Shown here: positions 1-64,000 of the stretch, piece after piece
Layout: each line of letters opens with the position of its first letter
Position numbering within the stretch: the first letter of the stretch is position 1
NCBI RefSeq assembly: GCF_964188315.1
Contig: NC_135667.1
Location: 16,492,001-16,556,000 of the forward strand
Source: Podarcis muralis
Lineage: Eukaryota
Length of the DNA: 64,000 bases
Reading direction: 5' to 3'
The notes under the pieces: generated by a model
The model's input: the letters and a program-made list of their open reading frames with translations, nothing else
Told to the model about the DNA's origin: nothing
The model's database searches: none
Position numbers and translations under genes: made by a program

Positions 1-1425
1 CTGGCGCCTTTACGGTGAGTCCTGCCTCTAGCATCATAGGGCTGATGAAATGCGGGGAGAGAGAAGGTTTATTTAAGGCAACTCCTTCTCATCTCCTACA
101 GGGGGTTCTCTGCATTAGAGTATCCCAAAATTGTTATTATAAACTGGAAATAAATCCTCTTCATCTGTCAGATTCTCAATTTCCAAACTCTAAGGCTTTT
201 CCCCTTGTTTATGGTTATTGAAAACTTAATAAAAATAGCTTTTCAGGATTCTGTGTTGTTCTGCAACAGCAATAGAGTATCATAATATAATTTCTCAGTT
301 ATTCTGTAGCATATCTCTGCAGCCTCCAGAATGTGTCCTACCTCCATCCACTGCAAGTCATACTCTGTTTCGTCTCTCTCTGTCACAGCATGAATATCAA
401 GGCCACACCGATTATATCCACTGCCTGGCCCTTCGAGACCAGCTCAGAGAGTGCCTGTCAGGGAGTGAGGATGGCACCGTGCGCCTTTGGGGTGAGGATC
501 TGCAGCCTCCTTGCCGCCTGCTGTTTCTCTGAGAGATCATCTCCCCATATAATCCCTGCCCCGTGCTTTAAAATCAGTTGGGCAGATCTCATCTGCATGC
601 CCCATCTCTGAAGGAAGCCAAATCTGAACCCTGTCAGGGTAGGGCCTTCTCAGTGGTGGTGACCCCGCAGTCCTGAAACAGGCATCTTGGTTACTTATGT
701 TCGCTGATTTGAATATGACTCGGGCAACATCCACACCATACATTTAAAGCGCTATGATACCTTTAACAGATATAAAAAACCCTGTGAACTGTAGTTGGTC
801 AACAGTGCAGGAAACTGTAGCAATGTGAAGTCAGCACTCTGAGCAAACTGCAGTTTGCAGGATTCTCCATGACTGTTAAAAGTGGTATCATCCTGCTTTA
901 AATGTATGCTGTGGATGTAACCCATCTTTGGGTATCAATCTGTGCCTTTTAAACTTCTGTGCTCTGTTATATGGCTAATGGTCGTAAGGTTGTTTGTTTT
1001 AACTTCTGGATTATATCTTGGATTCCATATTTGTTTGCTCTTAGAAGTTTCTTGAAAAGCAGGGCGGGTGTCACTTATTTAAAGCTGATTCAGAGGATAT
1101 CTTCAGAATGTTTGGGAACGAGCCAATGCCAAAGGGATCCCACTGCTCCATTTTCTTCCAATCTCTTTAGATGATCAGTTGCTGACACCCCCCTTGGCTT
1201 GTGTTCTAGGACTGGGATGGTGTATATGCAACACAGGAAGCTGCCTATATTGAGCCCTGTGGTCCATCTAGCAACATGTTGTCTATGGTTAATGGCAGTG
1301 GCTCTGTGGGGTTTCAGGTTGGGTCCCTCCCATCCCTTACTGGAAATGATGAGGATTGAACCTGGGTCTTACTGAATGCAAACAGATTGTCTGCCACTGA
1401 GCTACAGTTGACTAGACAAACCATG

Positions 1426-1460
<35 letters not shown>

Positions 1461-4400
1461 CAGATTTACGTACTGGAGGTCAGGTTCAATCAATTGAAGT
1501 ACATAAATATGAGGTAACGTAATCATCATCAACAACATCTATATTTTTAATGTAAGAAGGCATCAAACAATAATCTTAAAGGAAAACAAACAAGAAAAGA
1601 TTAGTCAGTTATAATAAAGCAAAATTAAGTATATGACTGGATATTTTCCTGAGGTTTGTCATCCCAAAACATCATGAATAAACTCTGTTGTTCCATAGAT
1701 TAGGTGGACTGTTGTTATTTATGCATTGTCCTGTAATATGTCAGTTTAGATAATGGAGCTATTATATTCCACGTTTTATGAAACCACTCACATAAATAGT
1801 GGTCTAATTGACCACTATACTGATCTTAGCAGCAATGAAAAAGATTAATAGCCCATTTTCAAATCACCATCCAGGATTAAACCCTTTTAGATAACCTTAT
1901 GAGGTATTGCGGTTTTATCCCATTTCCCTCTGCCCCAGGGAACACCGTGCCTTCCTATCCCTCCCCATTCTTCCATTGTCCATCTATCCAGAAATTTTAA
2001 AAATAATTTACACAAGTAGAGAAAAATATGCAAACTAAGCTGCTGTTATTATCAAAGTGTTTGCAACTCCTCAAAACAACAACCCCTAATAAAAACTAGG
2101 AACCTATATCAACACGAGACAACCTCACACTTGCGATCTCATATTTTATTGAAGAAAAACCTTTGAGGCAATGGAGCCCTTACTCATTTCCGATAACCAG
2201 CATCACCACTTAACCATTGCTTCCTTTGGCCACCTTCCCCTAATGCTCCCCTCAACTCCCTTAGGAATGCAACAGGCCGCAGAACGGGAAGTGGATCCGT
2301 TGCCTGGCAACCGAGTCCGACTGGATGGTGAGTTCATTGACTCTTGGCTGCAGAAAGAAAACAGCTTAAATATCCCAAGATGTATTGAGCTGGGGTGCAG
2401 CAGTCTGGGAGGGAAGGAGGAGGTTGTTCACTGAGCCTTGCTGTTCTCGGATGTCGCTTGGGACGTCCAGAGACGTTGGCTTCCCCTTTCTTTGGAGCTC
2501 CCTGTTCTGCCCATATTTTCTGAGACTGGCCTTGGAAGCAAGGGGGGCTGCTGACATTTGCACTGGACAAGTGTTTGGTGTACTGGGTGAGCAAAACTGC
2601 TCTTGCAGAGAGCTTTTGTAATCGGCAGGTTGTGGGTTCCCTAAGGCAGCCGTCTTCCACTTTTTCAGATCTGGGACGCCCCTTTAACATGCATTTGAGG
2701 GACCCATTTATTAATCTTTCCCTTAGGTTTGCATGGTGGCTGCACCTTAGACCAGTCCCTGGCCCTAGTATGGAGGGCCCTGACTTCCCAGTTTAAGATC
2801 CCTCCCCTCAGGTGTCCAACCTTTTTGCTGTTTCTCCTTCCACAGGTGTGTGGTGGAGGCCCAGCGCTCACTCTGTGGCACCTGCGGTCCGTCACACCTA
2901 CCACGATATTCCCCGTGCCCCAGTGTCAGCAACAAGTCATGTTCTACCAGGACTTGGTGAGTCATTCTCCCTGGGGGTTGGGGGACACATAGCCTCCCGT
3001 CTGGCTGGCTTCCTCATTCCCTTGATTCCTGCATTTCTTCCCCCTGCTCCTTTGTTGTTATTCCTTCATCCAACCAGTCTTACTTCCCCTTCCTTTGCTC
3101 TTCCCTTTTGCGCCAAATTTTTTATTCTTCATAAAAATGGTTTCATTGCCACCCGCCATAGCTGTCAGCTTTCAGATTTGAAAATAAGGGATCAGAATCC
3201 TCGAAAATAAGGGACCAGCAGCCTCAGCTGTCCCGGGGACAGTCTACGGGATATCTAACAATCCGGGATAGCAGCGGGAAATGGCTCTGGAATAAGGGAA
3301 TTTCCTGCAAAAAAAGGGAAGGTTGACAGCTATTCAACCCGCCCTTTCACCCAGCACCCTGTTTCCCCGCCCTGATGATCTGTCTTCCGCAGATTCTCTC
3401 GGCTGGCCACAGCCCCACCATTAACCATTTACAGATCAGTGGGGAAGTGAAGGCTCAAATCCCTTGCATCCCACGTTGCATCCACTCTCTTTCCATCAAC
3501 GAACACTCGCCAGAGCACAAGGTAAGCTCCTGGGCGGCAGGAGGGAGGTAGGAGGGTGTCTGGCCTGCAAAGGGAGGCGGCTGGAATTCTGCTTGGAAGG
3601 GGCAGGGCTTAGCTTTGGCAAGTAGGACTGTGGACGTGGGGGAGGGGGCTGAAATAAGAATGTGCCAAGCTTCCAAGGAGCAAGGGGGGCTTGGTGAATG
3701 AGAGGTGGGTTGTCACTTGGGGTTGGACCTGCAGAAGTAGTGAATTTGGGCTTCAGTTTGTAGAAACCCAGAGGTCTGGACCGCCAAATGGCGAGTTTGT
3801 GGGACCCTCGCCCCCGGTAAATTAAAACAACTATATCCCTATAAAGTGGGAATCTCAAGGCAGCCGACAAACCAAATTTAAAACACAGCTATGAGTAAAT
3901 GGCAAATTATCTTGGGAAAAGTATGCAAAAAAAAATATATCAAACCTGAAGCGATATCTGTGGCACAGAAATGAAAACCACACTGGAGAACCATACAATA
4001 ATAAGGGGGTGGGCCATAGGCCCATTGAACCTAGGAGGTTGAACGGAGGTGTTGAAATAGCAACAGAAAGGGAGTCATATGTGCTCCATAAGAGAGGGAG
4101 TTCTCCAGTCTGGGTGCCACAACCCAGAAGGCCCTGCCCTGCATACTTGCCAGTTCTGCGTTCCTCAGCCTCCATCAGAGATCTGACTGGGGGTAGGCAG
4201 AGACATGTGGGAGAAGATGGTCTTTTACTAGGACTGGGGTGGGGGGTAGGAACATTTTGCAATCCAGGGGTCCCTTCTAAGCAACATTCGGAGGGTCATA
4301 TGCAGGGGCAGGACTAGAGACAAAAAGTTGGGGTGGGGGGCAAGGAATGTAAACCTTACCTTAGTACCCTAGGCTAGTTCCTACACGCACTCACACTCCC

Positions 4401-4889
4401 CTCCAGGCAAACGAGGCATTGTCAGAATTCCCAGCCAGGCAATAAAATAAAATAAAACAAATCACTCAGGGAAGGGTGCAAAGCCTTGGGTGAGGGCCTG
4501 GCCTGGGAAGGAGGTGTGTGACTGGAGAAGGAATGTGGCCCAGGGAGAATCCCAAGGATCAGAGACCTGGAGGACTGGATGTGGTCCCTGGCCCTGAGGT
4601 TCCCCAGCCCTGGGCTTGAGTACTTGGTTTTCTGCTGGGCAGAACAATGGTTTTGTTTCCGTGGCTGGTGATGGTGGGGAGCAAAGCAAGAGAGAAGGGG
4701 TGGGCAAGGTTACAAGCAGAGCGGGTGGGGCAGTGGGTGGGCCTTCCGCTGCCCCATACCTGATAAACCTCTTCCCTCTCATCTTCCCTTCCTCTTCGCC
4801 TTCAGGTGCTGACAGCTGCCGGAAGCAGCCACCGCATCGACGTCTTCACCAACTTTGGTTACCGGGCCTTTTCCCTCACCTTCTCTTAA
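1..4889 (+). CDS. THOC6: THO complex subunit 6 (WD40), 3' part of gene; 5' exons lie before the window
   Basis: In-phase GT-AG exons at <1-14, 389-491, 1464-1513, 2265-2327, 2846-2956, 3393-3521 and 4806-4889 (TAA). They translate to ...[21 protein letters not shown]...[68 protein letters not shown]...FYQDL/ILSAG...[30 protein letters not shown], closely matching the recalled human THOC6 C-terminal half. Confidence 0.97.
1427..1457. repeat. (CT)n microsatellite forming the polypyrimidine tract of a THOC6 acceptor
   Basis: The CT run ends 6 nt before the 1464 exon start. Confidence 0.9.
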
Positions 4890-5833
4890 GGCTCAGGCGA
4901 TTCCGTTTCCATAAACTGGTGCTGTTCAAGGAGTGCCTGGGCAGGACAGGCAGCCCCACTCGATAGGCTGCTGCGTTCAGGGATGGGTGAGCCACAGCTA
5001 GCTGGACTGTCAGTTGGGAAAAGGAGGCTCTTCACTAAGGAAAAAGAAACCCCTGGACCTGCTTGGGCATGAACTTCATGGGTTTTAAAGTTGGGGGGGG
5101 GAATGAAAGGAATTGGGAACTGTGTTTATTGTAACTAGCAACCCCCAATTCCACAGTCAGGATAAACCTTACATCACAGGCAAGAAGCTGTTAAATCTAT
5201 TTCGAGTTAAATGCATTAAAACAATTTTTTTAAGACTGAAATATGGATGCCCTCAGAATGTTTGTTGCTATGTCTTTGTCCTATCCTTCATTTGAGGAAG
5301 CATACGGAGTTCCCTTCTTGTTCTCTCAAAAATCTTGTGTAAGGTAGGTGAATCCAAGAGGCAATGGCTGACACAATGTTCAGCTTTGTGGCAGAACTTG
5401 AACTTGGGTCTCTCCAGTCCAGCACTCAAGCCTGGAGACAGGGATTCAAGGGCCCTCTAGTCAGGTGGACTACAACTCCCATCATCCTTGACCATTGGCA
5501 GTGCTGGCCTGGAGTGCTGGAAGTTTTAGTCCCACAGCATATGGAAGGCTATCGGTTCCTCATCCTGGCGAGCCATCACACCACAGTGACTCATACGGAG
5601 CTGATGGGAGAAGGTGGGCAAAAATGTCAAGGAGCAGTTCAGATGTCCTCTCTGTTTGACATCCTTCTGTGATCTTTCATCTGACTTTGCCCAAATGCTA
5701 TTCAGTTTGTTACCTCTGTGGTCATGAGGCCTGGAATCTGGAATTGTAGGAAAGCTATGGCAGAATGGCCAGTTCCATGCTGCGTGGACCAATGCTTTTC
5801 TGGATTTCTAGTCCTTCACACAGGACTCGGCCT

Positions 5834-8800
5834 TTACGCTTCGGATATCTCCACCTCCTCATACATATGCTCCTCCTGCATCCTCTTCAGCTCCTTCAGA
5901 TCTTCCCGGTGATTTTCTTTAAACTCCCGGAGAGCCGCCATCTTCTCAAACTCTCCAGTGGCACAGTGGTCCTGCCGTTCAGGATCCGGCAGAAGGTATC
6001 CCACAGGATCGCCCAGCATCGCTTCGACCTCACGGCACAGGACCTCCAAGGCCAGGGGGCCATAGGTGGAGCTGCTGGATTTGTAGCGCCTGCTGAAGAG
6101 GTTGACGGGCCGCAGGAAGTAGTGCGGGAGGTTTCTCTTTGCGAGGGTGTGGCGTAGGAGCCTCAGGAGGGCTTCCAGGGAGGACAGTAGAGTCTCCCAC
6201 TGTTCCTTCTGCGGGTAGATTTCACAGCACCACAGCAAAATGGTCTGCAAGGGGAAGAGAGGAGGGAAATGTTAGGTCTTTGTGGCTCTTACGAGGTTCA
6301 ACAGCATGGGCAGCATCATATTGCTGACTCCTTGGCTACATTTTCCTCCATTTTGACTAGGAGCAAATAATAGGGCCTTGATATCAGGTTCCAAGTGTGT
6401 GAAAGAGGCCCCTGAGGGGATGGTAAACACTGGCCTGGCGACAGATAGCACTGCTTGCATTTCGGTTATTTTACCTCACCAGTCGGTGCAGCATTTAATT
6501 AGGAGGTTCACCTTGAGATGGTAGGAAGTCAAGATTTTGCCGTACTCTGGCGTCCATTTTGTCACGTTGACAAACTTAAGCAGTCTCAAAGCTGCCGCCC
6601 TCTGCCCGCCATCAGCGTCAACGTCCTCAAGAATCACAGTCTCGGCATGGCTGAAAGAGAGCCTGGGCCCAGAGAGAGATTGGCTCCATTAGAACACAGT
6701 GCTTATGGAAAAGAAAACAGTTCCTTAGTTGGATGAACTCTTAATAGCCCTCTTGGCTCCTATTGTTACTGCAGGAGGCAGAAATGAGATGGTATTAAAA
6801 AGAAAGGTTTGATATTTCAGTGGAAGCTTAACATATCTTGCCTTAAGATAAAAGGCCTTTTTTTGGCGGAGGGAAACCCCTTTGATTAAACTTCAGAAAT
6901 AAAAATTGAGCCAAAAGGTCAACTTTTGACTACTGAAAAAGTTGCCTGTTTCTGAATGCATGCCAAGCGCTGCTTTCCCACCAGAGAGTAACCTTTTGCT
7001 CCCTCCCGGCTGCTAAGTTTGTTTACTTTTTTTTACCTCCAAAATCCTCCCTTGGCTATCAGCTCTGGTCCAACTTCCTGAACGACGGCTGCTTTCCGGA
7101 GAAAGCTTTTCTTTTCGTTGGCCAGGTCCCCATCCCACCAGTCGGAAAGGTGGGCCAGGTCTTCTCTCAGCCACTGGTTGGAGAGCTTGAAGGCTCCCTG
7201 GATGGCAGGGACCAGCTTCACTGGGACAGTTTCAGTCCCTTCAAGGAAAACCAACTGGATGGCAGGACTCTCCAAATTCAGGGCCTCCAGTGTGATGTTC
7301 TCTGCATAGGGCACAGACAAAGCATGATTGCCCCCAGGAATCAAGGGGAAGGAACAATAAAGTTACTACATTTTTCATTTCTTCAATGCCTTTCTTGAGG
7401 GTTGTGGGAATACCTGCAGCAGTGTGCAGCCTATAAATCTTAATGGTAAACCAGTCATGGCATTGCAACAGTAATAGAAACAAGCAAACAAATAATAGCA
7501 AGGCAGTCCTGTTACTCTCCCAAGAATCTAAGAGGCTAGGTGATCAGAAATATTTTTATTTAAGTATAAAGTCTCCATTATACAGAAGGATAGGTGGCAG
7601 ATCTGTGATCTGGTTACCTGCCTCCGCTCCAGAAGAAGTCAGATTCTGTCCACAGCGCTCTTCCAATGCAATTTTAAAATCTATTCATATCTGACCGGTT
7701 AATTATTAAAGGAAGGTGTTGGCAAGGACAGTGCTCACTCTGATGTTTTTACATTTGAGGGAATCTGCAATAAACATATGTCTCAAAAATAGACTCACGT
7801 CTCATCGAGTTGTCTATCTTGGGTACACGGGAACGGAAGAGTTTTTGCCGGAAAACAGGATCTAATGGTCAAGGGGGAAATTCAAGGAATGCTGCTAAGT
7901 TCAATTATATATTTGGAAATAAGCAACCATAGGCCAAATCCAACCCCCCCCTTGCAAACGGCTTCTCCCAATGGGAAAATAATTTCTACATGTTTTTGGA
8001 CTTACCATTTTGCCGGGGATGGGTGCACTCTGGGAAGGAAGGAAAGAAAAGTTCGAGAACATGAGTTAATGGAGAATTGCAAATGGCCTGACATTCAGGC
8101 TCCCAAACCCCTACTCCATTGTTTCCTAAAAAGGATTGTTCTGCTTTGAATTACATGACAAGTGGAAATTCATTATAACGGGTGCAGCTTTTCTCAGCGT
8201 GGTGATATGATATTAAGCCTGTTGAATTTCCTCCTGTTGCATAAATATAGGCTACGTGTTCAGAACAAAGGCGGCAACCTGAATTTCTTTAGGATGGCTG
8301 CCAGGTCTCCTTAGAGGAAAAGCACCTGGAAGTCCAGGTATCTGAGGAATCGGATTGTGAGGTTTACAGAATAGCATGCTATAACGGGGGGAGGGTGTGT
8401 GTGTGTCTAACTCGCAAGTTTGGGAGTTCAATTTGTCCCTCCCTCAAGCAACCCTCAGACCAAAGGAAATGTTAGCACGCCACCTGCACTGACATGGCTG
8501 TACCTGGGTCCAAAGTGATTTCTATATGTCGGTGAAAGTCCTCCAAGATTTGGACAGGGTCCAGGTGGTGGTGACTGAGGCTTTCCTAGACGAAGAGAAA
8601 ACAAAGCGGGTCACTGGATTTTGCATCCTCTTGTGTTGGAGAAAGGAAAGCTGAGCTGGGGCTAAAAAGGTAAAGGTAAAGGTACCCCTGCCCATACGGG
8701 CCAGTCTTGACAGACTCTGGGGTTGTGTGCTCATCTCACTCAAGAGGCCGGGGGCCAGCGCTGTCCGAAGACACTTCCGGGTCACGTGGCCAGCGTGACG

Positions 8801-10041
8801 AAGCTGCATCTGGCAAGCCAGCGCAGCACACGGAACGCCGTTTACCTTCCCGCTGGTAAGCAGTCCCTATTTATCTACTTGCACCCGGGGGTGCTTTCGA
8901 ACTGCTAGGCTGGCAGGCGCTGGGACTGAGCAACGGGAGCACACCCCGCCGCGGGGATTTGAACCGCCGACCTTTCGATCAGCAAGTCCTAGGCGCTGAG
9001 GCTTTTATCCACTACACCAGTGTAAAACCCACACTCCCTGGCTGTGCTCACGCCAGCATAAATCACAACCTCAGACTACACCAGCCTAACTTTAGCTAGC
9101 ATCGTTTAAGACAGTGGAATTTTTACCAGCTTCCCATAGCTTGGATTGTTCTGCCCGTCTCTAGGTGGTATCACAGTATAAAAGGTACAATACAAATAAA
9201 TCAAGTTAAACAATCAAATCAGAAAACTGACTTAAAATGTGCGCTGAACATTCAGGTATCAGAAGTTCCACCAAGTTAATTATACCTGTATGATGGTAGT
9301 TCTAGTTCATATTGATATTCAGGAGGATTTTTCTTAATTGTTTTGTACCACTTCAAAATATTTATTTTTAGTTCTCTTTTTTGTGTGTATTTGTGTGTGA
9401 TACTTTTATAACTTTCCTAAACTGCTTTAAAGACTTTTTTGAAGTATTAAGTGGTATATAAACTACTTCTTCATCACCATCATCAGAATAACAATGGTGA
9501 TGATGCTGTCGAAATCTACCTTGCACTCATCTAAGAAATCCAGGTCTTCCTCGTCGTCCTCGTCCGCCAGGCGCTCCGCTTGCCGGTGGCAGTGGACTTC
9601 CACGTACATCTCCCCGAAAGCCTCGAGGTCCACAAGGACTTTGGTGCCCCAGCGAAGCACGGGCAGCCCTTGCTCGCGGAAAATGTAGGTGGGCAGCTTC
9701 TTTTCATAGCTGCCAGGCTCCTTGGCGATGCCCCCACTTGCGAGCGCCAGCTTGGGGTTATACCTCGCGGGGATGAGGAAGTCGAAACCGTTGGAACTCC
9801 CCTCCACTTGAAGGTGCAGCCCTTCCCTGTGGCTGCCGACCGGGATGGGGTCGTTGGGGTACAGCCCGGTGCTGGATTCATAGGCCCATTTTACCATCTT
9901 CTCCACCATGCTTTTTACCACGAAGAAATTCTTCCCGACCCTCCAGCCTTTCTCCCCGGACAGGAAGACCCTGTCGGCGTAGAACTGCTGCAGGATCGCC
10001 TCTCGCTGGCCGGGAGGATCCCCCTCCCCGCTCATTGCCAT
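5834..10041 (-). CDS. Mab-21 domain / cGAS-like nucleotidyltransferase-fold protein (MAB21L3-like paralog), ~497 aa, 6 coding exons
   Basis: Exons at 10041-9520, 8585-8504, 7861-7799, 7301-7037, 6662-6512 and 6244-5834, all AG/GT bounded and phase-compatible (0,1,1,2,0). ATG is in a strong Kozak context (TCCACCATGG). Motifs: VGSHREGL...NGFDFLIP (NTase GS..xFD), LDPVQILEDF, ESPAIQL, VKLVPAI, WRLSFSHAE, DVDADGG, TSYHLKTILLWCCE..P...W and LPHYFLRPVNLF, the Mab-21 C-lobe signature. Confidence 0.92.
8666..9018 (-). mobile_element. Sauria SINE in intron 1 of the Mab-21-like gene
   Basis: tRNA-like head with B-box, Sauria core and (ACCTTT)n tail. Confidence 0.9.
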
Positions 10042-10659
10042 GGTGGATCCCTCTGAAATCCTCCTCCTGCTGCCTGCCTCTCCTCCCTTCTCAGCTTTCA
10101 CTTTCCCTTCCTGCCGAGGTCTGTTCATTCACAGAGACTTTTGCTCCTGGCTGTGTCAGAGATGGGAAGGGGGTGGGACGCAAAAACCAGCTTTTAAACT
10201 TTCCTGCAAAGTGAAAGTGAACAGAGTTTTCCCCTCCTCCTCCTCCTCTTCCCCTGATAAACATTTTACGCAGATATTATTAGCCGAGCCAAACCATAAA
10301 CTGTGCTGGGCGCTCCCACTCATTTTCCTTCCTGGGAGGGGAAATGACAAGTGGGAAGAGTTAGAAGCCACACCAGAATTTCCTGGCTGGAAGCAATTCT
10401 CTAACATAGGAACCAGGCACCATGCCAGTGGATTTTCTACCCATTTTGCTGCCTGAGGTGACAGATGAGTTGATTCTTTCCCTCTTCCCTTTCCCTGGCC
10501 CATTCCAGACTGGCAAGGGGGCAGCATGCCTGAAGGCAGCAGGCCCAGCTTAGGGGGCAGAGGGCAGGTTGTGTGGCACACAACAGCTCCGTCATCATTC
10601 TGCCCCCCCCCCCATCGCCCACGGAGGGCTGGTTCCCTCATGGCAAGATGTGAAGTCAC

Positions 10660-11076
10660 AGGGAACCAGGCAGAGGGCCTTCTTGGTAGTTGCTCCTGCC
10701 CTGTGGGACGCCTTCCCAGCAGATGTCAAAGATCTGGAAGTGGGGGGCAGGGGATGTTCCTGCTGCAGGCATGGAACACTGCACCCCCCTCACAAAATGG
10801 GAGGAGAAACCCACCCGTGGCTGCCTGGCAAGTGAGACACTTTTTTTGCCCCTTGCCCTCATCCCACCTGGGCTTTGGTCTTCCCTGTCAGTCATGTTCA
10901 GTTACCTCCCCCCCCCCCCCATGAGCTTGGAGATGCTCCTTCAGGTATATGGGGCCGAGGCTGTTTAGGGCTTCAAAGTTCAACACCAACACTTGAGATT
11001 GTGCTTGGAAACGTACCGGGAGCCAATGGAGATCTTTGAGGACTGGTGTAATATGAAACACGAACCATCCTAGCAA
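10660..11076. mobile_element. L2-clade fragments upstream of the Mab-21-like gene
   Basis: HITPVLKDLHWLPVRFQAQ...ALNSLGPIYLKE on minus (10888-11076), plus an L2 3'-end-like segment at 10660-10740. Confidence 0.7.
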
Positions 11077-11507
11077 ATTCAGACTTTAAGTAAAACTGTT
11101 AAAACAAAGGACACATTCTATAAGAGCTGGCAATGCTTTATTGTGTACGTAGCTGATAAGGAACATGACTGGCAACCGCTACCAATGCATGGACACAATG
11201 GGATGAGACGAAAAACAGGGGCCGTTATTTACCACAATATGCTCCATAATGGATAGGATACTAATGTTGAATAATATGGTCCTGTTATAAGAAGGGAGAA
11301 ATACCATATGTATTGTGGTGCCTCCCTTTCCTTCTTCCTTTTTGGTTGATGTGTTCTACACATTTATATAGATAGATAAAGCATGAACCTCCCTGCCACT
11401 TCACTTCCAAATCTCTTGACTTCCAGCTTTACCTTCTCCCATAATCCCTCGGCTGCTTTTATTGATACCCAAGGAGACGTTGAAGGCAGATGGATCAGAG
11501 TTCTGTC

Positions 11508-13779
11508 CTATGGGCTGTTATTCTTGGTGTGTGGAGAGCCAGTGGATTGATCCCACCCTCCAATTCCTTCTTCTTTGTCCCAGTGGAAGCCGACAGCGCT
11601 GACCAAAGGCCCTGAGCGGCCGCTGATGTAGCGCAGGATGGTGTTTGGGAACAAAGGCTCAGCGTCGAAGGTGACCCCCAAACCGGAGCCAGCCCCGTAG
11701 TCAAAGACACGGCCGAGGTTGGTGCGGAAGGCAATATACTCCACAAAGCTTCCGAAGCGGCCCAAGACTTGCACAATGCCTTCTCCAGGAAACAGCGGCA
11801 TCACAGATTGGCTCCCTGAGGGGTTTCCTTCAATCCTGGACCACAGGCCGCCGTAGCGAACCTGGATGCTGCAGTGACAAGGGATGGATTGTGGTTAGTG
11901 AAGGCTGCCACCTTCTGAGGGACAGTGTTTAACAGCTGCATCTCAGATAGAAACCAAAGGACAACCACTTTTAATTACCACCCAGGTTTCGCCACCATAT
12001 CAGGCAATTTGTATATCATCAGTTCTCAGTCAGCAGGGAAATCGCACAGGAATTTCTGGGCCCAGTTCCACTAGATGAGAGCCTGGGGCTTGCATAAGTC
12101 TGTGTGTGGCACTTTGCAAATCCTGACAACCAGGTGAATGGGTCACCTGATGTCACTGTGATCTGATGTCAGGTGACTGACAGCTCGGTGGCCCCCCGCA
12201 AGGAGGTGGGGCAGATAACTGTCCTACCCACTGGCTGGATGCAGTACCCCCTGCGCTTCAGGGAGCTATGAGAATCCTGATAATCATCTGATCTTCCAGG
12301 TGAGTTGAAACAGGTCTCCTGACATCACTGTGATATCAAGCGATTGACAAGTCAGCAGCCCCCACCTCCCTGTAAAACTTGGCTGGATCAAATTCCCCAT
12401 TCCTGCTGTTTGTGGCTTGGGTCCTCTGCCCAACCCAAATCTAGTGGCAAGAACTACTCCTCTTCCCATAAAGCCTTTGCCCTATCACCCCCCAACAACC
12501 CAAAGAACTGAGCCTGGGTCAGATATAAACACAGTGGTACCTCTGGATGCGAACGGGATCCATTCCGGAGCCCTGTTCGCATCCAGAAGCAAACACAACC
12601 CGCGTCTGTGTGCACGTGGGTTGCGATTTGCCGCTTCTGTGCATGTGTGTGATGTCATTTTGACTGTGCATGCGCGAGCAGCGAAACCTGGAAGTAACGC
12701 ACTCTGTTACTTCTGGGTCGCCGCAGCGCGCAACCCAAAAATACTTATCCTGAAGCTACTTCAACCCAAGGTATGACTGTATTTGCCAAAAGCTTCTGTC
12801 TATCCTGTGGGTTTATCCAGCATTTTTCTTCTTCTTCTGTATTTACAGATGAGGAGTTACTTGGGAGGACTGAGCCCAAGCCCATGCTATCTACTCAGAA
12901 ACTTGCGCCACTGTTTTCAGTGACATTGTGGCCCCCCAGTCACTGAAGATCCCCTCTGCTAACCTTGCTGAATCTGCCACACACCGGTAGCACCCCAAAA
13001 GACATACAAACCTCAGTATATACTTGTTGTTTGCCTGTATCCGCAGAGCTGTTATGGGGCCATCCAGCTGATTCCTGGACTGGTCAAAATGTTCCCCACT
13101 GCTGCCGCCATATTCTCCCGAGTAAGACGAGGAACCTGCCTGGGCTGGATCCACAAAGGGGGATGAGCAACAGGTTAACAAATTAAAAGGCAGGTTGATT
13201 TAATCCATTATTGACCCTTTTCTCTAAACTCAAAAGTCCCAGAAGCTACAACCTTTCACTTCATCCCCTGGATCATTTTGCTTGCCGTTTTCTGAATCTT
13301 TTCCAACCTAGCAGCAGAGGCTGTTGCTTATTTTAAGCTGTGTGCATGCTATCCCTTGGAAGCCCATTCTTTCCCTCAAAGAATTCTGGGTCCTGTAGTT
13401 TGTTAAGAAGAAGAAGAAGAGTTTGGATTTGATATCCCGCCTTTCACTCCCTTTAAGGAGTCTCAAAGCGGCTAACAATCTCCTTTCCCTTCCTCCCCCA
13501 CAACAAACACTCTGTGAGGTGAGTGGGGCTGAGAGACTTCAAAGAAGTGTGACTAGCCCAAGGTCACCCAGCAGCTGCATGTGGAGGAGTGGAGACGCAA
13601 ACCCGGTTCCCCAGATTACGAGTCTACCACTCTTAACCACTACACCACACTGGCTCTCAGGGTTGCTTGGAATTGCATTGCTGTGAGGGATAAACTACAG
13701 GGCCCAGAATTCTTTGAGGGAAAGAATTGGCTTCAAATGAGATTTTAAGCCTTAGTCCAGTCTTGCGGCCAACACACAC

Positions 13780-13810
<31 letters not shown>

Positions 13811-13946
13811 CTCTGCTCCTCCTTGCAAATTATCACAACATTTCCAGATGCAAAATGCAGTAACAGCTAGCCCCCTTTGTGACCTTACCTGGACTACCAG
13901 ACACAACATCACGGAGAAGGAGGCTCAGGAGAATGAATACTGGCAT
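11508..13946 (-). CDS. ZG16-like secreted jacalin (beta-prism) lectin, 183 aa
   Basis: Exons at 13946-13889 (signal peptide MPVFILLSLLLRDVVSGSP), 13144-13012 (SSYSGEYGGSSG...NQLDGPITALRI) and 11868-11508 (IQVRYG..W...LFPGEGIVQV...LFPNTILRYISGRSGPLVSAVGFHWD), phases 1 and 2. Minus-strand AATAAA at 11458-11463. Strongly resembles ZG16; orthology versus paralogy is not resolvable here. Confidence 0.93.
12532..12779. mobile_element. Tc1/pogo-like MITE, family B, in ZG16-like intron 2
   Basis: CAGTGGTACCTC...GGTATGACTG-TA; related to 22797-23041. Confidence 0.75.
13406..13657 (-). mobile_element. tRNA-derived SINE with L2-type tail (Squam3-like) in the ZG16-like intron
   Basis: Minus strand begins GAGAGCCAGTGTGGTGTAGTGGTTAAGAG (A-box) and ends in a (CTT)n tail. 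Confidence 0.75.
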
Positions 13947-15962
13947 CTTGGAAGCTGAAAAGGGGAAGGTCTGGAGGGTTAAAAGAGACAAGATTACAGC
14001 TCACATGGGCTTATCATTTTCTTAACCAGATAGCAAAATGACTCGACTGTCACCTCTTCTCATGGCAATAGTAGCCTGTGAGAATCTGTGGCAGGGAATA
14101 TAGAATTTATGCAAGTCAAATCCAGATTTTTTATTTTAGGGGAGGGGGTGAGGCGGAAGCCATTGAAAGAGGGAATCATTCACTCCAAGAATAGTATTGA
14201 AAATAGCAAATACAATCCTCCAGGGTGGGTTTTTGTTTTTTTTAAATGCTCTCAAGCCACACTATTCTTTTAGAATCCAATTCTCTGTTTTCGGATGACT
14301 AAGCTCTGAATACAGCCTTGGGTGTATCAAACTTCTATTTTGATCAGTCAGAAAATGTCAGAAAAGTTTTCAAATGTCAGAAAAGTTTTCAAAGAAAAAA
14401 AATCACCTGAAGCTAAAGAATAAAACGCCATGTTAACGACAATGTATTAAAACACACTTTTTTTTAAAAAAAACACCCTAGGTTCTTTAGGCTGCAATCC
14501 TTACCTGGGAGCAAGTCCCACTGATGTTAATGGGGCTTACTTTTGAGTAGAGCTGTATTGGCTTTCGCTGTTACTGTTGTTTTTTAAACACCCTTGCTTC
14601 CTCCCCCTTGCTTCCATAGCCATTAAAAAAAGAGATATTTATTTATCCCATATTTTTTCCCCTTGAAAAATATTGAGAGATGCTGCATTATGTATAGCTT
14701 CAGCCTTACAATATGTCGCTTTGGTGAGCCTACTTACAGCAATACTTGTTTCTCCAGCAAAACTCCCGCAAATTACCTTGTTCAGGTAAGCGTAAGTGGG
14801 GTGGACCCCTCCTTGTGCCTTTGCTACATTAATGCCAAGAAGGCCTTACAAGTTCTTGAAACCTGCCACTCCTGCAGAAAATACAACCTTCTCTTTGAGA
14901 AAAGTGGTTCCTATTGGTTTGGCACCAGGTTATCTTACTCGGGGAGTTTCGTTTTACCTGCTTGTAGGCACCTGGGCTACCAAACAGTTCCTCTATTGTG
15001 ATCTAATATTTCCTCCTACCTGTTTGTTGTTCAGAGAGCTAAGCTGGATTCCAGAAATCAGAACAGAAATGTAATCAAAGGCTTCAACATTCTTTTTAGA
15101 AACTCCTGCAACAAATAAAGATATGGACATCTCCTTGCTGCCTAGGGTTAAAAACAAAATCTATTGCCGTGACATATTAGAAAATAGTCTTAAGATTTCC
15201 ATGCATGCAACTTAAAGAGCAATACTGTAAAGGCAACATAAATAATGGCACTCATCTCTGAACTTTGGAAACAGAAGGAATAATTTGCAATGAAATTTGC
15301 CAAATCTAAGGTTACCAATTTATCAAGAAAAACAAAGTGGTCTGGCCTGTTCATGTGCTTTTAACAGCAGTTTGGGGCAGCACAAAGCCAGCCGCTGGAA
15401 GTTTTTCAGGGCCTGCAGAAATGCACTTAAGCCCTTCTTAACTATTGAACAGGTCCTTTTCCAGAGAGCCAGAGGGCGAGGATTTGAAAACTGGCACCAA
15501 CATCTGGCATCTCTCCTCCAAATCTATAAAGACAAAACAAGCACAGTCTTCATCCGTGAAATGTCTCTGGGTCTGGTTCAGAGGTGTAGGAAGGTCAGGT
15601 GGTACCTGGTGCGGAAAATTTCTTGTCCCCCCCCCCCCCCCCGCCCCACATTGATTTATTATTATTATTTTTTTGCCTGCAAAAATGGTGTTACGTTATT
15701 TCATATTTTCTTACAAAGGAATGGATTCTGGGCCTCTGGTAACAAGTAGGCGACTATGGAGACATACTTAAATCTACAGGATGCATTGTGTTCGTGCCTT
15801 TCTACTACTTTAGCAACTCCTCCGCAAATACGGCAATATTTGGTCCTTTAAAAAATTTAATTATTATTATTCAGTTTTTAACAATATATAACAACGCATA
15901 ACACTTATACATTCTTATCTAGATAATACAGAAACAATTAAGAAACATTTCTGATTGAGATA

Positions 15963-16200
15963 CAGTGGTACCTCGGGTTACACTTCAGGTTACATACGCT
16001 TCAGGTTACAGACTCCGCTAACCCAGAAATAGTGCTTCAGGTTAAGAACTTTGCTTCAGGTTGAGAACAGAAATTGTGTTCCAGTGGCGCAGCGGCAGCA
16101 GGAGGCCCCATTAGCTAAAGTGGTGCTTCAGGTTGAGAACAGTTTCAGGTTAAGAACAGACATCCGGAACAAATTAAGTACTTAACCCGAGGTACCACTG
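15963..16200 (+). mobile_element. Tigger/pogo-like MITE, family A
   Basis: TIR CAGTGGTACCTCGGGTTA with TA TSD. Confidence 0.9.
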
Positions 16201-16599
16201 TATTATAATACCATAGAAATTTAAGTATCAACAAGAAAAGAAAACCTAAAAGGGGGGCGGGGAGAAAATAGTGGGGGAATGGGGAAGGGGATGTGTTTTT
16301 TGAAAGCTGTACAACATTTCAATTAACAATATTTGAGTGGCAGTTTTCCAGTTATAAAAACTTAGCGACTCCAATGAGTGTGGATCAGGGATGATTATTA
16401 ATAGATTAAAGGTCTCCCCGATCTGCCCATCAGGGAGAGGTCATGCTGCACTCAGGTTTGCAGTGTGAGAAGCTGAAGCAAAACCTTAGCCTCTCTTCAG
16501 GTAGGTGGAATTTGCAGTCTAGTAACCATCCCTCCCTAGAAGACAGCATTAAACCCAACGCAGAGCTCAGTGACACTTTTCTGCAGAGGCACAGAAATG

Positions 16600-16614
16600 C
16601 CACAAGGTGGCAGC
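16600..16614 (+). promoter_or_regulatory. CTCF-like site
   Basis: CCACAAGGTGGCAGC matches the CTCF core. Confidence 0.45.
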
Positions 16615-17339
16615 AGACACTGCAGAGCAGTGCACCCATATAACCTGGGTGGCAGAGCCTGTGTCTATATTAGTTATATTAGCTACTTCATAGACATAAT
16701 ATGTGTATAGCAGCCTTTTAAGGACTTGAAACTACCTTATGGTGACTTCACCACCACCACAACCCCCAAGCTTATTTACATCACCTGGGTTGATTTACAG
16801 ATAAACCATCTTCTGCTGTAGAAATGATCACAATTCCCTCCAGACTGGAATGTTAACAGGTAATATTTGGCAGTATTTTTATCCTGTCATTCCTTTAAGA
16901 AACTCAAGGCCCTTTTATCCTCACAAGGAGCCTGCGAGGTGGGACAGCCTGTGGAAACACACCATAAAGTTAAAGCACAAAGAATCCTGGGAACTGTAGT
17001 TTACGAAAGGCGCTGGGAACTGTTCCTAACTACATTTCCCAGAATTCTTTGGGAAGAGGTGGAGGAAATGTGCCTTAAATTAGCTTTAAATATATGAGTC
17101 CGCTAGGCCCCACCAACAGAGGAGGTGGAGCAGCAGAGGATGCTTTGCCCAGAGACTCCTCAAATCTAGAACTGGTCAGGGAACAAGAATCTGAACTCGG
17201 GTCCGACATGTGGTGTAATCTGGGCTGCACCACACGGGTTGTCAACATGAGCTGTTTTGCCCCAGGAGAATCATTCCCAGGGGTTGTGAAGGAAATAATT
17301 TCACCGGTTGAATTTCTGCCTCTTATGCACCAATACTGG

Positions 17340-17632
17340 TGTTATGTACTGAAGTTCTCACCCTGGGCCAGCAGGGGGATACTGTAGATAGTTATGCAAA
17401 TGAAGGATCGAAAGTGACGTTCAGTGATTGGATAGTTTGTATGCAAATGAAGGATCGAAAGTAACGTTCAGTGATTGGCTAGTTTTAGAAAATGGCAACA
17501 GTTACATTGTTCTGGAGCTCTATATAAGCAGGCTGACTGAGCTCCTCAGATCAGTTCTGTTCCAGCTTACAAATAAAGAGCTGCTTTGGAAGAATCGCTG
17601 TGTCGTCTGATATGTTCGCCCACAACCTAACA
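17340..17632 (+). mobile_element. Solo LTR (family 1)
   Basis: TG...CA termini, 5-bp TSD ACTGG, TATATAA box and AATAAA. Confidence 0.9.
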
Positions 17633-18824
17633 ACTGGCATCTTGCCAGAAGGAAATGTGACTTGGTCTGTAGCAGTTGTCTGTAAGGGGAAAAAAATGCC
17701 AACCTCGTGAACACTATTTATGTGCATTTCCTCATTTTAAACCACACAGAGAAGCATGTTTTGTGACGTCGCTGGAGGACAGGGAGAGGGGAATCACAGA
17801 GTGTTTTGGCTTTGAACGGAGGTCCCCTGTGAAATCATAGAGTCTGCACCATAGAGAGGGAGTTATGAAACAAAATCTGGTCAGTAGGTCGGATCCTGAC
17901 CTCTCCCATCCCCTGCAGGTGGTTTTGACCAGTGTGTGGTATAGAGATTCCCAAACCTAGCTTCATCCAGGCGGTCTGTGGCATGTTTGCAAAAATGCAA
18001 TTAAAAATAATCCAGCACGTTACAATTGCTACAGTAAGCAGAAAAAAAATAAGTGGTCTGCCATGACCCTCAGCAATTTTTAAATCTGTGTGGGACAAAA
18101 GTTTGGGAACCAGTGAAAGAAAAGGAGCATGACTGTAGCAGTTAAGGCTGCCAACTGACCTATGGCTTTGACTTTAGATTTGCTTTTCAACACAGGAAAG
18201 AGCAGATCAAGCTTTTTTGTGGTGCAGAACAGTCACCTGCTAACCTGCAGGTGAATATGATTCGGCACAGGAGTAGGGTGCAGTAAAAAAGTTGGCAACC
18301 TGGTGCTAATGCTCTTATGGGAAAAAGCCATCAAGGAGTAGCAAGTCTGTGTATTTTTTAAATAGGAGACCATCTCTTCTGTGTCTTCTCCCTTTGCTTC
18401 TTTACCTGTGAAGCAGAACTGCGCTTTTAAAAGTGTGGGGGGGTTTTGTGTGAAAGTGGAGTTGCTGAAAAGTATCGTTGCCACCACTTTTTCTTCAGGG
18501 ACTCCCATGCCTCCAGCCTTTGTGCCGCAGGCAAAACACAAAACAAAATGTGCATATTTTCTTCCTGGCATGGAGACACAGAGCTAAGAAACTCTTAACT
18601 AGCTGAATATTTCCCTTTTTCAGGTAATTCCCCGAGGGTGCAAGTGCCCTGCCAGGAAATAAAAGGGGCAATCTTTGTAGCTTTCTGAACTTCCAAGAAA
18701 TGAAATCAGAGCAACGAAACACTTGTTATTAGTTTTTTCCTTTAGGCGCTGCTTGTCGTATTATCAAGCAGGTTCTCACAACAGTGCTGTAAAGTAGGTC
18801 TTTGTTGCTAAGTAAAGGTAAAAA

Positions 18825-19215
18825 GGGATGCGGGTGGCGCTGTGATCTAAAACCACCGAGCCTCTTGGGCTTGCCGATCGGAAGGTCGGCGGTTCAAATT
18901 CCTGTGACGGAGTGAGCTCCCGTCGTTCTGTCCCAGCTTCTGCCAACCTAGCAGTTCAAAAGCACGCCAGTGCAAGTAGATAAATAGGTACCACTGCGGC
19001 GGGAAGGTAAACAGTGTTTCCATGCGCTCTGGCTTCCGTCATGGTGTTCTGTTGTGTCAGAAGCGGTTTAGTCATGCTGGCCACATGACCCAGAAAGCTG
19101 TCTGTGGACCAACGCCAGCTCCCTCGGCCTGAAAAGTGAGATGAGCGCCGCAACCCCAGAGTTGCCTTTGACTGGACTTAACCATCCAGTGGTCCTTTAC
19201 CTTTTTACCTTTACC
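18825..19215 (+). mobile_element. Sauria SINE
   Basis: Full length from GGGATGCGGGTGGCGCTG to the ACCTTT tail; flanking TTGTTGCTA repeat. Confidence 0.9.
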
Positions 19216-20288
19216 TTGTTGCTACTGGCAGGGGCACGGTGAAGTTGAGAGACACACACAGGCCAAACCAAGCTTAGCACTATCTGTAAGGGAGGGAAGC
19301 TTCACCTGTTGAATTTCTGCCTGCAGCGCAACAGTTAAGGCCACAGGAGCATTTCAGGATTAAAAGCCCACCTCCCCACCCGGCTTCCGCTCCGGAACTG
19401 GACTGCCTGACTCACCCGCCTCTTCAAAGGAGCCTCGCTTCCTTTTCTTTCTTTTTGGCTCCAGTTCCTCTGGAATGTCTGAAATTAATTATTTTGACTA
19501 GCAAGTGGCACCGCCGGGGACTGGCTTGAGTGAGAGGGGACCACCAGCACTCCTGAGACAGCCTGGGAGGGGAAAGTGGACCAGCCCCCCTACCCAAAAA
19601 GGGGCGATAGGCTAGGCAAGGAGGGTCCCACACCAGAACACGTGGACTCCCAGCCCGATCTCCCGGGTTCCCTCTGTGTGTATGAGAGGGAGGGAGGGAG
19701 AGTCATTTGTTCTCTCCAACTCCCTGCCGACTCTCCTCCTTTCAATCTGTGATTCATTCTGTTGTTCCGGCTGGCTAGCTCCGATCTCCCAGCGCGCACA
19801 CACACAGCCCCACACATTCCTTCCCCATGAGTTTATCCCGTCTGAGCTTTCTCCTCCTCTTCTGCAATTTCCATCTCTTTAATCTTCTCGCGGTTGCCTC
19901 TCCCGATTTTTAAATGCAATTTAAAAGTATGGTCCTTTTTAAAAAACCTAGCAAAAAAGAAAGAAGAAGAAGAAGAAGAGGATTTCCCATATTTGATGCA
20001 CGTGTTTCTTCTCCTTCCTTGGAGGTTTTGAAAGCAGAGGCTGGCTGGCCATCTGACACGGATGCTTTAGTTGAGATTCCTGCATCTCAGGGGGTTGGAC
20101 TAGATGACCCCGGGGTGTCCCTTCCAACTCTACAGTTCTATGGTTCTTTGAGGATAGCAACCCTTACACAACAGTCCGTGAGTGTGTGTTTATTCGGAAG
20201 TGAGGCCCATTGTAATGATCAGTAGGGTCTTACTTTCCGTTGTCACCTTATTAAGTCTGTATTATGCTTTGGTCTATATGTGCAGCAA

Positions 20289-20643
20289 GGGACGCAGATA
20301 GCGCTGTGGGTTAAACCACAGAGCCTAGGACTTGCCGATCAGAAGGTTGGGGGTTCGAATCCCTGCGTCGGGGTGAGCTCCCATTGTTCGGTCCCTGCTC
20401 CTGCCAACCTAGCAGTTCGAAAGCACCTAAAAGTGCAAGTAGATAAATAGGTACCGTTCCGGTGGGAAGATAAATGGCGTTTCCGTGCGCAGCTCTGGTT
20501 CGCCAGAAGCGGCTTAGTCATGCTGGCCACATGACCCGGAAGCTGTACGCCGGCTCCCTCGGCCAGTAAAGGGAGATGAGCGCCGCAACCCCAGAGTCGG
20601 CCACGACTGGACCTAATGGTCAGGGGTCCCTTTACCTTTACCT
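20289..20643 (+). mobile_element. Sauria SINE
   Basis: Full length; imperfect TSD TATATGTGCAGCAA / TATATATGCAGCAA. Confidence 0.92.
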
Positions 20644-20907
20644 TATATATGCAGCAAAATGAGGGGATCAGAGTTCTGAGGCAGCAGAAGGGATAGTCCC
20701 TTATATATATTGTTGCAGGAATTTATATTTAGGTTGGGGGGGGGGTTGCCCCTCCAGCAGATATCATGCACAGGCAGCCCACTACCAAAACCAGCAGAAT
20801 CGCTTTTGTGACTTTTGTGATTTGTCCCCACAAAACACCTCATCACAGTTTCTTCCTATCTATTCAAAGGGCCTTTGCTGCATGATACCAATGTAACATG
20901 GAGATTA

Positions 20908-21264
20908 GGGATGCGGGTGGCGCTGTGGGTTAAACCACAGAGCCTAGGACTTTCCGATCAGAAGGTCGGCGGTTCGAATCCCCGCGACGAGGTGAGCTCC
21001 CGTTGCTTAGTCCCTGCTCCTGCCAACCTAGCAGTTCAAAAGCACCTCAAAGTGCAAGTAGATAAATAGGTACCGCTCCAGCAGGAAGGTAAACGGCATT
21101 TCCGTGTGCTGCTCTGGTTCGCCAGAAGCGGCTTAGTCATGCTGGCCACATGACCCGGAAGCTGTACGCCGGCTCCCTCGGCCAATAAAGCGAGATGAGC
21201 GCCGCTACCCCAGAGTCAGCCACAACTGGACCTAATGGTCAGGGATCCCTTTCCCTTTCCCTTT
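20908..21264 (+). mobile_element. Sauria SINE
   Basis: Full length; imperfect TSD CATGGAGATTAG / CATGGGGATTAG. Confidence 0.92.
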
Positions 21265-21467
21265 AGCATGGGGATTAGCAGCTAATAAAAGTTTGGGGGC
21301 TCTTTTGTTTGGGGCTTCCATCTTGTTCCACCTTGTGGCAGGTGGGAGTCCTGTCGTGACAGTCTTCAATAAAGACCAAGCCTACTGGCTGCTGTTTTGC
21401 TCTGGTATTCCTGGCTGGTGTCCTTGCTTTTTTGTCCAAGGGAGCCCTCAGATTTCTCCGTTAACTA

Positions 21468-21588
21468 TAAAGGTCAAGGGACCCCTTGACCATTAGGTCC
21501 AGTCGTGGCCAACTCTGGGGTTGCGGCGCTCATCTCGCTTTATTGGCCGAGGGAGCCGGCATACAGCTTCCGGGTCATGTGGCCAGCA
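21468..21588 (-). mobile_element. Sauria SINE, 3' fragment
   Basis: Reverse complement of the SINE 3' ~120 bp. Confidence 0.85.
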
Positions 21589-22796
21589 GGACTCATCCTC
21601 TGGTACGAATAACAGGATGGTTTCTTGGTCTTTAAGTGATGGGCTGCACCAACTGCACCACTTTGGGGGGGGGGAGGATTTTTTTGTACAAAAATATCCT
21701 CAAAGGAATGGGAGTGAAGCAAACAGTTAAAATGGAAATAAATACTTTTTTAAAAAGTGGAGTACCATTTTGCAGGTTGGGGTAAGAGGTGCAAAGGCGG
21801 AAGACGGCTGGCTTAAGGTGATGAGTAAGTTCACAGTTGTGATGATTCAACCTGTTCCAGACAGTCTGTTTATTGAGTGTTTATCCTGAGCTGTTTGCAT
21901 AGAGACTAGATAGCACAGGCCCGTTTGTTGAGAATTCCTTCTGATTTATTGGGAGAGAGGCTGGGAGCAAATCCCCCCCCCCCACAATTTCCAGTCCATT
22001 TCCCCAACTATTTCTTTACCACTAAAAGTCAAATTTGGTGGGGAGGGAAGCAGGTTTGTTATGCGAGGCCTCCAAATCAACCTGGTTTTTATTTATTTAT
22101 TTAACTTTTATCGATGTGGCAAAACACAGATACAAAACTTTCCCACCATAGGCACATGTATAAATAAGCATAAACCACTCCTAAAAAAACCAACTTCTTT
22201 GCCCTGCCACATGCACTCTTAATGACAGCATTTGATTTAACCCTGTGTCTATTATGCCCAGTTATTTTTCAATGCAATTTACCGCAGGCACCTGTTTCAA
22301 CATTTCTTCTCTGATAATTTTATAGAGGTGCATCGCAATGGTTAATTTTATGATCTCCGGTTGCTCCCAGGTTTTCCTGATTAATCCTATTCGTTGTAGT
22401 GCTCTATTTTTGTTTCAGCATAGTATATGCTTCCTTGCAATGGTTGCTGCATGTTAGACTTGTGTTTGGTATTTCACAACCCTCTCCTGTCCTGAATTTT
22501 TGGTATGTGATTGAATCTCATCCAGAAATAGCGACAGTCTGGAAGCGCCTTTAGTAATCAGCCAGTCATGGGAATTATCCCCCTATCTGTAAACACAGTG
22601 GGGTTAGATGTTGGATAGTATCTTCTTGAATACTGGGAGCAATCTGTCCCTATTTGGATAGGGATGTCACTTGTGGGGTGATTGGCCCCCACATTTTTGC
22701 CTTGGCCAAAATAATGCATGAAAAGGGTTTACTTCCCAGGCACAGGGCAGCAGAACACTCGACACTTCAAGCCAGAAATTTTGGGAGTTGGATGTA

Positions 22797-23250
22797 CAGT
22801 GGACGCTCGGGTTGCGAACGTGATCTGTGTGGGAAGCGCATTCACATCCCACAGCGCCACGTCTGCGTACGCAATGGTTGTGATTCGGCGCTTCTGCGCA
22901 TATGCAAAGCGTGATTTAGCGCTTCTGCACATTCGTGACCGCTGAAACCTGGAAGCAACCCGTTCTGGAACTTCCGGGTTTTGGCGCATCCATAACCCAA
23001 AAAAATGCAACCTGAAGCATCTGTAATCCGAGGTATGACTGTACCTCAGGTTACATATGCTTCAGGTTACAGACTCCGCTAACCCAGAAATAGTACCTCG
23101 GGTTAAGAATCTTGCTTCAGGATGAGAACAGAAATCACCCAGCGGCAGCTGGAGGCCCCATTAGCTAAAGTGGTGCTTCAGGTTAAGAACAGTTTCAGGT
23201 TAAGAACAGACCTCCAGAACGAATTAAGTACTTAACCCGAGGTACCACTG
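22797..23250 (+). mobile_element. Composite MITE: family B (22797-23041) fused to family A lacking its first 6 nt
   Basis: ...GGTATGACTG TA CCTCAGGTTAC... through GGTACCACTG-TA. Confidence 0.78.
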
Positions 23251-23466
23251 TATGTTGGAGAATGCTGATCCATCTCTCTTAGGCCGTATTCACACCATAC
23301 ATTTATAACACTGAGATACCACTTTTAACACTCATTAAACCATTCTGGCAACTGTAGTTTGTTAGGGGTGCTGAGAGATTTGAGGAGACCAGTATTCCCC
23401 TCACAGAGCTACAATTCCTAAAGTTCCTCATGAACACAAGAGTGATTGTTCAACTCTGTATCCTTC

Positions 23467-23789
23467 AGGTGGAGTTGTGGTCTAAACCACTGAGCCTCTT
23501 GGACTTGCCGATTGGAAGGTCAGCAGTTCAAATCCCCATGACAAGGTGAGCTCCCGTCGCTCTGTCCCAGCTCCTGCCAACCTAGCAGTTCAAAAGCACA
23601 CCAGTGCAAGTAGATAAATAGGTACTGCTATGGCAGGAAGGTAAATGGTGTTTCTGTGCACTCACGGTGTCCCAGCCACATGACCCGGAAAGCTGCCTGT
23701 GGACAAACGCCGGCTCCCTTGGCCTGAAAGCAACCCCATGGTCACCTTTGACTGGACATAACCATCCAGGGGTCCTTTACTTTTACCTA
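23467..23789 (+). mobile_element. Sauria SINE, diverged
   Basis: Same subfamily as the copy at 18825 (CCTCTTGGxCTTGCC, AACCATCCAG). Confidence 0.85.
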
Positions 23790-25130
23790 TCTTCTTAAAT
23801 TTGATCCCTCCCACAATTCAACCCGATCAAAGTGGTCCTTTACCCACATTACTAAGGGCACTTTCAGACTGCTGCTATTTTGGGGTGAGATTCAACCACA
23901 TACTGGCAAATTCAGGTTGCACCATTACAATGGAGAATATTTACCCAGCAATCACCTGACAGTTTGCAATAAGGAAAGTGATGGGGAAACAGACGGGAAA
24001 AGATGGGATAATGACATTTAACCTCCCCACAAACAAATCAGGATGAAAATAGCCAGTGTAGCCTCACCACCATGTAAACAACTCAGGATCATGTATGCTC
24101 AATAAGCATGCCATCTGGAAGCAGCCAAGAACTGAGAATTAAGCAATCTTTTTTATTCGGTCCACAAAAAAAAGTTTCATCTATTTCAGGTGTTTGAACC
24201 CCATGATGCTTTAAAGTAACCGGTGACCAACAACCCCCCCCCCCTTATTCCCAGAGAGACCAGGGCTAGTCAGGGCCAGTTGTAGCTTCATTTTCTTTTT
24301 AAAGACACTCTTAAGATTTTGTTTTTTAAAATTGTTCTTGCCTCTTCAAGTTCTTTGCTGCTGAAGTTCCGAGCTCCGCTGCTATGAAGTTACACTTGTC
24401 GATCCCTGAGCTATATTAAGCTCTCTTACAATACAGAACAGACGTTCTCTCCGTGGATCGACATCACCTCATTTTTATTTTATTTTTAAAAAAATCTCAC
24501 ACACCTTAAGAGTTTAAATAGAGTTGGTTTGATCTGCTTCACAGACAACATCTCTGTGTGGGGGGGAACTAGACTGATTGAAGGGGTTTTTGTAGCAGAC
24601 TTTGGACTGATCTCTGGAGTCGGAGGGAGGCTCAGGTGTTGAGAGCTTCCTCTGCCCCCCCCCCAAGTCATGCTCTCCCTCCCTCTCTGGCTAAAGCTGC
24701 CCCACCACCTTCAGATGACTCACTGGGTGGTGTCAGCGGACAGGCTGGTATGAACTAAGGGGACAGGAATGTGCAGCCAGCAAGGCCATAAGGGCAAGTG
24801 CAAGAAAAGAGAGGGAGAGGGTGAGTCACAGGGAGAGGTGGGGGGGGGGGAGAAGAGGAGAAAGGAAATTATGGGGGAGGAGGGGAGGACCCAGCCAAAG
24901 GCTTTTAAAGGACAGAAATCGGGAAGTGAAGAATAAAATTAAAGAAGAGAAGAGCCGGGAGATTGCAGAAGCATTTAATGGTTATGTGGCTTGGTTAATA
25001 AGCATTTCCTTACCTACAGGGCCTCCCCCTGCCGCAACTTGGCCGTCTTCCAAGTGATCCCAACGTCAGAATAAAGGAAGAACAAGTGAAAGCAGAGCGT
25101 TAGGAGACACAGCGTGGTAAAAAGAAGAAG

Positions 25131-25189
25131 AATCGAACCTGCAAGCTTGGCATTATCAGCACTATGCTCTAATCAACCGAGTTGAGCTA
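25131..25189 (-). pseudogene. Degenerate tRNA-Ile-like sequence (SINE head or tRNA pseudogene)
   Basis: TAGCTCAACTCGGTTGATTAGAGCATAGTGCTGATAATGCCAAGCTTGCAGGTTCGATT retains A- and B-box remnants but no intact acceptor stem. Confidence 0.5.
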
Positions 25190-26087
25190 TGAGCATCAAG
25201 AGAAAATTAAACCGAGGCTGCAGTCCTATATATGCAAGCAGGGTTTGTATGTATCATAGCCAGCATGTGTACAGACCCTCGTAATAATAGTAATAATTGG
25301 AGAAGCTGTAATAAGAAGCAACCGTAGCAAAGATGCCACTGCTCAGGGAATCAGAACAAGTTGCTGCCTGGTGTGCAAACGCTAATCTTGCGGGTGCTGC
25401 TGAGCCAATGTTACCAGGTGAGACAGTGCCACCAAAGATGAGGTGCCACCACTACTAAGGCCCCGCCGGCCGCCATTACCTGCCTGACATTTGAAGGTGC
25501 AGCTACGCAGAGCAGGGCCCCTGTTGACCTTTGAAAAGAACAGGCAGGTACACCTGGGAGACTGTAGCCTTCCAGGTACACAAGGGGGGATGGGAAACCT
25601 GGAAGAGGTCCTATGATGAGAGCTGGGGAGCTGGGAGGAGGCTTCTTACATCTAAGAAGCCTCTGGGTGAGATACGCCCCAGAAAGGTAATGGGGCGCAA
25701 GCACAATTTCCATGAGTGCAGGTAGTCATCCATTAGACGCTGTGCTTTGTCTGCGGAGGAAGCTAATTAAAGGCAATTACAACATCCAGCCCCAGCCTTT
25801 CAAAGTGCCGACAGCAGCTCATGCAGTCTCCCATCTGAGCAGCGGCCAAGTTGAGGCCTGCTCTGCTCCTAAGGAGAGAGCAACATCAAGGTGCCTTCAG
25901 GCTACGCTCTGGATGGAAAGGAAGACAGGAAACCACCCAAACAGCTGCATTCCCAACCATGCCCTCCCTCCCCATCCAAAGGGAAGGAAGCTCCAGTCAT
26001 TTCAAGTGATTTGATTCTGCACTGCGTATCTGGGACCACTCAAGGGCCAGAGAATGGCAGGGAAGAAGGGACTCTTTGGGGAAAATG

Positions 26088-26520
26088 TGTTGTTGTTTAG
26101 TCGTTTAGTCGTGTCCAACTCTTCGTGACCCCATGGATCAGAGCACGCCAGGCACTCCTGTCTTCCACTGCCTCCCGCAGTTTGGTCAAACTCATGCTGG
26201 TAGCTTCGAGAACGCTGTCCAACCATCTCGTCCTCTGTCGTCCCCTTCTCCTTGTGCCCTCCATCTTTCCCAACATCAGGGGCTTTTCCAGGGAGTCTTC
26301 TCTTCTCATGAGGTGGCCAAAGTATTGGAGCCTCAGCTTCACAATCTGTCCTTCCAGTGAGCTCTCAGGGCTGATTTCCTTAAGAATAGAGAGGTTTGAT
26401 CTTCTTGCAGTCCATGGGCCTCTCAAGAGTCTCCTCCAGCACCATAATTCAAAAGCATCAATTCTTTGGCGATCAGCCTTCTTTATGGTCCAGCTCTCAC
26501 TTCCATACATCACTACTGGG
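26088..26520 (-). mobile_element. BovB (RTE LINE) 3' fragment
   Basis: ORF MYGSESWTIKKADRQRIDAFELWCWRRLLR...TKSWTRLND and (CAA)n tail. Confidence 0.95.
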
Positions 26521-27160
26521 CAAGTATTTCCCCCTTTTTTTACAGAAGTGTCCATGATCAGGGGTGGGTCTACTATGAAGCTAAAGCTTCAGGGCCCCTA
26601 ATCCCAGAGGGACCCCAAAAGCGACTTATAAAATGATGGGTTTAGTAGACCCAATTTGAGTCGCACGGATTGTTTTTGTTGTTGTCTCTATTTCAACAAC
26701 CCCAAAGATTGGGAGTCAGTGGTGGTGATCTGTCATGGAACCCCCTTGAAGAAGGTAACACGGGTTACTCATACCTCATTGTTGGTTGTGAAGGGGCCCC
26801 CACAGCAGTTCAAGCTTCAGGACCCAAAAACTGGCTTTGCCAGTTGAGCTGTGCTGCCTTCTGGTTCCCCTCCTAGTCCAAGGAATGGGGACAATTCAGG
26901 CAAGTCAGACCTGCAGCCCCCCTGCCTGCAAAGTCCTTCTCATTCTCATCCACCTGACAGTGTTGTCATATGGCAAGGGACAGGGAACCCAATGGCCCTC
27001 TAGGTGTTCCTAGATGACATCTCTTGTCATCCCTGACCCACTGGCCTCGACTGATGGGAGTTGGAGGGCCACAGACCGCCCACTTCTGCTGTAAGGATTC
27101 CTCATTCATTATATACATAATGCTCCGAGCACTCAAATAATAATAATAATAATAATAATT

Positions 27161-27441
27161 CAGGCAGCTTCCCATTTACGCAGGGGTTACGTTCAAAGGC
27201 ACAACACGTTTAAGTGAAATTGTGTATATGGCAGACACCATTGAAAAAGCCTGCAAACGCCCTCTAAACCTCCGGAAACCCTTCTTAAAGGAAACCCTTT
27301 AAGAAACCAGCAGCACTCTTGGGATTGGACTTGCAAAGGCTCGTGGGATTGCTGGACGCTGTGTCTGCGCCGTTTTTGTTTGCCCCCTTAAGTGCCACTT
27401 CTGGGTGTGGGGTGACACACATGTAAATGGTGAGTTGCCCG
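27161..27441. mobile_element. Degenerate mariner-type MITE
   Basis: Imperfect TIRs CAGGCAGCTTCCCATTTACG / TGTAAATGGTGAGTTGCCCG. Confidence 0.5.
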
Positions 27442-29610
27442 CATAAAACGCTGTCGAGTATTCAGTCGTGCCGCCACACTTTCGTAACCGAAATAAAGCA
27501 CCCCTCGTTTCATCGATAATTAATTCTATTTTTTATTTAAATCCACAAACTCTGGTTCATGAAACGACATGCTGTTCCCCACCCCCCTCCCCTGTGCCTG
27601 AAAATCACACCCATAAAATTAAACGTTAGAGATATAAATAGCAGTGTCTCTCTGCTTGAGCACCAAGGGCAGAGGAGAAACAGGAAGAACTGAGGGTAGT
27701 GGGGTCTTGTGGCTCCTTGCGTCGTGGCCCAGCCACCGCGCAAGAGGCTCAGTTGAAAAGACAGTCCCTGCTGCTCTCCTGGAGAGCCTTAGCACCCAAA
27801 TAAGACTTCTCTATATACAGATAATCTAAGAATCACATTCATTGTTAGCCCTAAGATGCTCCGCAGCGGGAAACGGCACAGGCGATGCCGTGACCTTCCT
27901 AGCAAAAAGTGACCTAGCTGGGAAGACTTGGCAGCTGAAAAGCTCTCTCTGCAGCTGACTCCCCAGCATGAAATTTCATCTCCCCAATATGGGGCATTAA
28001 GATCGTGGGGCACCGGAGGGAAAAAGAGAGACATTTCCCCCACCCACCCATTTCGCTCCTCCCCTAACACTGAAAAATTTAGAGGGAGACGGATGTGCCG
28101 TTCCAAAGGGGGAAAACAAATACTTTTCCTTTCCTTTCCCGAAATGTACAGAAGGTTAAGAAGGCGGAAGACCTCCCCACACACCACGTTGCCCCCCCCA
28201 AGTGTGAGTGAGTGAGTCAGTGAGTCAGTTGGCATGTGTGCAAAAGTGTAAGGCCCCCGCAGGGCCAAAGGAAAACGTCCTGTCTGGATTCTTCAGGAAA
28301 AGTCAGAGGTAATGAAGAGGCTGGATTTATCTCTTCTCTTGCGCTTGAAATGTCGACCAAGATGATCTGTGGGGCGGGAGAGAAAAGAATGAATGTAAAA
28401 AATGGATTGTCAAAGGCCTGGAGACAAATTTGCTGACCTCCAGGTGTTATTCAAGTAAGAATGGAAGACGAGCCCTTGCAGGGTCAGGTCAGGGGCTCAT
28501 CTAGTTCAGCATCTTGTAAGATGCTGTAAGACAGAGTTGTTCCACCTGGCCTTTGGCTCAGAATCAGTTTGATTCCCTCCCCCTTTTTCTTTTTCCTTTC
28601 TCCTCCTATGATAAGATTGCTCCCTAATTGTTTTAATGTTGTATCTTAATCTTTTAAATTGTATTTTAGTCAACTTGTTTTTATTATTGGTTGTTAGCCG
28701 CCCTGAGCCTGGTCTTGGCTGGGGAGGGCGAGGTATAAATAAAAAATTATTTTTATTTTTATTATTTTTATTATTATCTTGTTCTTAAAGTGGCCACCCA
28801 GATGCTTGCAAGCAAGACCGAGAAGGCAGAGCGCTGCTTCCATGTAAAAATACATATTGTTAGAAGCAGGATTCAATCCTGTGCCTCCAAGTGAGAGCTG
28901 CAACTTGAGCCTAGCGCCTTAGGCCGCTCAGCCATCCTGGCTATAAGACTCCCATCATATCCAGGCTGGGGAAGGTGGGCTTAAGAGTGACCCAGGTCCA
29001 AAGCATACTGGGTAATTTTGGGCCGGACACCATCTTTCAGGGTATCCTATTTGCCAGAGCTGTTGTGAGGGTTAGAGAGCAGAGAGTTCCATTTACACTG
29101 CTCTGAGAAAGGGCAGGATTTATTTACTTCTCAAATAAAAAGACCCCAAGGGTTGAGATTTGAGAAACAACCACTCAGCTTGGCCAGGAGAGCTGGACGC
29201 TGAGAGGCTGGGTGGCCATCTGTCATAGATGCTTCAGTTCAGATTCCTGCATGGCAGAGCGTTGAACTAGATCACCGTCAGAATCTCTTCCAACTCTACA
29301 ATTCTGTGATCCCCAAAACTGAGTCTATGCCTTGTTAAAGAAAACCCTATCTGCAACCATCGGTCCTGCTAATTTAATAAATACTCCTGCAAACACACGT
29401 TGTCGTTTTCTCAAACCCAGTTTTGGGATTATGGGAATGGAGGAAGAGGAAAAGCCTGGAGACATTACCCAGCTTTCCCCCTACAGCTCTTGAGGACTAT
29501 AAACTTGGCTGTGTTTTTTTAAGTGAAAGATGCTAAGTTAATGCAACTGGCAGAAGTGAGTGGGGTAGGATGGAGCTGTGGTTACAGACTGGAAGCATCC
29601 GTTCTTACCT

Positions 29611-32600
29611 TCAGTGTATCAGCGATTCCTGAGCTGAATGGCCTCCAGTCTCTTCAATTGGTGCTGGAAATAGAGAAGGCAAAGTTTAGCCATAAGTGTG
29701 GGGGCGGGGGGGGGGGGGCTCTGCTGTCGAGATGCTCCCAAGAAAGACTCCAGTTTAGGGTTAGATAACGGGAAAGAAGTGACTTACTGGTGAATTTCTC
29801 CCGCCGTCGGCAGCGGGCGTAGATTATGATGCCACCTATCAAAACCGCCAGAGTTAAGGCGCCCAGAGATGCTCCCACCATAAGCCACATATTGAAGTTG
29901 TCTGGGAGTTGAGGGTCTCCGCCTGCCAGAGAGAAGAGAGAGGGAAGGGTTAAAATCAGCCTGATCCGCTTCTGATCCCAGCACTTCCTCCTGGGGCTCC
30001 CCTCAGAAGAGAGTCTCTTAACAATTTGAACCAGACTTGTCTTCAACAACATCCCCTTTTCCTTCCCGCTAAACCATTTCCCACAAGGCCAGTCGCTTGA
30101 CCCACGGCTGGAAGAGGAACGAAACGGTGCCAAAAATAAAAAGTTGCAAATCTCAGCTTCGAATTCAGGCTGGGGGATGTCGCTGATCTTTTTCTTTTCA
30201 AGCCGCAGGCTTTTTGGGGACCAGATTTCAGCACACACTTATGCCAACTGGGGGGGTGCAGGAAGAAGAGAAGCAAAACAAACCCCCAAACAAAAAAAAT
30301 AATGTTTTTCAAATTCTCTTTCTATGTATATTTGAAATTTGTTCCTTCTTTCTCTGGATTCATGCCAGCTTTTATGTACCCACCATACACACACAGGCAC
30401 AGAGTCCTGCAGCCTTCAGTGTCAGTGTGGTGTAGTGGGTAGAGAATGTTAGATTAGGGCCCGGGTTCGAATCTCCATTCAGCCATAAAGCTTGCTGGGT
30501 GGAGGGGTGACACCCAGGCCCATCACTATCTTATAGCCAGAGCTGTTGTGAAGGCAATGGAAGGAAGGGCATGGAATAGAGAGGGGTTCGGTGCAGATCA
30601 CCCTTGCAGGTGGAAAGCTACCATTCCTGGTTTCCTGCCCTTAGTCCCCTTCCACCCCCCCCCCAAAAAAAAATCCCGGTTCTACTCTCACAAATGGCTT
30701 GTCGATATAAGAAGTCAACGCAGCTGGAGCAACCCAAGGTTCCCGCCCCAATGCATGGTGGGTAAGGGTAGCTGTCAGCCACTCACATGTGGTGCAAAAG
30801 TCATTCTTGTTTTGACGCTGGCAGACAGAGCAGTCCATGCATTTTTCCAGGTCTGGGCTCCAAGACTGGCCTCCGGGGCACACGGAAGCTGGGGGGGGGG
30901 GGGAGAGAGAGAAAAGGAAAATTTAGGCAGGAGCCTCTTGGCTGTGGAAGCACGGACATCTGTATCAGCCTAAAATTCCTCACAGGGTTGTGAGGATAAA
31001 ATGGGGAGAGTTACATATACCACCTTGAGCTACTTTGAGGAAAAAGTTGTTGTTGTTAGGTTGTTGTTATGGCTATTATGGCTATTATTATGGCTGGGTT
31101 TCCCAGCCACTCTGGGTGGCTTACAGCATACAGTGGTACCTCGGGTTACAGACACTTCAGGTTACAGACTCCGCTAACCCAGAAATAGTGCTTCCGGTTA
31201 AGAACTTTGCTTCAGGATGAGAGCAGAAATCGTGCTCCAGCAGCGCAGCGGCAGCAGGAGGCCCCATTAGCTAAAGTGGTGCTTCAGGTTAAGAACAGTT
31301 TCAGGTTAAGAACGGACCTCTGGAACAAATTAAGTACTTAACCCGAGGTACCACTGTATATAAAAACATAATGAAACATCAAACTTGAAAAACATGAACG
31401 TTGCTAGTGTATACAGGTGTTTTGGTAAGTCACATCCAGCAGGTTTATACCACTGTAAGAGTCATGACTCCCCCCAGTGCAAGAATCCTGGGAACTGTAG
31501 TTTACCCACATACAGAGAGCTACAATTCCAAACACCCTTAACTATGGTTCCCAGCAAAGGTGCCAACTTGAATAAAATATGGGGGGGGGGGGGCAGGTAA
31601 GCCCTGCCCCACATAATTGATCACATGATGTGACACACACTATTTGAATGGAAATGCCCATCAACTTTCGGGGGGGGGGAATGGCCCCCTCAAATATTTT
31701 AGGGGGGTGGCGAAGGACCTCAGCCCCTAGGAGTTGGCTCTATGTTCCGTGGGGGGGAAGCCATGGGTGTTAAAGTGGTATGAAAGTGCTTTAAATGGAT
31801 GGTGTGGATGTGACATCCGTGTTGGCAGGCTCTGCTGCCCTCCCAAACCAGCTTGGAAAGGCTATAATCCAGGGAGAAATGAAGGGGTTTGGGGGGGGGC
31901 GGGATTCGCAAACAGGCTTCTGTGGAAGCCAGGCCCGCTGGGCTCATTGCAGCCTCTGGACTCCAGAGCAAATCGCGGCTTAGGAGGAGCGCGCTGTAAA
32001 AGGAGCCGGGATGGGAGGGAGAGAAAGACGATTAGGAGGAAGCTGAATGAATGAAAGCGACCAAGCGACAAGTCAGAACATGAAGACGCTTAACAGCTGA
32101 ATGAAAAAGAAGAAAAAGATCCATACACGAGGCTCTCCTGTCCCTCCCTCCCTCCCATGACATGAGGGTCTATTTCCAGAGGGGTAACGTCAGTAGGGAA
32201 AGGGGTGTCGTGTTTCGCCCCGAAACCTGAACCAGACCCGAGCAGCAGCAGGAGAGCATCGGGGGGTCAAGACTGAGAGCATCACGTGGCGAAGTTGTGG
32301 CGCGGGGGAGGGCAAGGACCCCCCTCCCCCCTTTCAAGTGACTTCATTGATAAAATATGCCCCGTGCAAGCGAGCAAACAGATGGCGCCGGGCCCAGAAG
32401 TGGAACGAAAGAGAAGGGGGGGCGGAGCCGGTGGGTGAGTCACCATGTGGGTCGCCTGATGCAGCGGACGTCAGATTTCGCTCTCCCCACCCCCCAGGCC
32501 CCCAATTGTCCGCTGCCCGGATCCTGCTCTCCTGTCCCAGTTTTCTCACTTGTGACTCGCGGGGAAAAAGGAAACTTTCACCCGCAAGGCAGCCAATGGG

Positions 32601-33505
32601 GAGGCGGCGCTGGCCGAGGGGGCGTGGCACCGAACTCTTGGAAATTCCAACGCGGACCAGGCTCGCTTCTGCCATTGATCTTCTTTTCGCGGGGGGGGGG
32701 GGCTCCGCGCCATTAACTCGCGGAAATCGTGAGTGTCGAGTGCGCCTCTGGGCATGGGCAGACGGCCTTCCCTTTCCTAGGCGGGCTAGAACCCCGCCCC
32801 CTCTCCCCATCGCCTCTGCTGTGGATTAAGCCGGGCTGGGGGGATCCGTTCCAAACATTGGACTCGTCACTTTCCCTGTCCCCGCAGGTATGTGTCGTTG
32901 GCAGCTCCGCTACAGGCAAACATTCAACAGGTCGAGCCCTCTCAGACGCGAATGGTTTAAAAGGTTGCACCTGTTGAAATTCTGCCTGGAGAGCAACTGT
33001 TAGAGAAGCACAAGAGAGGGCGGCAGCTTTACACCCACGCAGAGGAAGGGATGGCAACGCCGCTACGTCTAGACACAGGGCTGTTGAACGGAGTTCTGTG
33101 TGATTCGAAAGCTGACATACTCGCTTGGCCCCCTTCGTATCTGCTAACCATCCCTAGCCCACCCCGTCGTCAAAGATCCAGTATTCTCAGGTAGGGCTGG
33201 GACAACGGAGAGCCGCTACACTGTCAGTGTAGACAGTAGTAAGATCGATGGACTAGCAGGCGGCAGAGGAAGTTCAACCGGTGCAGCCTCCCCATCTCCA
33301 TGCCCGGGAGAAGAATGTTCACCTCCTTGCCTCCTGCCCGCCTTGGCTTTACAGCTGTGAAGGCGGCTGGGTGAGGCGACACCACTCCAGACCATCCCAC
33401 CCCGCCGCTTCCGGAGACCTCTTTACCTGGAACCGGCTCTCCCGAGGCTATCCTGCAGAGGAAGGGGAAAAGCCCCACCAGGACGGCTCCCAAAGGCAGC
33501 AGCAT
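29611..33505 (-). CDS. TNFRSF12A: TNF receptor superfamily member 12A (Fn14/TWEAK receptor), 122 aa
   Basis: Exons at 33505-33427 (signal peptide), 30888-30787 (six-Cys CRD CPGGQSWSPDLEKCMDCSVCQRQNKNDFCTTC, last Cys split across the intron), 29922-29788 (TM plus RCRRREKFT) and 29663-29611 (TPIEETGGHSAQESLIH*, TRAF-binding PIEET). All introns are phase 1. Confidence 0.97.
31131..31356 (+). mobile_element. Tigger/pogo-like MITE, family A, in TNFRSF12A intron 1
   Basis: Same TIRs and TA TSD. Confidence 0.9.
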
Positions 33506-33900
33506 CTCTCGACAGCTCTCCCTGCCTCCGAGGATGAAGAAAAGGAGCGACTGAACCGCTGGTCTGTCTGTGACTCAGCTCCAAAGACTTTCCTCGGCTC
33601 ACTATAGAGACGCCCACGCAGATCCGGAAGGCCAGGATTGGCGGGCAAGGAGCCAGGACTCCTGGGTTCCATCCTTTGATCTGGGAAGGGGGCGAGGGAG
33701 GCGGGGGGGGGGGGCGCTGTCTAGCAAGTTAAAGCAGGAAAAGCTCAGAGCGAGAAATTGTGGATTTTCTGGGCAGGGCAACGAGTCGCCTGGATTTAAC
33801 CGGGGACTGGGAGGCGGGAGAGCTGGGTGCCAGGACGCCTGGGTTCCCCAGAAGGAGGGTCCCGCTGAGGTTTTGGGTTTTTCCTTTAACCCAGAAAAAC
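32200..33900. promoter_or_regulatory. CpG island over TNFRSF12A exon 1 and intron 1 with promoter and enhancer motifs
   Basis: High CpG density. CACGTG at ~32283, TGAGTCA at 32436-32442, CCAAT at ~32593 (+) and ~33640 (-), GC box GGGGCGTGGC at ~32620, TTTCGCGG at ~32685. Confidence 0.75.
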
Positions 33901-35411
33901 AAACCCTACAGCCTGTTTCATGCTGCTCCTTGATTTTGTGGCTTTTAAGTTTATTATGCTTAGGGGTTTTCTTTCAATAGGTACACTTTGCTTTATTCCT
34001 TTTGGAAACCGCCCGGGGAATATGATCGAAGGGCGGTATAAAAATATTTCTAATAAGTAGACGTTAGATCAAAGGGGATATGTCAGAAGCCGAAAGCTGC
34101 TCTGAAATGACTGCGGTTGTTTGTTTTAATAAGGTTACTTTAAAAGCGCGCGGGGGGGGGGGAGGGGAGCGGTGCATAGAGAATGAATGAATACAAAGAG
34201 CTCCTGTAGGAAACGGCAGGGGGAAGGAGGTTGGGAGGGGATAGTATTGGGTTAAAGGAAATAACTGGGGCTTCTGAGTTCTTTGGAAAACTCCGTCTCC
34301 GGGACTGTCTGGTCTGAGAGGTTTAGTCAGTCGCTAAACGAATGGAACCACTCTCGTTAGAAGCACGACTGCTGCTGCTTGTTTTTTACCCCAGCGCAAG
34401 TGGAAACAAATTGAAGGAGATATTTTGGAGAAGCCACCCTAGAGGAGCCTTGTGGTTACTGGGTGGCGATGAAAAGACATTCTGTACATGCTTAAGAGGC
34501 ACCCTCGTCTTCATTCATTCAGACTTTCCTCTGCTGGATTCTGGGAACTCTGAGCAGGTTTGGGGGGGGGTGTCCAGGAAGTAGCCTCCCTAAATTCTCT
34601 GGAAATCGGGGAAAAGAAACCACTTGGTTAGAACATCCTGGCTTTCAACACTCAAAAGTTCCCCTTTCTTCATTACACGTTTGTATCACTTTTTCAAAAT
34701 TAAAAATACTAAAGTAGGAGAGTATGTATGTAACTTTGAAACTCTCACATTTCTGGGTTCAGAAATGCATATTTGCCCCTCTGCATTCCAAAGGAAATAA
34801 CTGGGACATGTGTTTTACATTAAGCAAATTTCTTTTTTTTAAATAAAGTGGAAGCCGTTTCCCTGGCTGTTCCACTAGTGCCAAAGGTGCCCCCGCCAAC
34901 TCATGTTTGAAATCCTGACTTTGCCATGCACGGTTTCTCCCAACACCCCCCCCCCCCAGGAAAGACACATCTATGCTTTGGGTGTCCTAAAAGTGTTCAT
35001 TTTAGGTTGCCACACAACATCTGACTTCCACAGTGCAGAAATGCCCTGGATTTCAATAGGCAGGAGACTCTGGCGAGATGGTTGTGCAATCCAGGAATTC
35101 CCCAGTGAAAGAGGACATGGTGGGGGTGGGGATGTCTGCCTGCCAAAGAGCTACTACAACCAGCAGGCAAGTCCAGTACTTGGTATACCCTCATCTTAGT
35201 GCATACGAACAGCCAGAGCTTAATTGGATGAAAGCCATTTAAAATGTAGAGGTGGGGTCTGCGATTTAAATCTTTTGCTCTGCCGCTGCTTAATAACCAC
35301 AGCTCTCCCCAGGTTATGCCTTCATAGGATGCTAGCCTGAGGGCATGTTTACCAGCCCCGGTACTGACTACTCCAAAGATGGGGGAAATTACCTTCCAGG
35401 TGTTCCTGGAC

Positions 35412-36002
35412 TCAGTGCCGGATTTATGTATAAGCTAAACAAGCTATAGCTTAGGGCCCCACTCTCTTGGGGCCCCCCAAAAAAAATTTAAAGGAAAAAA
35501 ACACCTGGATGTACATTTCCAAAATATAACACAAAAAACCAAATAAAATAAAACATGCATGCAGCAACAGTGTTTTGTGTTGTGTAGGCTCCTATGGTGT
35601 AAGTCATGGGTAGGCAAACTAAGGCCCAATCGCTGTCTCAAATGGCCTGTGGACAGTCCGGGAATCAGCATGTTTTTACATGAGTAGAATGTGTGCTGTT
35701 ATTTAAAATGCATCTCTGGGTTATTTGTGGGGCATTTTTTCCCCTCCAAAACACAGTCCGGCCCCCCACAAGGTCTGAGGGACAGTGGACCGGCCCCCTG
35801 CTGAAAAAGTTTGCTGACCCCTGGTCTAAGTAATGGGCCCTGCCTGCTAGCCTGCTCCCTAAAATATCACTGGTTAGATACCCATTAGATCCATAAATTA
35901 CCATATAGCATATATTTAACACAAAAAACAGCGATAATTTAAAAGGACATATAAAAGGCCCTTTATATGTAGCTTAGGGCCTCATCAAACCTAATCTGGC
36001 CC
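35412..36002. mobile_element. Nested hAT-type MITEs
   Basis: Outer ends CAGTGCCGGATTTA / TAATCTGGCCCTG. The inner element ends AAAGTTTGCTGACCCCTG at ~35823. Confidence 0.55.
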
Positions 36003-36289
36003 TGCCTGGACTCCATCTCCTATCAGCCCCCACTATCCTTGGAGTTGAAAGCCAGCAACATTCGGAGGACCACAGGGTCCCTGTGGCTGGACTCTTCCCT
36101 GACTGACAGGGACTCTCCAGATAAGGTGGGAAGGCCGAGAGCTCGGTGGCAGAGCCCATGCCTTGCAACTAGAAAGTCCCAGGTTCAGTCTCTGGCATCT
36201 TCAGGTGAGAAAGCTGCTGCCAGGCTGGGCAGATGTGGTCTGCCCACTCTTTAGGTTGGTCTCCGCCAGCATAAGGGTGAATTCTTCCA

Positions 36290-37275
36290 TCAATGGTATT
36301 TCTTTTTTTTAATTGATTTTACAAATATAGAATATTAACAATACAACCATACACATCCACATTAAAACATTCCTCCGAATCTCTGGACTTCCCACTTTCC
36401 CCTCTATGGGTCCTATTGTTAATCTTTTCAACTGCATAATTTTCAGAAGCCCATATTTTATATACAGTGGTACCTCAGGTTAAGTACTTAATTCATTCTG
36501 GAGGTCCGTTCTTAACCTGAAAATGTTCTTAACCTGAAGCACCACTTTAGTTAATGGGGCCTCCTGCTGCTGCTGTGCCACCGGAGCACGATTTCTGTTC
36601 TCATCCTGAAGCAAAGTTCTTAACCTGAGGTACTATTTCTGGGTTAGCGGAGTCTGGAACCTGAAGCATATGTAACCTGAAGCATATGTAACCTGAAGCG
36701 TATGTAACCCGAGGTACCACTGTAACTCCATTGTCTCCATAGTACTTGCTACATTCCAAGTGTTATTGCAATCCTGCTAAAGTTTTCATTTGCTTACAGT
36801 GGTCTCCAAATAAAATTATATTTTTCCCCCCCATTCTTTGTTCAAGTTTTGTTCTTCTTGGTTCCTGAGCTTTCTGGTCAGTTTTGCCATTTCGGCATAA
36901 TCCAACAGTTTAATTTGTCATTCTTCTCTGGTAAGGAACTATATCTTCTTTCCATTTCTGGGCTAGGAGCATCCATGCGGCTGTCGTCGCGTACATAAAA
37001 AGTCTTTTCTGTTTCCTTGGAATATCAGCACCTACAATTTCTAATAGAAAAGCCTCTCGTTTTGTTATTTTTAAAATAAAAGTTAGTTTGGACATTTCCC
37101 CCCAGCTCACTATATATAATTTCCCAGAATGCTTTGATTACCTTACAAGACCACCACATATGATAAAAGGTGCCTTCTTTTTCTTTACATTTCCAGCAGA
37201 TATTTGTACCTGTCTTACACCGTTTTCCTAACTTACGAGAAGTCAAATACCATCGGCACATCATTTTCATAAAGC
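36290..37275 (-). mobile_element. L1-clade LINE 3' fragment, interrupted by a MITE
   Basis: ORF2 C-terminal Cys/His motif CWKC...GTFYHMWWSC followed by FMYATTAAWMLLAQKWK, with frameshifts. Confidence 0.8.
36465..36722 (-). mobile_element. Tigger/pogo-like MITE, family A, nested in the L1 fragment
   Basis: Same TIRs and TA TSD. Confidence 0.9.
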
Positions 37276-37581
37276 CACCTGTGGTATTTTACACTGACAT
37301 GTTTCACTCACATTGCAAAGGCAGGATCTCCCTTCTGCTACCCAGGCTGTGGGGAGGCAGGGATCTTATGGGCACATGTGGTGGAGTCGTGCCAAAGTTC
37401 AGAAATTCTGTGATTGAGTGATTACAGAAATCAGTTCACTTATGGGGTCCTGGACCCTAAACTGTGTATTTTTTCCTAATTTCGATCGAGGAAATGTGGA
37501 TCTTTTATGTGAACAGTTAATGGTAGATCCCTTGGTACCCCCTCGATTAGTAATCCTCAGGGCTGAAAAGATACATCCTGC

Positions 37582-38242
37582 TGTTATAAGAATTAAGGTC
37601 TCAAATATATAAATTAAATGTACAAGGCAAAGACGTACATAAATATATACACCACATGTCTGAAACAGTACAGGAAGACAGTCCTGAAACCATTTTGACT
37701 CTCCCAAACTGACCAAATGTTTCTCTGCAAGGAGGGAGGAAATGAAAAAAAGCCTCCCCATTGTCTCTGTGCTCACCAATCCTGCCTTAAGGGCACATTT
37801 AAGATATGAATAGGGTGAGCCTGTGACCTGGATTCAGGAATTAAGTAGTTGTAATAACAAAAGAATGGCCAGTCTGGCCCGGTGATCCAATCAGTGACCA
37901 TTGACAGGTTTTCTGCCAGACAGGATTTTGCTGGAAACCACCTTTCTATTATGTATGTTTGATGTTTCTGGGGGTGGTCTGGAATTTGATGGTGGGCAAT
38001 TTCAAAAGTCTACATAAGGGCGAGCACACCTTTGTTCTGGGTCCCTCCCCCCCTCCTGTGGGGGGGGGGAGCACCCTATTGCAACAGCTTTAATAAAGAT
38101 CAGGCTTACTAGCTGCTTTGCTTCTCAATATTCTCTGGTTGTTTTCTGTTATTTTCTCCCACAGATAGAAAACCTACAAAAGGACTCTATGGGCTCTTGG
38201 GTACCCCATATGGGAAAAGGAGCAGGTTTTTTCCTCATAACA
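37582..38242 (+). mobile_element. Solo LTR (family 2)
   Basis: TGTTAT...ATAACA termini, 4-bp TSD CTGC, TATA-like CTACATAAG and AATAAA. Confidence 0.82.
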
Positions 38243-38296
38243 CTGCTATACCCTAGGTCTTCACCTGGTGAGTTGCAGCCTGACCCAATGAGCACT

Positions 38297-38763
38297 TTGT
38301 TGTTGTTGTTTAGTCATTTAGTCTCTTCGTGACCCCATGGACCAGAGCACGCCAGGCACTTCTGTCTTCCACTGCCTCCCGCAGTTTGGTCAAACTCATG
38401 CTGGTAGCTTCGAGAACACTATCACGAGAGTCCCATGGACTGCAAGAAGATCAAACCTATCCATTCTGAAAGAAATCAGCCCTGAGTGCTCACTGGAAGG
38501 ACAGATCCTGAAGTTGAGGTTCCAATACTTTGGCCACCTCATGAGAAGAGAAGACTCCCTGGAAAAGACCCTGATGTTGGGAAAGATGGAGGGCACAAGG
38601 AGAAGGGGACGACAGAGGATGAGATGGTTGGACGGTGTTCTTAAAGCTACCAGCATGAGTTTGACCAAACTGCGGGAGGCAGTGGAAGACAGGAGTGCCT
38701 GGCGTGCTCTTGTCCAGGGGGTCACGAAGAGTCGGACACGACTAAACGACTAAACAACAACAA
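38297..38763. mobile_element. Fold-back BovB dimer: 3' ~125 bp on minus joined to 3' ~340 bp on plus
   Basis: 38297-38421 is the reverse complement of the BovB 3' end. 38425-38763 encodes RVPWTARRSNLSILKE...KSRTRLND followed by a CAA tail. Confidence 0.92.
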
Positions 38764-39609
38764 TTTTTTAAAAAGAGAGACATGGTGCTAAGGGATAAAC
38801 TGTCTGGGAAACTACATAAATGAAGAACAAAGAAAAAAAATGTTTAGGGGCACTTTCATTTTCCTTTTCGTATTTAAATACTGCCCCTCAATGAGGCCAA
38901 ACTTAGATTCACAAAATGTTTAGGAGTATGCGTTACCCCTGTGTCCCCCCCCAGAAAAAAAGCACCGAAAAGCTCCATGGTCATCATGGCAGCCACCCCA
39001 GAGCCAGTTGGCAGGGATGTTGAAGTGTCCCCCCAAACCAGCAGTCTAGGAGTCCTCAACACCACCTTTGAGACCAGCTCTGTCAGCTCAGGGAGAGAGA
39101 CTGCTGGGCAGCAAGGAGGGCAATAAACATGGGAAATCCCAAATGTGTCCTAATTGCCTCATGCCAGGAGCACCTAACCTTAAAGACTCCCACAACCAGG
39201 TGGGGAGACACATCACACACAAGACGGATCACAAGTAAAAAGCATCATATCACCCAAAATATCTGGAGAACACCAGGTTGGCAAAGTCTAGATTTTGGGG
39301 GTACCCGTGTCCGGTTTAGTATGTGTGGCCAGGCCTGCCTAGTACTCTTTGAACTGAACCGGATTGAACTGAGAAAGTCGCGTGCTCCTGGCTTGTCCTT
39401 TATTGGAGATCTCGCCTCCCCAAACTCAGCCTCCTGAAAATCCATTCATACCAAACTGGGGAATGGAGGTTATGGTGGGAGGGACTCAGAGTGGCAGCGC
39501 CGTTCCCTATTGGCTCCATTCACTGCCATTCACCCTTAATTCCGAGTCCTCTCCTTGCCATCCCCATTCACACGCTTCCCCCACCCACCCTGCCGGTGAG
39601 AGGTGTTTT

Positions 39610-39624
39610 AGCGCCACCTGCTGG
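39610..39624 (-). promoter_or_regulatory. CTCF consensus site
   Basis: Reverse complement reads CCAGCAGGTGGCGCT, a near-perfect CTCF core. A second site in the same orientation (CCAGCAAGTGGCGC) lies at ~40020-40033. Confidence 0.6.
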
Positions 39625-40470
39625 CTAATATTTCAATTGCTCCTTGTTGCTTCCACACCTGCAGACTCCGCTGTGGCTTGGAGAGTTAACCCAAGATGTG
39701 CAGGTAATAATAATAATAATAATAGGCAAGTGTGGGAGGGCTAGTGATGATCAACGTGTGAAAATCAGTTCAAATGAAGATGGCCTAGCTAGCGGGTCAG
39801 AAAAGAAATCTGCAAAAGATTGTCACCAACAGTCACCAACATTAAAAAACAAACAAACCTTGGGTTGTACACAATAGCTAAAAAAAGCACATTAACCGGC
39901 AAATTCAGGGGGGGGGTGTGCAATGAAAGCTGATTTGGAGCTCTGGTGAAACTTGCTCCTCCAAAACCGAACTTTTTCCTATGAGAAAAGTGACATGGAG
40001 ATTCATTGGAAAGTGTGGGGCGCCACTTGCTGGATGCAACTTTGTCTAATTAAACTCCCTACAAGCAGTTCAGGATGGATGCTCATTCAGAAGACAACCG
40101 TTATCTCATCTCTCCACAACCAAATCAGGACAAATGCTCAACACACAGGTTGACCAGAAGGTGAACAGTTAGCATGTCAGTCTTGGAACTGGACTAGAAA
40201 GAGACACGGAGACCGGACTTGCTGTCTGCGAGAGTCTAAAGCTATGGCCTGGGGCTCCCTTCCTAGAAAACTAATGGAGGAGAAGGATCTGTTGGGGTCT
40301 TAATGCCGCGTGAACCTTCCACCTTCCATTCAGCCTGTATATCTGTGGAAATAAATCTTTTATGGCAGAAAATGCCATCAGCCTCCAGTGACCTTCATTC
40401 CAAGGAGACCAATACTCTGCTATGCACCAAGACCTTGTGATCTCTTCCTGCTTTGAGATTGGGGTGTGCT

Positions 40471-40827
40471 TAAAGGTAAAGGTAAAGGGACCCCTGACCA
40501 TTAGGTCCAGTCGTGGCCAACTCTGGGGTTGCGGCGCTCATCTCGCTTTATTGGCCGAGGGAGCTGGTGTACAGCTTCCGGGTCATGTGGCCAGCATGAC
40601 TAAGCCGCTTCTGGTGAACCAGAGCAGCGCACGGAAACGCGTTTACCTTCCCGCCGGAGCGGTACCTATTTATCTACTTGCACTTTGACGTGCTTTTGAA
40701 CTGCTAGGTTGGCAGGAGCAGGGACCGAGCAACGGGAGCTCACCCCGTCGCGGGGATTCGAACCACTGACCTTCTGATCGGCAAGTCCTAGGCTCTGTGG
40801 TTTAACCCACAGCGCCACCCGCGTCCC
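40471..40827 (-). mobile_element. Sauria SINE
   Basis: Full-length reverse copy. Confidence 0.92.
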
Positions 40828-41603
40828 TTAGCATCCAATAAGTAAAATAAATAAATAGCAGTTGAAAACAGCCCTACCCTCTGTGGATCTGTCTGCCCCC
40901 TGTAAAGCAATCACTGTTTGGCATCAGAGGGAGATTTACCCACTAGATTTCAGTCTCTTGCTGTACTGACCGAGCTACCAAGAGAAGGTTAAGGGGAGAC
41001 ATGCTAGAGAAAGCAGGTGTGATTCCAAGGCTGTAATGGAGGTACTTACATGTACCGGTATCTACTCACAGGGAAATGTATCCACATTGCAGCCAAAGCA
41101 ACCTGTGTGTTTGATCACCCCCTGGAAGTCCACACTGCTGTTGTAGCTGCTTCTAAGTTGCAGCAGGAAGTTCTGTTATGTTCAGAATTTCCGAGTTGCG
41201 GAGGTTGGCGCTAATGAAAGAAACCCTATGCTATAGGACAGAGGGCTGAGTCCTGACTCAGAATAAGCAGATTAAGCAGGCAGAAAACCAGCTTAATGTG
41301 TAATCCAATTTCGTGGAGCAAAACTGGAGCCCTGGAGGTTCCCAATCTGGTGATCGGTACTTAGCGCTTCAAGCAACAGATTTCACTGTCAGGGCAAATG
41401 CCACTGGAAAGAACGGATAAGCTTGGGATCCCAATCCCACCCGTGTTGGAGACGCAAGGAAACCAAGTCCTGTGAGAAGCAGCTGAAAGAGCAGGACAGT
41501 TTAGCCAGGTGAAGATAAAACGAAGAGGAGGCGCCACAGCGTCCTTCAAAGGGTCGTCACACAGAAGATGGGGCAGACTTGATGGCTCTCCCTTTGTGGA
41601 ATG

Positions 41604-41897
41604 TGTTATGTACTGAAGTTCTCACCCTGGGCCAGCAGGGGGATACTGTAGATAGTTATGCAAATGAAAGATCGAAAAGTGACTAGTGATTGGATAGTTT
41701 TGTATGCAAATGAAGGATCGAAAAGTGACGTTCAGTGATTGGATAGTTTTAGAAAATGGCAACAGTTACATTGTTCTGGAGCTCTATATAAGCAGGCTGA
41801 CTGAGCTCCTCAGCTTAGTTCTGTTCCAGCTTACAAAATAAAGAGCTGCTTTGGAGAAATCGCTGTGTCGTCTGCTATGTCAACCCACAACTTAACA
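41604..41897 (+). mobile_element. Solo LTR (family 1, second copy)
   Basis: Highly similar to 17340-17632; 5-bp TSD GAATG. Confidence 0.9.
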
Positions 41898-42822
41898 GAA
41901 TGCTCTCCCCAGAGAAGCTCGCCTGGTGCCATTGATACATATCTTCAGGCACCAGACAAAAATATTCCTTTTTAACCAGGCCTTTGGCTTTTAACTATCT
42001 ATGGCCCATGGGTGGAATGTTTCAACATATCCTCCCCAATTTTAATCTATGCATTATTATTTCGGGGCAACCCATTTTCTAAGTAGCTTTGAGCTGCCGT
42101 ACCAGAAAAAAACGACTAAGAAATTAATAAGTGGTCCAAAGGCAACAGCTGTTGGACAGCGGATCAGACTCTCTTTCTCCACCAGCAGGGATGCTGTGGC
42201 TGTTAAGTTTACTGCATTGAGCAGGGGTCACTAGATGATCTCCAAAGACTGTTCCAGCTCTAAAATCCTGTTCTTCGACTGACAAAGTCGCTGCTCAGGA
42301 GAGCAAGCAACTGGATTCAGGTTTGCTTCTTTTTAGAAGCAGTTCTGCTGCATCACAGTGGCAGAAATCTTTAATTCCCTTTAATTGCACAGCTCCATGT
42401 GTCCTGCAATGTGCTTCCTTCCTATCAAATACCATCTATCTAGAGACACCTGTATGCCTCGTTCCTTGATGAAAAGATTTTTAAAGTTTCACCTGCTCCT
42501 CCCTGTTATCTCTATAGGCTATCTTGAGTTCAATTTCTTGGTAACGCCAGAGCGTGACCTGACCTGGGGAAACTGGCTTTTGTCAAGTGGCATATCACAG
42601 GGTAGCGTAAGCAAGCAACAAACAAGCAAACAGGCATATATCCCTGTGGAGAGGGGTATGGAAAGACCTTCACTAAGGGGAGAACACAGGACAAGAGACC
42701 AAGGGAGGTCATACTGTTACGTGCAGCCCAGTATCAAATAGGTGAGAGAGTTCACGGGTGGCAGCAGTTTTTTATTTTCTTGGAATAAAACTCACTGGAG
42801 GCTGTGGAGTCTTTTGTGTATA

Positions 42823-43939
42823 CAGTGGTACCCCGCAAGACGAACGCCTCGCGAGACGAAAAACTCGCAAAACGAAAGGTTTTTTCGTTTTCGAGTTGCC
42901 TCGCAAGACGAATTTCCCTATGGGCTTGCTTCGCAAAACGAAGCTTGCCCCGGGGACAGCGGGTCTTCTCTTTTGAAGCAAGGGGAGGCGGGGAGATCAC
43001 TTCTTCCCACCGCCCCTTGCTTCAAAAGAGGTCTGCCCCCGACCTCTTTTGAAGCAAGGGGCTGCGGGGAGATCGCTTCTCCCGGTGCTCCGAAGCGGGG
43101 TGGGGGGGCGGGAACACCTGCCCCAGCCGCCGGGCTTCGTAGCGCTGCTGCGAAGCCGGGCGGGGGGCGGGAACACCTGCCCCAGCCACCCCGCTTCGGA
43201 ACGCTGCTGCGAAGCCGGGCGGGGGGCGGGAACACCTGCCCCAGCCACCCCGCTTCGGAACGCTGCTCCGAAGCGGGGGGGGGGGCGGGAACACCTGCCC
43301 CAGCCGCCGGGCTTCGTAGCGCTGCTGCGAAGCCGGGTGGGGGGCGGGAACACCTGCCCCAGCCACCCCGCTTCGGAACGCTGCTCCGAAGCCGGGCGGG
43401 GGGCGGGAACACCTGCCCCAGCCACCCCGCTTCGGAACGCTGCTCCGAAGCGGGGTGGGGGGGCGGGAACACCTGCCCCAGCCGCCGGGCTTCGTAGCGC
43501 TGCTGCGAAGCCGGGCGGGGGGGGGGAACACCTTCTGAAGGCGGGCGGGGGGCGAAAGTCTTTGTCCCCCCTGCCTGCCTTCCCAGGGGCTTTTAAATCG
43601 CCCCGGACAGCGGAGAAGTCCTCCGCTGTCCCGGGGCGATTTTAAAATGCCGCCCGCCAGCATTTTAAGATCGCCCGGACAGCGGAGAAGTCCTCCGCTG
43701 TCCCAGGGTTTTTTAAAATGCTGGGGGTGGGAAGAAAAGCCCTTGTCCCCCCCCCCCCAGCCTTCAGAAGAGGTCCGGGGACAGTCTGTCCCCGGACCTG
43801 GTCTGAAGGCGGTTTCCCTAGGAATGCATTAATTGATTTTCAATGCATTCCTATGGGAAACCGTGCATCGCAAGACGAAAAAACCGCAAGACGAAGAGAC
43901 TTGCGGAACGAATTAATTTCGTCTTGCGAGGCACCACTG
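42823..43939. mobile_element. Young Tc1/pogo (Tigger-like) non-autonomous element with internal GC-rich minisatellite
   Basis: TIRs CAGTGGTACCCCGCAAGACGAA / TTCGTCTTGCGAGGCACCACTG, TA target duplication and intact CpGs. Confidence 0.88.
43090..43540. repeat. Minisatellite of ~59-bp GC-rich units (about 7-8 copies, two alternating variants)
   Basis: Unit GGGGGCGGGAACACCTGCCCCAGCC(ACCCCGCTTCGGAAC|GCCGGGCTTCGTAG)GCTGCT..GAAGC; it explains the repetitive ORFs at 42742-43663. Confidence 0.9.
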
Positions 43940-43978
43940 TATATGGCTTTATTTATACACATCTATACAGTCTGAACA

Positions 43979-44318
43979 GAGGGACGCGGTGGCGCTGTGG
44001 GTTAAACCACAGAGCCTAAGACTTGCTGATCAGAAGGTCGGCAGTTCGAATCACTGCGACAGGGTGAGCTCCCATTGCTCGGTCCCTGCTCCTGCCAACC
44101 TAGCAGTTTGAAAGCACATCAAAGTGCAAGTAGATAAATAGGTGGGAAGGTAAACAGCGTTTCCATGCGCTGCTCTGGTTCACCAGAAGCGGCTTAGTCA
44201 TGCTGGCCACATGACCCGGAAGCTGTGCGCCGGCTCCCTCGGCCAATAAAGAGAGATAAGCGCCGCAACCCCAGAGTCGGCCACGACTGGACCTAATGGT
44301 CAGGGATCCCTTTACCTT
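43979..44318 (+). mobile_element. Sauria SINE
   Basis: 15-bp TSD TATACAGTCTGAACA at 43964-43978 and 44319-44333. Confidence 0.94.
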
Positions 44319-45752
44319 TATACAGTCTGAACATAAGAGAGAAGGACCCATAGCATTGGCACTCCAATAAATCTTGCTTTCCTGTTAAGTTTTCAGGGAC
44401 ATCCTCCCCAAGCTATACTTTTGGTTGTAGCAAAGAGAGCAAATTAAGCCTCTCTGTCTTCCCTACTTTGGATGTGACTAGCCTGAACTAGGCCCTGGCC
44501 TATTGCTCTCCTTCCCCTGGAATTACGTATATGGCATACAACCGGATGTGGAGGGAGGCTTGCCTACTCCTCCAGAAGGTACTGCTAGCTGGTTGTTTCT
44601 ATGGCAACACATCTTTACTTGTCCAACTCTTTAGACATGTAAAAAAAGAGGGTTTGACAGGCTTAGCTGGGGCCATTAACTTCACCATGAGACTGGTCTC
44701 ACCACTGCAGCAGCTCCTTCCACCACAGAATCCCGCCCCACAGATACGAAGCCACGGGCTTGGATGGGACCCACAGATATCATCCCAAATCATCACTACC
44801 TCCCACTCTATAGCAATGCAATCAAATGAGTGCAGCTAATATGTGGGGTTTGTGAAAGGATCACAGCACCGCTTAGCAGAGCACCTCATTTTTATGCAGG
44901 AAGTTCCTGGTGATGGGGAAAGACTGACCACTGCCCTGGAGGTACCACATCAGAGTCGGCCATCTTGGTCTGGCTCAGGGTAAGGCAGCACCACACATTC
45001 CTAGTTTCTTGAATCCTTGCCTTTGTTGGAACAACACAAGAGCCTTTGTTCCGGGCAGATTTATTTTGGTCATTCGCAGCCTACATGTGAATAGAACGTG
45101 CCGGCTGATGGGTGGGTCTTTCCTCACATTTCTACTTCCCTTTTGGGAAAGGGCTGCAGCTCCGTCAGAAGAGCATCTGACTTGTATGCAGAACATCTCA
45201 GTTTTAATCTCTAGTTAAAGCTGGGAAATGGCCCTGCATGATGCCCCTGGAGAGCCATCATTGTACAGCTGGACCAGTGGCCTGACAGAGATTAAGGCAG
45301 CTGCCTATGGACCATTTCCCCAAAGGCCCAGAAGTCCATATTAACTTGCTCCTCTAATTCTCCAGGCCAGAGGTTTTCAACCTTTTGGGGTCCACAGCTC
45401 ACTGCATTCTTTCTGTGGCACCCCTGTGGGGCTCAGGAGCCCAGTTGTGTCACCCCTTGCCTGCAGGGCTGGCAGCCTCTCACCCTTTTCCGAACACCCT
45501 CCCTTGGGGTCCTCCTCTCCTCTCCCTTCTCTCCTTGGGAGTCCTCTGGGCAGCTGCTGCTGCTGCAACAAACAGCTTTGCAAGCCTTTGGGAGGCAGAG
45601 ACTTGAGAGGGCATCAGAGGAGGGAGGGAAGGAAAGAGGGACAGAGGCCAGTGTTGCCTGCAGCACCCTTGACCATCAGTCAAGGCACCCCAGGGTGCCA
45701 CAGCACACGGGTTGAAAGCCATTGCTCTAGGCCCAAGTCCCTTCTTGAAGAA

Positions 45753-45755
<3 letters not shown>

Positions 45756-45797
<42 letters not shown>

Positions 45798-45811
45798 CCC
45801 CCCCCCCCCTC
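45756..45811. repeat. (CT)n plus poly-C microsatellite
   Basis: Direct observation. Confidence 0.9.
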
Positions 45812-47628
45812 AGACACACTCCATGCTTGTTTCCTCAGAAGTAAGTCCTACTGTGTTCAGTAGGGCTTCCTTGTAGGAGGCAAGTGTGCTGTCACAGCTT
45901 CTATGTTGAGGTGGGGAACCATTTTTCCAGCCCGAGGGCCACGTTTCCATCTGGGAAAGCTTTTGAGGGCCACACGCCAGAGATAAACACAGACGGAGCG
46001 GCAAATGTAAATTTTGCCTTTAGGGGTCATAGGGACAGAAGTCCCTTCAAAAGATGATTAAGATGTTTATATATGTTACAACGGCAGCTAGGATTCTCTG
46101 TGCACAAAAATGGAAATGAGCCACTCTAGAAGAACGGATAAGCGAGGCGATGGATTGCGCAGAATTGGCAAAGCCAACAGCTAAAATAAGAGAACCTAAT
46201 GACGAAGGTTTTGTGGAAGAACGGAAACCCATTTCGGATTATTAAAGAAGTATTATTATATGGTGAACGTGTGAGCAGGATTTGAACTATGAGCAACAGA
46301 CGGGATCTAAGATTCCAGCAGTTTTGTTAAGGTTTAGGAGATAGTAGACAGGATGCAGCAGAGGGAGAGGAACAGAAACACCATGGAAAAGAGGAAGGGG
46401 AATTGGGGCAGAGTTTTTATTGAAATGTATGTGTGAAATTCGTGGGGGGGGGGGACCCAAACTTTTACCCTCTTGCACCCCTGGTCTATTCTTGATCCAG
46501 GCAAGCAAAAGGCCTTATGAGAGTTCAAGGACACATTCCCAGCTGGGCAAAACAACAGTCAAGGGGAAGGGTGCCAGGCAGGGCCAATAAGGATGTAGCC
46601 AGGGAGAGTTCTGAGGGCCACATAGAGAGGGTTGGAGGGCCCCGTTTTGCCCCAAGTTTGCCACCTCTGCTCCATGAGGAGGAGCTTTTGTTGACTTCGG
46701 CTCCTCCACATGGAGGACTACGACTCCCATCACCAAGAGCTAATGGGAACTGGAGTCCAAAACATCTGGAGGGCACCAGGTTGGCTGACGCGGAGAAGAC
46801 GGCAGTCTAATTTGAGAAAGCAGAGGAAGTCAAAGCCAGAGGGTGGGGAGAAGGGTGGTCCATCAGGGGGATGCCGAGGGCCCACATCCATGCAGCTGTG
46901 TGGAGGCGTTAGCTCTGGCAGCTATTCCCATCTCTCTCGGGAGTTTCATTTCAGCTTTCCCTTTGTCTGCGGCCGGCCTGTTCCGTGCAGGGGACTTTCT
47001 GATAATGTGGAACCAAAAAAACAACCCCTTTCCCCCCCCCCCAAAGCAGAACACAAGAGGCAGAACAGATTGAAGAGGACGAAGGAGAAGACGGTGGACA
47101 AACAGAAGAACTGAAGTGTCAAGTCGACTCTAGAGGAAAAGGTAAAATTAAAACTGGCAGCATCAGAGTTATATTTTATGCTTCTCAAGGGGCCTTTTTA
47201 TCGTTGGAGACAAAAGTGGATGTTTCGTCTCTGCACACATGGGGGAAGTGAGTGCAGGCGGGAAACAAAAAGGCTGTCAAAGGCATTGTGTTGGGGGGGG
47301 GCTGAAAATGATGAGTGGTTGCTTAAACAGGGGCTGTTAGGGTCTGTCCTCAATGGGCAACACAGGGAAGTGAGTGTGGCCCTCCCAAATGGCCACTGTC
47401 AGGGAGGCTCTTGCAGGACTAGTCTTGCTAACTTGCCTGCAACCCCACAGCTCCACGGCCAAATCCTCAGTCCTTTGCAGCCCTGCTTCCTTCTTCCTAG
47501 AGAACCCAGGAGTCCGGCTTTCTACCTTAACCCTGTCCTCATACAGATTTCAGGAATCCGAAGACAGAACCCAATTCTGAAAAGACACAGGCTTGGCTTA
47601 ATTTAAGCCTAGGCTTAGCCCCAGAAGA

Positions 47629-47633
47629 ACACA

Positions 47634-47686
<53 letters not shown>

Positions 47687-47697
47687 TCACTCACTCA
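47629..47697. repeat. (CA)n/(CACT)n microsatellite
   Basis: Direct observation. Confidence 0.9.
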
Positions 47698-47858
47698 GTG
47701 TTAGAATCATAGAATCATAGAATCATAGAGTTGGAAGAGACCACAAGGGCCATCGAGTCCAACCCCCTGCCAAGCAGGGCTTAAGTTCAGTGCCAGGGCT
47801 TAAGTCCTGGAACAAAATGAATGTTTCTGAGCATGTGTTGAGTGCTTTTTACTCCCTG

Positions 47859-47861
<3 letters not shown>

Positions 47862-47904
<43 letters not shown>

Positions 47905-48510
47905 TATTATTTATACCCCGCCCATCTGGCTGGGTTTCCCCAGCCACTAGGCGGCTTCCAACTGAACATTAAAAACAATACAGCATTAGACATTAAAAAC
48001 TTCCCTAAAGAGGGCTGCCTTCAGTTGTCTTTTAAAAGTAAAATAGTTGTTTATTGCCTTGACATCTGCTGGGAGGGCGTTCCACAGGGCAGGCGCCACT
48101 ACCAAGAAGGCCCTCTGCCTGGTTCCCTGTAACCTTACTCCTCACAATGAGGGAACCGCCAGAAGGCCCTCGGCGCTGGATCTCAGTGTCTGGGCTGAAC
48201 GATGGGGTGGAGACGCTCCTTCAGGTATACAGGACCGAGGCCGTTTAGGGCTTTAAAGGTCAGCACCAACACTTTGAATTGTGCTTGGAAAAGTACTGGG
48301 AGCCAATGCAGATCTCTCAGGACCGGTGTTATGTGGTCCTGGCAGCCACTCCCAGTCACCAGTCTAGCTGCCACATTCTGGATTAGTTGTAGCTTTCGGG
48401 TCACCTTCAAAGGTAGCCCCACATAGAGCACATTGCAGTAGTCCAAGCGGGCGATAACCAGAGCATGCACCACTGGTGAGACAGTCCGCGGGCAGGTAGG
48501 GTCTGCAGCT
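47862..48510 (-). mobile_element. L2-clade LINE 3' fragment with (ATT)n tail
   Basis: ORF LVIARLDYCNVLYVGLP...LHWLPV...FKVLVLTFKALNGLGPVYL; AAT microsatellite tail at 47862-47903. Confidence 0.88.
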
Positions 48511-50183
48511 AGACTCCTGGCAGCCTGCATTAGGATGAGAAGGGAAGAACTGGAGTGTTTGTTGCAGATGATGATTTTTCATAAGACCCTGGAGTTTTCT
48601 GGGTCTTGTTTTATAGGGTAAAACCCAAGAGATATTTGGAACCAGGTTTACTGGATAAGGGTCTTTGTGTCTTATATAACATAATAGAATTGTTAGAAGT
48701 ATGTGTCTGAACCCACATGCGTGTACATCACTCACATGTATTCATACACACACTTTTAAAGAGGTTTGCGATATTTCGTTGTAATTATAATGTGCATCTG
48801 TTTTTTGAATATGTGCGTCACCCTTAACCGTACGCCCACAAGAAATTCTTATACAAAGGGATAAAGAAAGCTTGTTTTATTCTATGAAATGAAAGCAACA
48901 GAATAACAGCAAAGTTACAATTTAAGCAGGCAGCAAATCCCACAACACAAACCTTGAACTAAAGAGGGGGAGAATGCCTACATATTCTCAAAAGCCTACA
49001 GAAGTGAGCATGAAAAAATTGTCCCAGAACTCACACTTCTTAATAAAAGTTAAGAAATGCCAATGACTACAAATCTCAGGGTTCCTTACAGCCTTTTCTT
49101 CATGGAGAAAGGAAGGGGCCCTTCAGATGAACATTTCTATCGCCTTTTCCTTGCAATTCCTGCTCAGCTTCATCTCTCCCATCTTGCAAATTAATTGTGT
49201 TAAAGAAAACCACCTGGTGGGTGTTGGCTAAACAAACCGGCATCCTTTGTTTGCTTGCTGCCTTCAAACCATCTCACCTTTATCTTGATGGCCCCATTCA
49301 GGTGGTGAATAGACTACACTGGCAACTAAAGTTACACGTGCTCACCTTTATGCAAGGTGTGAGGAACACAATATGTTTCCTGAATGCCTTCAGGACATGG
49401 TTTGAGACCGGGCTGGTACCAGGGTTGCAAAAGTTCATGATGGAGGGTCTCCTGTCATTTTAGAGTTATGTCAGTTTTCTTGCCTGTGCCATGACCTACA
49501 TCACAGAATAAGTTCAGATTGACACACGATCCTATGTTTGAAGTGCTTTGAATAATATTTGGAGGATATCTGGCTGGTGTAGATATAGGCAGGAGAAATG
49601 GGGCAGAGTCCAGAGAAAGGCAAAACAGAGATTTAACACATAGATTATGATTAATAACAGTAAGATAATAATAGCCCAACCTGCAAGTGAGATGCAGGGT
49701 CAATCTTGTTGGAAATCCTTCATTTTAAAGTGACGCCTCGATAATAATTTATCATCTAAAAGCCATAGAGCAGGTGTGGGAAATGTTTGGCCTTCCAGAT
49801 GTTGCTGAACTACAACTCCCACCACCCCTTCCCATTGGCCAGGTTTGCTGAGGTTGCAGGAGCTGTAGTTCACCAATATGTGGTGGACCAATGGCTCCAC
49901 ACACCTGTCACAGAACATTAGTGTAGGTACTTAAAAGGACCGGGGCACTAAATAGTCTAAAGAAATTTCAGTAGTAAAGGGTGGGAGTGGATGATCCTGG
50001 AAAGAAGCTGGACCAAATTCTGTAGACCCACCACCCCAATGTGCCTGAAAAAATACCTGCCACCTCCCCACCCCACCCCCTGTGCCTCTCATAGGTGTGG
50101 CACAGGCACAAACCCAAGAGGTTAGGCCTTTCCTAGCATAAAGATGCTGTAATGGGGGAAACGTCATTTGATGAATTTCTGTA

Positions 50184-50425
50184 CAGTGGTACCTCAGGTT
50201 ACATATGCTTCAGGTTACATACGCTTCAGGTTACAGACTCCGCTAACCCAGAAATAGTGCTTCAGGTTAAGAACTTTGCTTCAGGATGAGAACAGAAATT
50301 GTGCTCTGGCAGTGCGGTGGCAGCAGGAGGCCCCATTAGCTAAAGTGGTGCTTCAGGTTAAGAACAGTTTCAGGTTAAGAACGGACCTCTGGAACGAATT
50401 AAGTACTTAACCTGAGGTACCACTG
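50184..50425 (+). mobile_element. Tigger/pogo-like MITE, family A, ~220 bp upstream of the connexin-like acceptor
   Basis: Same TIRs and TA TSD. Confidence 0.9.
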
Positions 50426-50649
50426 TATTATGTATTTGTTAAATGCACAAAGGCCCTAAAAACCAGTTTTTAAAAATGTACATGTGAAAAAAGAAGCAGC
50501 AGTGCCCTTCATTCAAAACAAAACAAAAAAGCCTATTGGCCATTCTTAACTCTCTCAGGCCTCTGAAGACCACAGAGCAACCAACTTTTGCACAATCATG
50601 TTTAGAAAGGAAACTCATTTTCTTCTCATCTCTTCCCTTCTCTCAGCAG

Positions 50650-51423
50650 ATGGCTGCTGTGGTCGCCGGCCTGGCTCGTCTCCTACAGCCAGCCATGATG
50701 TTCCCTGGAGGTGAGCCTGGCTGCCGAGGCCTGGCCCCCTGGTATCTCCTTCTGGGGCTACGGCTGGTGGCCCTTTTCATCGCCGACGGGCCCTGGTCCT
50801 CTCCCAACCCCGACCTGGTCTGCAACTGGACCTCGGTGGAGGCGGACAGTCGGCCTTTCTGCAGCGCACTCTGCTTCAACCGCCACTTTCCTGCTCCCGT
50901 CTCCTCGGCATGGGGTTTTGCCTTTTTGGCTGCCCTGCTCCCAGTGGGGCTAATGGGGCTCATAAGGACTGGATCCAAGCACCGGAGAAAGGCGGCAAAG
51001 GAAGGAGACGAGGAGCTCACTGACATCACTAGTGTGAGCCACGACATGGCCGCCGGATCCAGCATGGCTCCCGGAATGATTCCTTTGCCCAAAATGGTTC
51101 CGTCGGAATCCAAGATGTCCCCCCGTTGTACCTGGCCCTCAGCGGCCTTCGTTTTCTGTGTGTTTCTCCTCCTGGCCACGGAGCTGGGCTTCTTCTGGGT
51201 TGTGATATTTCTGCAGATCCCATCAGTGCTTCGCACCACCTTCTTATGCCTTCCAGGAGCACGCTCCTGCCCTGAGGCACTCGAATGTGCCTTGGCAGGC
51301 CAAGCCGACAAGCACATGGCACTGTGGACGTTGGCTTTCACAGCTATTGTCAACATGGCGGCTTGCCTGGCCTACCTTCTCCTGACTCTAGGGAGGGCTT
51401 CCCGATGCCACAGAGGAAAATAA
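50650..51423 (+). CDS. Highly divergent connexin-like tetraspan protein, 257 aa, single coding exon
   Basis: A polypyrimidine acceptor (tcttcccttctctcag) lies just before the ATG, as in typical connexin genes. Four hydrophobic segments and 3+3 extracellular Cys: C58-x12-C71-x3-C75 and C200-x6-C207-x5-C213. Conserved TM1 Arg, pre-loop Trp, TM2 Trp/Pro, TM3 Glu and loop-2 Lys. The ORF-track start at 50536 lies upstream of the acceptor. Confidence 0.85.
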   Translation: MAAVVAGLARLLQPAMMFPGGEPGCRGLAPWYLLLGLRLVALFIADGPWSSPNPDLVCNWTSVEADSRPFCSALCFNRHFPAPVSSAWGFAFLAALLPVGLMGLIRTGSKHRRKAAKEGDEELTDITSVSHDMAAGSSMAPGMIPLPKMVPSESKMSPRCTWPSAAFVFCVFLLLATELGFFWVVIFLQIPSVLRTTFLCLPGARSCPEALECALAGQADKHMALWTLAFTAIVNMAACLAYLLLTLGRASRCHRGK

Positions 51424-51858
51424 CAGAGCCAAAGAAGAGAGCAGGGCCAGCCCACCCATGAGGCAAGGTGAGGTGACCGCCTCACACAGCAGGATCCACA
51501 TGTTCCTGAGGTAGATCTTCACTCATTTTTCCCTGGTGGGGATGGGAGCGGTTTGCCTTCGGTTGCAAAATTTATTGAGCTGGCCCTGGAGAAGAGAATG
51601 CAAGAAAGTGGACTGTGAAGGAGAACAATGACATATTCCAGAACTGCCCATCCACATGGATTATTAACACGTCGGGGAACTTTTATCAGCATTTTAGTCT
51701 GAATTTCTACCAGTAAACATACATTTATATGCAGTTTTGACTTATGCACATGTTTTTGCAAGGTCATCATGCATACAGTATTTGTATGCCATTTTTACTA
51801 ACATGTTCGTTTTTGTAATGCATTTTGGTAACCATTTGTTTACTACATCCTAAAATAT

Positions 51859-52215
51859 GGACGCGGGTGGCGCTGTGGGTTAAAGCCTCAGTGCCTAGGA
51901 CTTGCCGATCGAAAGGTCAGCGGTTCGAATCCCCGTGGCGGGGTGCGCTCCCGTCGTTCGGTCCCAGCGCCTGCCAACCTAGCAGTTCGAAAGCACCTCC
52001 GGGTGCAAGTAGATAAATAGGGACCGCTTACCAGCGGGAAGGTAAAGGGCGTTCCGTGTGCTGCGCTGGCTCGCCAGATGCAGCTTGTCACGCTGGCCAC
52101 GTGACCCGGAAGTGTCTGCGGACAGCGCTGGCTCCCGGCCTATAGAGTGAGATGAGCGCACAACCCTAGAGTCTGTCAAGACTGGCCCGTACGGGCAGGG
52201 GTACCTTTACCTTTA
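51859..52215 (+). mobile_element. Sauria SINE just downstream of the connexin-like CDS
   Basis: 15-bp TSD CCTAAAATATGGACG; same subfamily as the copy at 8666. Confidence 0.94.
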
Positions 52216-52857
52216 CCTAAAATATGGACGGTGCGAATTTCAAAGGTTGGCTGTCTTTCACTTCTCATGTTGTTATGGAAAGCGTGCATTTCATAGGCTT
52301 GCCTTTAAATCTGAATATAATTCCCCCCCCCCCATCCTTAGTGGTGGACAGCAACCAGGAGAGCTTTAAAAGAGAGGCTTAAGACAAATGCATGCGGGGT
52401 AAAGCTATCAGCATCTTACGGCTACAATGACTATGCTCTCCTTCCAGCCTCCGTGGCAGGGATGTCTCTGAATGCCAGTTGCTGCGAATCGCAAGTGAGG
52501 AGAGTTGCTCTTGTCTTGCACACAGCTCCTGCTTTCAGGCTTCTGACAGATGTCTAGTCGGCCGCTGTAAGCAAATGATGCAAGTCTAGACGGGTCGCTG
52601 GCCTGAGCCAGCAGGCTCTTCCTATTTTATTATCTCTCTGTTACCCTCCTAGTTGCAATAAGTTTGCTTCTTTTCTGAAGTTGATTTGTTGCATCGAGGT
52701 GACAAAACCCTTTCATCTGTGGGGTTTGCAGCCAAATCACTAGCACAGGGCTAGTAGACAGAGAGTTCTTAAATTTCCTAGAGAGGACCTTCTGTGTGGC
52801 CTCTTCCCCTGCCTCCTCTGGGTGGGAATTCTGTAACAAAGGAGATAATCCTTTATA

Positions 52858-53072
52858 CAGTGGTACCTTGGGTTAAGAACTTAATTCGTTCTGGAGGTCT
52901 GTTCTTAACCTGAAACTGTTCTTAACCTGAAGCACCACTTTAGCTAATGGGGCCTCTCGCTGCCGCTGCACGATTTCTGTTCTCATCCTGAAGCAAAGTT
53001 CTTAACCCGAGGTACTATTTCTGGGTTAGCGGAGTCTGTAACCTGAAGCGTCTGTAACCTGAGGTACCACTA
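52858..53072 (-). mobile_element. Tigger/pogo-like MITE, family A
   Basis: Same TIRs, with one terminal mismatch. Confidence 0.88.
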
Positions 53073-54021
53073 TATTTCCGTCTGCCTCTGAGGAGGCTCT
53101 CTGCTGTCATGCTTCCAAACTGATCACATGTATGTCTGGGGTCTCCCCCAGACAAACACGGCCCATTTTAAAGTCAACTGTTGTATTTCGTACCTGATAA
53201 TTTTTCTTAGCTGTATCATATTTGCTGCTTGCATTGACATGTCAGTAAACCATTTTTGTTTATCTTTCTGAAACGTGTGGTTCGTTCTCTGCAACGGGGA
53301 TGAAGAGGGGGAGGTCAGCCGACCACAAATAAAAGGGATAAAAAGGTGTAATTGCTTTATTCCTAAGATTTAGTAAGCTGCGAAACGTTTTAAGTGTTTT
53401 ACCCTGCTAAAAAGGCTTCGCAGCCCTCTTACCTTTCGTCTTTCTCCTGCACGCATGGGATAGGAGGCTTAAATTTTAATCTGCAGATTTAATCCTCCAT
53501 CTCCGACATAATCCACTTTAACTGCACAAACCAACATTTCATAGAAAGCACTTTAATCCTTCCTGTCAAACACCAGGAGCCTGGAGCTGTCTTGAGTGCT
53601 CTCTTCCTCAGAGGAAAGTTCTTTAAGGGTCTTACCTGCTCCAGACCTGATGGCATCACTCCTGCCAGCTTCATGGCCTTGTTTTCCATTCCTTGGTAGT
53701 GCCAGAATGTGACATGACCTGGGAAACTGGCTTTGTCTGAGGACCAGAATCAGTGCTCCCTGCACACATGGCATAATTCAGTAGGCCACTGTGAGAACAG
53801 GATGCTGGTCTAGACGGCCTGTTTTTATATTTTAAAAGAGAGGAATTACAATGCCCCCCTCAGTCTTAATTCATTGTGAACCTTGGATGCCTTTGCAGGC
53901 ATCCAGGAGGAAGATAAAGTGATGAGGGGTTATGCACACAGCAGCAGCTGTAGGAACAGCAGAGCCTGGTGCATTAAGGGGTTGTTATAAAAATGTAAGG
54001 TCTCAAATATATAAATTAAAT

Positions 54022-54340
54022 TTAAAAATTGTCCAGTAGCACCTTAGAGACCAACTAATTTTGTTCTGGGTATAAGCTTTCGTGTGCATGCACACTTCTT
54101 CAGATACACTGAAACAGAAGTCACCAGACCCTTATATATAGTGGGAGGGTGGGGTTTTTCTCAGAAGGTAGTGGGAGATGAGTGATTGACTCGATGGGTA
54201 TGGTAAACCTGTTGACGACTGTTGAAGAAGTGTGCATGCACATGAAAGCTTATACCCAGAACAAACTTAATATCTAAGGTGCTACTGGACAAATTTTTAT
54301 TTTTTTATTTATTTCGACTGCGTCAGACCAACAAGGCTGA
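54022..54340. mobile_element. Penelope-like element fragment with inverted pseudo-LTR arms
   Basis: 13-bp TSD ATATAAATTAAAT at 54009-54021 and 54341-54353. Arms TGTCCAGTAGCACCTTAG...GCACACTTCTTCA are inverted relative to each other. Confidence 0.82.
54070..54107 (-). ncRNA. Minimal type I hammerhead ribozyme motif (Penelope-associated)
   Basis: Minus strand reads GUAU-CUGAAGA-A-GUGUGC-AU-GCACAC-GAAA-GC-UU-AUAC: core boxes, 6-bp helix II, palindromic AGCU helix III and 4-bp helix I. Confidence 0.72.
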
Positions 54341-55029
54341 ATATAAATTAAATGTTCATAAATTTACAAGGTAAAACACATGCATATGTATATAAACCAC
54401 GTGTCTGAAATAGTACAGGAGCGCAATCCTGAAACCGTTTGGAGTCTCCCAAATTGACCTCAAATGTTCCTCTGCAAGGAGGAAGGAAATGGGAAAGCCT
54501 CTCATCCTCTTTTGCTCACCTGTCTTTAGGGCATCTTTGTGTATGAATAGGGTGAGTCTGTGACCTGGATTCAGGAATTAAAGTATTTACCATCACAAAA
54601 GAATGGCCGGGCTGCCCAAGTAAAACAATCACTGGCCATTGTCAGGTATCCTGGCAGACAGGATTTCTGTTGTCGACCGCCCCCCCTGTGATGTATTTCT
54701 GCTATACCCCGCCTCCTTCTGTGATCTATGTATGAAGTTTTTGGGGGTAGTCTTGAGCTACAGGGTGGGCAATATAAGTTTATATAAGGTCTTGTGCACC
54801 ATTGTTCTGGGTTCCTCCTCCCTCCTGCGTGGGGTGAGTGAAAACCCTGTTGCAACAGCAGTAATAAAAATCAGGTTTAATAGCCGCTTTGCTCAGACTT
54901 GATCGTGGTTGATAGTTTCCTTCCTCTGACTGATAGGTAACCTTTTAGATTCTTAATATGGGTTTCCCGGTAAGCCTCCTGCAGGCAGAGAAACAGGTTT
55001 ACTGAATACCGTTTTCAGGGTGAATCGGG

Positions 55030-55498
55030 TGTTGCCCAGCAACCTAAAGTCCGGCCCCCAGCCAGCTTCCCCCTGCCTGTCTTCTTACTTACAAGCAGTC
55101 CATTAGGCTGGTATTGCTACAATCTGAGACTGTGCCTACATGTCTACCTTTGCTCCTCCCGCTTCATGCCTCTCCTGGTCCTAGGAGACCAGAGGGGAGG
55201 GCAGCTTGCTGCAGCAGGAGAGAGAGACCCTTATGACTCTACACCAGCCTGACTCATCTCTGCCTCTGGGCCTCCCTCCTCCCCTGCTTCAGCTTCTGGA
55301 CTGCTCTCTGCCACAGACTCTCCCAGCTCACTAAGCCCTGTTACCGCTTCAGCTTCTGACACCTCCTCCCCCCAGTCTGCTCCCTCTGACCACTCATGGT
55401 TGTCCCACCACCACTCCCTGAGCTCTGAGCCTTCTTCCCTTGGGGGTTCCCCAGCCAGTTCCTCCCACCATTCCTCTGCATCCAACCAGTCCCCAACA
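55030..55498 (-). mobile_element. LTR-like repeat
   Basis: TGTTG...CAACA termini and purine-rich U3-like sequence. No matching TSD was found. Confidence 0.55.
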
Positions 55499-58400
55499 CT
55501 GCATATATCTATATCTGCAAAGGCCTACAAGCTGTATGTATCTATATCCACACTGGTTTGTTGAGCCTTATCTTCTGCAACAGTGAACTCACTGAACCTT
55601 TCTCTGTTTCTGTGTGATGACTGGCACTGGGAGAAGCTATCACTGTGTGGGTATCTCCCCTGAGATTTTCAGCAGGTACTGCCTGTCAGTTTCCTCTTCC
55701 TTCATCACAGACCTCGGCAGGGAAGAGGAAACATTTAGGGAATCTTCGGAAAAGCAAAACTCTGGCCTCAATCTGTGCATACAGTTAGGCACCTTACACC
55801 TCTTCTTCAGGGCTGAGAGAGCTATCAAAGCAGCACCGCAATGCAGTCTCCCAGGAGAAATGCCTATATTTTTTCTTTTTTGCTATCCATAGTCACAGTT
55901 GCTTCATATCATGCATATTATATCTTCAATCAAACCTAACGAAAGCTTGCCGAAACACATCCTGATGTAGACAAGGTTTTTCCCCCCTCCCAGCTCCTTT
56001 TGAAAACAAGTTATATCTCATAAGATGATCAGACAGATACTGGGCTGGGCAGCCTTTCCACCTGCAAGGCTTGGTAAGAAGTCTGACAGTGGCACGTAGA
56101 GAGGCAATAAATGCAAAATCCTTTCAAGGTGCTGTCACCTTCACCATCATCATCTTCATCATCATCGGTCTTTGCCAGCCAGGACCGGCCCATGCTGTTT
56201 TGCTTCCTGCTGCAGACACAGCATTAAAAAAACCAGTTTTTCCAGCTATGGCAACAAGATGATGGTGGTGGCTTTTCCTACTGTGGTAATGCCCAGGTGG
56301 CGCTGCCTCAGATGCCACCTCACAGTGCCTCGTTCTCAGAGCAACGTTGCATGTGGCCTTCCTCGCATTGTGGGGCGAGATTTAAGATGGCAAATGCTCT
56401 TTGGGACTGGTCAGCCTATGAGCCAACCTCGTAGATTTCTCAAAGAATTGTAGCGTTGGAAGGAACCCTTGTTCAGCTCCCTGCAATGCCCACAGCCGTC
56501 CCTGGGTGGACTCAAACCACCAACCTTCTGGTTCACAGCCAAACACACTGACGCATTGTGCCACTGGAGCAGCTGTGCCCGGTATATGGGGCACAAGGGG
56601 CATCAGCCCCCTCTATATTTTGAGGCAGGGAACGCAGCTCGCACCCCCAATATGGAAGGGGCTGCTATCCCCTGCCGCCCTGGGGCAAACGCCGGCATGC
56701 CAGGCGGGAGGCTTGGGAGGGGGGCGTTTCTCGCCCTCCGCCCCACCTGCTGCGATCGCCAGAGCATCCCAGCAGGTGTGGCCCACCACAGGGCACCGTG
56801 TGTGTGATGTCATGCATGCGCAACAGCCCCCCTAATGTGGGGCCCACGTTGACACGCCTGTGCCGCAGGCCTATTCCAGCTTTGTCCCCATGCGCTCCCT
56901 GGATGAGTTCTACAAGAGGCAACACTGAGACTTCGGAGGAGGAAGCTGGCAGCCACTACCCCCCACCCCCTGGACTGGCTGTGAGCAAGAAAGCAGGCCG
57001 GGAGGGGCAACAAAGGCTTGTGGGGCATTTCCCCGTTTGCGCCAGATTCCACTGCTTTGGCATGTGCCATCAAACCCCAAGTGGTTTTTGCCACTATGGC
57101 GAAGGAGCAGAAGTCCTCCTAGGGACTGGCGGCTGGCAACTCTTGCCTTGGGTTGCCTCCCTACCGCCTGCGATGATTGTTTATTCGATTTTTGGCACTG
57201 CCGTAAATGCACAGACATCTTAAGAAGCAAAAAAGTGTCTCTCGTGTGCCTTTTATTTGGAGCGGTGCCTGGTAGCCATTGGGATTGGTAGGGCAGAGGG
57301 CAGGGAGGTCAACAGTAGGTGGTGCTAAAGCCAAGTGCAGGCAGAGGTCAACTAATTCTCATGTCATCCCTAGCTAACAGGACCAGTGGTCAGGGATGAT
57401 AGGAATTGTAGTCCCAAACATCTGGAGGGCCGGAGTTTGCCTATGCCTGCTTTGGAGTGAATGGGTGGTATTCCTCTAGGGCCCCAGATTTGGCTGCAGA
57501 ATCTCTGTTGCCTGATCCCGGCAATAAACTGTGATGGCATTGTAGATAAGACCTTCTTAAAGGCACTTATTTATGCAACAGGGTGTAATGTACATGGCTT
57601 TCCAGTAAATATTTCCTCAGTGCTTTCATTACATGCAAATTTCCAGAAGTAGTTGTGTCTGGCAAGGAGACGTTTCTGTGCTTTCCTCCACACCCCCTGC
57701 TTTAACAATCCTATTTCCTTTAATAGTTCTCGCATCCTCCTGGACGCTTGAATTATTATGCATTATTGAACTGAATCATTAGGCTATCATGAACACTCAT
57801 GTGTCCATGAATTATGATGTCTAAAACAACCCTAGATCAAAAACAGAGCTGCAGTTCAAAAGACATGGCACAAAAAGAAAAAGCGATGGGAAGGGAAGAG
57901 GAAAACGAGCTGTCAGGCTTCATGTGTTTAAAAGCTGCATAGTTCTTATAATGGCCAGAGTTAACAGAAACAGTTGAGGGAGGGAAGGAGCAAAACAGCA
58001 GCTGGTCTCTCAGCTGAGCTGATTTAGGAGAGTCCTGCCACCACACTTCTCTCTTCTTTTCTGCAGCCTGATGGAATAGCAGCAGCTAGCTCGACAGGCC
58101 CAATTTCCTACATTTTCTAATGTTCTGCATTTATTTATTTTTATTTTTTGTCTTAAAAGAACGCACACAAACAATCCCGGAACTTTTACATTACCAGCTG
58201 ATTCTAATTAGCCGGCAAAGTTAATCTGTCAGTCAGATTCTATCACTTAGGTGACTAATTAAAAATAACAAAAAATGCCAAGACTGTTTGTTATTCTGAA
58301 ACATGATAAATTGCTTACTGAGAACACAATTAAAATTGCATCCCTAATGACTGGATGGCAAAGAAAACATTAAGTAACAACAGCTCCTTTCCATCAGCAT

Positions 58401-59540
58401 TGGTTGATCATTTCACAGTCCAGAGGACCTTGGTGATTGTTCCTTTTTAAAATTATAGTCTGGCCGAGGGTTCCTGTGATCTGTACGCTGGAAACAATGT
58501 TTTTAAAAGCTGGCTTCACCTTCCATCCATGTTGTTTGCACCCCGTCAGGTGCTCCCTCTGAACGCAGCTCTGGGGCTGGGGCAGGTGTCCTGGGATGTG
58601 CTGAAAGGGCAGGTTTCGAACCCAGCGCATGAGCTGACAAAGCCTGGAGTAGCTTTTTTTTTCTGGTTTCACTGCTGTTGTTATTCCTGCCCAAATGGCT
58701 AGCGTGTGTTACTTACCCACGGAACTGGGTACCTCCAGGACCTCAAACAGGGACACCCTCCTGAAGATGAACCCTCTTCCAACAACACCTTTAAGTGAAG
58801 CTCTTTCCCAGTCTGCATCCTCATCGGAATTGTTTTTAAGAAGTTATATTGCTCGTGTGGTTCATCTCCCTGGGCTCCTTCGGGAGGAAGGGTGTGATGT
58901 AATGAATTCAAAATTGTAATCATAGCCAGGGTAATTAATAAGAGGAAGATACAGAGGTCACATTGAGAAGCATGACGGGCAGAATTCATGGAAGGACTTA
59001 CATGAGTACTTGATGTGAGCACATTAAAAAATTCCTCCATTCAAATGTGCAACATCAAGAAGAGGAAGGGCTGGCCGGGAGCAGCTAAACCTGTTTGTTG
59101 CTCTTTCTTGGGGTGAGAGCTGCCAAGGGTGTTCTTTTGCCCAGCACCCTTGGGAGATCACTGGATCTCCTTGCACCTTGTGGCCTAGGCGCCAACTCCT
59201 AGGGACCAGCTTGCTTCCGCCACCACCACAACACCTGCCACCAGTTGCTGGGCATCGCCCTTCAAATGGTGTCTTGTGGTTGATGATGCAGGGTGAGGCT
59301 TACCCAATATTTTATTCCAGTTGGCACCCCTGCCTTGGGATGAGTTGAGTTCATGGTTGTCCTAGCAGAACCTTGCTTCATCTGCCTCTGGGCTGTGAAC
59401 CACTGCTGGAAGATGCTGTCCAAGCTCTCTGCCAGAGACAAGGTTTCCCCAGCCTTCCCAATCTCTGGAAATGCCCAAGGGACAGCAAATATTTGCTCCA
59501 GCACTGAGCCATGGGTCCCTCCCCGTGGACTGAGAATGGC

Positions 59541-60141
59541 TTGTTGTTGTTGTGTAGTCGTTTAGTCGTGTCCGACTCTTCGTGACCCCATGGACCAGAG
59601 CACGCCAGGCACTCCTGTCTTCCACTGCCTCTCGCAGTTTGGTCAGACTCATGTTTGTAGATTCGAGAACACTGTCCAACCATCTCGTCCTCTGTCGTCC
59701 CCTTCTCCTTGTGCTCTCCATCTTTCCCAACATCAGGGTCTTTTCCAGGGAGTCTTCTCTTCTCATGAGGTGGCCAAAGTATTGGAGTCTCAGCTTCACG
59801 ATCTGTCCTTCCAGTGAGCACTCAGGGCTGATTTCCTTAAGAATGGATGCGTTTGATCTTCTTGCAGTCCATGGGACTCTCAAGAGTCTCCTCCAGCACC
59901 ATAATTCAAAAGCATCAATTCTTCAGCGATCAGCCTTCTTTATGGTCCAGCTCTCACTTCCATACATCACTACTGGGAAAACCATGGCTTTAACTATACG
60001 GACCTTTGTTGGCAGGGTGATGTCTCTGCTTTTTAAGATGCTGTCTAGGTTTGCCATCGGCTTTCTCCCAAGGAGCAGGCGTCTTTTGATTTTGTGACTG
60101 CTGTCACCATCTGCAGTGATCATGGAGCCCAAGAAAGTAAA
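59541..60141 (-). mobile_element. BovB (RTE LINE) 3' fragment
   Basis: ORFs KIKRRLLLGRK...VVMYGSESWTIKKADR and RVPWTARRSN...TKSRTRLND; abuts a partial MITE at 60142-60240. Confidence 0.95.
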
Positions 60142-61150
60142 GGAGGCCCCATTAGCTAAAGTGGTACCTCAGGTTAAGAACATTTTCAGGTTAAGAACGG
60201 ACCTTCAGAACGAATTAAGCTCTTAACCCGAGGTACCACTGTAAATGGAATAAAATACAATTGTAGTTGTAATCTGCCTTGAGTCCCCATGAGGGGAAAA
60301 AATGGAATAATAATATTAATAATAGAGGAAACTGTGAGAATGATCAGAACAGGGAGGAAATCCTACTGAACTCAGTGGGACTTAGTTCTGAGTCAAAATG
60401 CTTCAGATTGCAGTGTAAGGCTGCCCAGTCTTGACCCAGTTCCCTGGGAGTCAGTTCCATTGAATAAAGGGGGCCTACATCTGAGTAGACAATGTCAGGC
60501 TCCATTTACAATACTATGGTTGTTGAATGTAATCCATTCCGGAAGACCGTTCGACTTCTGAAACGCTTGACAACCGAGGCACAGCTTCCAATTGGTTGCA
60601 AGAACTTCTTGCACTCAAGTGGAAGCCATGTTGGACATTCAGGTTCCAAAATATGATAGGAAACTGGAGCATTTACTTCTGGGTTTTTGGTGTTCAGGAG
60701 CCGAAACGTTTGAGAACCGAGGTTTGACTGTGAAGGAATCAACACTCCCTGTGTTTTCTAAGAAATGGCTGGCTGCGGAAACGTTGCAATGAAAGGACTG
60801 AAAGTGGACTGGTCACTTTTTCCTTCAACATTACAGGAATGGCTTTGTATGCCAGCTTCACCATTTCCTTCATTTGTTGCAGGGATTTTATTTGCATCAT
60901 AAACCATACTCCATTTTTTGCACCTACACACACCACTTTTAATTGCTCTCTGAGATGCAGAAGGAAAAGGACAAGAGGGACATTCAGGGATCAAATCCAA
61001 AACTTGGATGGCTTCCGGGACTGTCCCTGGAAAATTGGGACACCATGAGGGCCCCAGAAGCCCTCCTGACATGGGAGCAGCAGCAGCCTGGTCTCATGAC
61101 TCCATCTTTGCTCTCCTGCATCTTTCCAAAAGGGTGACCGGGAAAGCAGC

Positions 61151-61158
61151 TGACGTCA
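61151..61158. promoter_or_regulatory. Perfect CRE (TGACGTCA) about 420 bp upstream of the lipocalin ATG
   Basis: Sequence gcTGACGTCAtt. A TATA-like TACAAAAG lies at ~61491. Function is inferred only. Confidence 0.4.
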
Positions 61159-61575
61159 TTCCTTCATTTATTGCACTCCAAGAAACATATTGACCTTGGG
61201 TCACCCACTCCAAGCTCTTTCCCCCCTGCTTTAGATAAGAGGAGTGTGACCTTTCCGGGTGGTTGTTGTCCAAATGCCCGTTGGATCGTGGGCCAAGGCA
61301 AATGCCTCCTCTGTTTGGACAACCACAACACCTCCTTGTGTTGCACAGGGAGCCATTGGGGCAGCTGTTCCCATGCCAACAACAACCTTGTTGTATCTGC
61401 AGCTGCAAACGTGGCTGGTGGGCGAGAAAGGACGGCGGGTGGACTTGATGCAAGCGTTTCAGAGGGTGTGGCAGGGAGAGAGTAAAGCTCTACAAAAGCC
61501 AGGAAGCGTGCATGCCTTGAGCTAACTTGTCTCAGAATATCCTCTTACCGAGAAGCGAGAAAGCAGAGACGCAAG

Positions 61576-63528
61576 ATGAAGTTCTGGGTGACTGGTTTGG
61601 GTCTTGCCTTCCTCTACGCTGCCCATGCTACGCGTTATGACTTTAAAAAGTGTGACCCAAATAAGGTAACCACCAGCTCTGGTCTTCTGTCGAGCTCCAA
61701 CCGAGCACCGTGGCGGGACAACCCCAGGGAGGGGAGACACCATTTGGGGAAGAATTTTGCAATGTCAGATTGCCCATTCCTCAATGGACATTTGTTCCTG
61801 TACATTTGTTTCCTGCTTGGCAGGGGGTTGGACTCGATGGCCCTTGTGGTCTATTCCAACTCTTCTATGATTCTATGAAATAGAAAATGTCCCAGGTCCA
61901 TTGGGGTCTTTGGAGGGCGTGCACCGTGATGTGTGCACTTGGCCATTTCTGCTTACCATCTGCATGGACAGGAACTCTTCATAATCTCCAGATAAGTCCC
62001 ATTATTGGAAGGGAACACTTGTACCAGGTAGGCAGTCAGGAATTTCTGCTTGGAGCCCCAGTGTTTTGCTGCACCTTCTGAAAGGGCCGCTTGTTTTTTG
62101 TCTTCAGAAATTCCCAAAGACCTGGTACACACAGATCTTCGCCACTAACAGCACCCTGCTTTCCGACTATTTAGATGGAATGAGCATGGTGGCTGCCAAC
62201 TTAACAATCACGAAGGGTGGAAACTTCAATGTCTCTTCCACTTTGCCAACGTAAGTTTGCCTGTTTTTGCTGAGCTGTTGTAGCATCGCCCACAGACGGA
62301 AGAAAACCCTGGGATGTGGTTGCTCTGGTGAGTTCTTTTGCTCACCATCAGGTAGAATTTCTGAATTTGAACATGTGAATTTGAAGATTTCCCCATTGTG
62401 GTTTTGAGAGATGAGACAAAATTAGAGCAGCACTATGTATGCACTGAGCAAGTTTTAATTTGAATCTATGGTTATGCATCTACTGACCATGGAGAAGAGG
62501 GCTACTGGTGGCTGCTAACTATGCTTCCAAACACCAATTGCCGGAAATCACAGGAGAGGAAAGTTGCTTTCGGGCTTGAATCCTGCTTGCTGGTTTAACA
62601 TGGGCATCTGGTCGGGCACTGTGAAAACAGGACGCTGGACTAGATGGGCCATTGACCTGATCCAGAAGGCTCTTTTTACATCCTTATTAAATCACAGAGC
62701 CTAGGACTTGCCGATCAGAAGGTCGGCGGTTCGAATCCCCACGACGGGGTGAGCGCCTGTTGCTCGGTCCCTGCTCCTGCCCACCTAGCAGTTCGAAAGC
62801 ACGTCAAAGTGCAAGTAGATAAATAGGTACCGCTCCAGCGGGAAGGTAAACGGCGTTTCCGTGCGCTGCTCTGGTTCGCCAGAAGCGGCTTCGTCATGCT
62901 GGCCACATGTCCCGGAAGCTGTACGCCGGCTCCCTTGGCCAATAAAGCGAGATGAGCGCCGCAACCCCAGAGTTGGTCACGACTGGACCTAATGGTCAGG
63001 GGTCCCTTTACCTTACTATGTTAGAATCATAGAATTGTAGTGTTGGAAGGGGGCCACGGGTCATCTGGTCTAACCCCCCAGCAACGCAAATTCGGATTTG
63101 CGATGACCTTGAGTTGGACGGCCACTTTCCGAGCCAAAGGTGAAAAAATCTCTGTGACATTCCTTCCAAGATTTCCCCCTGGGAAAATAGGGACGTCCTC
63201 TTCCATCCCCTTCAACATTTCTCTGATGACCTAGGGACATGCTATTGAAAGGAAAAGTGGGACATTCTGGGATCAAATCAGAAACCTGGATGGCTTCTGT
63301 AATTCCAGGACTGCCTCTGGAAAATTGGGACGTTTGGAGGGTCTGAGGCTGGCCTGATTCAGCCAGACGTTTCTGATGTCCTTACCAAGTCCAACGCCTC
63401 AGATTTCACAACTGCTCCTCGTGACCTGACCCCTTTCCTCCTTGTCTCCTTTCACAGGCCCTACGGCTGTCTCAAAATGGATATGGCCTTTACTCTAGGG
63501 GGAGATGGAAAGTATACCTGCAATAGCG
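61576..63528 (+). CDS. Secreted lipocalin-family protein, first three coding exons; gene continues beyond the window
   Basis: Exons at 61576-61665 (MKFWVTGLGLAFLYAAHATRYDFKKCDPNK, signal peptide), 62108-62250 (KFPKTWYTQIFATNS...NFNVSSTLPT) and 63458-63528 (PYGCLKMDMAFTLGGDGKYTCNS). Intron phases 0,2,1 and exon sizes match the canonical lipocalin gene architecture. SCR1-like F-x-x-x-W-Y is present. Confidence 0.8.
62693..63013 (+). mobile_element. Sauria SINE (slightly 5'-truncated) in lipocalin intron 2
   Basis: Sauria core and tail. Confidence 0.9.
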
Positions 63529-63691
63529 GTCTGTATGAGCGAAATCTCGTTCAGTTTTAACCTGTTACAGCTATTCACCCTGCATCCCTAAGCAGTCTGA
63601 GAAGCCCCAGGGGGCAGACCCAAGTTGGGCTCTCTCTGGAAGGGAAGAGGATGGGAAACGTGAGGCGTTTCTGTAATATTTAAGTCAATTT

Positions 63692-64000
63692 CATAGAATC
63701 ATAGAATCATAGAGTTGGAAGAGACCACAAGGGCCATCGAGTCCAACCCCCTGCCGAGCACTCCTGACATATGGTTGTCAAGCCTCTGCTTAAAGACCTC
63801 CAAAGACGGAGACTCCACCACACTCCTTGGCAGCAAATTCCACTGTCGAACAGCTCTTACTGTCAGGAAGTTCTTCCTAATGTTTAGGTGGAATCTTCTT
63901 TCTTGTAGTTTGGATCCATTGCTCCGTGTTCGCTTCTCTGGAGCAGCAGAAAACAACCTTTCTCCCTCCTCTATGTGACATCCTTTTATATATTTGAACA
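63692..64000 (-). mobile_element. CR1 LINE 3' fragment running off the window end
   Basis: ORF RTRSNGSKLQERRFHLNIRKNFLTVRAVRQWNLLPRSVVESPSLEVFKQRLD and (ATTCTATG)n tail. Short CR1 tails also occur at ~47700-47780, 61815-61878 and 63020-63085. Confidence 0.92.

Follow-up and report, generated by a model that had tools for sequence, protein, structure and literature searches.

The vertebrate Mab-21 set is usually taken to consist of cGAS, MB21D2 and a few paralogues that are inactive. MAB21L3 is a vertebrate Mab-21 paralogue regarded as being without a functional active site, and the invertebrate cGAS-like receptors (cGLRs) carry the full [DE]h[DE]...[DE] triad, several of them being proven enzymes (Li et al., 2023, PMC9980059). 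The cGLR enzyme motif was given in the same study as h[QT]GS X8-20 [DE]h[DE]h X50-90 h[DE]h. The gene described here lies in a 64-kb window of Podarcis muralis DNA (the window being the whole stretch analysed) and would add a reptile-only branch to the vertebrate cGAS/Mab-21 set. Its product is best read as a probably interferon-regulated squamate pseudoenzyme whose cGLR-like lineage is confined to reptiles (probability about 0.6).

The gene is real, transcribed and correctly spliced. It lies on the minus strand, with its ATG and TAA at the bounds first proposed for it (5834-10041). The preliminary description had reported an intact ORF of six exons and about 497 residues; the ORF is indeed intact, but the corrected model has seven coding exons and 505 residues, with GT-AG ends at every intron (Table 1). 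A six-exon model without the 63-nt exon (484 aa, in frame) was ruled out by the Lacerta protein and the RNA joints. The window protein and residues 30-534 of RefSeq XP_028560825.2 ('uncharacterized protein LOC114583672', Podarcis muralis) have the same sequence (100% identity). This newer RefSeq model starts with a 29-residue extension, giving the 534 aa expected if the in-frame upstream ATG is used; the other aligned squamate protein models are without the extension. All six splice joints were found in RNA-seq contigs (three runs, three studies), and one contig of 1946 nt covers every exon. Some RNA contigs of the gene retain intron sequence.

Table 1. Positions in the window of the coding exons, catalytic-site residues, motifs and upstream elements of the Podarcis gene.
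Feature	Position	Strand	Description
Second IRF-type element	10207..10221	-	TTCACTTTCACTTTG; complement has two tandem AAGTGA hexamers
ISRE-like element	10093..10107	-	GGGAAAGTGAAAGCT; 64 nt upstream of ATG
5' leader	10042..10128	-	In-frame upstream ATG at 10128-10126 (ORF list), +29 residues; weak context (T at -3); an RNA contig extends to 10169
Start codon	10041-10039	-	ATG in strong Kozak context (ccaccATGg)
Coding exon 1	9520..10041	-	522 nt, residues 1-174; N-terminal helices, G69-S70, G85-F86-D87, insert with acidic stretch at its end; RNA contig 9519-10087; 94% identity to Lacerta exon 1
G69-S70	9837-9832	-	
G85	9787..9789	-	Codon GGT; first catalytic-acid position (cGAS E225)
D87	9781..9783	-	Codon GAC; second catalytic acid
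Coding exon 2	8504..8585	-	82 nt; kept in 9/9 loci; joints 8584/9519 and 8029/8504 in RNA runs X1, X5, X6
Coding exon 3	8006..8029	-	24-nt micro-exon (squamates 24 nt, turtles 27 nt); joints in X1, X5, X6 and raw reads of X23
Coding exon 4	7799..7861	-	63 nt, DPVFRQKLFRSRVPKIDNSMR; RNA joints 7301/7799 and 7861/8006; missed by the six-exon model; in Lacerta XP_033026840; 63 nt at all loci
Coding exon 5	7037..7301	-	265 nt; K259 strand, LSDWW motif, K314, W318/R319
K259	7216..7218	-	Codon AAG, in VPVKLVP; third catalytic-acid position (cGAS D319)
Coding exon 6	6512..6662	-	151 nt; LSFSHAE (straddles exon 5/6 junction), short loop, LRLLKF (K348), SYHLK
V-D-A-D-G-G loop	6622-6605	-	EDVDADGG at ~6605-6628, where cGAS has its zinc thumb
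SYHLK	6526-6512	-	
Coding exon 7	5834..6244	-	411 nt with TAA; remaining Mab-21_C and conserved acidic helical tail (residues about 426-505)
Stop codon	5836-5834	-	TAA
3' UTR	to at least 5600	-	RNA contigs span 5600-6246

The original assignment to the Mab-21/cGAS fold was borne out by profile and structure searches. Pfam PF20266 and PF03281 were matched at 60.6 and 28.5 bits (both cut-offs 24.1; query P0021, which shares 98% identity with the window protein), the PF03281 match being limited to profile positions 77-196. Exon 7 alone matched PF20266 (Mab-21_C) at 3.4e-11. Exon 1 alone gave no meaningful match in Pfam or the PDB, the N-terminal lobe having diverged too far for searches that start from one sequence. 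An AlphaFold-type (AF2) model with pTM 0.80 (pLDDT 85-96 at residues 431-450 and 471-500, about 70 at 451-470) superposed on cGAS over residues 1-450, and its top Foldseek matches in the PDB were ternary complexes of mouse cGAS (E ~1e-13, TM 0.70-0.75 by target). TMEM102, a candidate raised from language-model features, was not among the top 30 Swiss-Prot structural matches and was dropped.

An exhaustive HMMER search with exon 1 as query yielded 13 matches among 1.84 billion representatives. The named ones were all squamates or turtles, as the earlier suggestion of a lineage-restricted gene would have it. Profile and region database searches returned, beyond reptile orthologues, only invertebrate cGLR-like proteins (1e-4 to 1e-7). 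No mammalian relative was found in the database searches, which agrees with the first impression that the gene was not known at the mammalian locus. The reptile clade was supported at 100/99 in the tree. The seven-exon structure was intact in 7/7 squamate loci with CDS extracted and is kept in turtles too; full-length protein models are available for most of the 21 squamates sampled. Judged from the sequences in these databases, the gene is annotated but uncharacterised and is found only in lizards, snakes and turtles. No published description of it was found in literature searches.

The Podarcis gene is placed between a jacalin-domain gene and THOC6 (THOC6/HCFC1R1), and these flanks were found in eight squamates, the window counted. 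THOC6 also adjoins the orthologue in the turtle Pelodiscus; at the Natator and Dermochelys loci no neighbour genes were found within 10 kb. Judged from the human map, this neighbourhood is probably not that of MAB21L3. The names of some automatically annotated proteins would imply that the lizard gene is an orthologue of MAB21L3 (or MAB21L4), but such orthology is extremely improbable. The names concerned ('mab-21-like 3', 'C2orf54-like' and 'MAB21L1' on reptile proteins) are misleading. The RefSeq set of Varanus komodoensis holds both a MAB21L3 (XP_044308377.1) and a separate member of the reptile family (XP_044303716.1, 'uncharacterized LOC123032121'), which is without the MAB21L3 motif HWHLSFSRAE and has LSDWW. 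Identity was 16-17% to mouse, human and zebrafish MAB21L3 and 17% to MAB21L4. The 'MAB21L3-like' kinship of the preliminary description was accordingly not upheld, these values being not above those for cGAS (17-18%) or coral cGLR1 (19%). No MAB21L3 or MAB21L4 protein was returned at E <1e-3 in the profile and region database searches, and no reciprocal best hit to MAB21L3 was obtained. The two proteins do share the absence of a zinc thumb, MAB21L3 matched the Podarcis model in Foldseek at E 1.5e-12, and the D-E-D-G-G-C-R loop and TSFHL of Varanus MAB21L3 are similar to the Podarcis sequence in a comparison by eye only. MAB21L3 differs from the lizard gene in its length (~360-430 aa vs 505), in having no LSDWW, acidic insert or C-terminal tail, and probably in its chromosomal neighbourhood.

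The catalytic-site residues had been placed correctly at the outset (G69-S70, G85-F-D87 and the Lys of VPVKLVP). G85 and K259 were assigned to the first and third acid positions from the cGAS profile alignment, the outgroup columns and the fold superposition. In the alignment of the family profile to mouse cGAS, sVkLvPa lies opposite ISVDIILA and GS...ndfDf opposite GSYYEHVKISAPNEFDV, the score of the N-terminal stretch being weak. Invertebrate cGLR-like outgroups have [DE]h[D] and D in the columns of G85-F-D87 and K259. Between the second and third acid positions the lizard protein has ~80 residues more than cGAS, including a disordered acidic stretch. SYHLK and LSFSHAE are retained, and in the profile alignment to mouse cGAS a short loop without Cys/His ligands stands in place of the zinc thumb, both as initially described.

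The Podarcis protein departs from the cGLR motif (Li et al., 2023, PMC9980059) in four respects. At h[QT]GS it reads P-V-G-S, with V in place of Q/T and the GS invariant. At [DE]h[DE]h it reads G85-F-D87-F, without the first acid, the 14-residue spacing after GS lying within 8-20. At h[DE]h it reads V-K259-L, 169 residues past the DF motif, vs the 50-90 required. Cryptodire turtle copies have V/I-D-L at this last position (I-E-L in one Pelodiscus copy), with an equally long, 169-residue-type spacing.

The third acid is missing in 21/21 squamates and is replaced by K in 17, by N (AAT/AAC) in Elgaria and Hemicordylus and by R in Anolis; turtles have GAT (Asp). The first position is occupied by D in 11 of the 21 squamates, by G in 8 and by N in 2, and the tree shows 8 changes there; Zootoca, Rhineura, snakes and turtles have an Asp codon (GAT/GAC). 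Neither GS nor D87 varies within the reptile clade, in which WRLSFS and SYHLK are also conserved. The full triad is present in the outgroups and in cryptodire turtle copies ([DE]hD plus D, or E in one Pelodiscus copy). A complete GS...[D]h[D]...[D/E] triad is the ancestral condition and also that of cryptodire turtles. All three acids remain in most turtles; two of them are gone in lizards and snakes. Since turtle orthologues have the whole triad, the squamate state is a derived loss: the third acid was lost and the first afterwards changed repeatedly (Gly in Podarcis).

Asn or Arg at the Lys position and at least eight flips of the first acid (D/G/N) point to a catalytic site that was released, not re-engineered. 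The same changes make it unlikely that Lys substitutes for one metal ion, as had been proposed. K259 is fairly well conserved (17/21), so it may still have a specific role. More generally, the protein might still be an enzyme that makes a nucleotide signal, either with Lys259 replacing one metal or with a single metal on D87. The invariant GS and D87, the Lys shared by 17/21 squamates together with the Arg of Anolis, and the retention of the phosphate- and base-contacting motifs ELIAK, WRLSFS, LRLLKF and SYHLK would fit an enzyme. Activity is nevertheless very unlikely. cGAS needs all three acids, Hemicordylus and Elgaria have Asn in place of the Lys, eight changes among D, G and N are unexpected for a catalytic residue, and the cGLR motif fails in the four respects given above.

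The gene is under purifying selection. Estimates of dN/dS were 0.22-0.37, with bootstrap 95% intervals all <1; the ratio, which had been put forward as a check, is therefore not near 1, and transcripts are present, so that the combination of a ratio of ~1 with missing transcripts was not found. A decaying gene that is transcribed with its function gone is scarcely credible on these figures, the intervals lying well below 1. Loss of the catalytic residues and the intron-containing RNA contigs could be read as decay, but the transcripts are also fully spliced, the seven-exon ORF is intact at every squamate locus extracted, and most of the 21 squamates have full-length models.

An ISRE-like element lies upstream of the ATG in Podarcis (Table 1) and at 57-74 nt upstream in the other lizards examined. 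The sea turtle Natator has a similar element, GGAAACTGAAAGC, 88 nt upstream of the ATG; the element is degenerate in snakes, and none was found in the 600 nt examined in Dermochelys. A second IRF-type element is common to three lacertid genera only. The ISRE pattern was not significantly enriched over the 64-kb window (5 matches vs 2.1 expected), so the argument from it is one of positional conservation alone. The element is a motif match, by which the gene is possibly interferon-controlled. Its conservation suggests induction by interferon or IRF, and hence an innate-immune regulatory rather than a developmental role.

The protein could instead be a non-immune structural or developmental Mab-21 protein like MAB21L1/2/3 that binds no nucleotide, the ISRE-like element being coincidental. 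Roles outside immunity are common among inactive Mab-21 paralogues, the protein is acidic, and its D-x-D-G-G-x-R loop and TS[FY]HL resemble those of Varanus MAB21L3, by eye only. We consider such a role unlikely. Proteins of the MAB21L1/2 type are very conserved and a much lower dN/dS would be expected of them; the observed values are much above this expectation. The ISRE-like element is positionally conserved across lizards, and the orthologues of cryptodire turtles retain an enzyme-type triad.

As a squamate pseudoenzyme, the protein would have lost two-metal nucleotidyl transfer. The description of the gene as a pseudo-nucleotidyltransferase appears to be right, and nucleotide-pocket motifs are kept. 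The retained pocket (K314, W318-R319, S321/S323, K348 and Y366-H367) may bind a nucleotide or other ligand without turnover, and K259 may form a salt bridge with the invariant D87. The pocket residues may be conserved for folding only. The acidic insert and the helical tail, itself acidic and conserved, may serve protein contacts or autoinhibition. With a pI of 5.5 the Podarcis protein is acidic, unlike cGAS, which binds nucleic acid; it is therefore doubtful that its own ligand is a nucleic acid. Its role would be innate-immune and regulatory, as a sensor, scaffold or decoy.

A wider proposal is put forward only tentatively, and the balance is somewhat against it. The reptile genes may represent an unrecognised vertebrate cGLR lineage, in which the intact-triad turtle paralogues are active, ligand-triggered signalling enzymes and the interferon-inducible squamate protein is a dead binder of a ligand or nucleotide product. 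If so, the ancestor of living reptiles had a cGLR lineage that is absent from birds, crocodilians and mammals, and the dead squamate derivative of this lineage acts as a sensor, scaffold or decoy. The reptile clade was not found in the searched parts of the published cGLR catalogue, possibly because the 169-residue spacing fails the motif filter. Turtles with an intact triad (tandem copies) and squamates that lack it throughout their radiation, are still under selection and are probably interferon-controlled offer a natural comparison and a tractable system for studying what a cGAS-fold protein does after catalysis is lost. The gene is also relevant to the question of whether vertebrates other than mammals make use of further cGLR signals.

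Among known systems, MAB21L1, MB21D2 and MID51 share the fold and Mab-21_C with the lizard protein (profile E 3e-12, 1e-7 and 7e-6). MB21D2 aligned in Foldseek over the entire Podarcis model (1-506), C-terminal tail included. MAB21L1, MB21D2 and MID49-51 are more distant by profile score than cGAS and cGLR1, and differ in locus and length; orthology is not indicated. With cGAS the lizard protein shares the bilobal Mab-21 nucleotidyltransferase fold (family profile vs mouse cGAS 4e-14), GS, the second acid (D87), WRLSFSH and SYH[VL]K. A Lys is shared between (Y)LVPK of cGAS and ELIAK of the lizard, and another between LKLMKY and LRLLKF. Identity to cGAS is only 17-18%, however, and two of the metal acids, the first and the third, have given way to G85 and K259. 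The zinc thumb of cGAS (H-x5-CC-x6-C) has as its counterpart an lkd-vdaDgGqR loop (VDADGG) without Cys/His ligands; the lizard protein also has an acidic helical C-terminal tail, a pI of 5.5 where cGAS is basic, and a different locus. Unlike the invertebrate cGLRs, it retains only one of the three acids, and it carries the insert and the tail. The cGLR1 of the coral Stylophora pistillata is the best PDB profile match (8gjy, 'cGAS-like receptor 1', 2e-17) and the best Swiss-Prot fold match (A0A2B4RP11, 19% identity, TM 0.70 by hit). Both proteins have a short loop rather than a zinc thumb, and SYHLKT is identical in the two.

An intact multi-exon gene was located on the minus strand of the window, from 10041 to 5834, as in the preliminary description; the six exons and ~497 residues proposed there were revised to seven coding exons, every intron GT-AG, and a protein of 505 amino acids. 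The six-exon in-frame model was rejected on comparison with the Lacerta agilis protein, which came from an exhaustive exon-1 HMMER search; the comparison revealed a missing 63-nt exon. The revised protein was 100% identical to residues 30-534 of RefSeq XP_028560825.2 (LOC114583672, ‘uncharacterized protein’, Podarcis muralis). That entry begins at an ATG further upstream in the same frame (10126-10128), adding 29 residues (MNRPRQEGKVKAEKGG...) that are encoded by the ISRE-containing leader, have a weak start context and are lacking from the other aligned squamate protein models.

Of the words sampled from the 4.2-kb gene interval, RNA-seq assemblies of three studies contained 0.29-0.42, a share of about one third that fits spliced mRNA since the CDS occupies ~36% of the interval. 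All six splice joints were present in RNA contigs of these studies, with CT..AC ends corresponding to GT..AG on the gene strand, so the absence of transcript support, which the preliminary description had set as a refuting condition, is contradicted. A single 1946-nt contig (5600 to 10087) covered all seven exons, and the two micro-exon joints were also seen in a few raw reads from a fourth run. Three extra bases (CTC) after 5944 in all four runs add one Glu (GEFEEKMAAL), a residue shared with the Lacerta and P. lilfordi proteins and the older one of Podarcis muralis; the difference is harmless and in frame, and reflects either an indel polymorphism or a minor discrepancy in the assembly. Some contigs traversed introns 5 and 2 (6635-7065 and 7998-8424), which points to unspliced precursor, intron retention or carry-over of DNA into the libraries. 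Intron 1 contains a tRNA-derived SINE-like repeat with a ggttcaaatccc box (8583-9053), which dominates read mapping there; its RNA word depth of tens of thousands and many loose ends imply that copies are transcribed genome-wide.

Features of the Mab-21 gene and its surroundings (window positions)
Feature	Position	Strand	Remarks
THOC6-type WD40 gene	1-4889	+	convergent with Mab-21 gene; extends past window start; neighbour kept in turtle
Coding exon 7	6244-5834	-	corrected model
Coding exon 6	6662-6512	-	corrected model
Coding exon 5	7301-7037	-	corrected model
Coding exon 4	7861-7799	-	63 nt; revealed by Lacerta agilis protein
Coding exon 3	8029-8006	-	corrected model
Coding exon 2	8585-8504	-	corrected model
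Coding exon 1	10041-9520	-	corrected model
ISRE-like element GGGAAAGTGAAAGCT	10107-10093	-	64 nt upstream of ATG
Second IRF-type element	10221-10207	-	two tandem AAGTGA hexamers; in lacertids
Jacalin-domain (ZG16-like) gene	11510-13946	-	directly upstream of Mab-21 gene
ORF, weak TNFRSF12A (Fn14) TNFR-domain match	29654-30238	-	23.7 bits, just under cut-off 24.9

Pfam searches with P0021, a near-identical protein, matched Mab-21_C (60.6 bits) and the Mab-21 nucleotidyltransferase domain (C-terminal two thirds, 28.5 bits, cut-off 24.1). An AlphaFold2 model built on 26 orthologues reached a pTM of 0.80, with disorder restricted to the extreme N-terminus, residues 103-105 and an acidic stretch at 143-179. 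Foldseek superposed the model on ternary complexes of mouse cGAS (TM by target 0.70-0.75); the best Swiss-Prot matches were coral cGLR1 (19% identity), MAB21L3 (16-17%), cGAS (17-18%) and MAB21L4 (17%), followed by MB21D2 and MID49/51. The family profile gave E-values of 2e-17 for 8gjy (cGLR1), 4e-14 for mouse cGAS and 3e-12 for MAB21L1, and weaker ones for MB21D2 (1e-7) and MID51 (7e-6). Residues corresponding to the cGAS nucleotide contacts are nearly invariant in the reptile clade: K314 of ELIAK, W318-R319 and two Ser of WRLSFS, K348 of LRLLKF and Y366-H367 of SYHLK. The cGAS zinc thumb is replaced, as had been noted, by a shorter loop (VDADGG) without Cys or His, and LSFSHAE and SYHLK are present. 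Additions in the clade are an invariant LSDWW motif, an insert of 80 residues that closes with a disordered acidic run, and a conserved acidic C-terminal tail (~426-505) confidently predicted to be helical. Unlike cGAS, the whole protein is acidic (pI 5.5), which makes cGAS-type nucleic-acid binding doubtful.

The gene had been proposed to be lineage-restricted, and this held: the exon-1 HMMER search of 1.84 billion representatives gave 13 matches, those named being squamate or turtle. Full-length, profile and core-region searches of a 5.8-billion-protein collection recovered orthologues in lacertids, an amphisbaenian, a cordylid, agamids, anole, anguid, monitor, geckos, many snakes and turtles; the only other matches were invertebrate cGLR-like proteins (coral, crinoid, unnamed) at 1e-4 to 1e-7, and no vertebrate MAB21L1-4, cGAS or MB21D2 passed in these searches. 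The seven-exon structure (~500/82/24-27/63/265-268/151/~415 nt) recurs in two sea turtles and in seven squamates besides Podarcis. The window shares its neighbours with other squamates: the gene and the THOC6-type gene are arranged tail-to-tail in Lacerta, Zootoca, Rhineura, Hemicordylus, Elgaria, Python and Crotalus, and a jacalin-domain gene precedes it in Lacerta, Zootoca, Rhineura, Hemicordylus and Python. In Hemicordylus, HCFC1R1 (Pfam HPIP) follows; in human, TNFRSF12A adjoins HCFC1R1. The Mab-21 gene, the jacalin gene and further sequence of the window lie between HCFC1R1 and the TNFRSF12A-like ORF.

Turtles have the gene in tandem. In the soft-shelled turtle Pelodiscus sinensis (locus L010, 418-18039) two tandem copies are followed by the same THOC6-type gene, and in the Pelusios castaneus models P0005 and P0017 an A and a B copy are fused into one protein of 1038-1177 aa. 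A maximum-likelihood tree separated the reptile clade from invertebrate outgroups (100/99) and placed turtle paralogues A and B together (83/85); outgroup branches are very long and the tree does not resolve the root within the clade. Turtles are nearer to birds and crocodilians than to squamates, so the gene should go back to the ancestor of today's reptiles, and its absence from archosaur protein sets would imply loss.

The catalytic residues read as first described, with G69-S70 followed 14 residues on by G85-F-D87 (D87 at 9783-9781) and Lys at the third position (K259 in VPVKLVP, 7218-7216). Profile alignment to mouse cGAS set sVkLvPa opposite ISVDIILA and GS...ndfDf opposite GSYYEHVKISAPNEFDV, which puts G85 at the first and K259 at the third metal-ligand position. 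Throughout the clade, GS and D87, the second acid, do not vary. Four of five invertebrate outgroups have [DE]h[D] with D at the third position. Both paralogues of cryptodire turtles (A from Natator, Dermochelys, Gopherus and a Mauremys-type sequence, B from Chrysemys and Dermochelys, and both Pelodiscus copies) have D-[FY]-D and, at the third position, D or, in one Pelodiscus copy, E; the Pelodiscus copies are both B-type with acidic triads. Acids have been lost from each copy of the pleurodire Pelusios, one of which has T and Q instead and the other T and N. The third acid is missing in all 21 squamates: 17 have K (AAG), Hemicordylus and Elgaria N (AAC/AAT) and Anolis R. The first position is D in 11, including Zootoca, G in eight, including Podarcis and Lacerta, and N in two. 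The tree requires at least eight changes at the first acid and six at the third. In the simplest history the third acid disappeared on the stem of the squamates, after which the first, no longer constrained, was lost repeatedly. Such a distribution speaks for a dead catalytic centre and against the other suggestion of the preliminary description, a re-engineered enzyme in which Lys takes the place of a metal ion. The turtle orthologues are candidate active enzymes.

Pairwise Nei-Gojobori dN/dS was 0.31-0.37 within lacertids. For Podarcis compared with Rhineura, Hemicordylus, Elgaria or Python it was 0.22-0.28, and for Python compared with Crotalus 0.25. Ratios were alike across all six protein regions, and bootstrap 95% intervals lay well below 1, so the other refuting condition of the preliminary description, dN/dS near 1, is contradicted too; the protein evolves moderately fast yet is constrained. 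The element GGGAAAGTGAAAGCT matches the ISRE core GAAANNGAAA[CG] and is close to the classical ISG54 element. Lacerta, Zootoca, Rhineura (GGGAAAGTGAAACTT), Elgaria and, as a variant, Hemicordylus carry the same block 57-74 nt before the ATG; in snakes it is degenerate, and in the sea turtle Natator GGAAACTGAAAGC lies at -88. Over the window as a whole the pattern shows no enrichment. Its positional conservation suggests that the gene may be interferon-induced.

The gene is thus real, annotated in RefSeq but uncharacterised, and a squamate member of a reptile-restricted Mab-21/cGAS-fold clade. We give a probability of roughly 0.6 to the squamate protein being a pseudoenzyme, probably interferon-regulated, that has kept the pocket but lost catalysis and would work by binding, not by synthesis. 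Since inactive Mab-21 paralogues are already well known, the finding is not categorically new.

Automatic names for its members are inconsistent (‘uncharacterized’, ‘mab-21-like 3’, ‘C2orf54-like’, ‘MAB21L1’). The proposed MAB21L3 likeness does not extend to identity, which was rejected because Varanus komodoensis has both genes: a bona fide MAB21L3, XP_044308377.1, printed in the supplement of a cGLR survey (Li et al., 2023; PMC9980059), and a separate clade member, XP_044303716.1 (‘uncharacterized LOC123032121’), with LSDWW and without the MAB21L3 motif. By eye, Varanus MAB21L3 and the reptile clade share a D-x-D-G-G-x-R loop and TS[FY]HL, so a sister relationship is possible. In the searchable part of the survey's supplements, none of five clade accessions tried was matched. 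The survey draws the vertebrate set from cGAS, Mab21L1-3 and MB21D2 clusters, credits turtles with only two cGLRs, the same as alligator and duck, and requires the second acid motif to be separated from the third by 50-90 residues (Li et al., 2023), whereas this spacing is 169 in the reptile clade. Most interesting is the possibility that a vertebrate lineage of signalling cGLRs, represented by this clade, has been overlooked.

What the first reader, a model, noticed from the sequence alone, without database searches (positions are those of the whole stretch)
50650..51423. Atypical connexin that looks built as a non-docking, glycosylated hemichannel
Established: connexins have loops C-x6-C-x3-C and C-x4/5-C-x5-C, are not N-glycosylated, and share W-x-DEQ, TM2-entry Arg and SRPTEK (the Cx26 E47/R75/R184 network). 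Pannexins are prevented from docking by loop glycans. Seen: C-x12-C-x3-C with an N59-W-T sequon (50824-50832) in the inserted segment, and C-x6-C-x5-C. DEQ is replaced by SPN, IRLW by SSAW and SRPTEK by AGQADK, so all three network partners are lost together. The TM1 Arg/TM3 Glu pair, TM2 Trp/Pro and all six Cys are kept, and the C-tail is only ~9 aa. Inference: a functional but repurposed connexin class (hemichannel, dominant modulator or non-channel role).
Basis: partly seen in the sequence, partly recalled or inferred. Interest (0 to 1): 0.85.

Follow-up and report, generated by a model that had tools for sequence, protein, structure and literature searches.

The report
Lizard zeta-type connexin, probably glycosylated
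This is an intact, expressed lizard gene for a very divergent connexin of the little-known "zeta" subfamily, and nearly all members carry a sugar-attachment site on the residue that ordinary connexins use to dock two cells together, so it probably forms single-membrane channels, not gap junctions.

Summary
The sequence observation is confirmed in every detail. Window 50650-51423(+) is an intact 257-aa ORF. It passes the Pfam connexin threshold (43.7 vs 31.3 bits) and folds as a connexin (AF2 pLDDT 84; all top PDB matches are connexins). RNA contigs from three studies show a non-coding exon 1 spliced onto a single coding exon. Eight sauropsid ORFs give dN/dS of 0.18-0.40.

It is not an unknown class. 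It belongs to the zeta connexin family (fish gjz1/Cx26.3, named in 2022 and functionally uncharacterised). It sits in a second, unnamed zeta lineage (coelacanth, gar, sharks, caecilian) that expanded in sauropsids.

The sequon is not a by-product of the lizard insertion. C-N-x-S/T directly after Cys1 of loop E1, or a shifted sequon in the same loop, occurs in 137 of 138 core family members. This Asn aligns with Cx26 N54, a critical docking residue. The E47/R75/R184 network is lost in the lizard protein and, by inspection of six other members, across the family.

A glycosylated, non-docking channel is therefore the best-supported mechanism (about 0.5). Glycosylation, oligomer state and channel activity remain untested.

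The parts
46892..47141 (+). Non-coding exon 1 (minimum extent; true 5' end unknown). The donor is AAAAG|GTAAAA at 47141|47142.
   Evidence: RNA contigs from X1 and X5 cover 46892-47141 and 47016-47139 and join to 50645/50648. An in-frame TGA lies 9 codons before the junction.
47142..50646 (+). Intron of 3505 nt with GT..AG ends. The acceptor is tctcAG|CAG ATG.
   Evidence: The joint 47139>50645 (cut +2, GT..AG) is seen in contigs of X1 and X4, and record 17 of X5 spans it.
50647..51471 (+). Exon 2 (minimum extent). It has 3 nt of 5'UTR, the whole CDS and the start of the 3'UTR. Overlapping contigs continue to about 51863.
   Evidence: Contigs of 855, 891 and 576 nt in X1, X4 and X5 cover 50645-51475.
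50650..51423 (+). Complete CDS, 257 aa plus stop: a zeta-type connexin.
   Evidence: ORF. PF00029 scores 43.7 bits against a cut-off of 31.3. It is 97% identical to Podarcis muralis LOC114582367.
50653..50697 (+). N-terminal helix, residues 2-16. It is hydrophobic, has a single Arg (R10) and carries the family motif MAA-V-GL.
   Evidence: AF2 helix H2-16; alignments A1 and A2.
50734..50796 (+). TM1, residues 29-49, including invariant W31 and R38. This is the most constrained segment (omega 0.09).
   Evidence: AF2; regional dN/dS; invariant columns.
50797..50898 (+). Extracellular loop E1, residues 50-83. S51-P52-N53 replaces D-E-Q. C58, C71 and C75 are spaced C-x12-C-x3-C.
50824..50832 (+). 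N59-W-T, the only N-glycosylation sequon. N59 is homologous to the Cx26 docking residue N54.
   Evidence: Family-wide conservation is shown. The docking role of N54 is stated in PMC7455182.
50899..50979 (+). TM2, residues 84-110. S86 stands in place of R75. W88 and P98 are kept.
50980..51132 (+). Cytoplasmic loop, residues 111-161. It has low model confidence and is fast-evolving (omega 0.46). It contains short x-M-A/x-M-x repeats.
51133..51231 (+). TM3, residues 162-194, with near-invariant E178 (homologous to Cx26 E147) and invariant F181.
51232..51300 (+). Extracellular loop E2, residues 195-217. C200, C207 and C213 are spaced C-x6-C-x5-C. E209, A210 and E212 stand in place of the docking residues N176, T177 and D179. 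G217 stands in place of R184.
51301..51420 (+). TM4 plus a very short C-tail, residues 218-257. D220 and K221 are homologous to E187 and K188. C253 in the tail is kept in most sauropsid orthologs (absent in Eublepharis).

Best explanation
Window 46892-51471+ holds a two-exon gene with a non-coding exon 1 and a single coding exon 2. It encodes a 257-aa connexin of the zeta (GJZ) subfamily. More precisely, it is the squamate representative of a second, unnamed zeta lineage. That lineage is shared with coelacanth, gar, sharks/rays and caecilians, and it duplicated in tandem in sauropsids.

Shown here: the gene is transcribed and spliced, it is under purifying selection, and the protein adopts the four-helix connexin fold with both three-cysteine loops.

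Inferred: subunits assemble into a connexin-type oligomeric pore. TM1, the pore-lining helix in known connexins, is the most constrained segment. E1 is N-glycosylated in the ER at N59, the residue homologous to the Cx26 docking Asn54. The glycan, together with replacement of the E2 docking residues (N176/T177/D179 become E/A/E), prevents head-to-head docking. The protein would then work as a single-membrane ('hemichannel'-type) channel, which is the logic known for pannexins. Loss of the E47/R75/R184 salt-bridge and Ca2+-tunnel network implies gating and extracellular Ca2+ control different from canonical connexins.

My confidence in the identity is about 0.95. My confidence in the glycosylated non-docking mechanism is about 0.5.
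For: Identity:
- PF00029 scores above its gathering cut-off.
- The AF2 model has pLDDT 84 and pTM 0.76. All of the top 50 listed Foldseek PDB matches are connexins, with probability 1.0 and TM 0.66-0.77.
- A profile search retrieves proteins named 'gap junction protein zeta 1/gjz1'.
- The trees place the window protein in a group with coelacanth, gar-216, sharks/rays and caecilian-223 (UFBoot 93 / SH-aLRT 60; 100% of bootstrap trees give a single split). Gar and caecilian each have another copy in the gjz1 group.

Gene is live:
- A GT..AG splice joins exon 1 to 3 nt before the ATG in RNA contigs of three studies.
- Eight ORFs are intact, with dN/dS of 0.18-0.40. Regional omega is 0.09 in TM1 against 0.46 in the cytoplasmic loop.

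Mechanism:
- A sequon sits at Cys1+1 in 25/25 close orthologs, 10/11 basal lineage-2 members and 95/102 gjz1 members.
- Where it is missing there (amphibians, gar-216), another sequon lies 2-3 residues further on in the same loop, so 137/138 have one.
- The X position takes 13 different residues, and both T (122) and S (10) are used. That is the signature of selection on the sequon itself.
- N59 aligns with Cx26 N54. N54 and D179 are described as critical for docking, and their replacement is proposed as the reason Cx31.3 is hemichannel-only (PMC7455182).
- Glycans on pannexin loops prevent docking (PMC8769644).
Against: - No experiment shows that N59 is glycosylated, that the protein reaches the plasma membrane, that it oligomerises, or that it conducts.
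- Seven innexins with extracellular sequons still form gap junctions (PMC8769644), so a sequon alone does not exclude docking.
- Several sauropsid paralogs, the alligator 272-aa protein and the monotreme proteins lack the sequon, so it is dispensable in some lineages.
- RNA depth is low, the tissue is unknown, and one bulk RNA run shows no reads on the CDS.
- The runs are labelled 'RNA?' (kind guessed). A processed DNA copy cannot be formally excluded.
- Rooting of the family tree rests on one very long outgroup branch.
Confidence: 0.6

Rival explanations
1. It is an ordinary gap-junction-forming connexin with an unusual docking surface. The sequon is unused or the glycan is tolerated. The enlarged E1/E2 loops provide a private, self-only docking interface that prevents heterotypic pairing with other connexins.
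For: All six loop cysteines and the E1/E2 secondary structure are kept. The E1 and E2 loops are under purifying selection (omega 0.23 and 0.19), as expected for an interaction surface. D179 is conservatively replaced by E212. Some innexins with sequons do form junctions. Zebrafish Cx23, which has only four loop cysteines, is reported to form junctions (PMC10598745).
Against: The sequon sits on the residue aligned with the docking Asn itself, and it is maintained or relocated within the same loop in 137/138 members. The N176 and T177 equivalents are E and A. N176Y in Cx26 and the N54H/D179T replacements in Cx31.3 are associated with hemichannel-only behaviour.
Confidence: 0.15
2. It no longer works as a plasma-membrane pore. 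It could be a non-channel protein (adhesion or scaffold), an intracellular-membrane channel, or a modulatory subunit that co-assembles with its tandem paralogs or with other connexins.
For: The Ca2+-tunnel and salt-bridge network, described as the most conserved part of connexins, is gone. The N-terminal helix has no acidic voltage-sensing residue. The C-tail is about 10 aa. Two tandem paralogs with very different loops and tails lie nearby and could be partners. Expression looks low.
Against: TM1, which lines the pore in known connexins, is the most strongly constrained segment (omega 0.09). The R38/E178 pair, W88 and P98 are retained. A conserved lumenal glycan and three disulfide-forming cysteines per loop argue for a folded extracellular domain that is exposed at the surface.
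Confidence: 0.2
3. It is a decaying or neutrally drifting connexin relic whose open frame survives by chance.
For: It diverges strongly from canonical connexins (Cx26 E-value only about 1e-3). dN/dS of 0.18-0.40 is not especially low for a membrane channel (no canonical connexin was measured here for comparison).
Against: ORFs are intact in 25 or more sauropsid species and in all 8 checked at the DNA level. dN/dS is well below 1, with TM segments far more constrained than the cytoplasmic loop and tail. Spliced transcripts exist. Relatives occur in cartilaginous and bony fishes.
Confidence: 0.02

Closest known systems
Zebrafish/teleost gjz1 (Cx26.3; gap junction protein zeta 1), first reported by Lukowicz-Bedford et al. 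2022 (PMC9073686)
   Same: It belongs to the same divergent connexin family, which that paper reports as an outgroup to the other connexin proteins. It shares the N-terminal MAA-(I/V)V-GL motif, the C-N-x-S/T sequon after Cys1 of E1, loss of the R75 and R184 equivalents, a short C-tail and a size of about 230-260 aa.
   Different: Identity is only about 24-30%. The window gene falls in the sister lineage, with gar and caecilian keeping one copy of each lineage. The sauropsid proteins have a 5-7 residue insertion in E1 (C-x12/14-C against C-x6/7-C) and 2 extra residues in E2 (C-x6-C against C-x4-C). They also sit in a tandem cluster of diverged paralogs. gjz1 itself has no known function or phenotype.
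Human GJC3 (Cx31.3/Cx30.2), a hemichannel-only connexin (cryo-EM structure, PMC7455182)
   Same: It is a connexin that does not dock, and the explanation given is a change at the docking Asn54 and at D179. In the lizard protein the same Asn position is altered functionally, by a predicted glycan.
   Different: GJC3 keeps canonical cysteine spacing and the E47/R75/R184/E187 network, and it has no loop sequon. The lizard protein keeps the Asn but embeds it in a sequon, and it has lost E47, R75 and R184. The two are not closely related.
GJE1 (Cx23)
   Same: It is another outlying connexin with atypical loop cysteines. The mouse protein is reported to form hemichannels but not junctions.
   Different: Cx23 has four loop cysteines and a multi-exon CDS. 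The lizard protein has six cysteines and a single coding exon. In the exhaustive search from the lizard protein, the only hit I examined outside the zeta family was one canonical-looking connexin (P0062, E 9e-5); about ten short hits were not examined.
Pannexins (PANX1-3)
   Same: This is a working analogy only. Pannexins are four-TM large-pore channel subunits, and a conserved N-glycan on an extracellular loop prevents two channels from docking.
   Different: Pannexins are an unrelated family (innexin homologues). They have two cysteines per loop, and no sequence or Pfam relationship was seen. This is functional analogy, not membership.

Membership tests
Connexin (Pfam PF00029) | Sequence matches the family HMM above the curated gathering score | tested here: met
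   43.7 bits against a cut-off of 31.3, covering residues 32-244 and profile positions 25-221 of 225.
Connexin (Pfam PF00029) | Connexin fold: N-terminal helix, four TM helices, E1 with a short strand plus helix, E2 beta-hairpin | tested here: met
   AF2 gives pLDDT 84 with elements H2-16, H29-49, E56-58, H65-79, H84-127, H162-194, E197-200, E211-215 and H218-256. All of the top 50 listed Foldseek PDB hits are Cx43, Cx26, Cx46, Cx50 or Cx32.
Connexin (Pfam PF00029) | Three conserved cysteines in each extracellular loop | tested here: met
   C58, C71, C75, C200 and C213 are invariant and C207 is at least 90% conserved across the family alignments.
Connexin (Pfam PF00029) | Canonical spacing C-x6-C-x3-C (E1) and C-x4/5-C-x5-C (E2) | tested here: not met
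   The window protein has C-x12-C-x3-C and C-x6-C-x5-C. All 25 close orthologs have x10-x14 in E1 and x6 in E2. Basal members of the lineage have x7 and x4.
Connexin (Pfam PF00029) | Conserved E47/R75/R184(/E187) salt-bridge and Ca2+-tunnel network | tested here: not met
   P52, S86 and G217 occupy those positions. Only D220 (E187) and K221 (K188) remain. The network is described as nearly invariant in human connexins (PMC7455182).
Connexin (Pfam PF00029) | Typical gene structure: non-coding exon 1 and the whole CDS in one exon | tested here: met
   Splice 47141|50647 in RNA contigs, with a stop codon in the upstream frame.
Connexin (Pfam PF00029) | Hexameric connexon that docks into a dodecameric gap-junction channel; protein not N-glycosylated | not testable with these tools
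   No multimer modelling or experiment was available. Sequence argues against docking and for glycosylation.
Zeta connexins (GJZ / gjz1) | Clusters with proteins named gjz1 to the exclusion of canonical connexins | tested here: met
   Exhaustive phmmer found 38 representative clusters; those examined are family members, with one canonical connexin (P0062) at E 9e-5. The profile search returns gjz1-named proteins at E 1e-60 to 1e-80. See also the trees. Only one canonical outgroup sequence was available.
Zeta connexins (GJZ / gjz1) | One-to-one orthology with zebrafish gjz1 | tested here: not met
   The window protein lies in the sister group. Gar (216 and 250 aa) and caecilian (223 and 245 aa) have one gene in each group. 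Support for the split is moderate (93/60).
Zeta connexins (GJZ / gjz1) | Family hallmarks seen here: the MAA-x-V-x-GL N-terminus and an N-x-S/T sequon between Cys1 and Cys2 of E1 | tested here: met
   The window protein has MAAVVAGL and C-N-W-T. The sequon is present in 137/138 core members.
Pannexin/innexin | Sequence homology to the innexin family with two cysteines per loop | tested here: not met
   No innexin or pannexin Pfam hit even at E up to 10, and there are three cysteines per loop. The resemblance is functional analogy only.

The most novel reading that the evidence does not exclude
Zeta connexins are the connexin family's own 'pannexins'. On this reading they are an ancient subfamily found across jawed vertebrates but, among mammals, only in monotremes in these searches. 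Their members would be obligately N-glycosylated on the docking asparagine of E1, would lack the canonical extracellular Ca2+-sensing salt-bridge ring, and would act only as single-membrane channels. Sauropsids would then have expanded this lineage into a tandem cluster, with some paralogs shedding the glycan and acquiring giant repeat-rich cytoplasmic loops.
Probability: 0.4. Interest if true: 0.75.

Novelty: new variant of a known kind. Interest (0 to 1): 0.58.

Why it matters
Connexins are generally described as non-glycosylated proteins whose defining job is to dock across two membranes. The major 2023 review of connexin diversity that I read (PMC10598745) lists only subfamilies A to E and never mentions glycosylation.

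A whole connexin subfamily may have been kept for about 450 My with a glycan on the docking residue and without the Ca2+-tunnel network. If so, 'hemichannel-only' signalling would be an ancient, dedicated connexin function and not a side activity. Glycan-blocked docking would also have evolved independently in connexins and pannexins.

The family was missed or excluded by the standard connexin phylogenies because of its odd cysteine pattern (PMC7914757). These searches found it in no therian mammal, which may explain why it has no functional literature.

The prediction is cheap to test. It needs a PNGase F shift, an N59Q mutant, and dye uptake compared with paired-cell coupling.

Tried and rejected
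- **Pseudogene or chance ORF:** rejected on intact orthologous ORFs, dN/dS and spliced RNA.
- **Upstream coding exon or longer N-terminus**, as in some database models for Pogona and Tiliqua: rejected for this window, because the exon 1 frame carries a TGA 9 codons before the junction.
A full tree with all subfamilies could not be built because no tool returned a diverse canonical set.
- **Tandem paralog inside the window:** tblastn with P0032 and P0027 hits only the same ORF. In Zootoca the paralogs lie about 46 and about 105 kb downstream.
- **Therian mammal members:** the search seeded with the echidna protein found only itself. This search is limited by its word index, so absence is not proven.
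- **Pfam scan of ten other long ORFs in the window:** only a sub-threshold TNFRSF12A hit.
- **Earlier scan notes on connexins in this genome:** none.
- **Not possible with these tools:** No multimer prediction was possible.
Full report
**1. What is in the sequence**

Window 50650-51423(+) is an uninterrupted 257-codon ORF.
- The E1 cysteines C58, C71 and C75 are spaced C-x12-C-x3-C.
- The E2 cysteines C200, C207 and C213 are spaced C-x6-C-x5-C.
- N59-W-T is encoded at 50824-50832 and is the only sequon in the protein.

The phmmer alignment to Cx26 chains fixes the correspondences:

| Lizard residue(s) | Cx26 residue(s) | Status |
|---|---|---|
| W49-S-S-P-N53 | W44-G-D-E-Q48 | DEQ lost |
| D55 | D50 | kept |
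| C58-N59 | C53-N54 | kept |
| S86 | R75 | lost |
| W88 / P98 | W77 / P87 | kept |
| E178 | E147 | kept |
| R38 | R32 | kept |
| L199 | K168 | lost |
| E209-A210-L211-E212 | N176-T177-V178-D179 | mostly changed |
| G217 | R184 | lost |
| D220-K221 | E187-K188 | kept (conservative) |

**2. It is a real connexin**

Pfam PF00029 scores 43.7 bits against a gathering cut-off of 31.3, over almost the whole profile. An AlphaFold2 model built on a 58-sequence family alignment is confident (pLDDT 84, pTM 0.76). It shows an N-terminal helix, four long helices, a short strand plus helix in E1 and a hairpin in E2. All of the top 50 listed Foldseek PDB matches are connexins (Cx43, Cx26, Cx46/50, Cx32), with probability 1.0 and target TM-scores of 0.66-0.77. 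Direct sequence similarity to solved connexins is weak (E about 1e-3), so this is a very divergent member.

**3. It is a live gene**

Contigs from three RNA-labelled runs of three studies cover 50645-51475. They carry a GT..AG junction joining 47141 to 50647, an intron of 3505 nt. The upstream exon (at least 46892-47141) has an in-frame TGA nine codons before the junction, so the ATG at 50650 is the start. This is the classic connexin gene layout: a non-coding exon 1 and the CDS in one exon. Depth is low (word depth 7-15), and a bulk RNA run showed no reads on the CDS. Expression is therefore probably tissue-restricted, and the tissues are coded and unknown to me.

I fetched CDS DNA for seven relatives: Zootoca, Rhineura, Anolis, Varanus, Pantherophis, Eublepharis and Eretmochelys.
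- All are intact, and pairwise NG86 dN/dS is 0.18-0.40.
- Constraint is unevenly distributed in the way expected for a working membrane protein:

| Segment | omega |
|---|---|
| TM1 | 0.09 |
| E2 | 0.19 |
| TM4 | 0.21 |
| E1 | 0.23 |
| Cytoplasmic loop | 0.46 |
| C-tail | 0.85 |

- Differences between the RNA contigs and the window are 7 synonymous and 7 non-synonymous. None touches a cysteine, the sequon or an invariant site.

**4. What family it belongs to**

- Word-indexed and exhaustive searches found 97-50% identical 'uncharacterized protein' orthologs in all major squamate groups, turtles and alligator.
- They also found a small set of more distant relatives in coelacanth, caecilian, gar, sharks/rays, sturgeons, teleosts, frogs/salamanders, two birds and monotremes.
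- One canonical connexin (P0062) appears in the exhaustive search only at E 9e-5.
- A profile search showed that the fish and amphibian members are already named 'gap junction protein zeta 1 / gjz1'.

The only paper in the searchable library that mentions gjz1 is Lukowicz-Bedford et al. 2022 (PMC9073686). [quoted passage not shown] It lists expression in the nervous system and no known phenotype. The main vertebrate connexin phylogeny (Mikalsen et al. 2021, PMC7914757) explicitly excluded predicted sequences with improper cysteine patterns and some single-species oddities. That probably explains why this group is missing from it.

**5. Position inside the zeta family**

Maximum-likelihood trees (quick, 54 rows; careful, 43 rows) split the family into two groups.
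- One group holds the gjz1-named teleost, bowfin and bichir proteins, plus gar (250 aa), sturgeons, amphibians, caecilian (245 aa) and monotremes.
- The other group holds coelacanth, gar (216 aa), sharks/rays, caecilian (223 aa) and a fully supported (100/100) sauropsid clade that contains the window protein.
- The split has UFBoot 93 / SH-aLRT 60 and appears as one split in 100% of 200 bootstrap trees.

Gar and caecilian each have one gene on each side. The window gene is therefore a paralog-lineage relative of gjz1, not its one-to-one ortholog.

Within sauropsids there are at least four paralog groups:
- The short 'A' form (the window gene; clear orthologs throughout squamates).
- A 'B' form with a Cys/Gly-rich tail.
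- A 'C' form with a cytoplasmic loop of about 300 aa.
- A turtle/bird/crocodilian group.

In Zootoca the A, B and C genes lie on the same strand within about 107 kb. B and C are outside this window. The root rests on one long outgroup branch, and the turtle and alligator short forms are not securely orthologous to squamate A.

**6. The sequon is the key family character**

In fact the Asn is the residue immediately after Cys1, and the motif C-N-x-S/T predates the insertion.

| Group | Sequon at Cys1+1 | Any sequon, Cys1-Cys2 |
|---|---|---|
| Squamate/turtle orthologs | 25/25 | 25/25 |
| Basal lineage-2 proteins (C-x7-C spacing) | 10/11 | 11/11 |
| gjz1-group proteins | 95/102 | 101/102 |
| Core family total | 130/138 | 137/138 |

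Frogs, the salamander, the caecilian gjz1-type protein and gar-216 lack it at that exact position. They have a different sequon two or three residues further along the same Cys1-Cys2 loop (for example C-R-G-N-D-T, C-D-V-N-A-S). The middle position takes 13 different residues, and both Thr (122) and Ser (10) occur at the third position. Free variation at X, S/T interchange and positional replacement are what selection on glycosylation itself predicts. Selection on a structural Asn-Thr pair would not predict them.

The sequon is absent in monotremes, the alligator 272-aa protein and most sauropsid B, C and D paralogs.

**7. Why this points to a non-docking channel**

- N59 aligns with Cx26 N54. 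[quoted passage not shown] It proposes their replacement (H54, T179) as the major reason Cx31.3 cannot form intercellular channels (PMC7455182).
- The E2 docking positions are also changed here: K168 to L, N176 to E and T177 to A, with D179 to E conservative. N176Y in Cx26 gives free hemichannels, and the equivalent Asn175 of Cx32 is critical for docking (reference list and text of PMC10598745).
- In pannexins, loop glycans prevent docking (PMC8769644, citing Ruan et al. 2020).

A bulky N-glycan on the apex residue that normally makes the trans hydrogen bond would by inference be incompatible with head-to-head docking. The strongest conservation lies in TM1, the pore-lining helix in known connexins, and the R38/E178, W88 and P98 framework is retained. 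This favours a pore-forming role over a purely non-channel role.

The E47/R75/R184 ring is part of what that paper calls the most highly conserved region of connexins. It is implicated in Ca2+ binding and in the hemichannel-to-junction transition. It is missing in the lizard protein, and by inspection of alignment A2 the R75 and R184 positions are also non-Arg in coelacanth, caecilian, ray, sturgeon, cichlid and echidna. Gating by extracellular Ca2+ is therefore expected to differ.

**8. Limits**

Nothing here demonstrates glycosylation, surface delivery, oligomer number or conductance. Seven innexins with extracellular sequons are known to form junctions. I could not build multimer models or read model coordinates, so the exposure of N59 is inferred from homology. 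The RNA runs are flagged 'RNA?' and their tissues are hidden. Absence from therian mammals rests on searches with limited sensitivity. The 2022 paper says gjz1 is 'conserved in mammals', and I could only confirm monotremes.

**9. Verdict**

It applies to an already named but functionally uncharacterised subfamily (zeta), of which this gene represents a second, unnamed, sauropsid-expanded lineage. I rate it as a new variant of a known kind, of moderate to good interest, with a cheap decisive experiment available.

Noticed in passing
Zootoca loci L001, L008, L009 (same chromosome record; outside this window): Three same-strand zeta-type connexin genes sit in about 107 kb. They are the 257-aa form, a 406-aa form with a Cys/Gly-rich C-tail about 46 kb downstream, and a 573-aa form with a cytoplasmic loop of about 300 aa and a poly-Lys stretch after TM2 about 58 kb further on. 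Both longer forms lack the E1 sequon.
   Followed up: partly
L007 (Eretmochelys imbricata) 1-8232(-) and 13118-15215(+): In the turtle, the gene upstream of the connexin has Sushi, VWA and Trypsin domains, the architecture of complement factor B/C2. A second connexin gene (311 aa) lies 2.3 kb downstream. This hints at an MHC class III-like neighbourhood.
   Followed up: no
Proteins P0031, P0064, P0035, P0029 (alligators, turtle); window 51046-51120: Crocodilian and turtle paralogs (up to 833-1261 aa) carry many tandem 'x-N-M-A-A/T' repeats in the cytoplasmic loop. The window protein has a short echo of this pattern (DMAA, SSMA, PKMV, SKMS at residues 133-157). The function is unknown.
   Followed up: no
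window 29657-30238 (-): An ORF matches the TNFRSF12A (Fn14) TNFR domain, PF12191, at 23.7 bits. That is just under the 24.9 cut-off. It may be an exon of a TNF-receptor gene.
   Followed up: no
window 47579-48563, 50140-50533, 51859-52100: Summed RNA contig word depth is extremely high (thousands to about 200,000), with many loose ends. This is consistent with dispersed repeats or transposable elements flanking exon 2, one ending about 115 nt before the acceptor site.
   Followed up: no
window 50962, 51077, 51262-51263, 51346, 51401, 51415: RNA contigs labelled with the same species differ from the window at 14 CDS sites, 7 of them non-synonymous. Several give the residues of the Podarcis muralis protein (M143T, R205H, I233V, S251F). 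The window and the RNA may come from different lineages or populations.
   Followed up: partly
Protein P0028 (Pelodiscus sinensis, 616 aa): One database model contains two complete connexin domains in tandem. It is probably two neighbouring genes merged by annotation.
   Followed up: no
window 5834-10041 and 61576-63528: Earlier first-stage notes place a Mab-21/cGAS-like gene and a lipocalin gene in the same window. The one long ORF I scanned in the first region (9466-10128, minus strand) gave no Pfam hit at E 0.01 or below.
   Followed up: no
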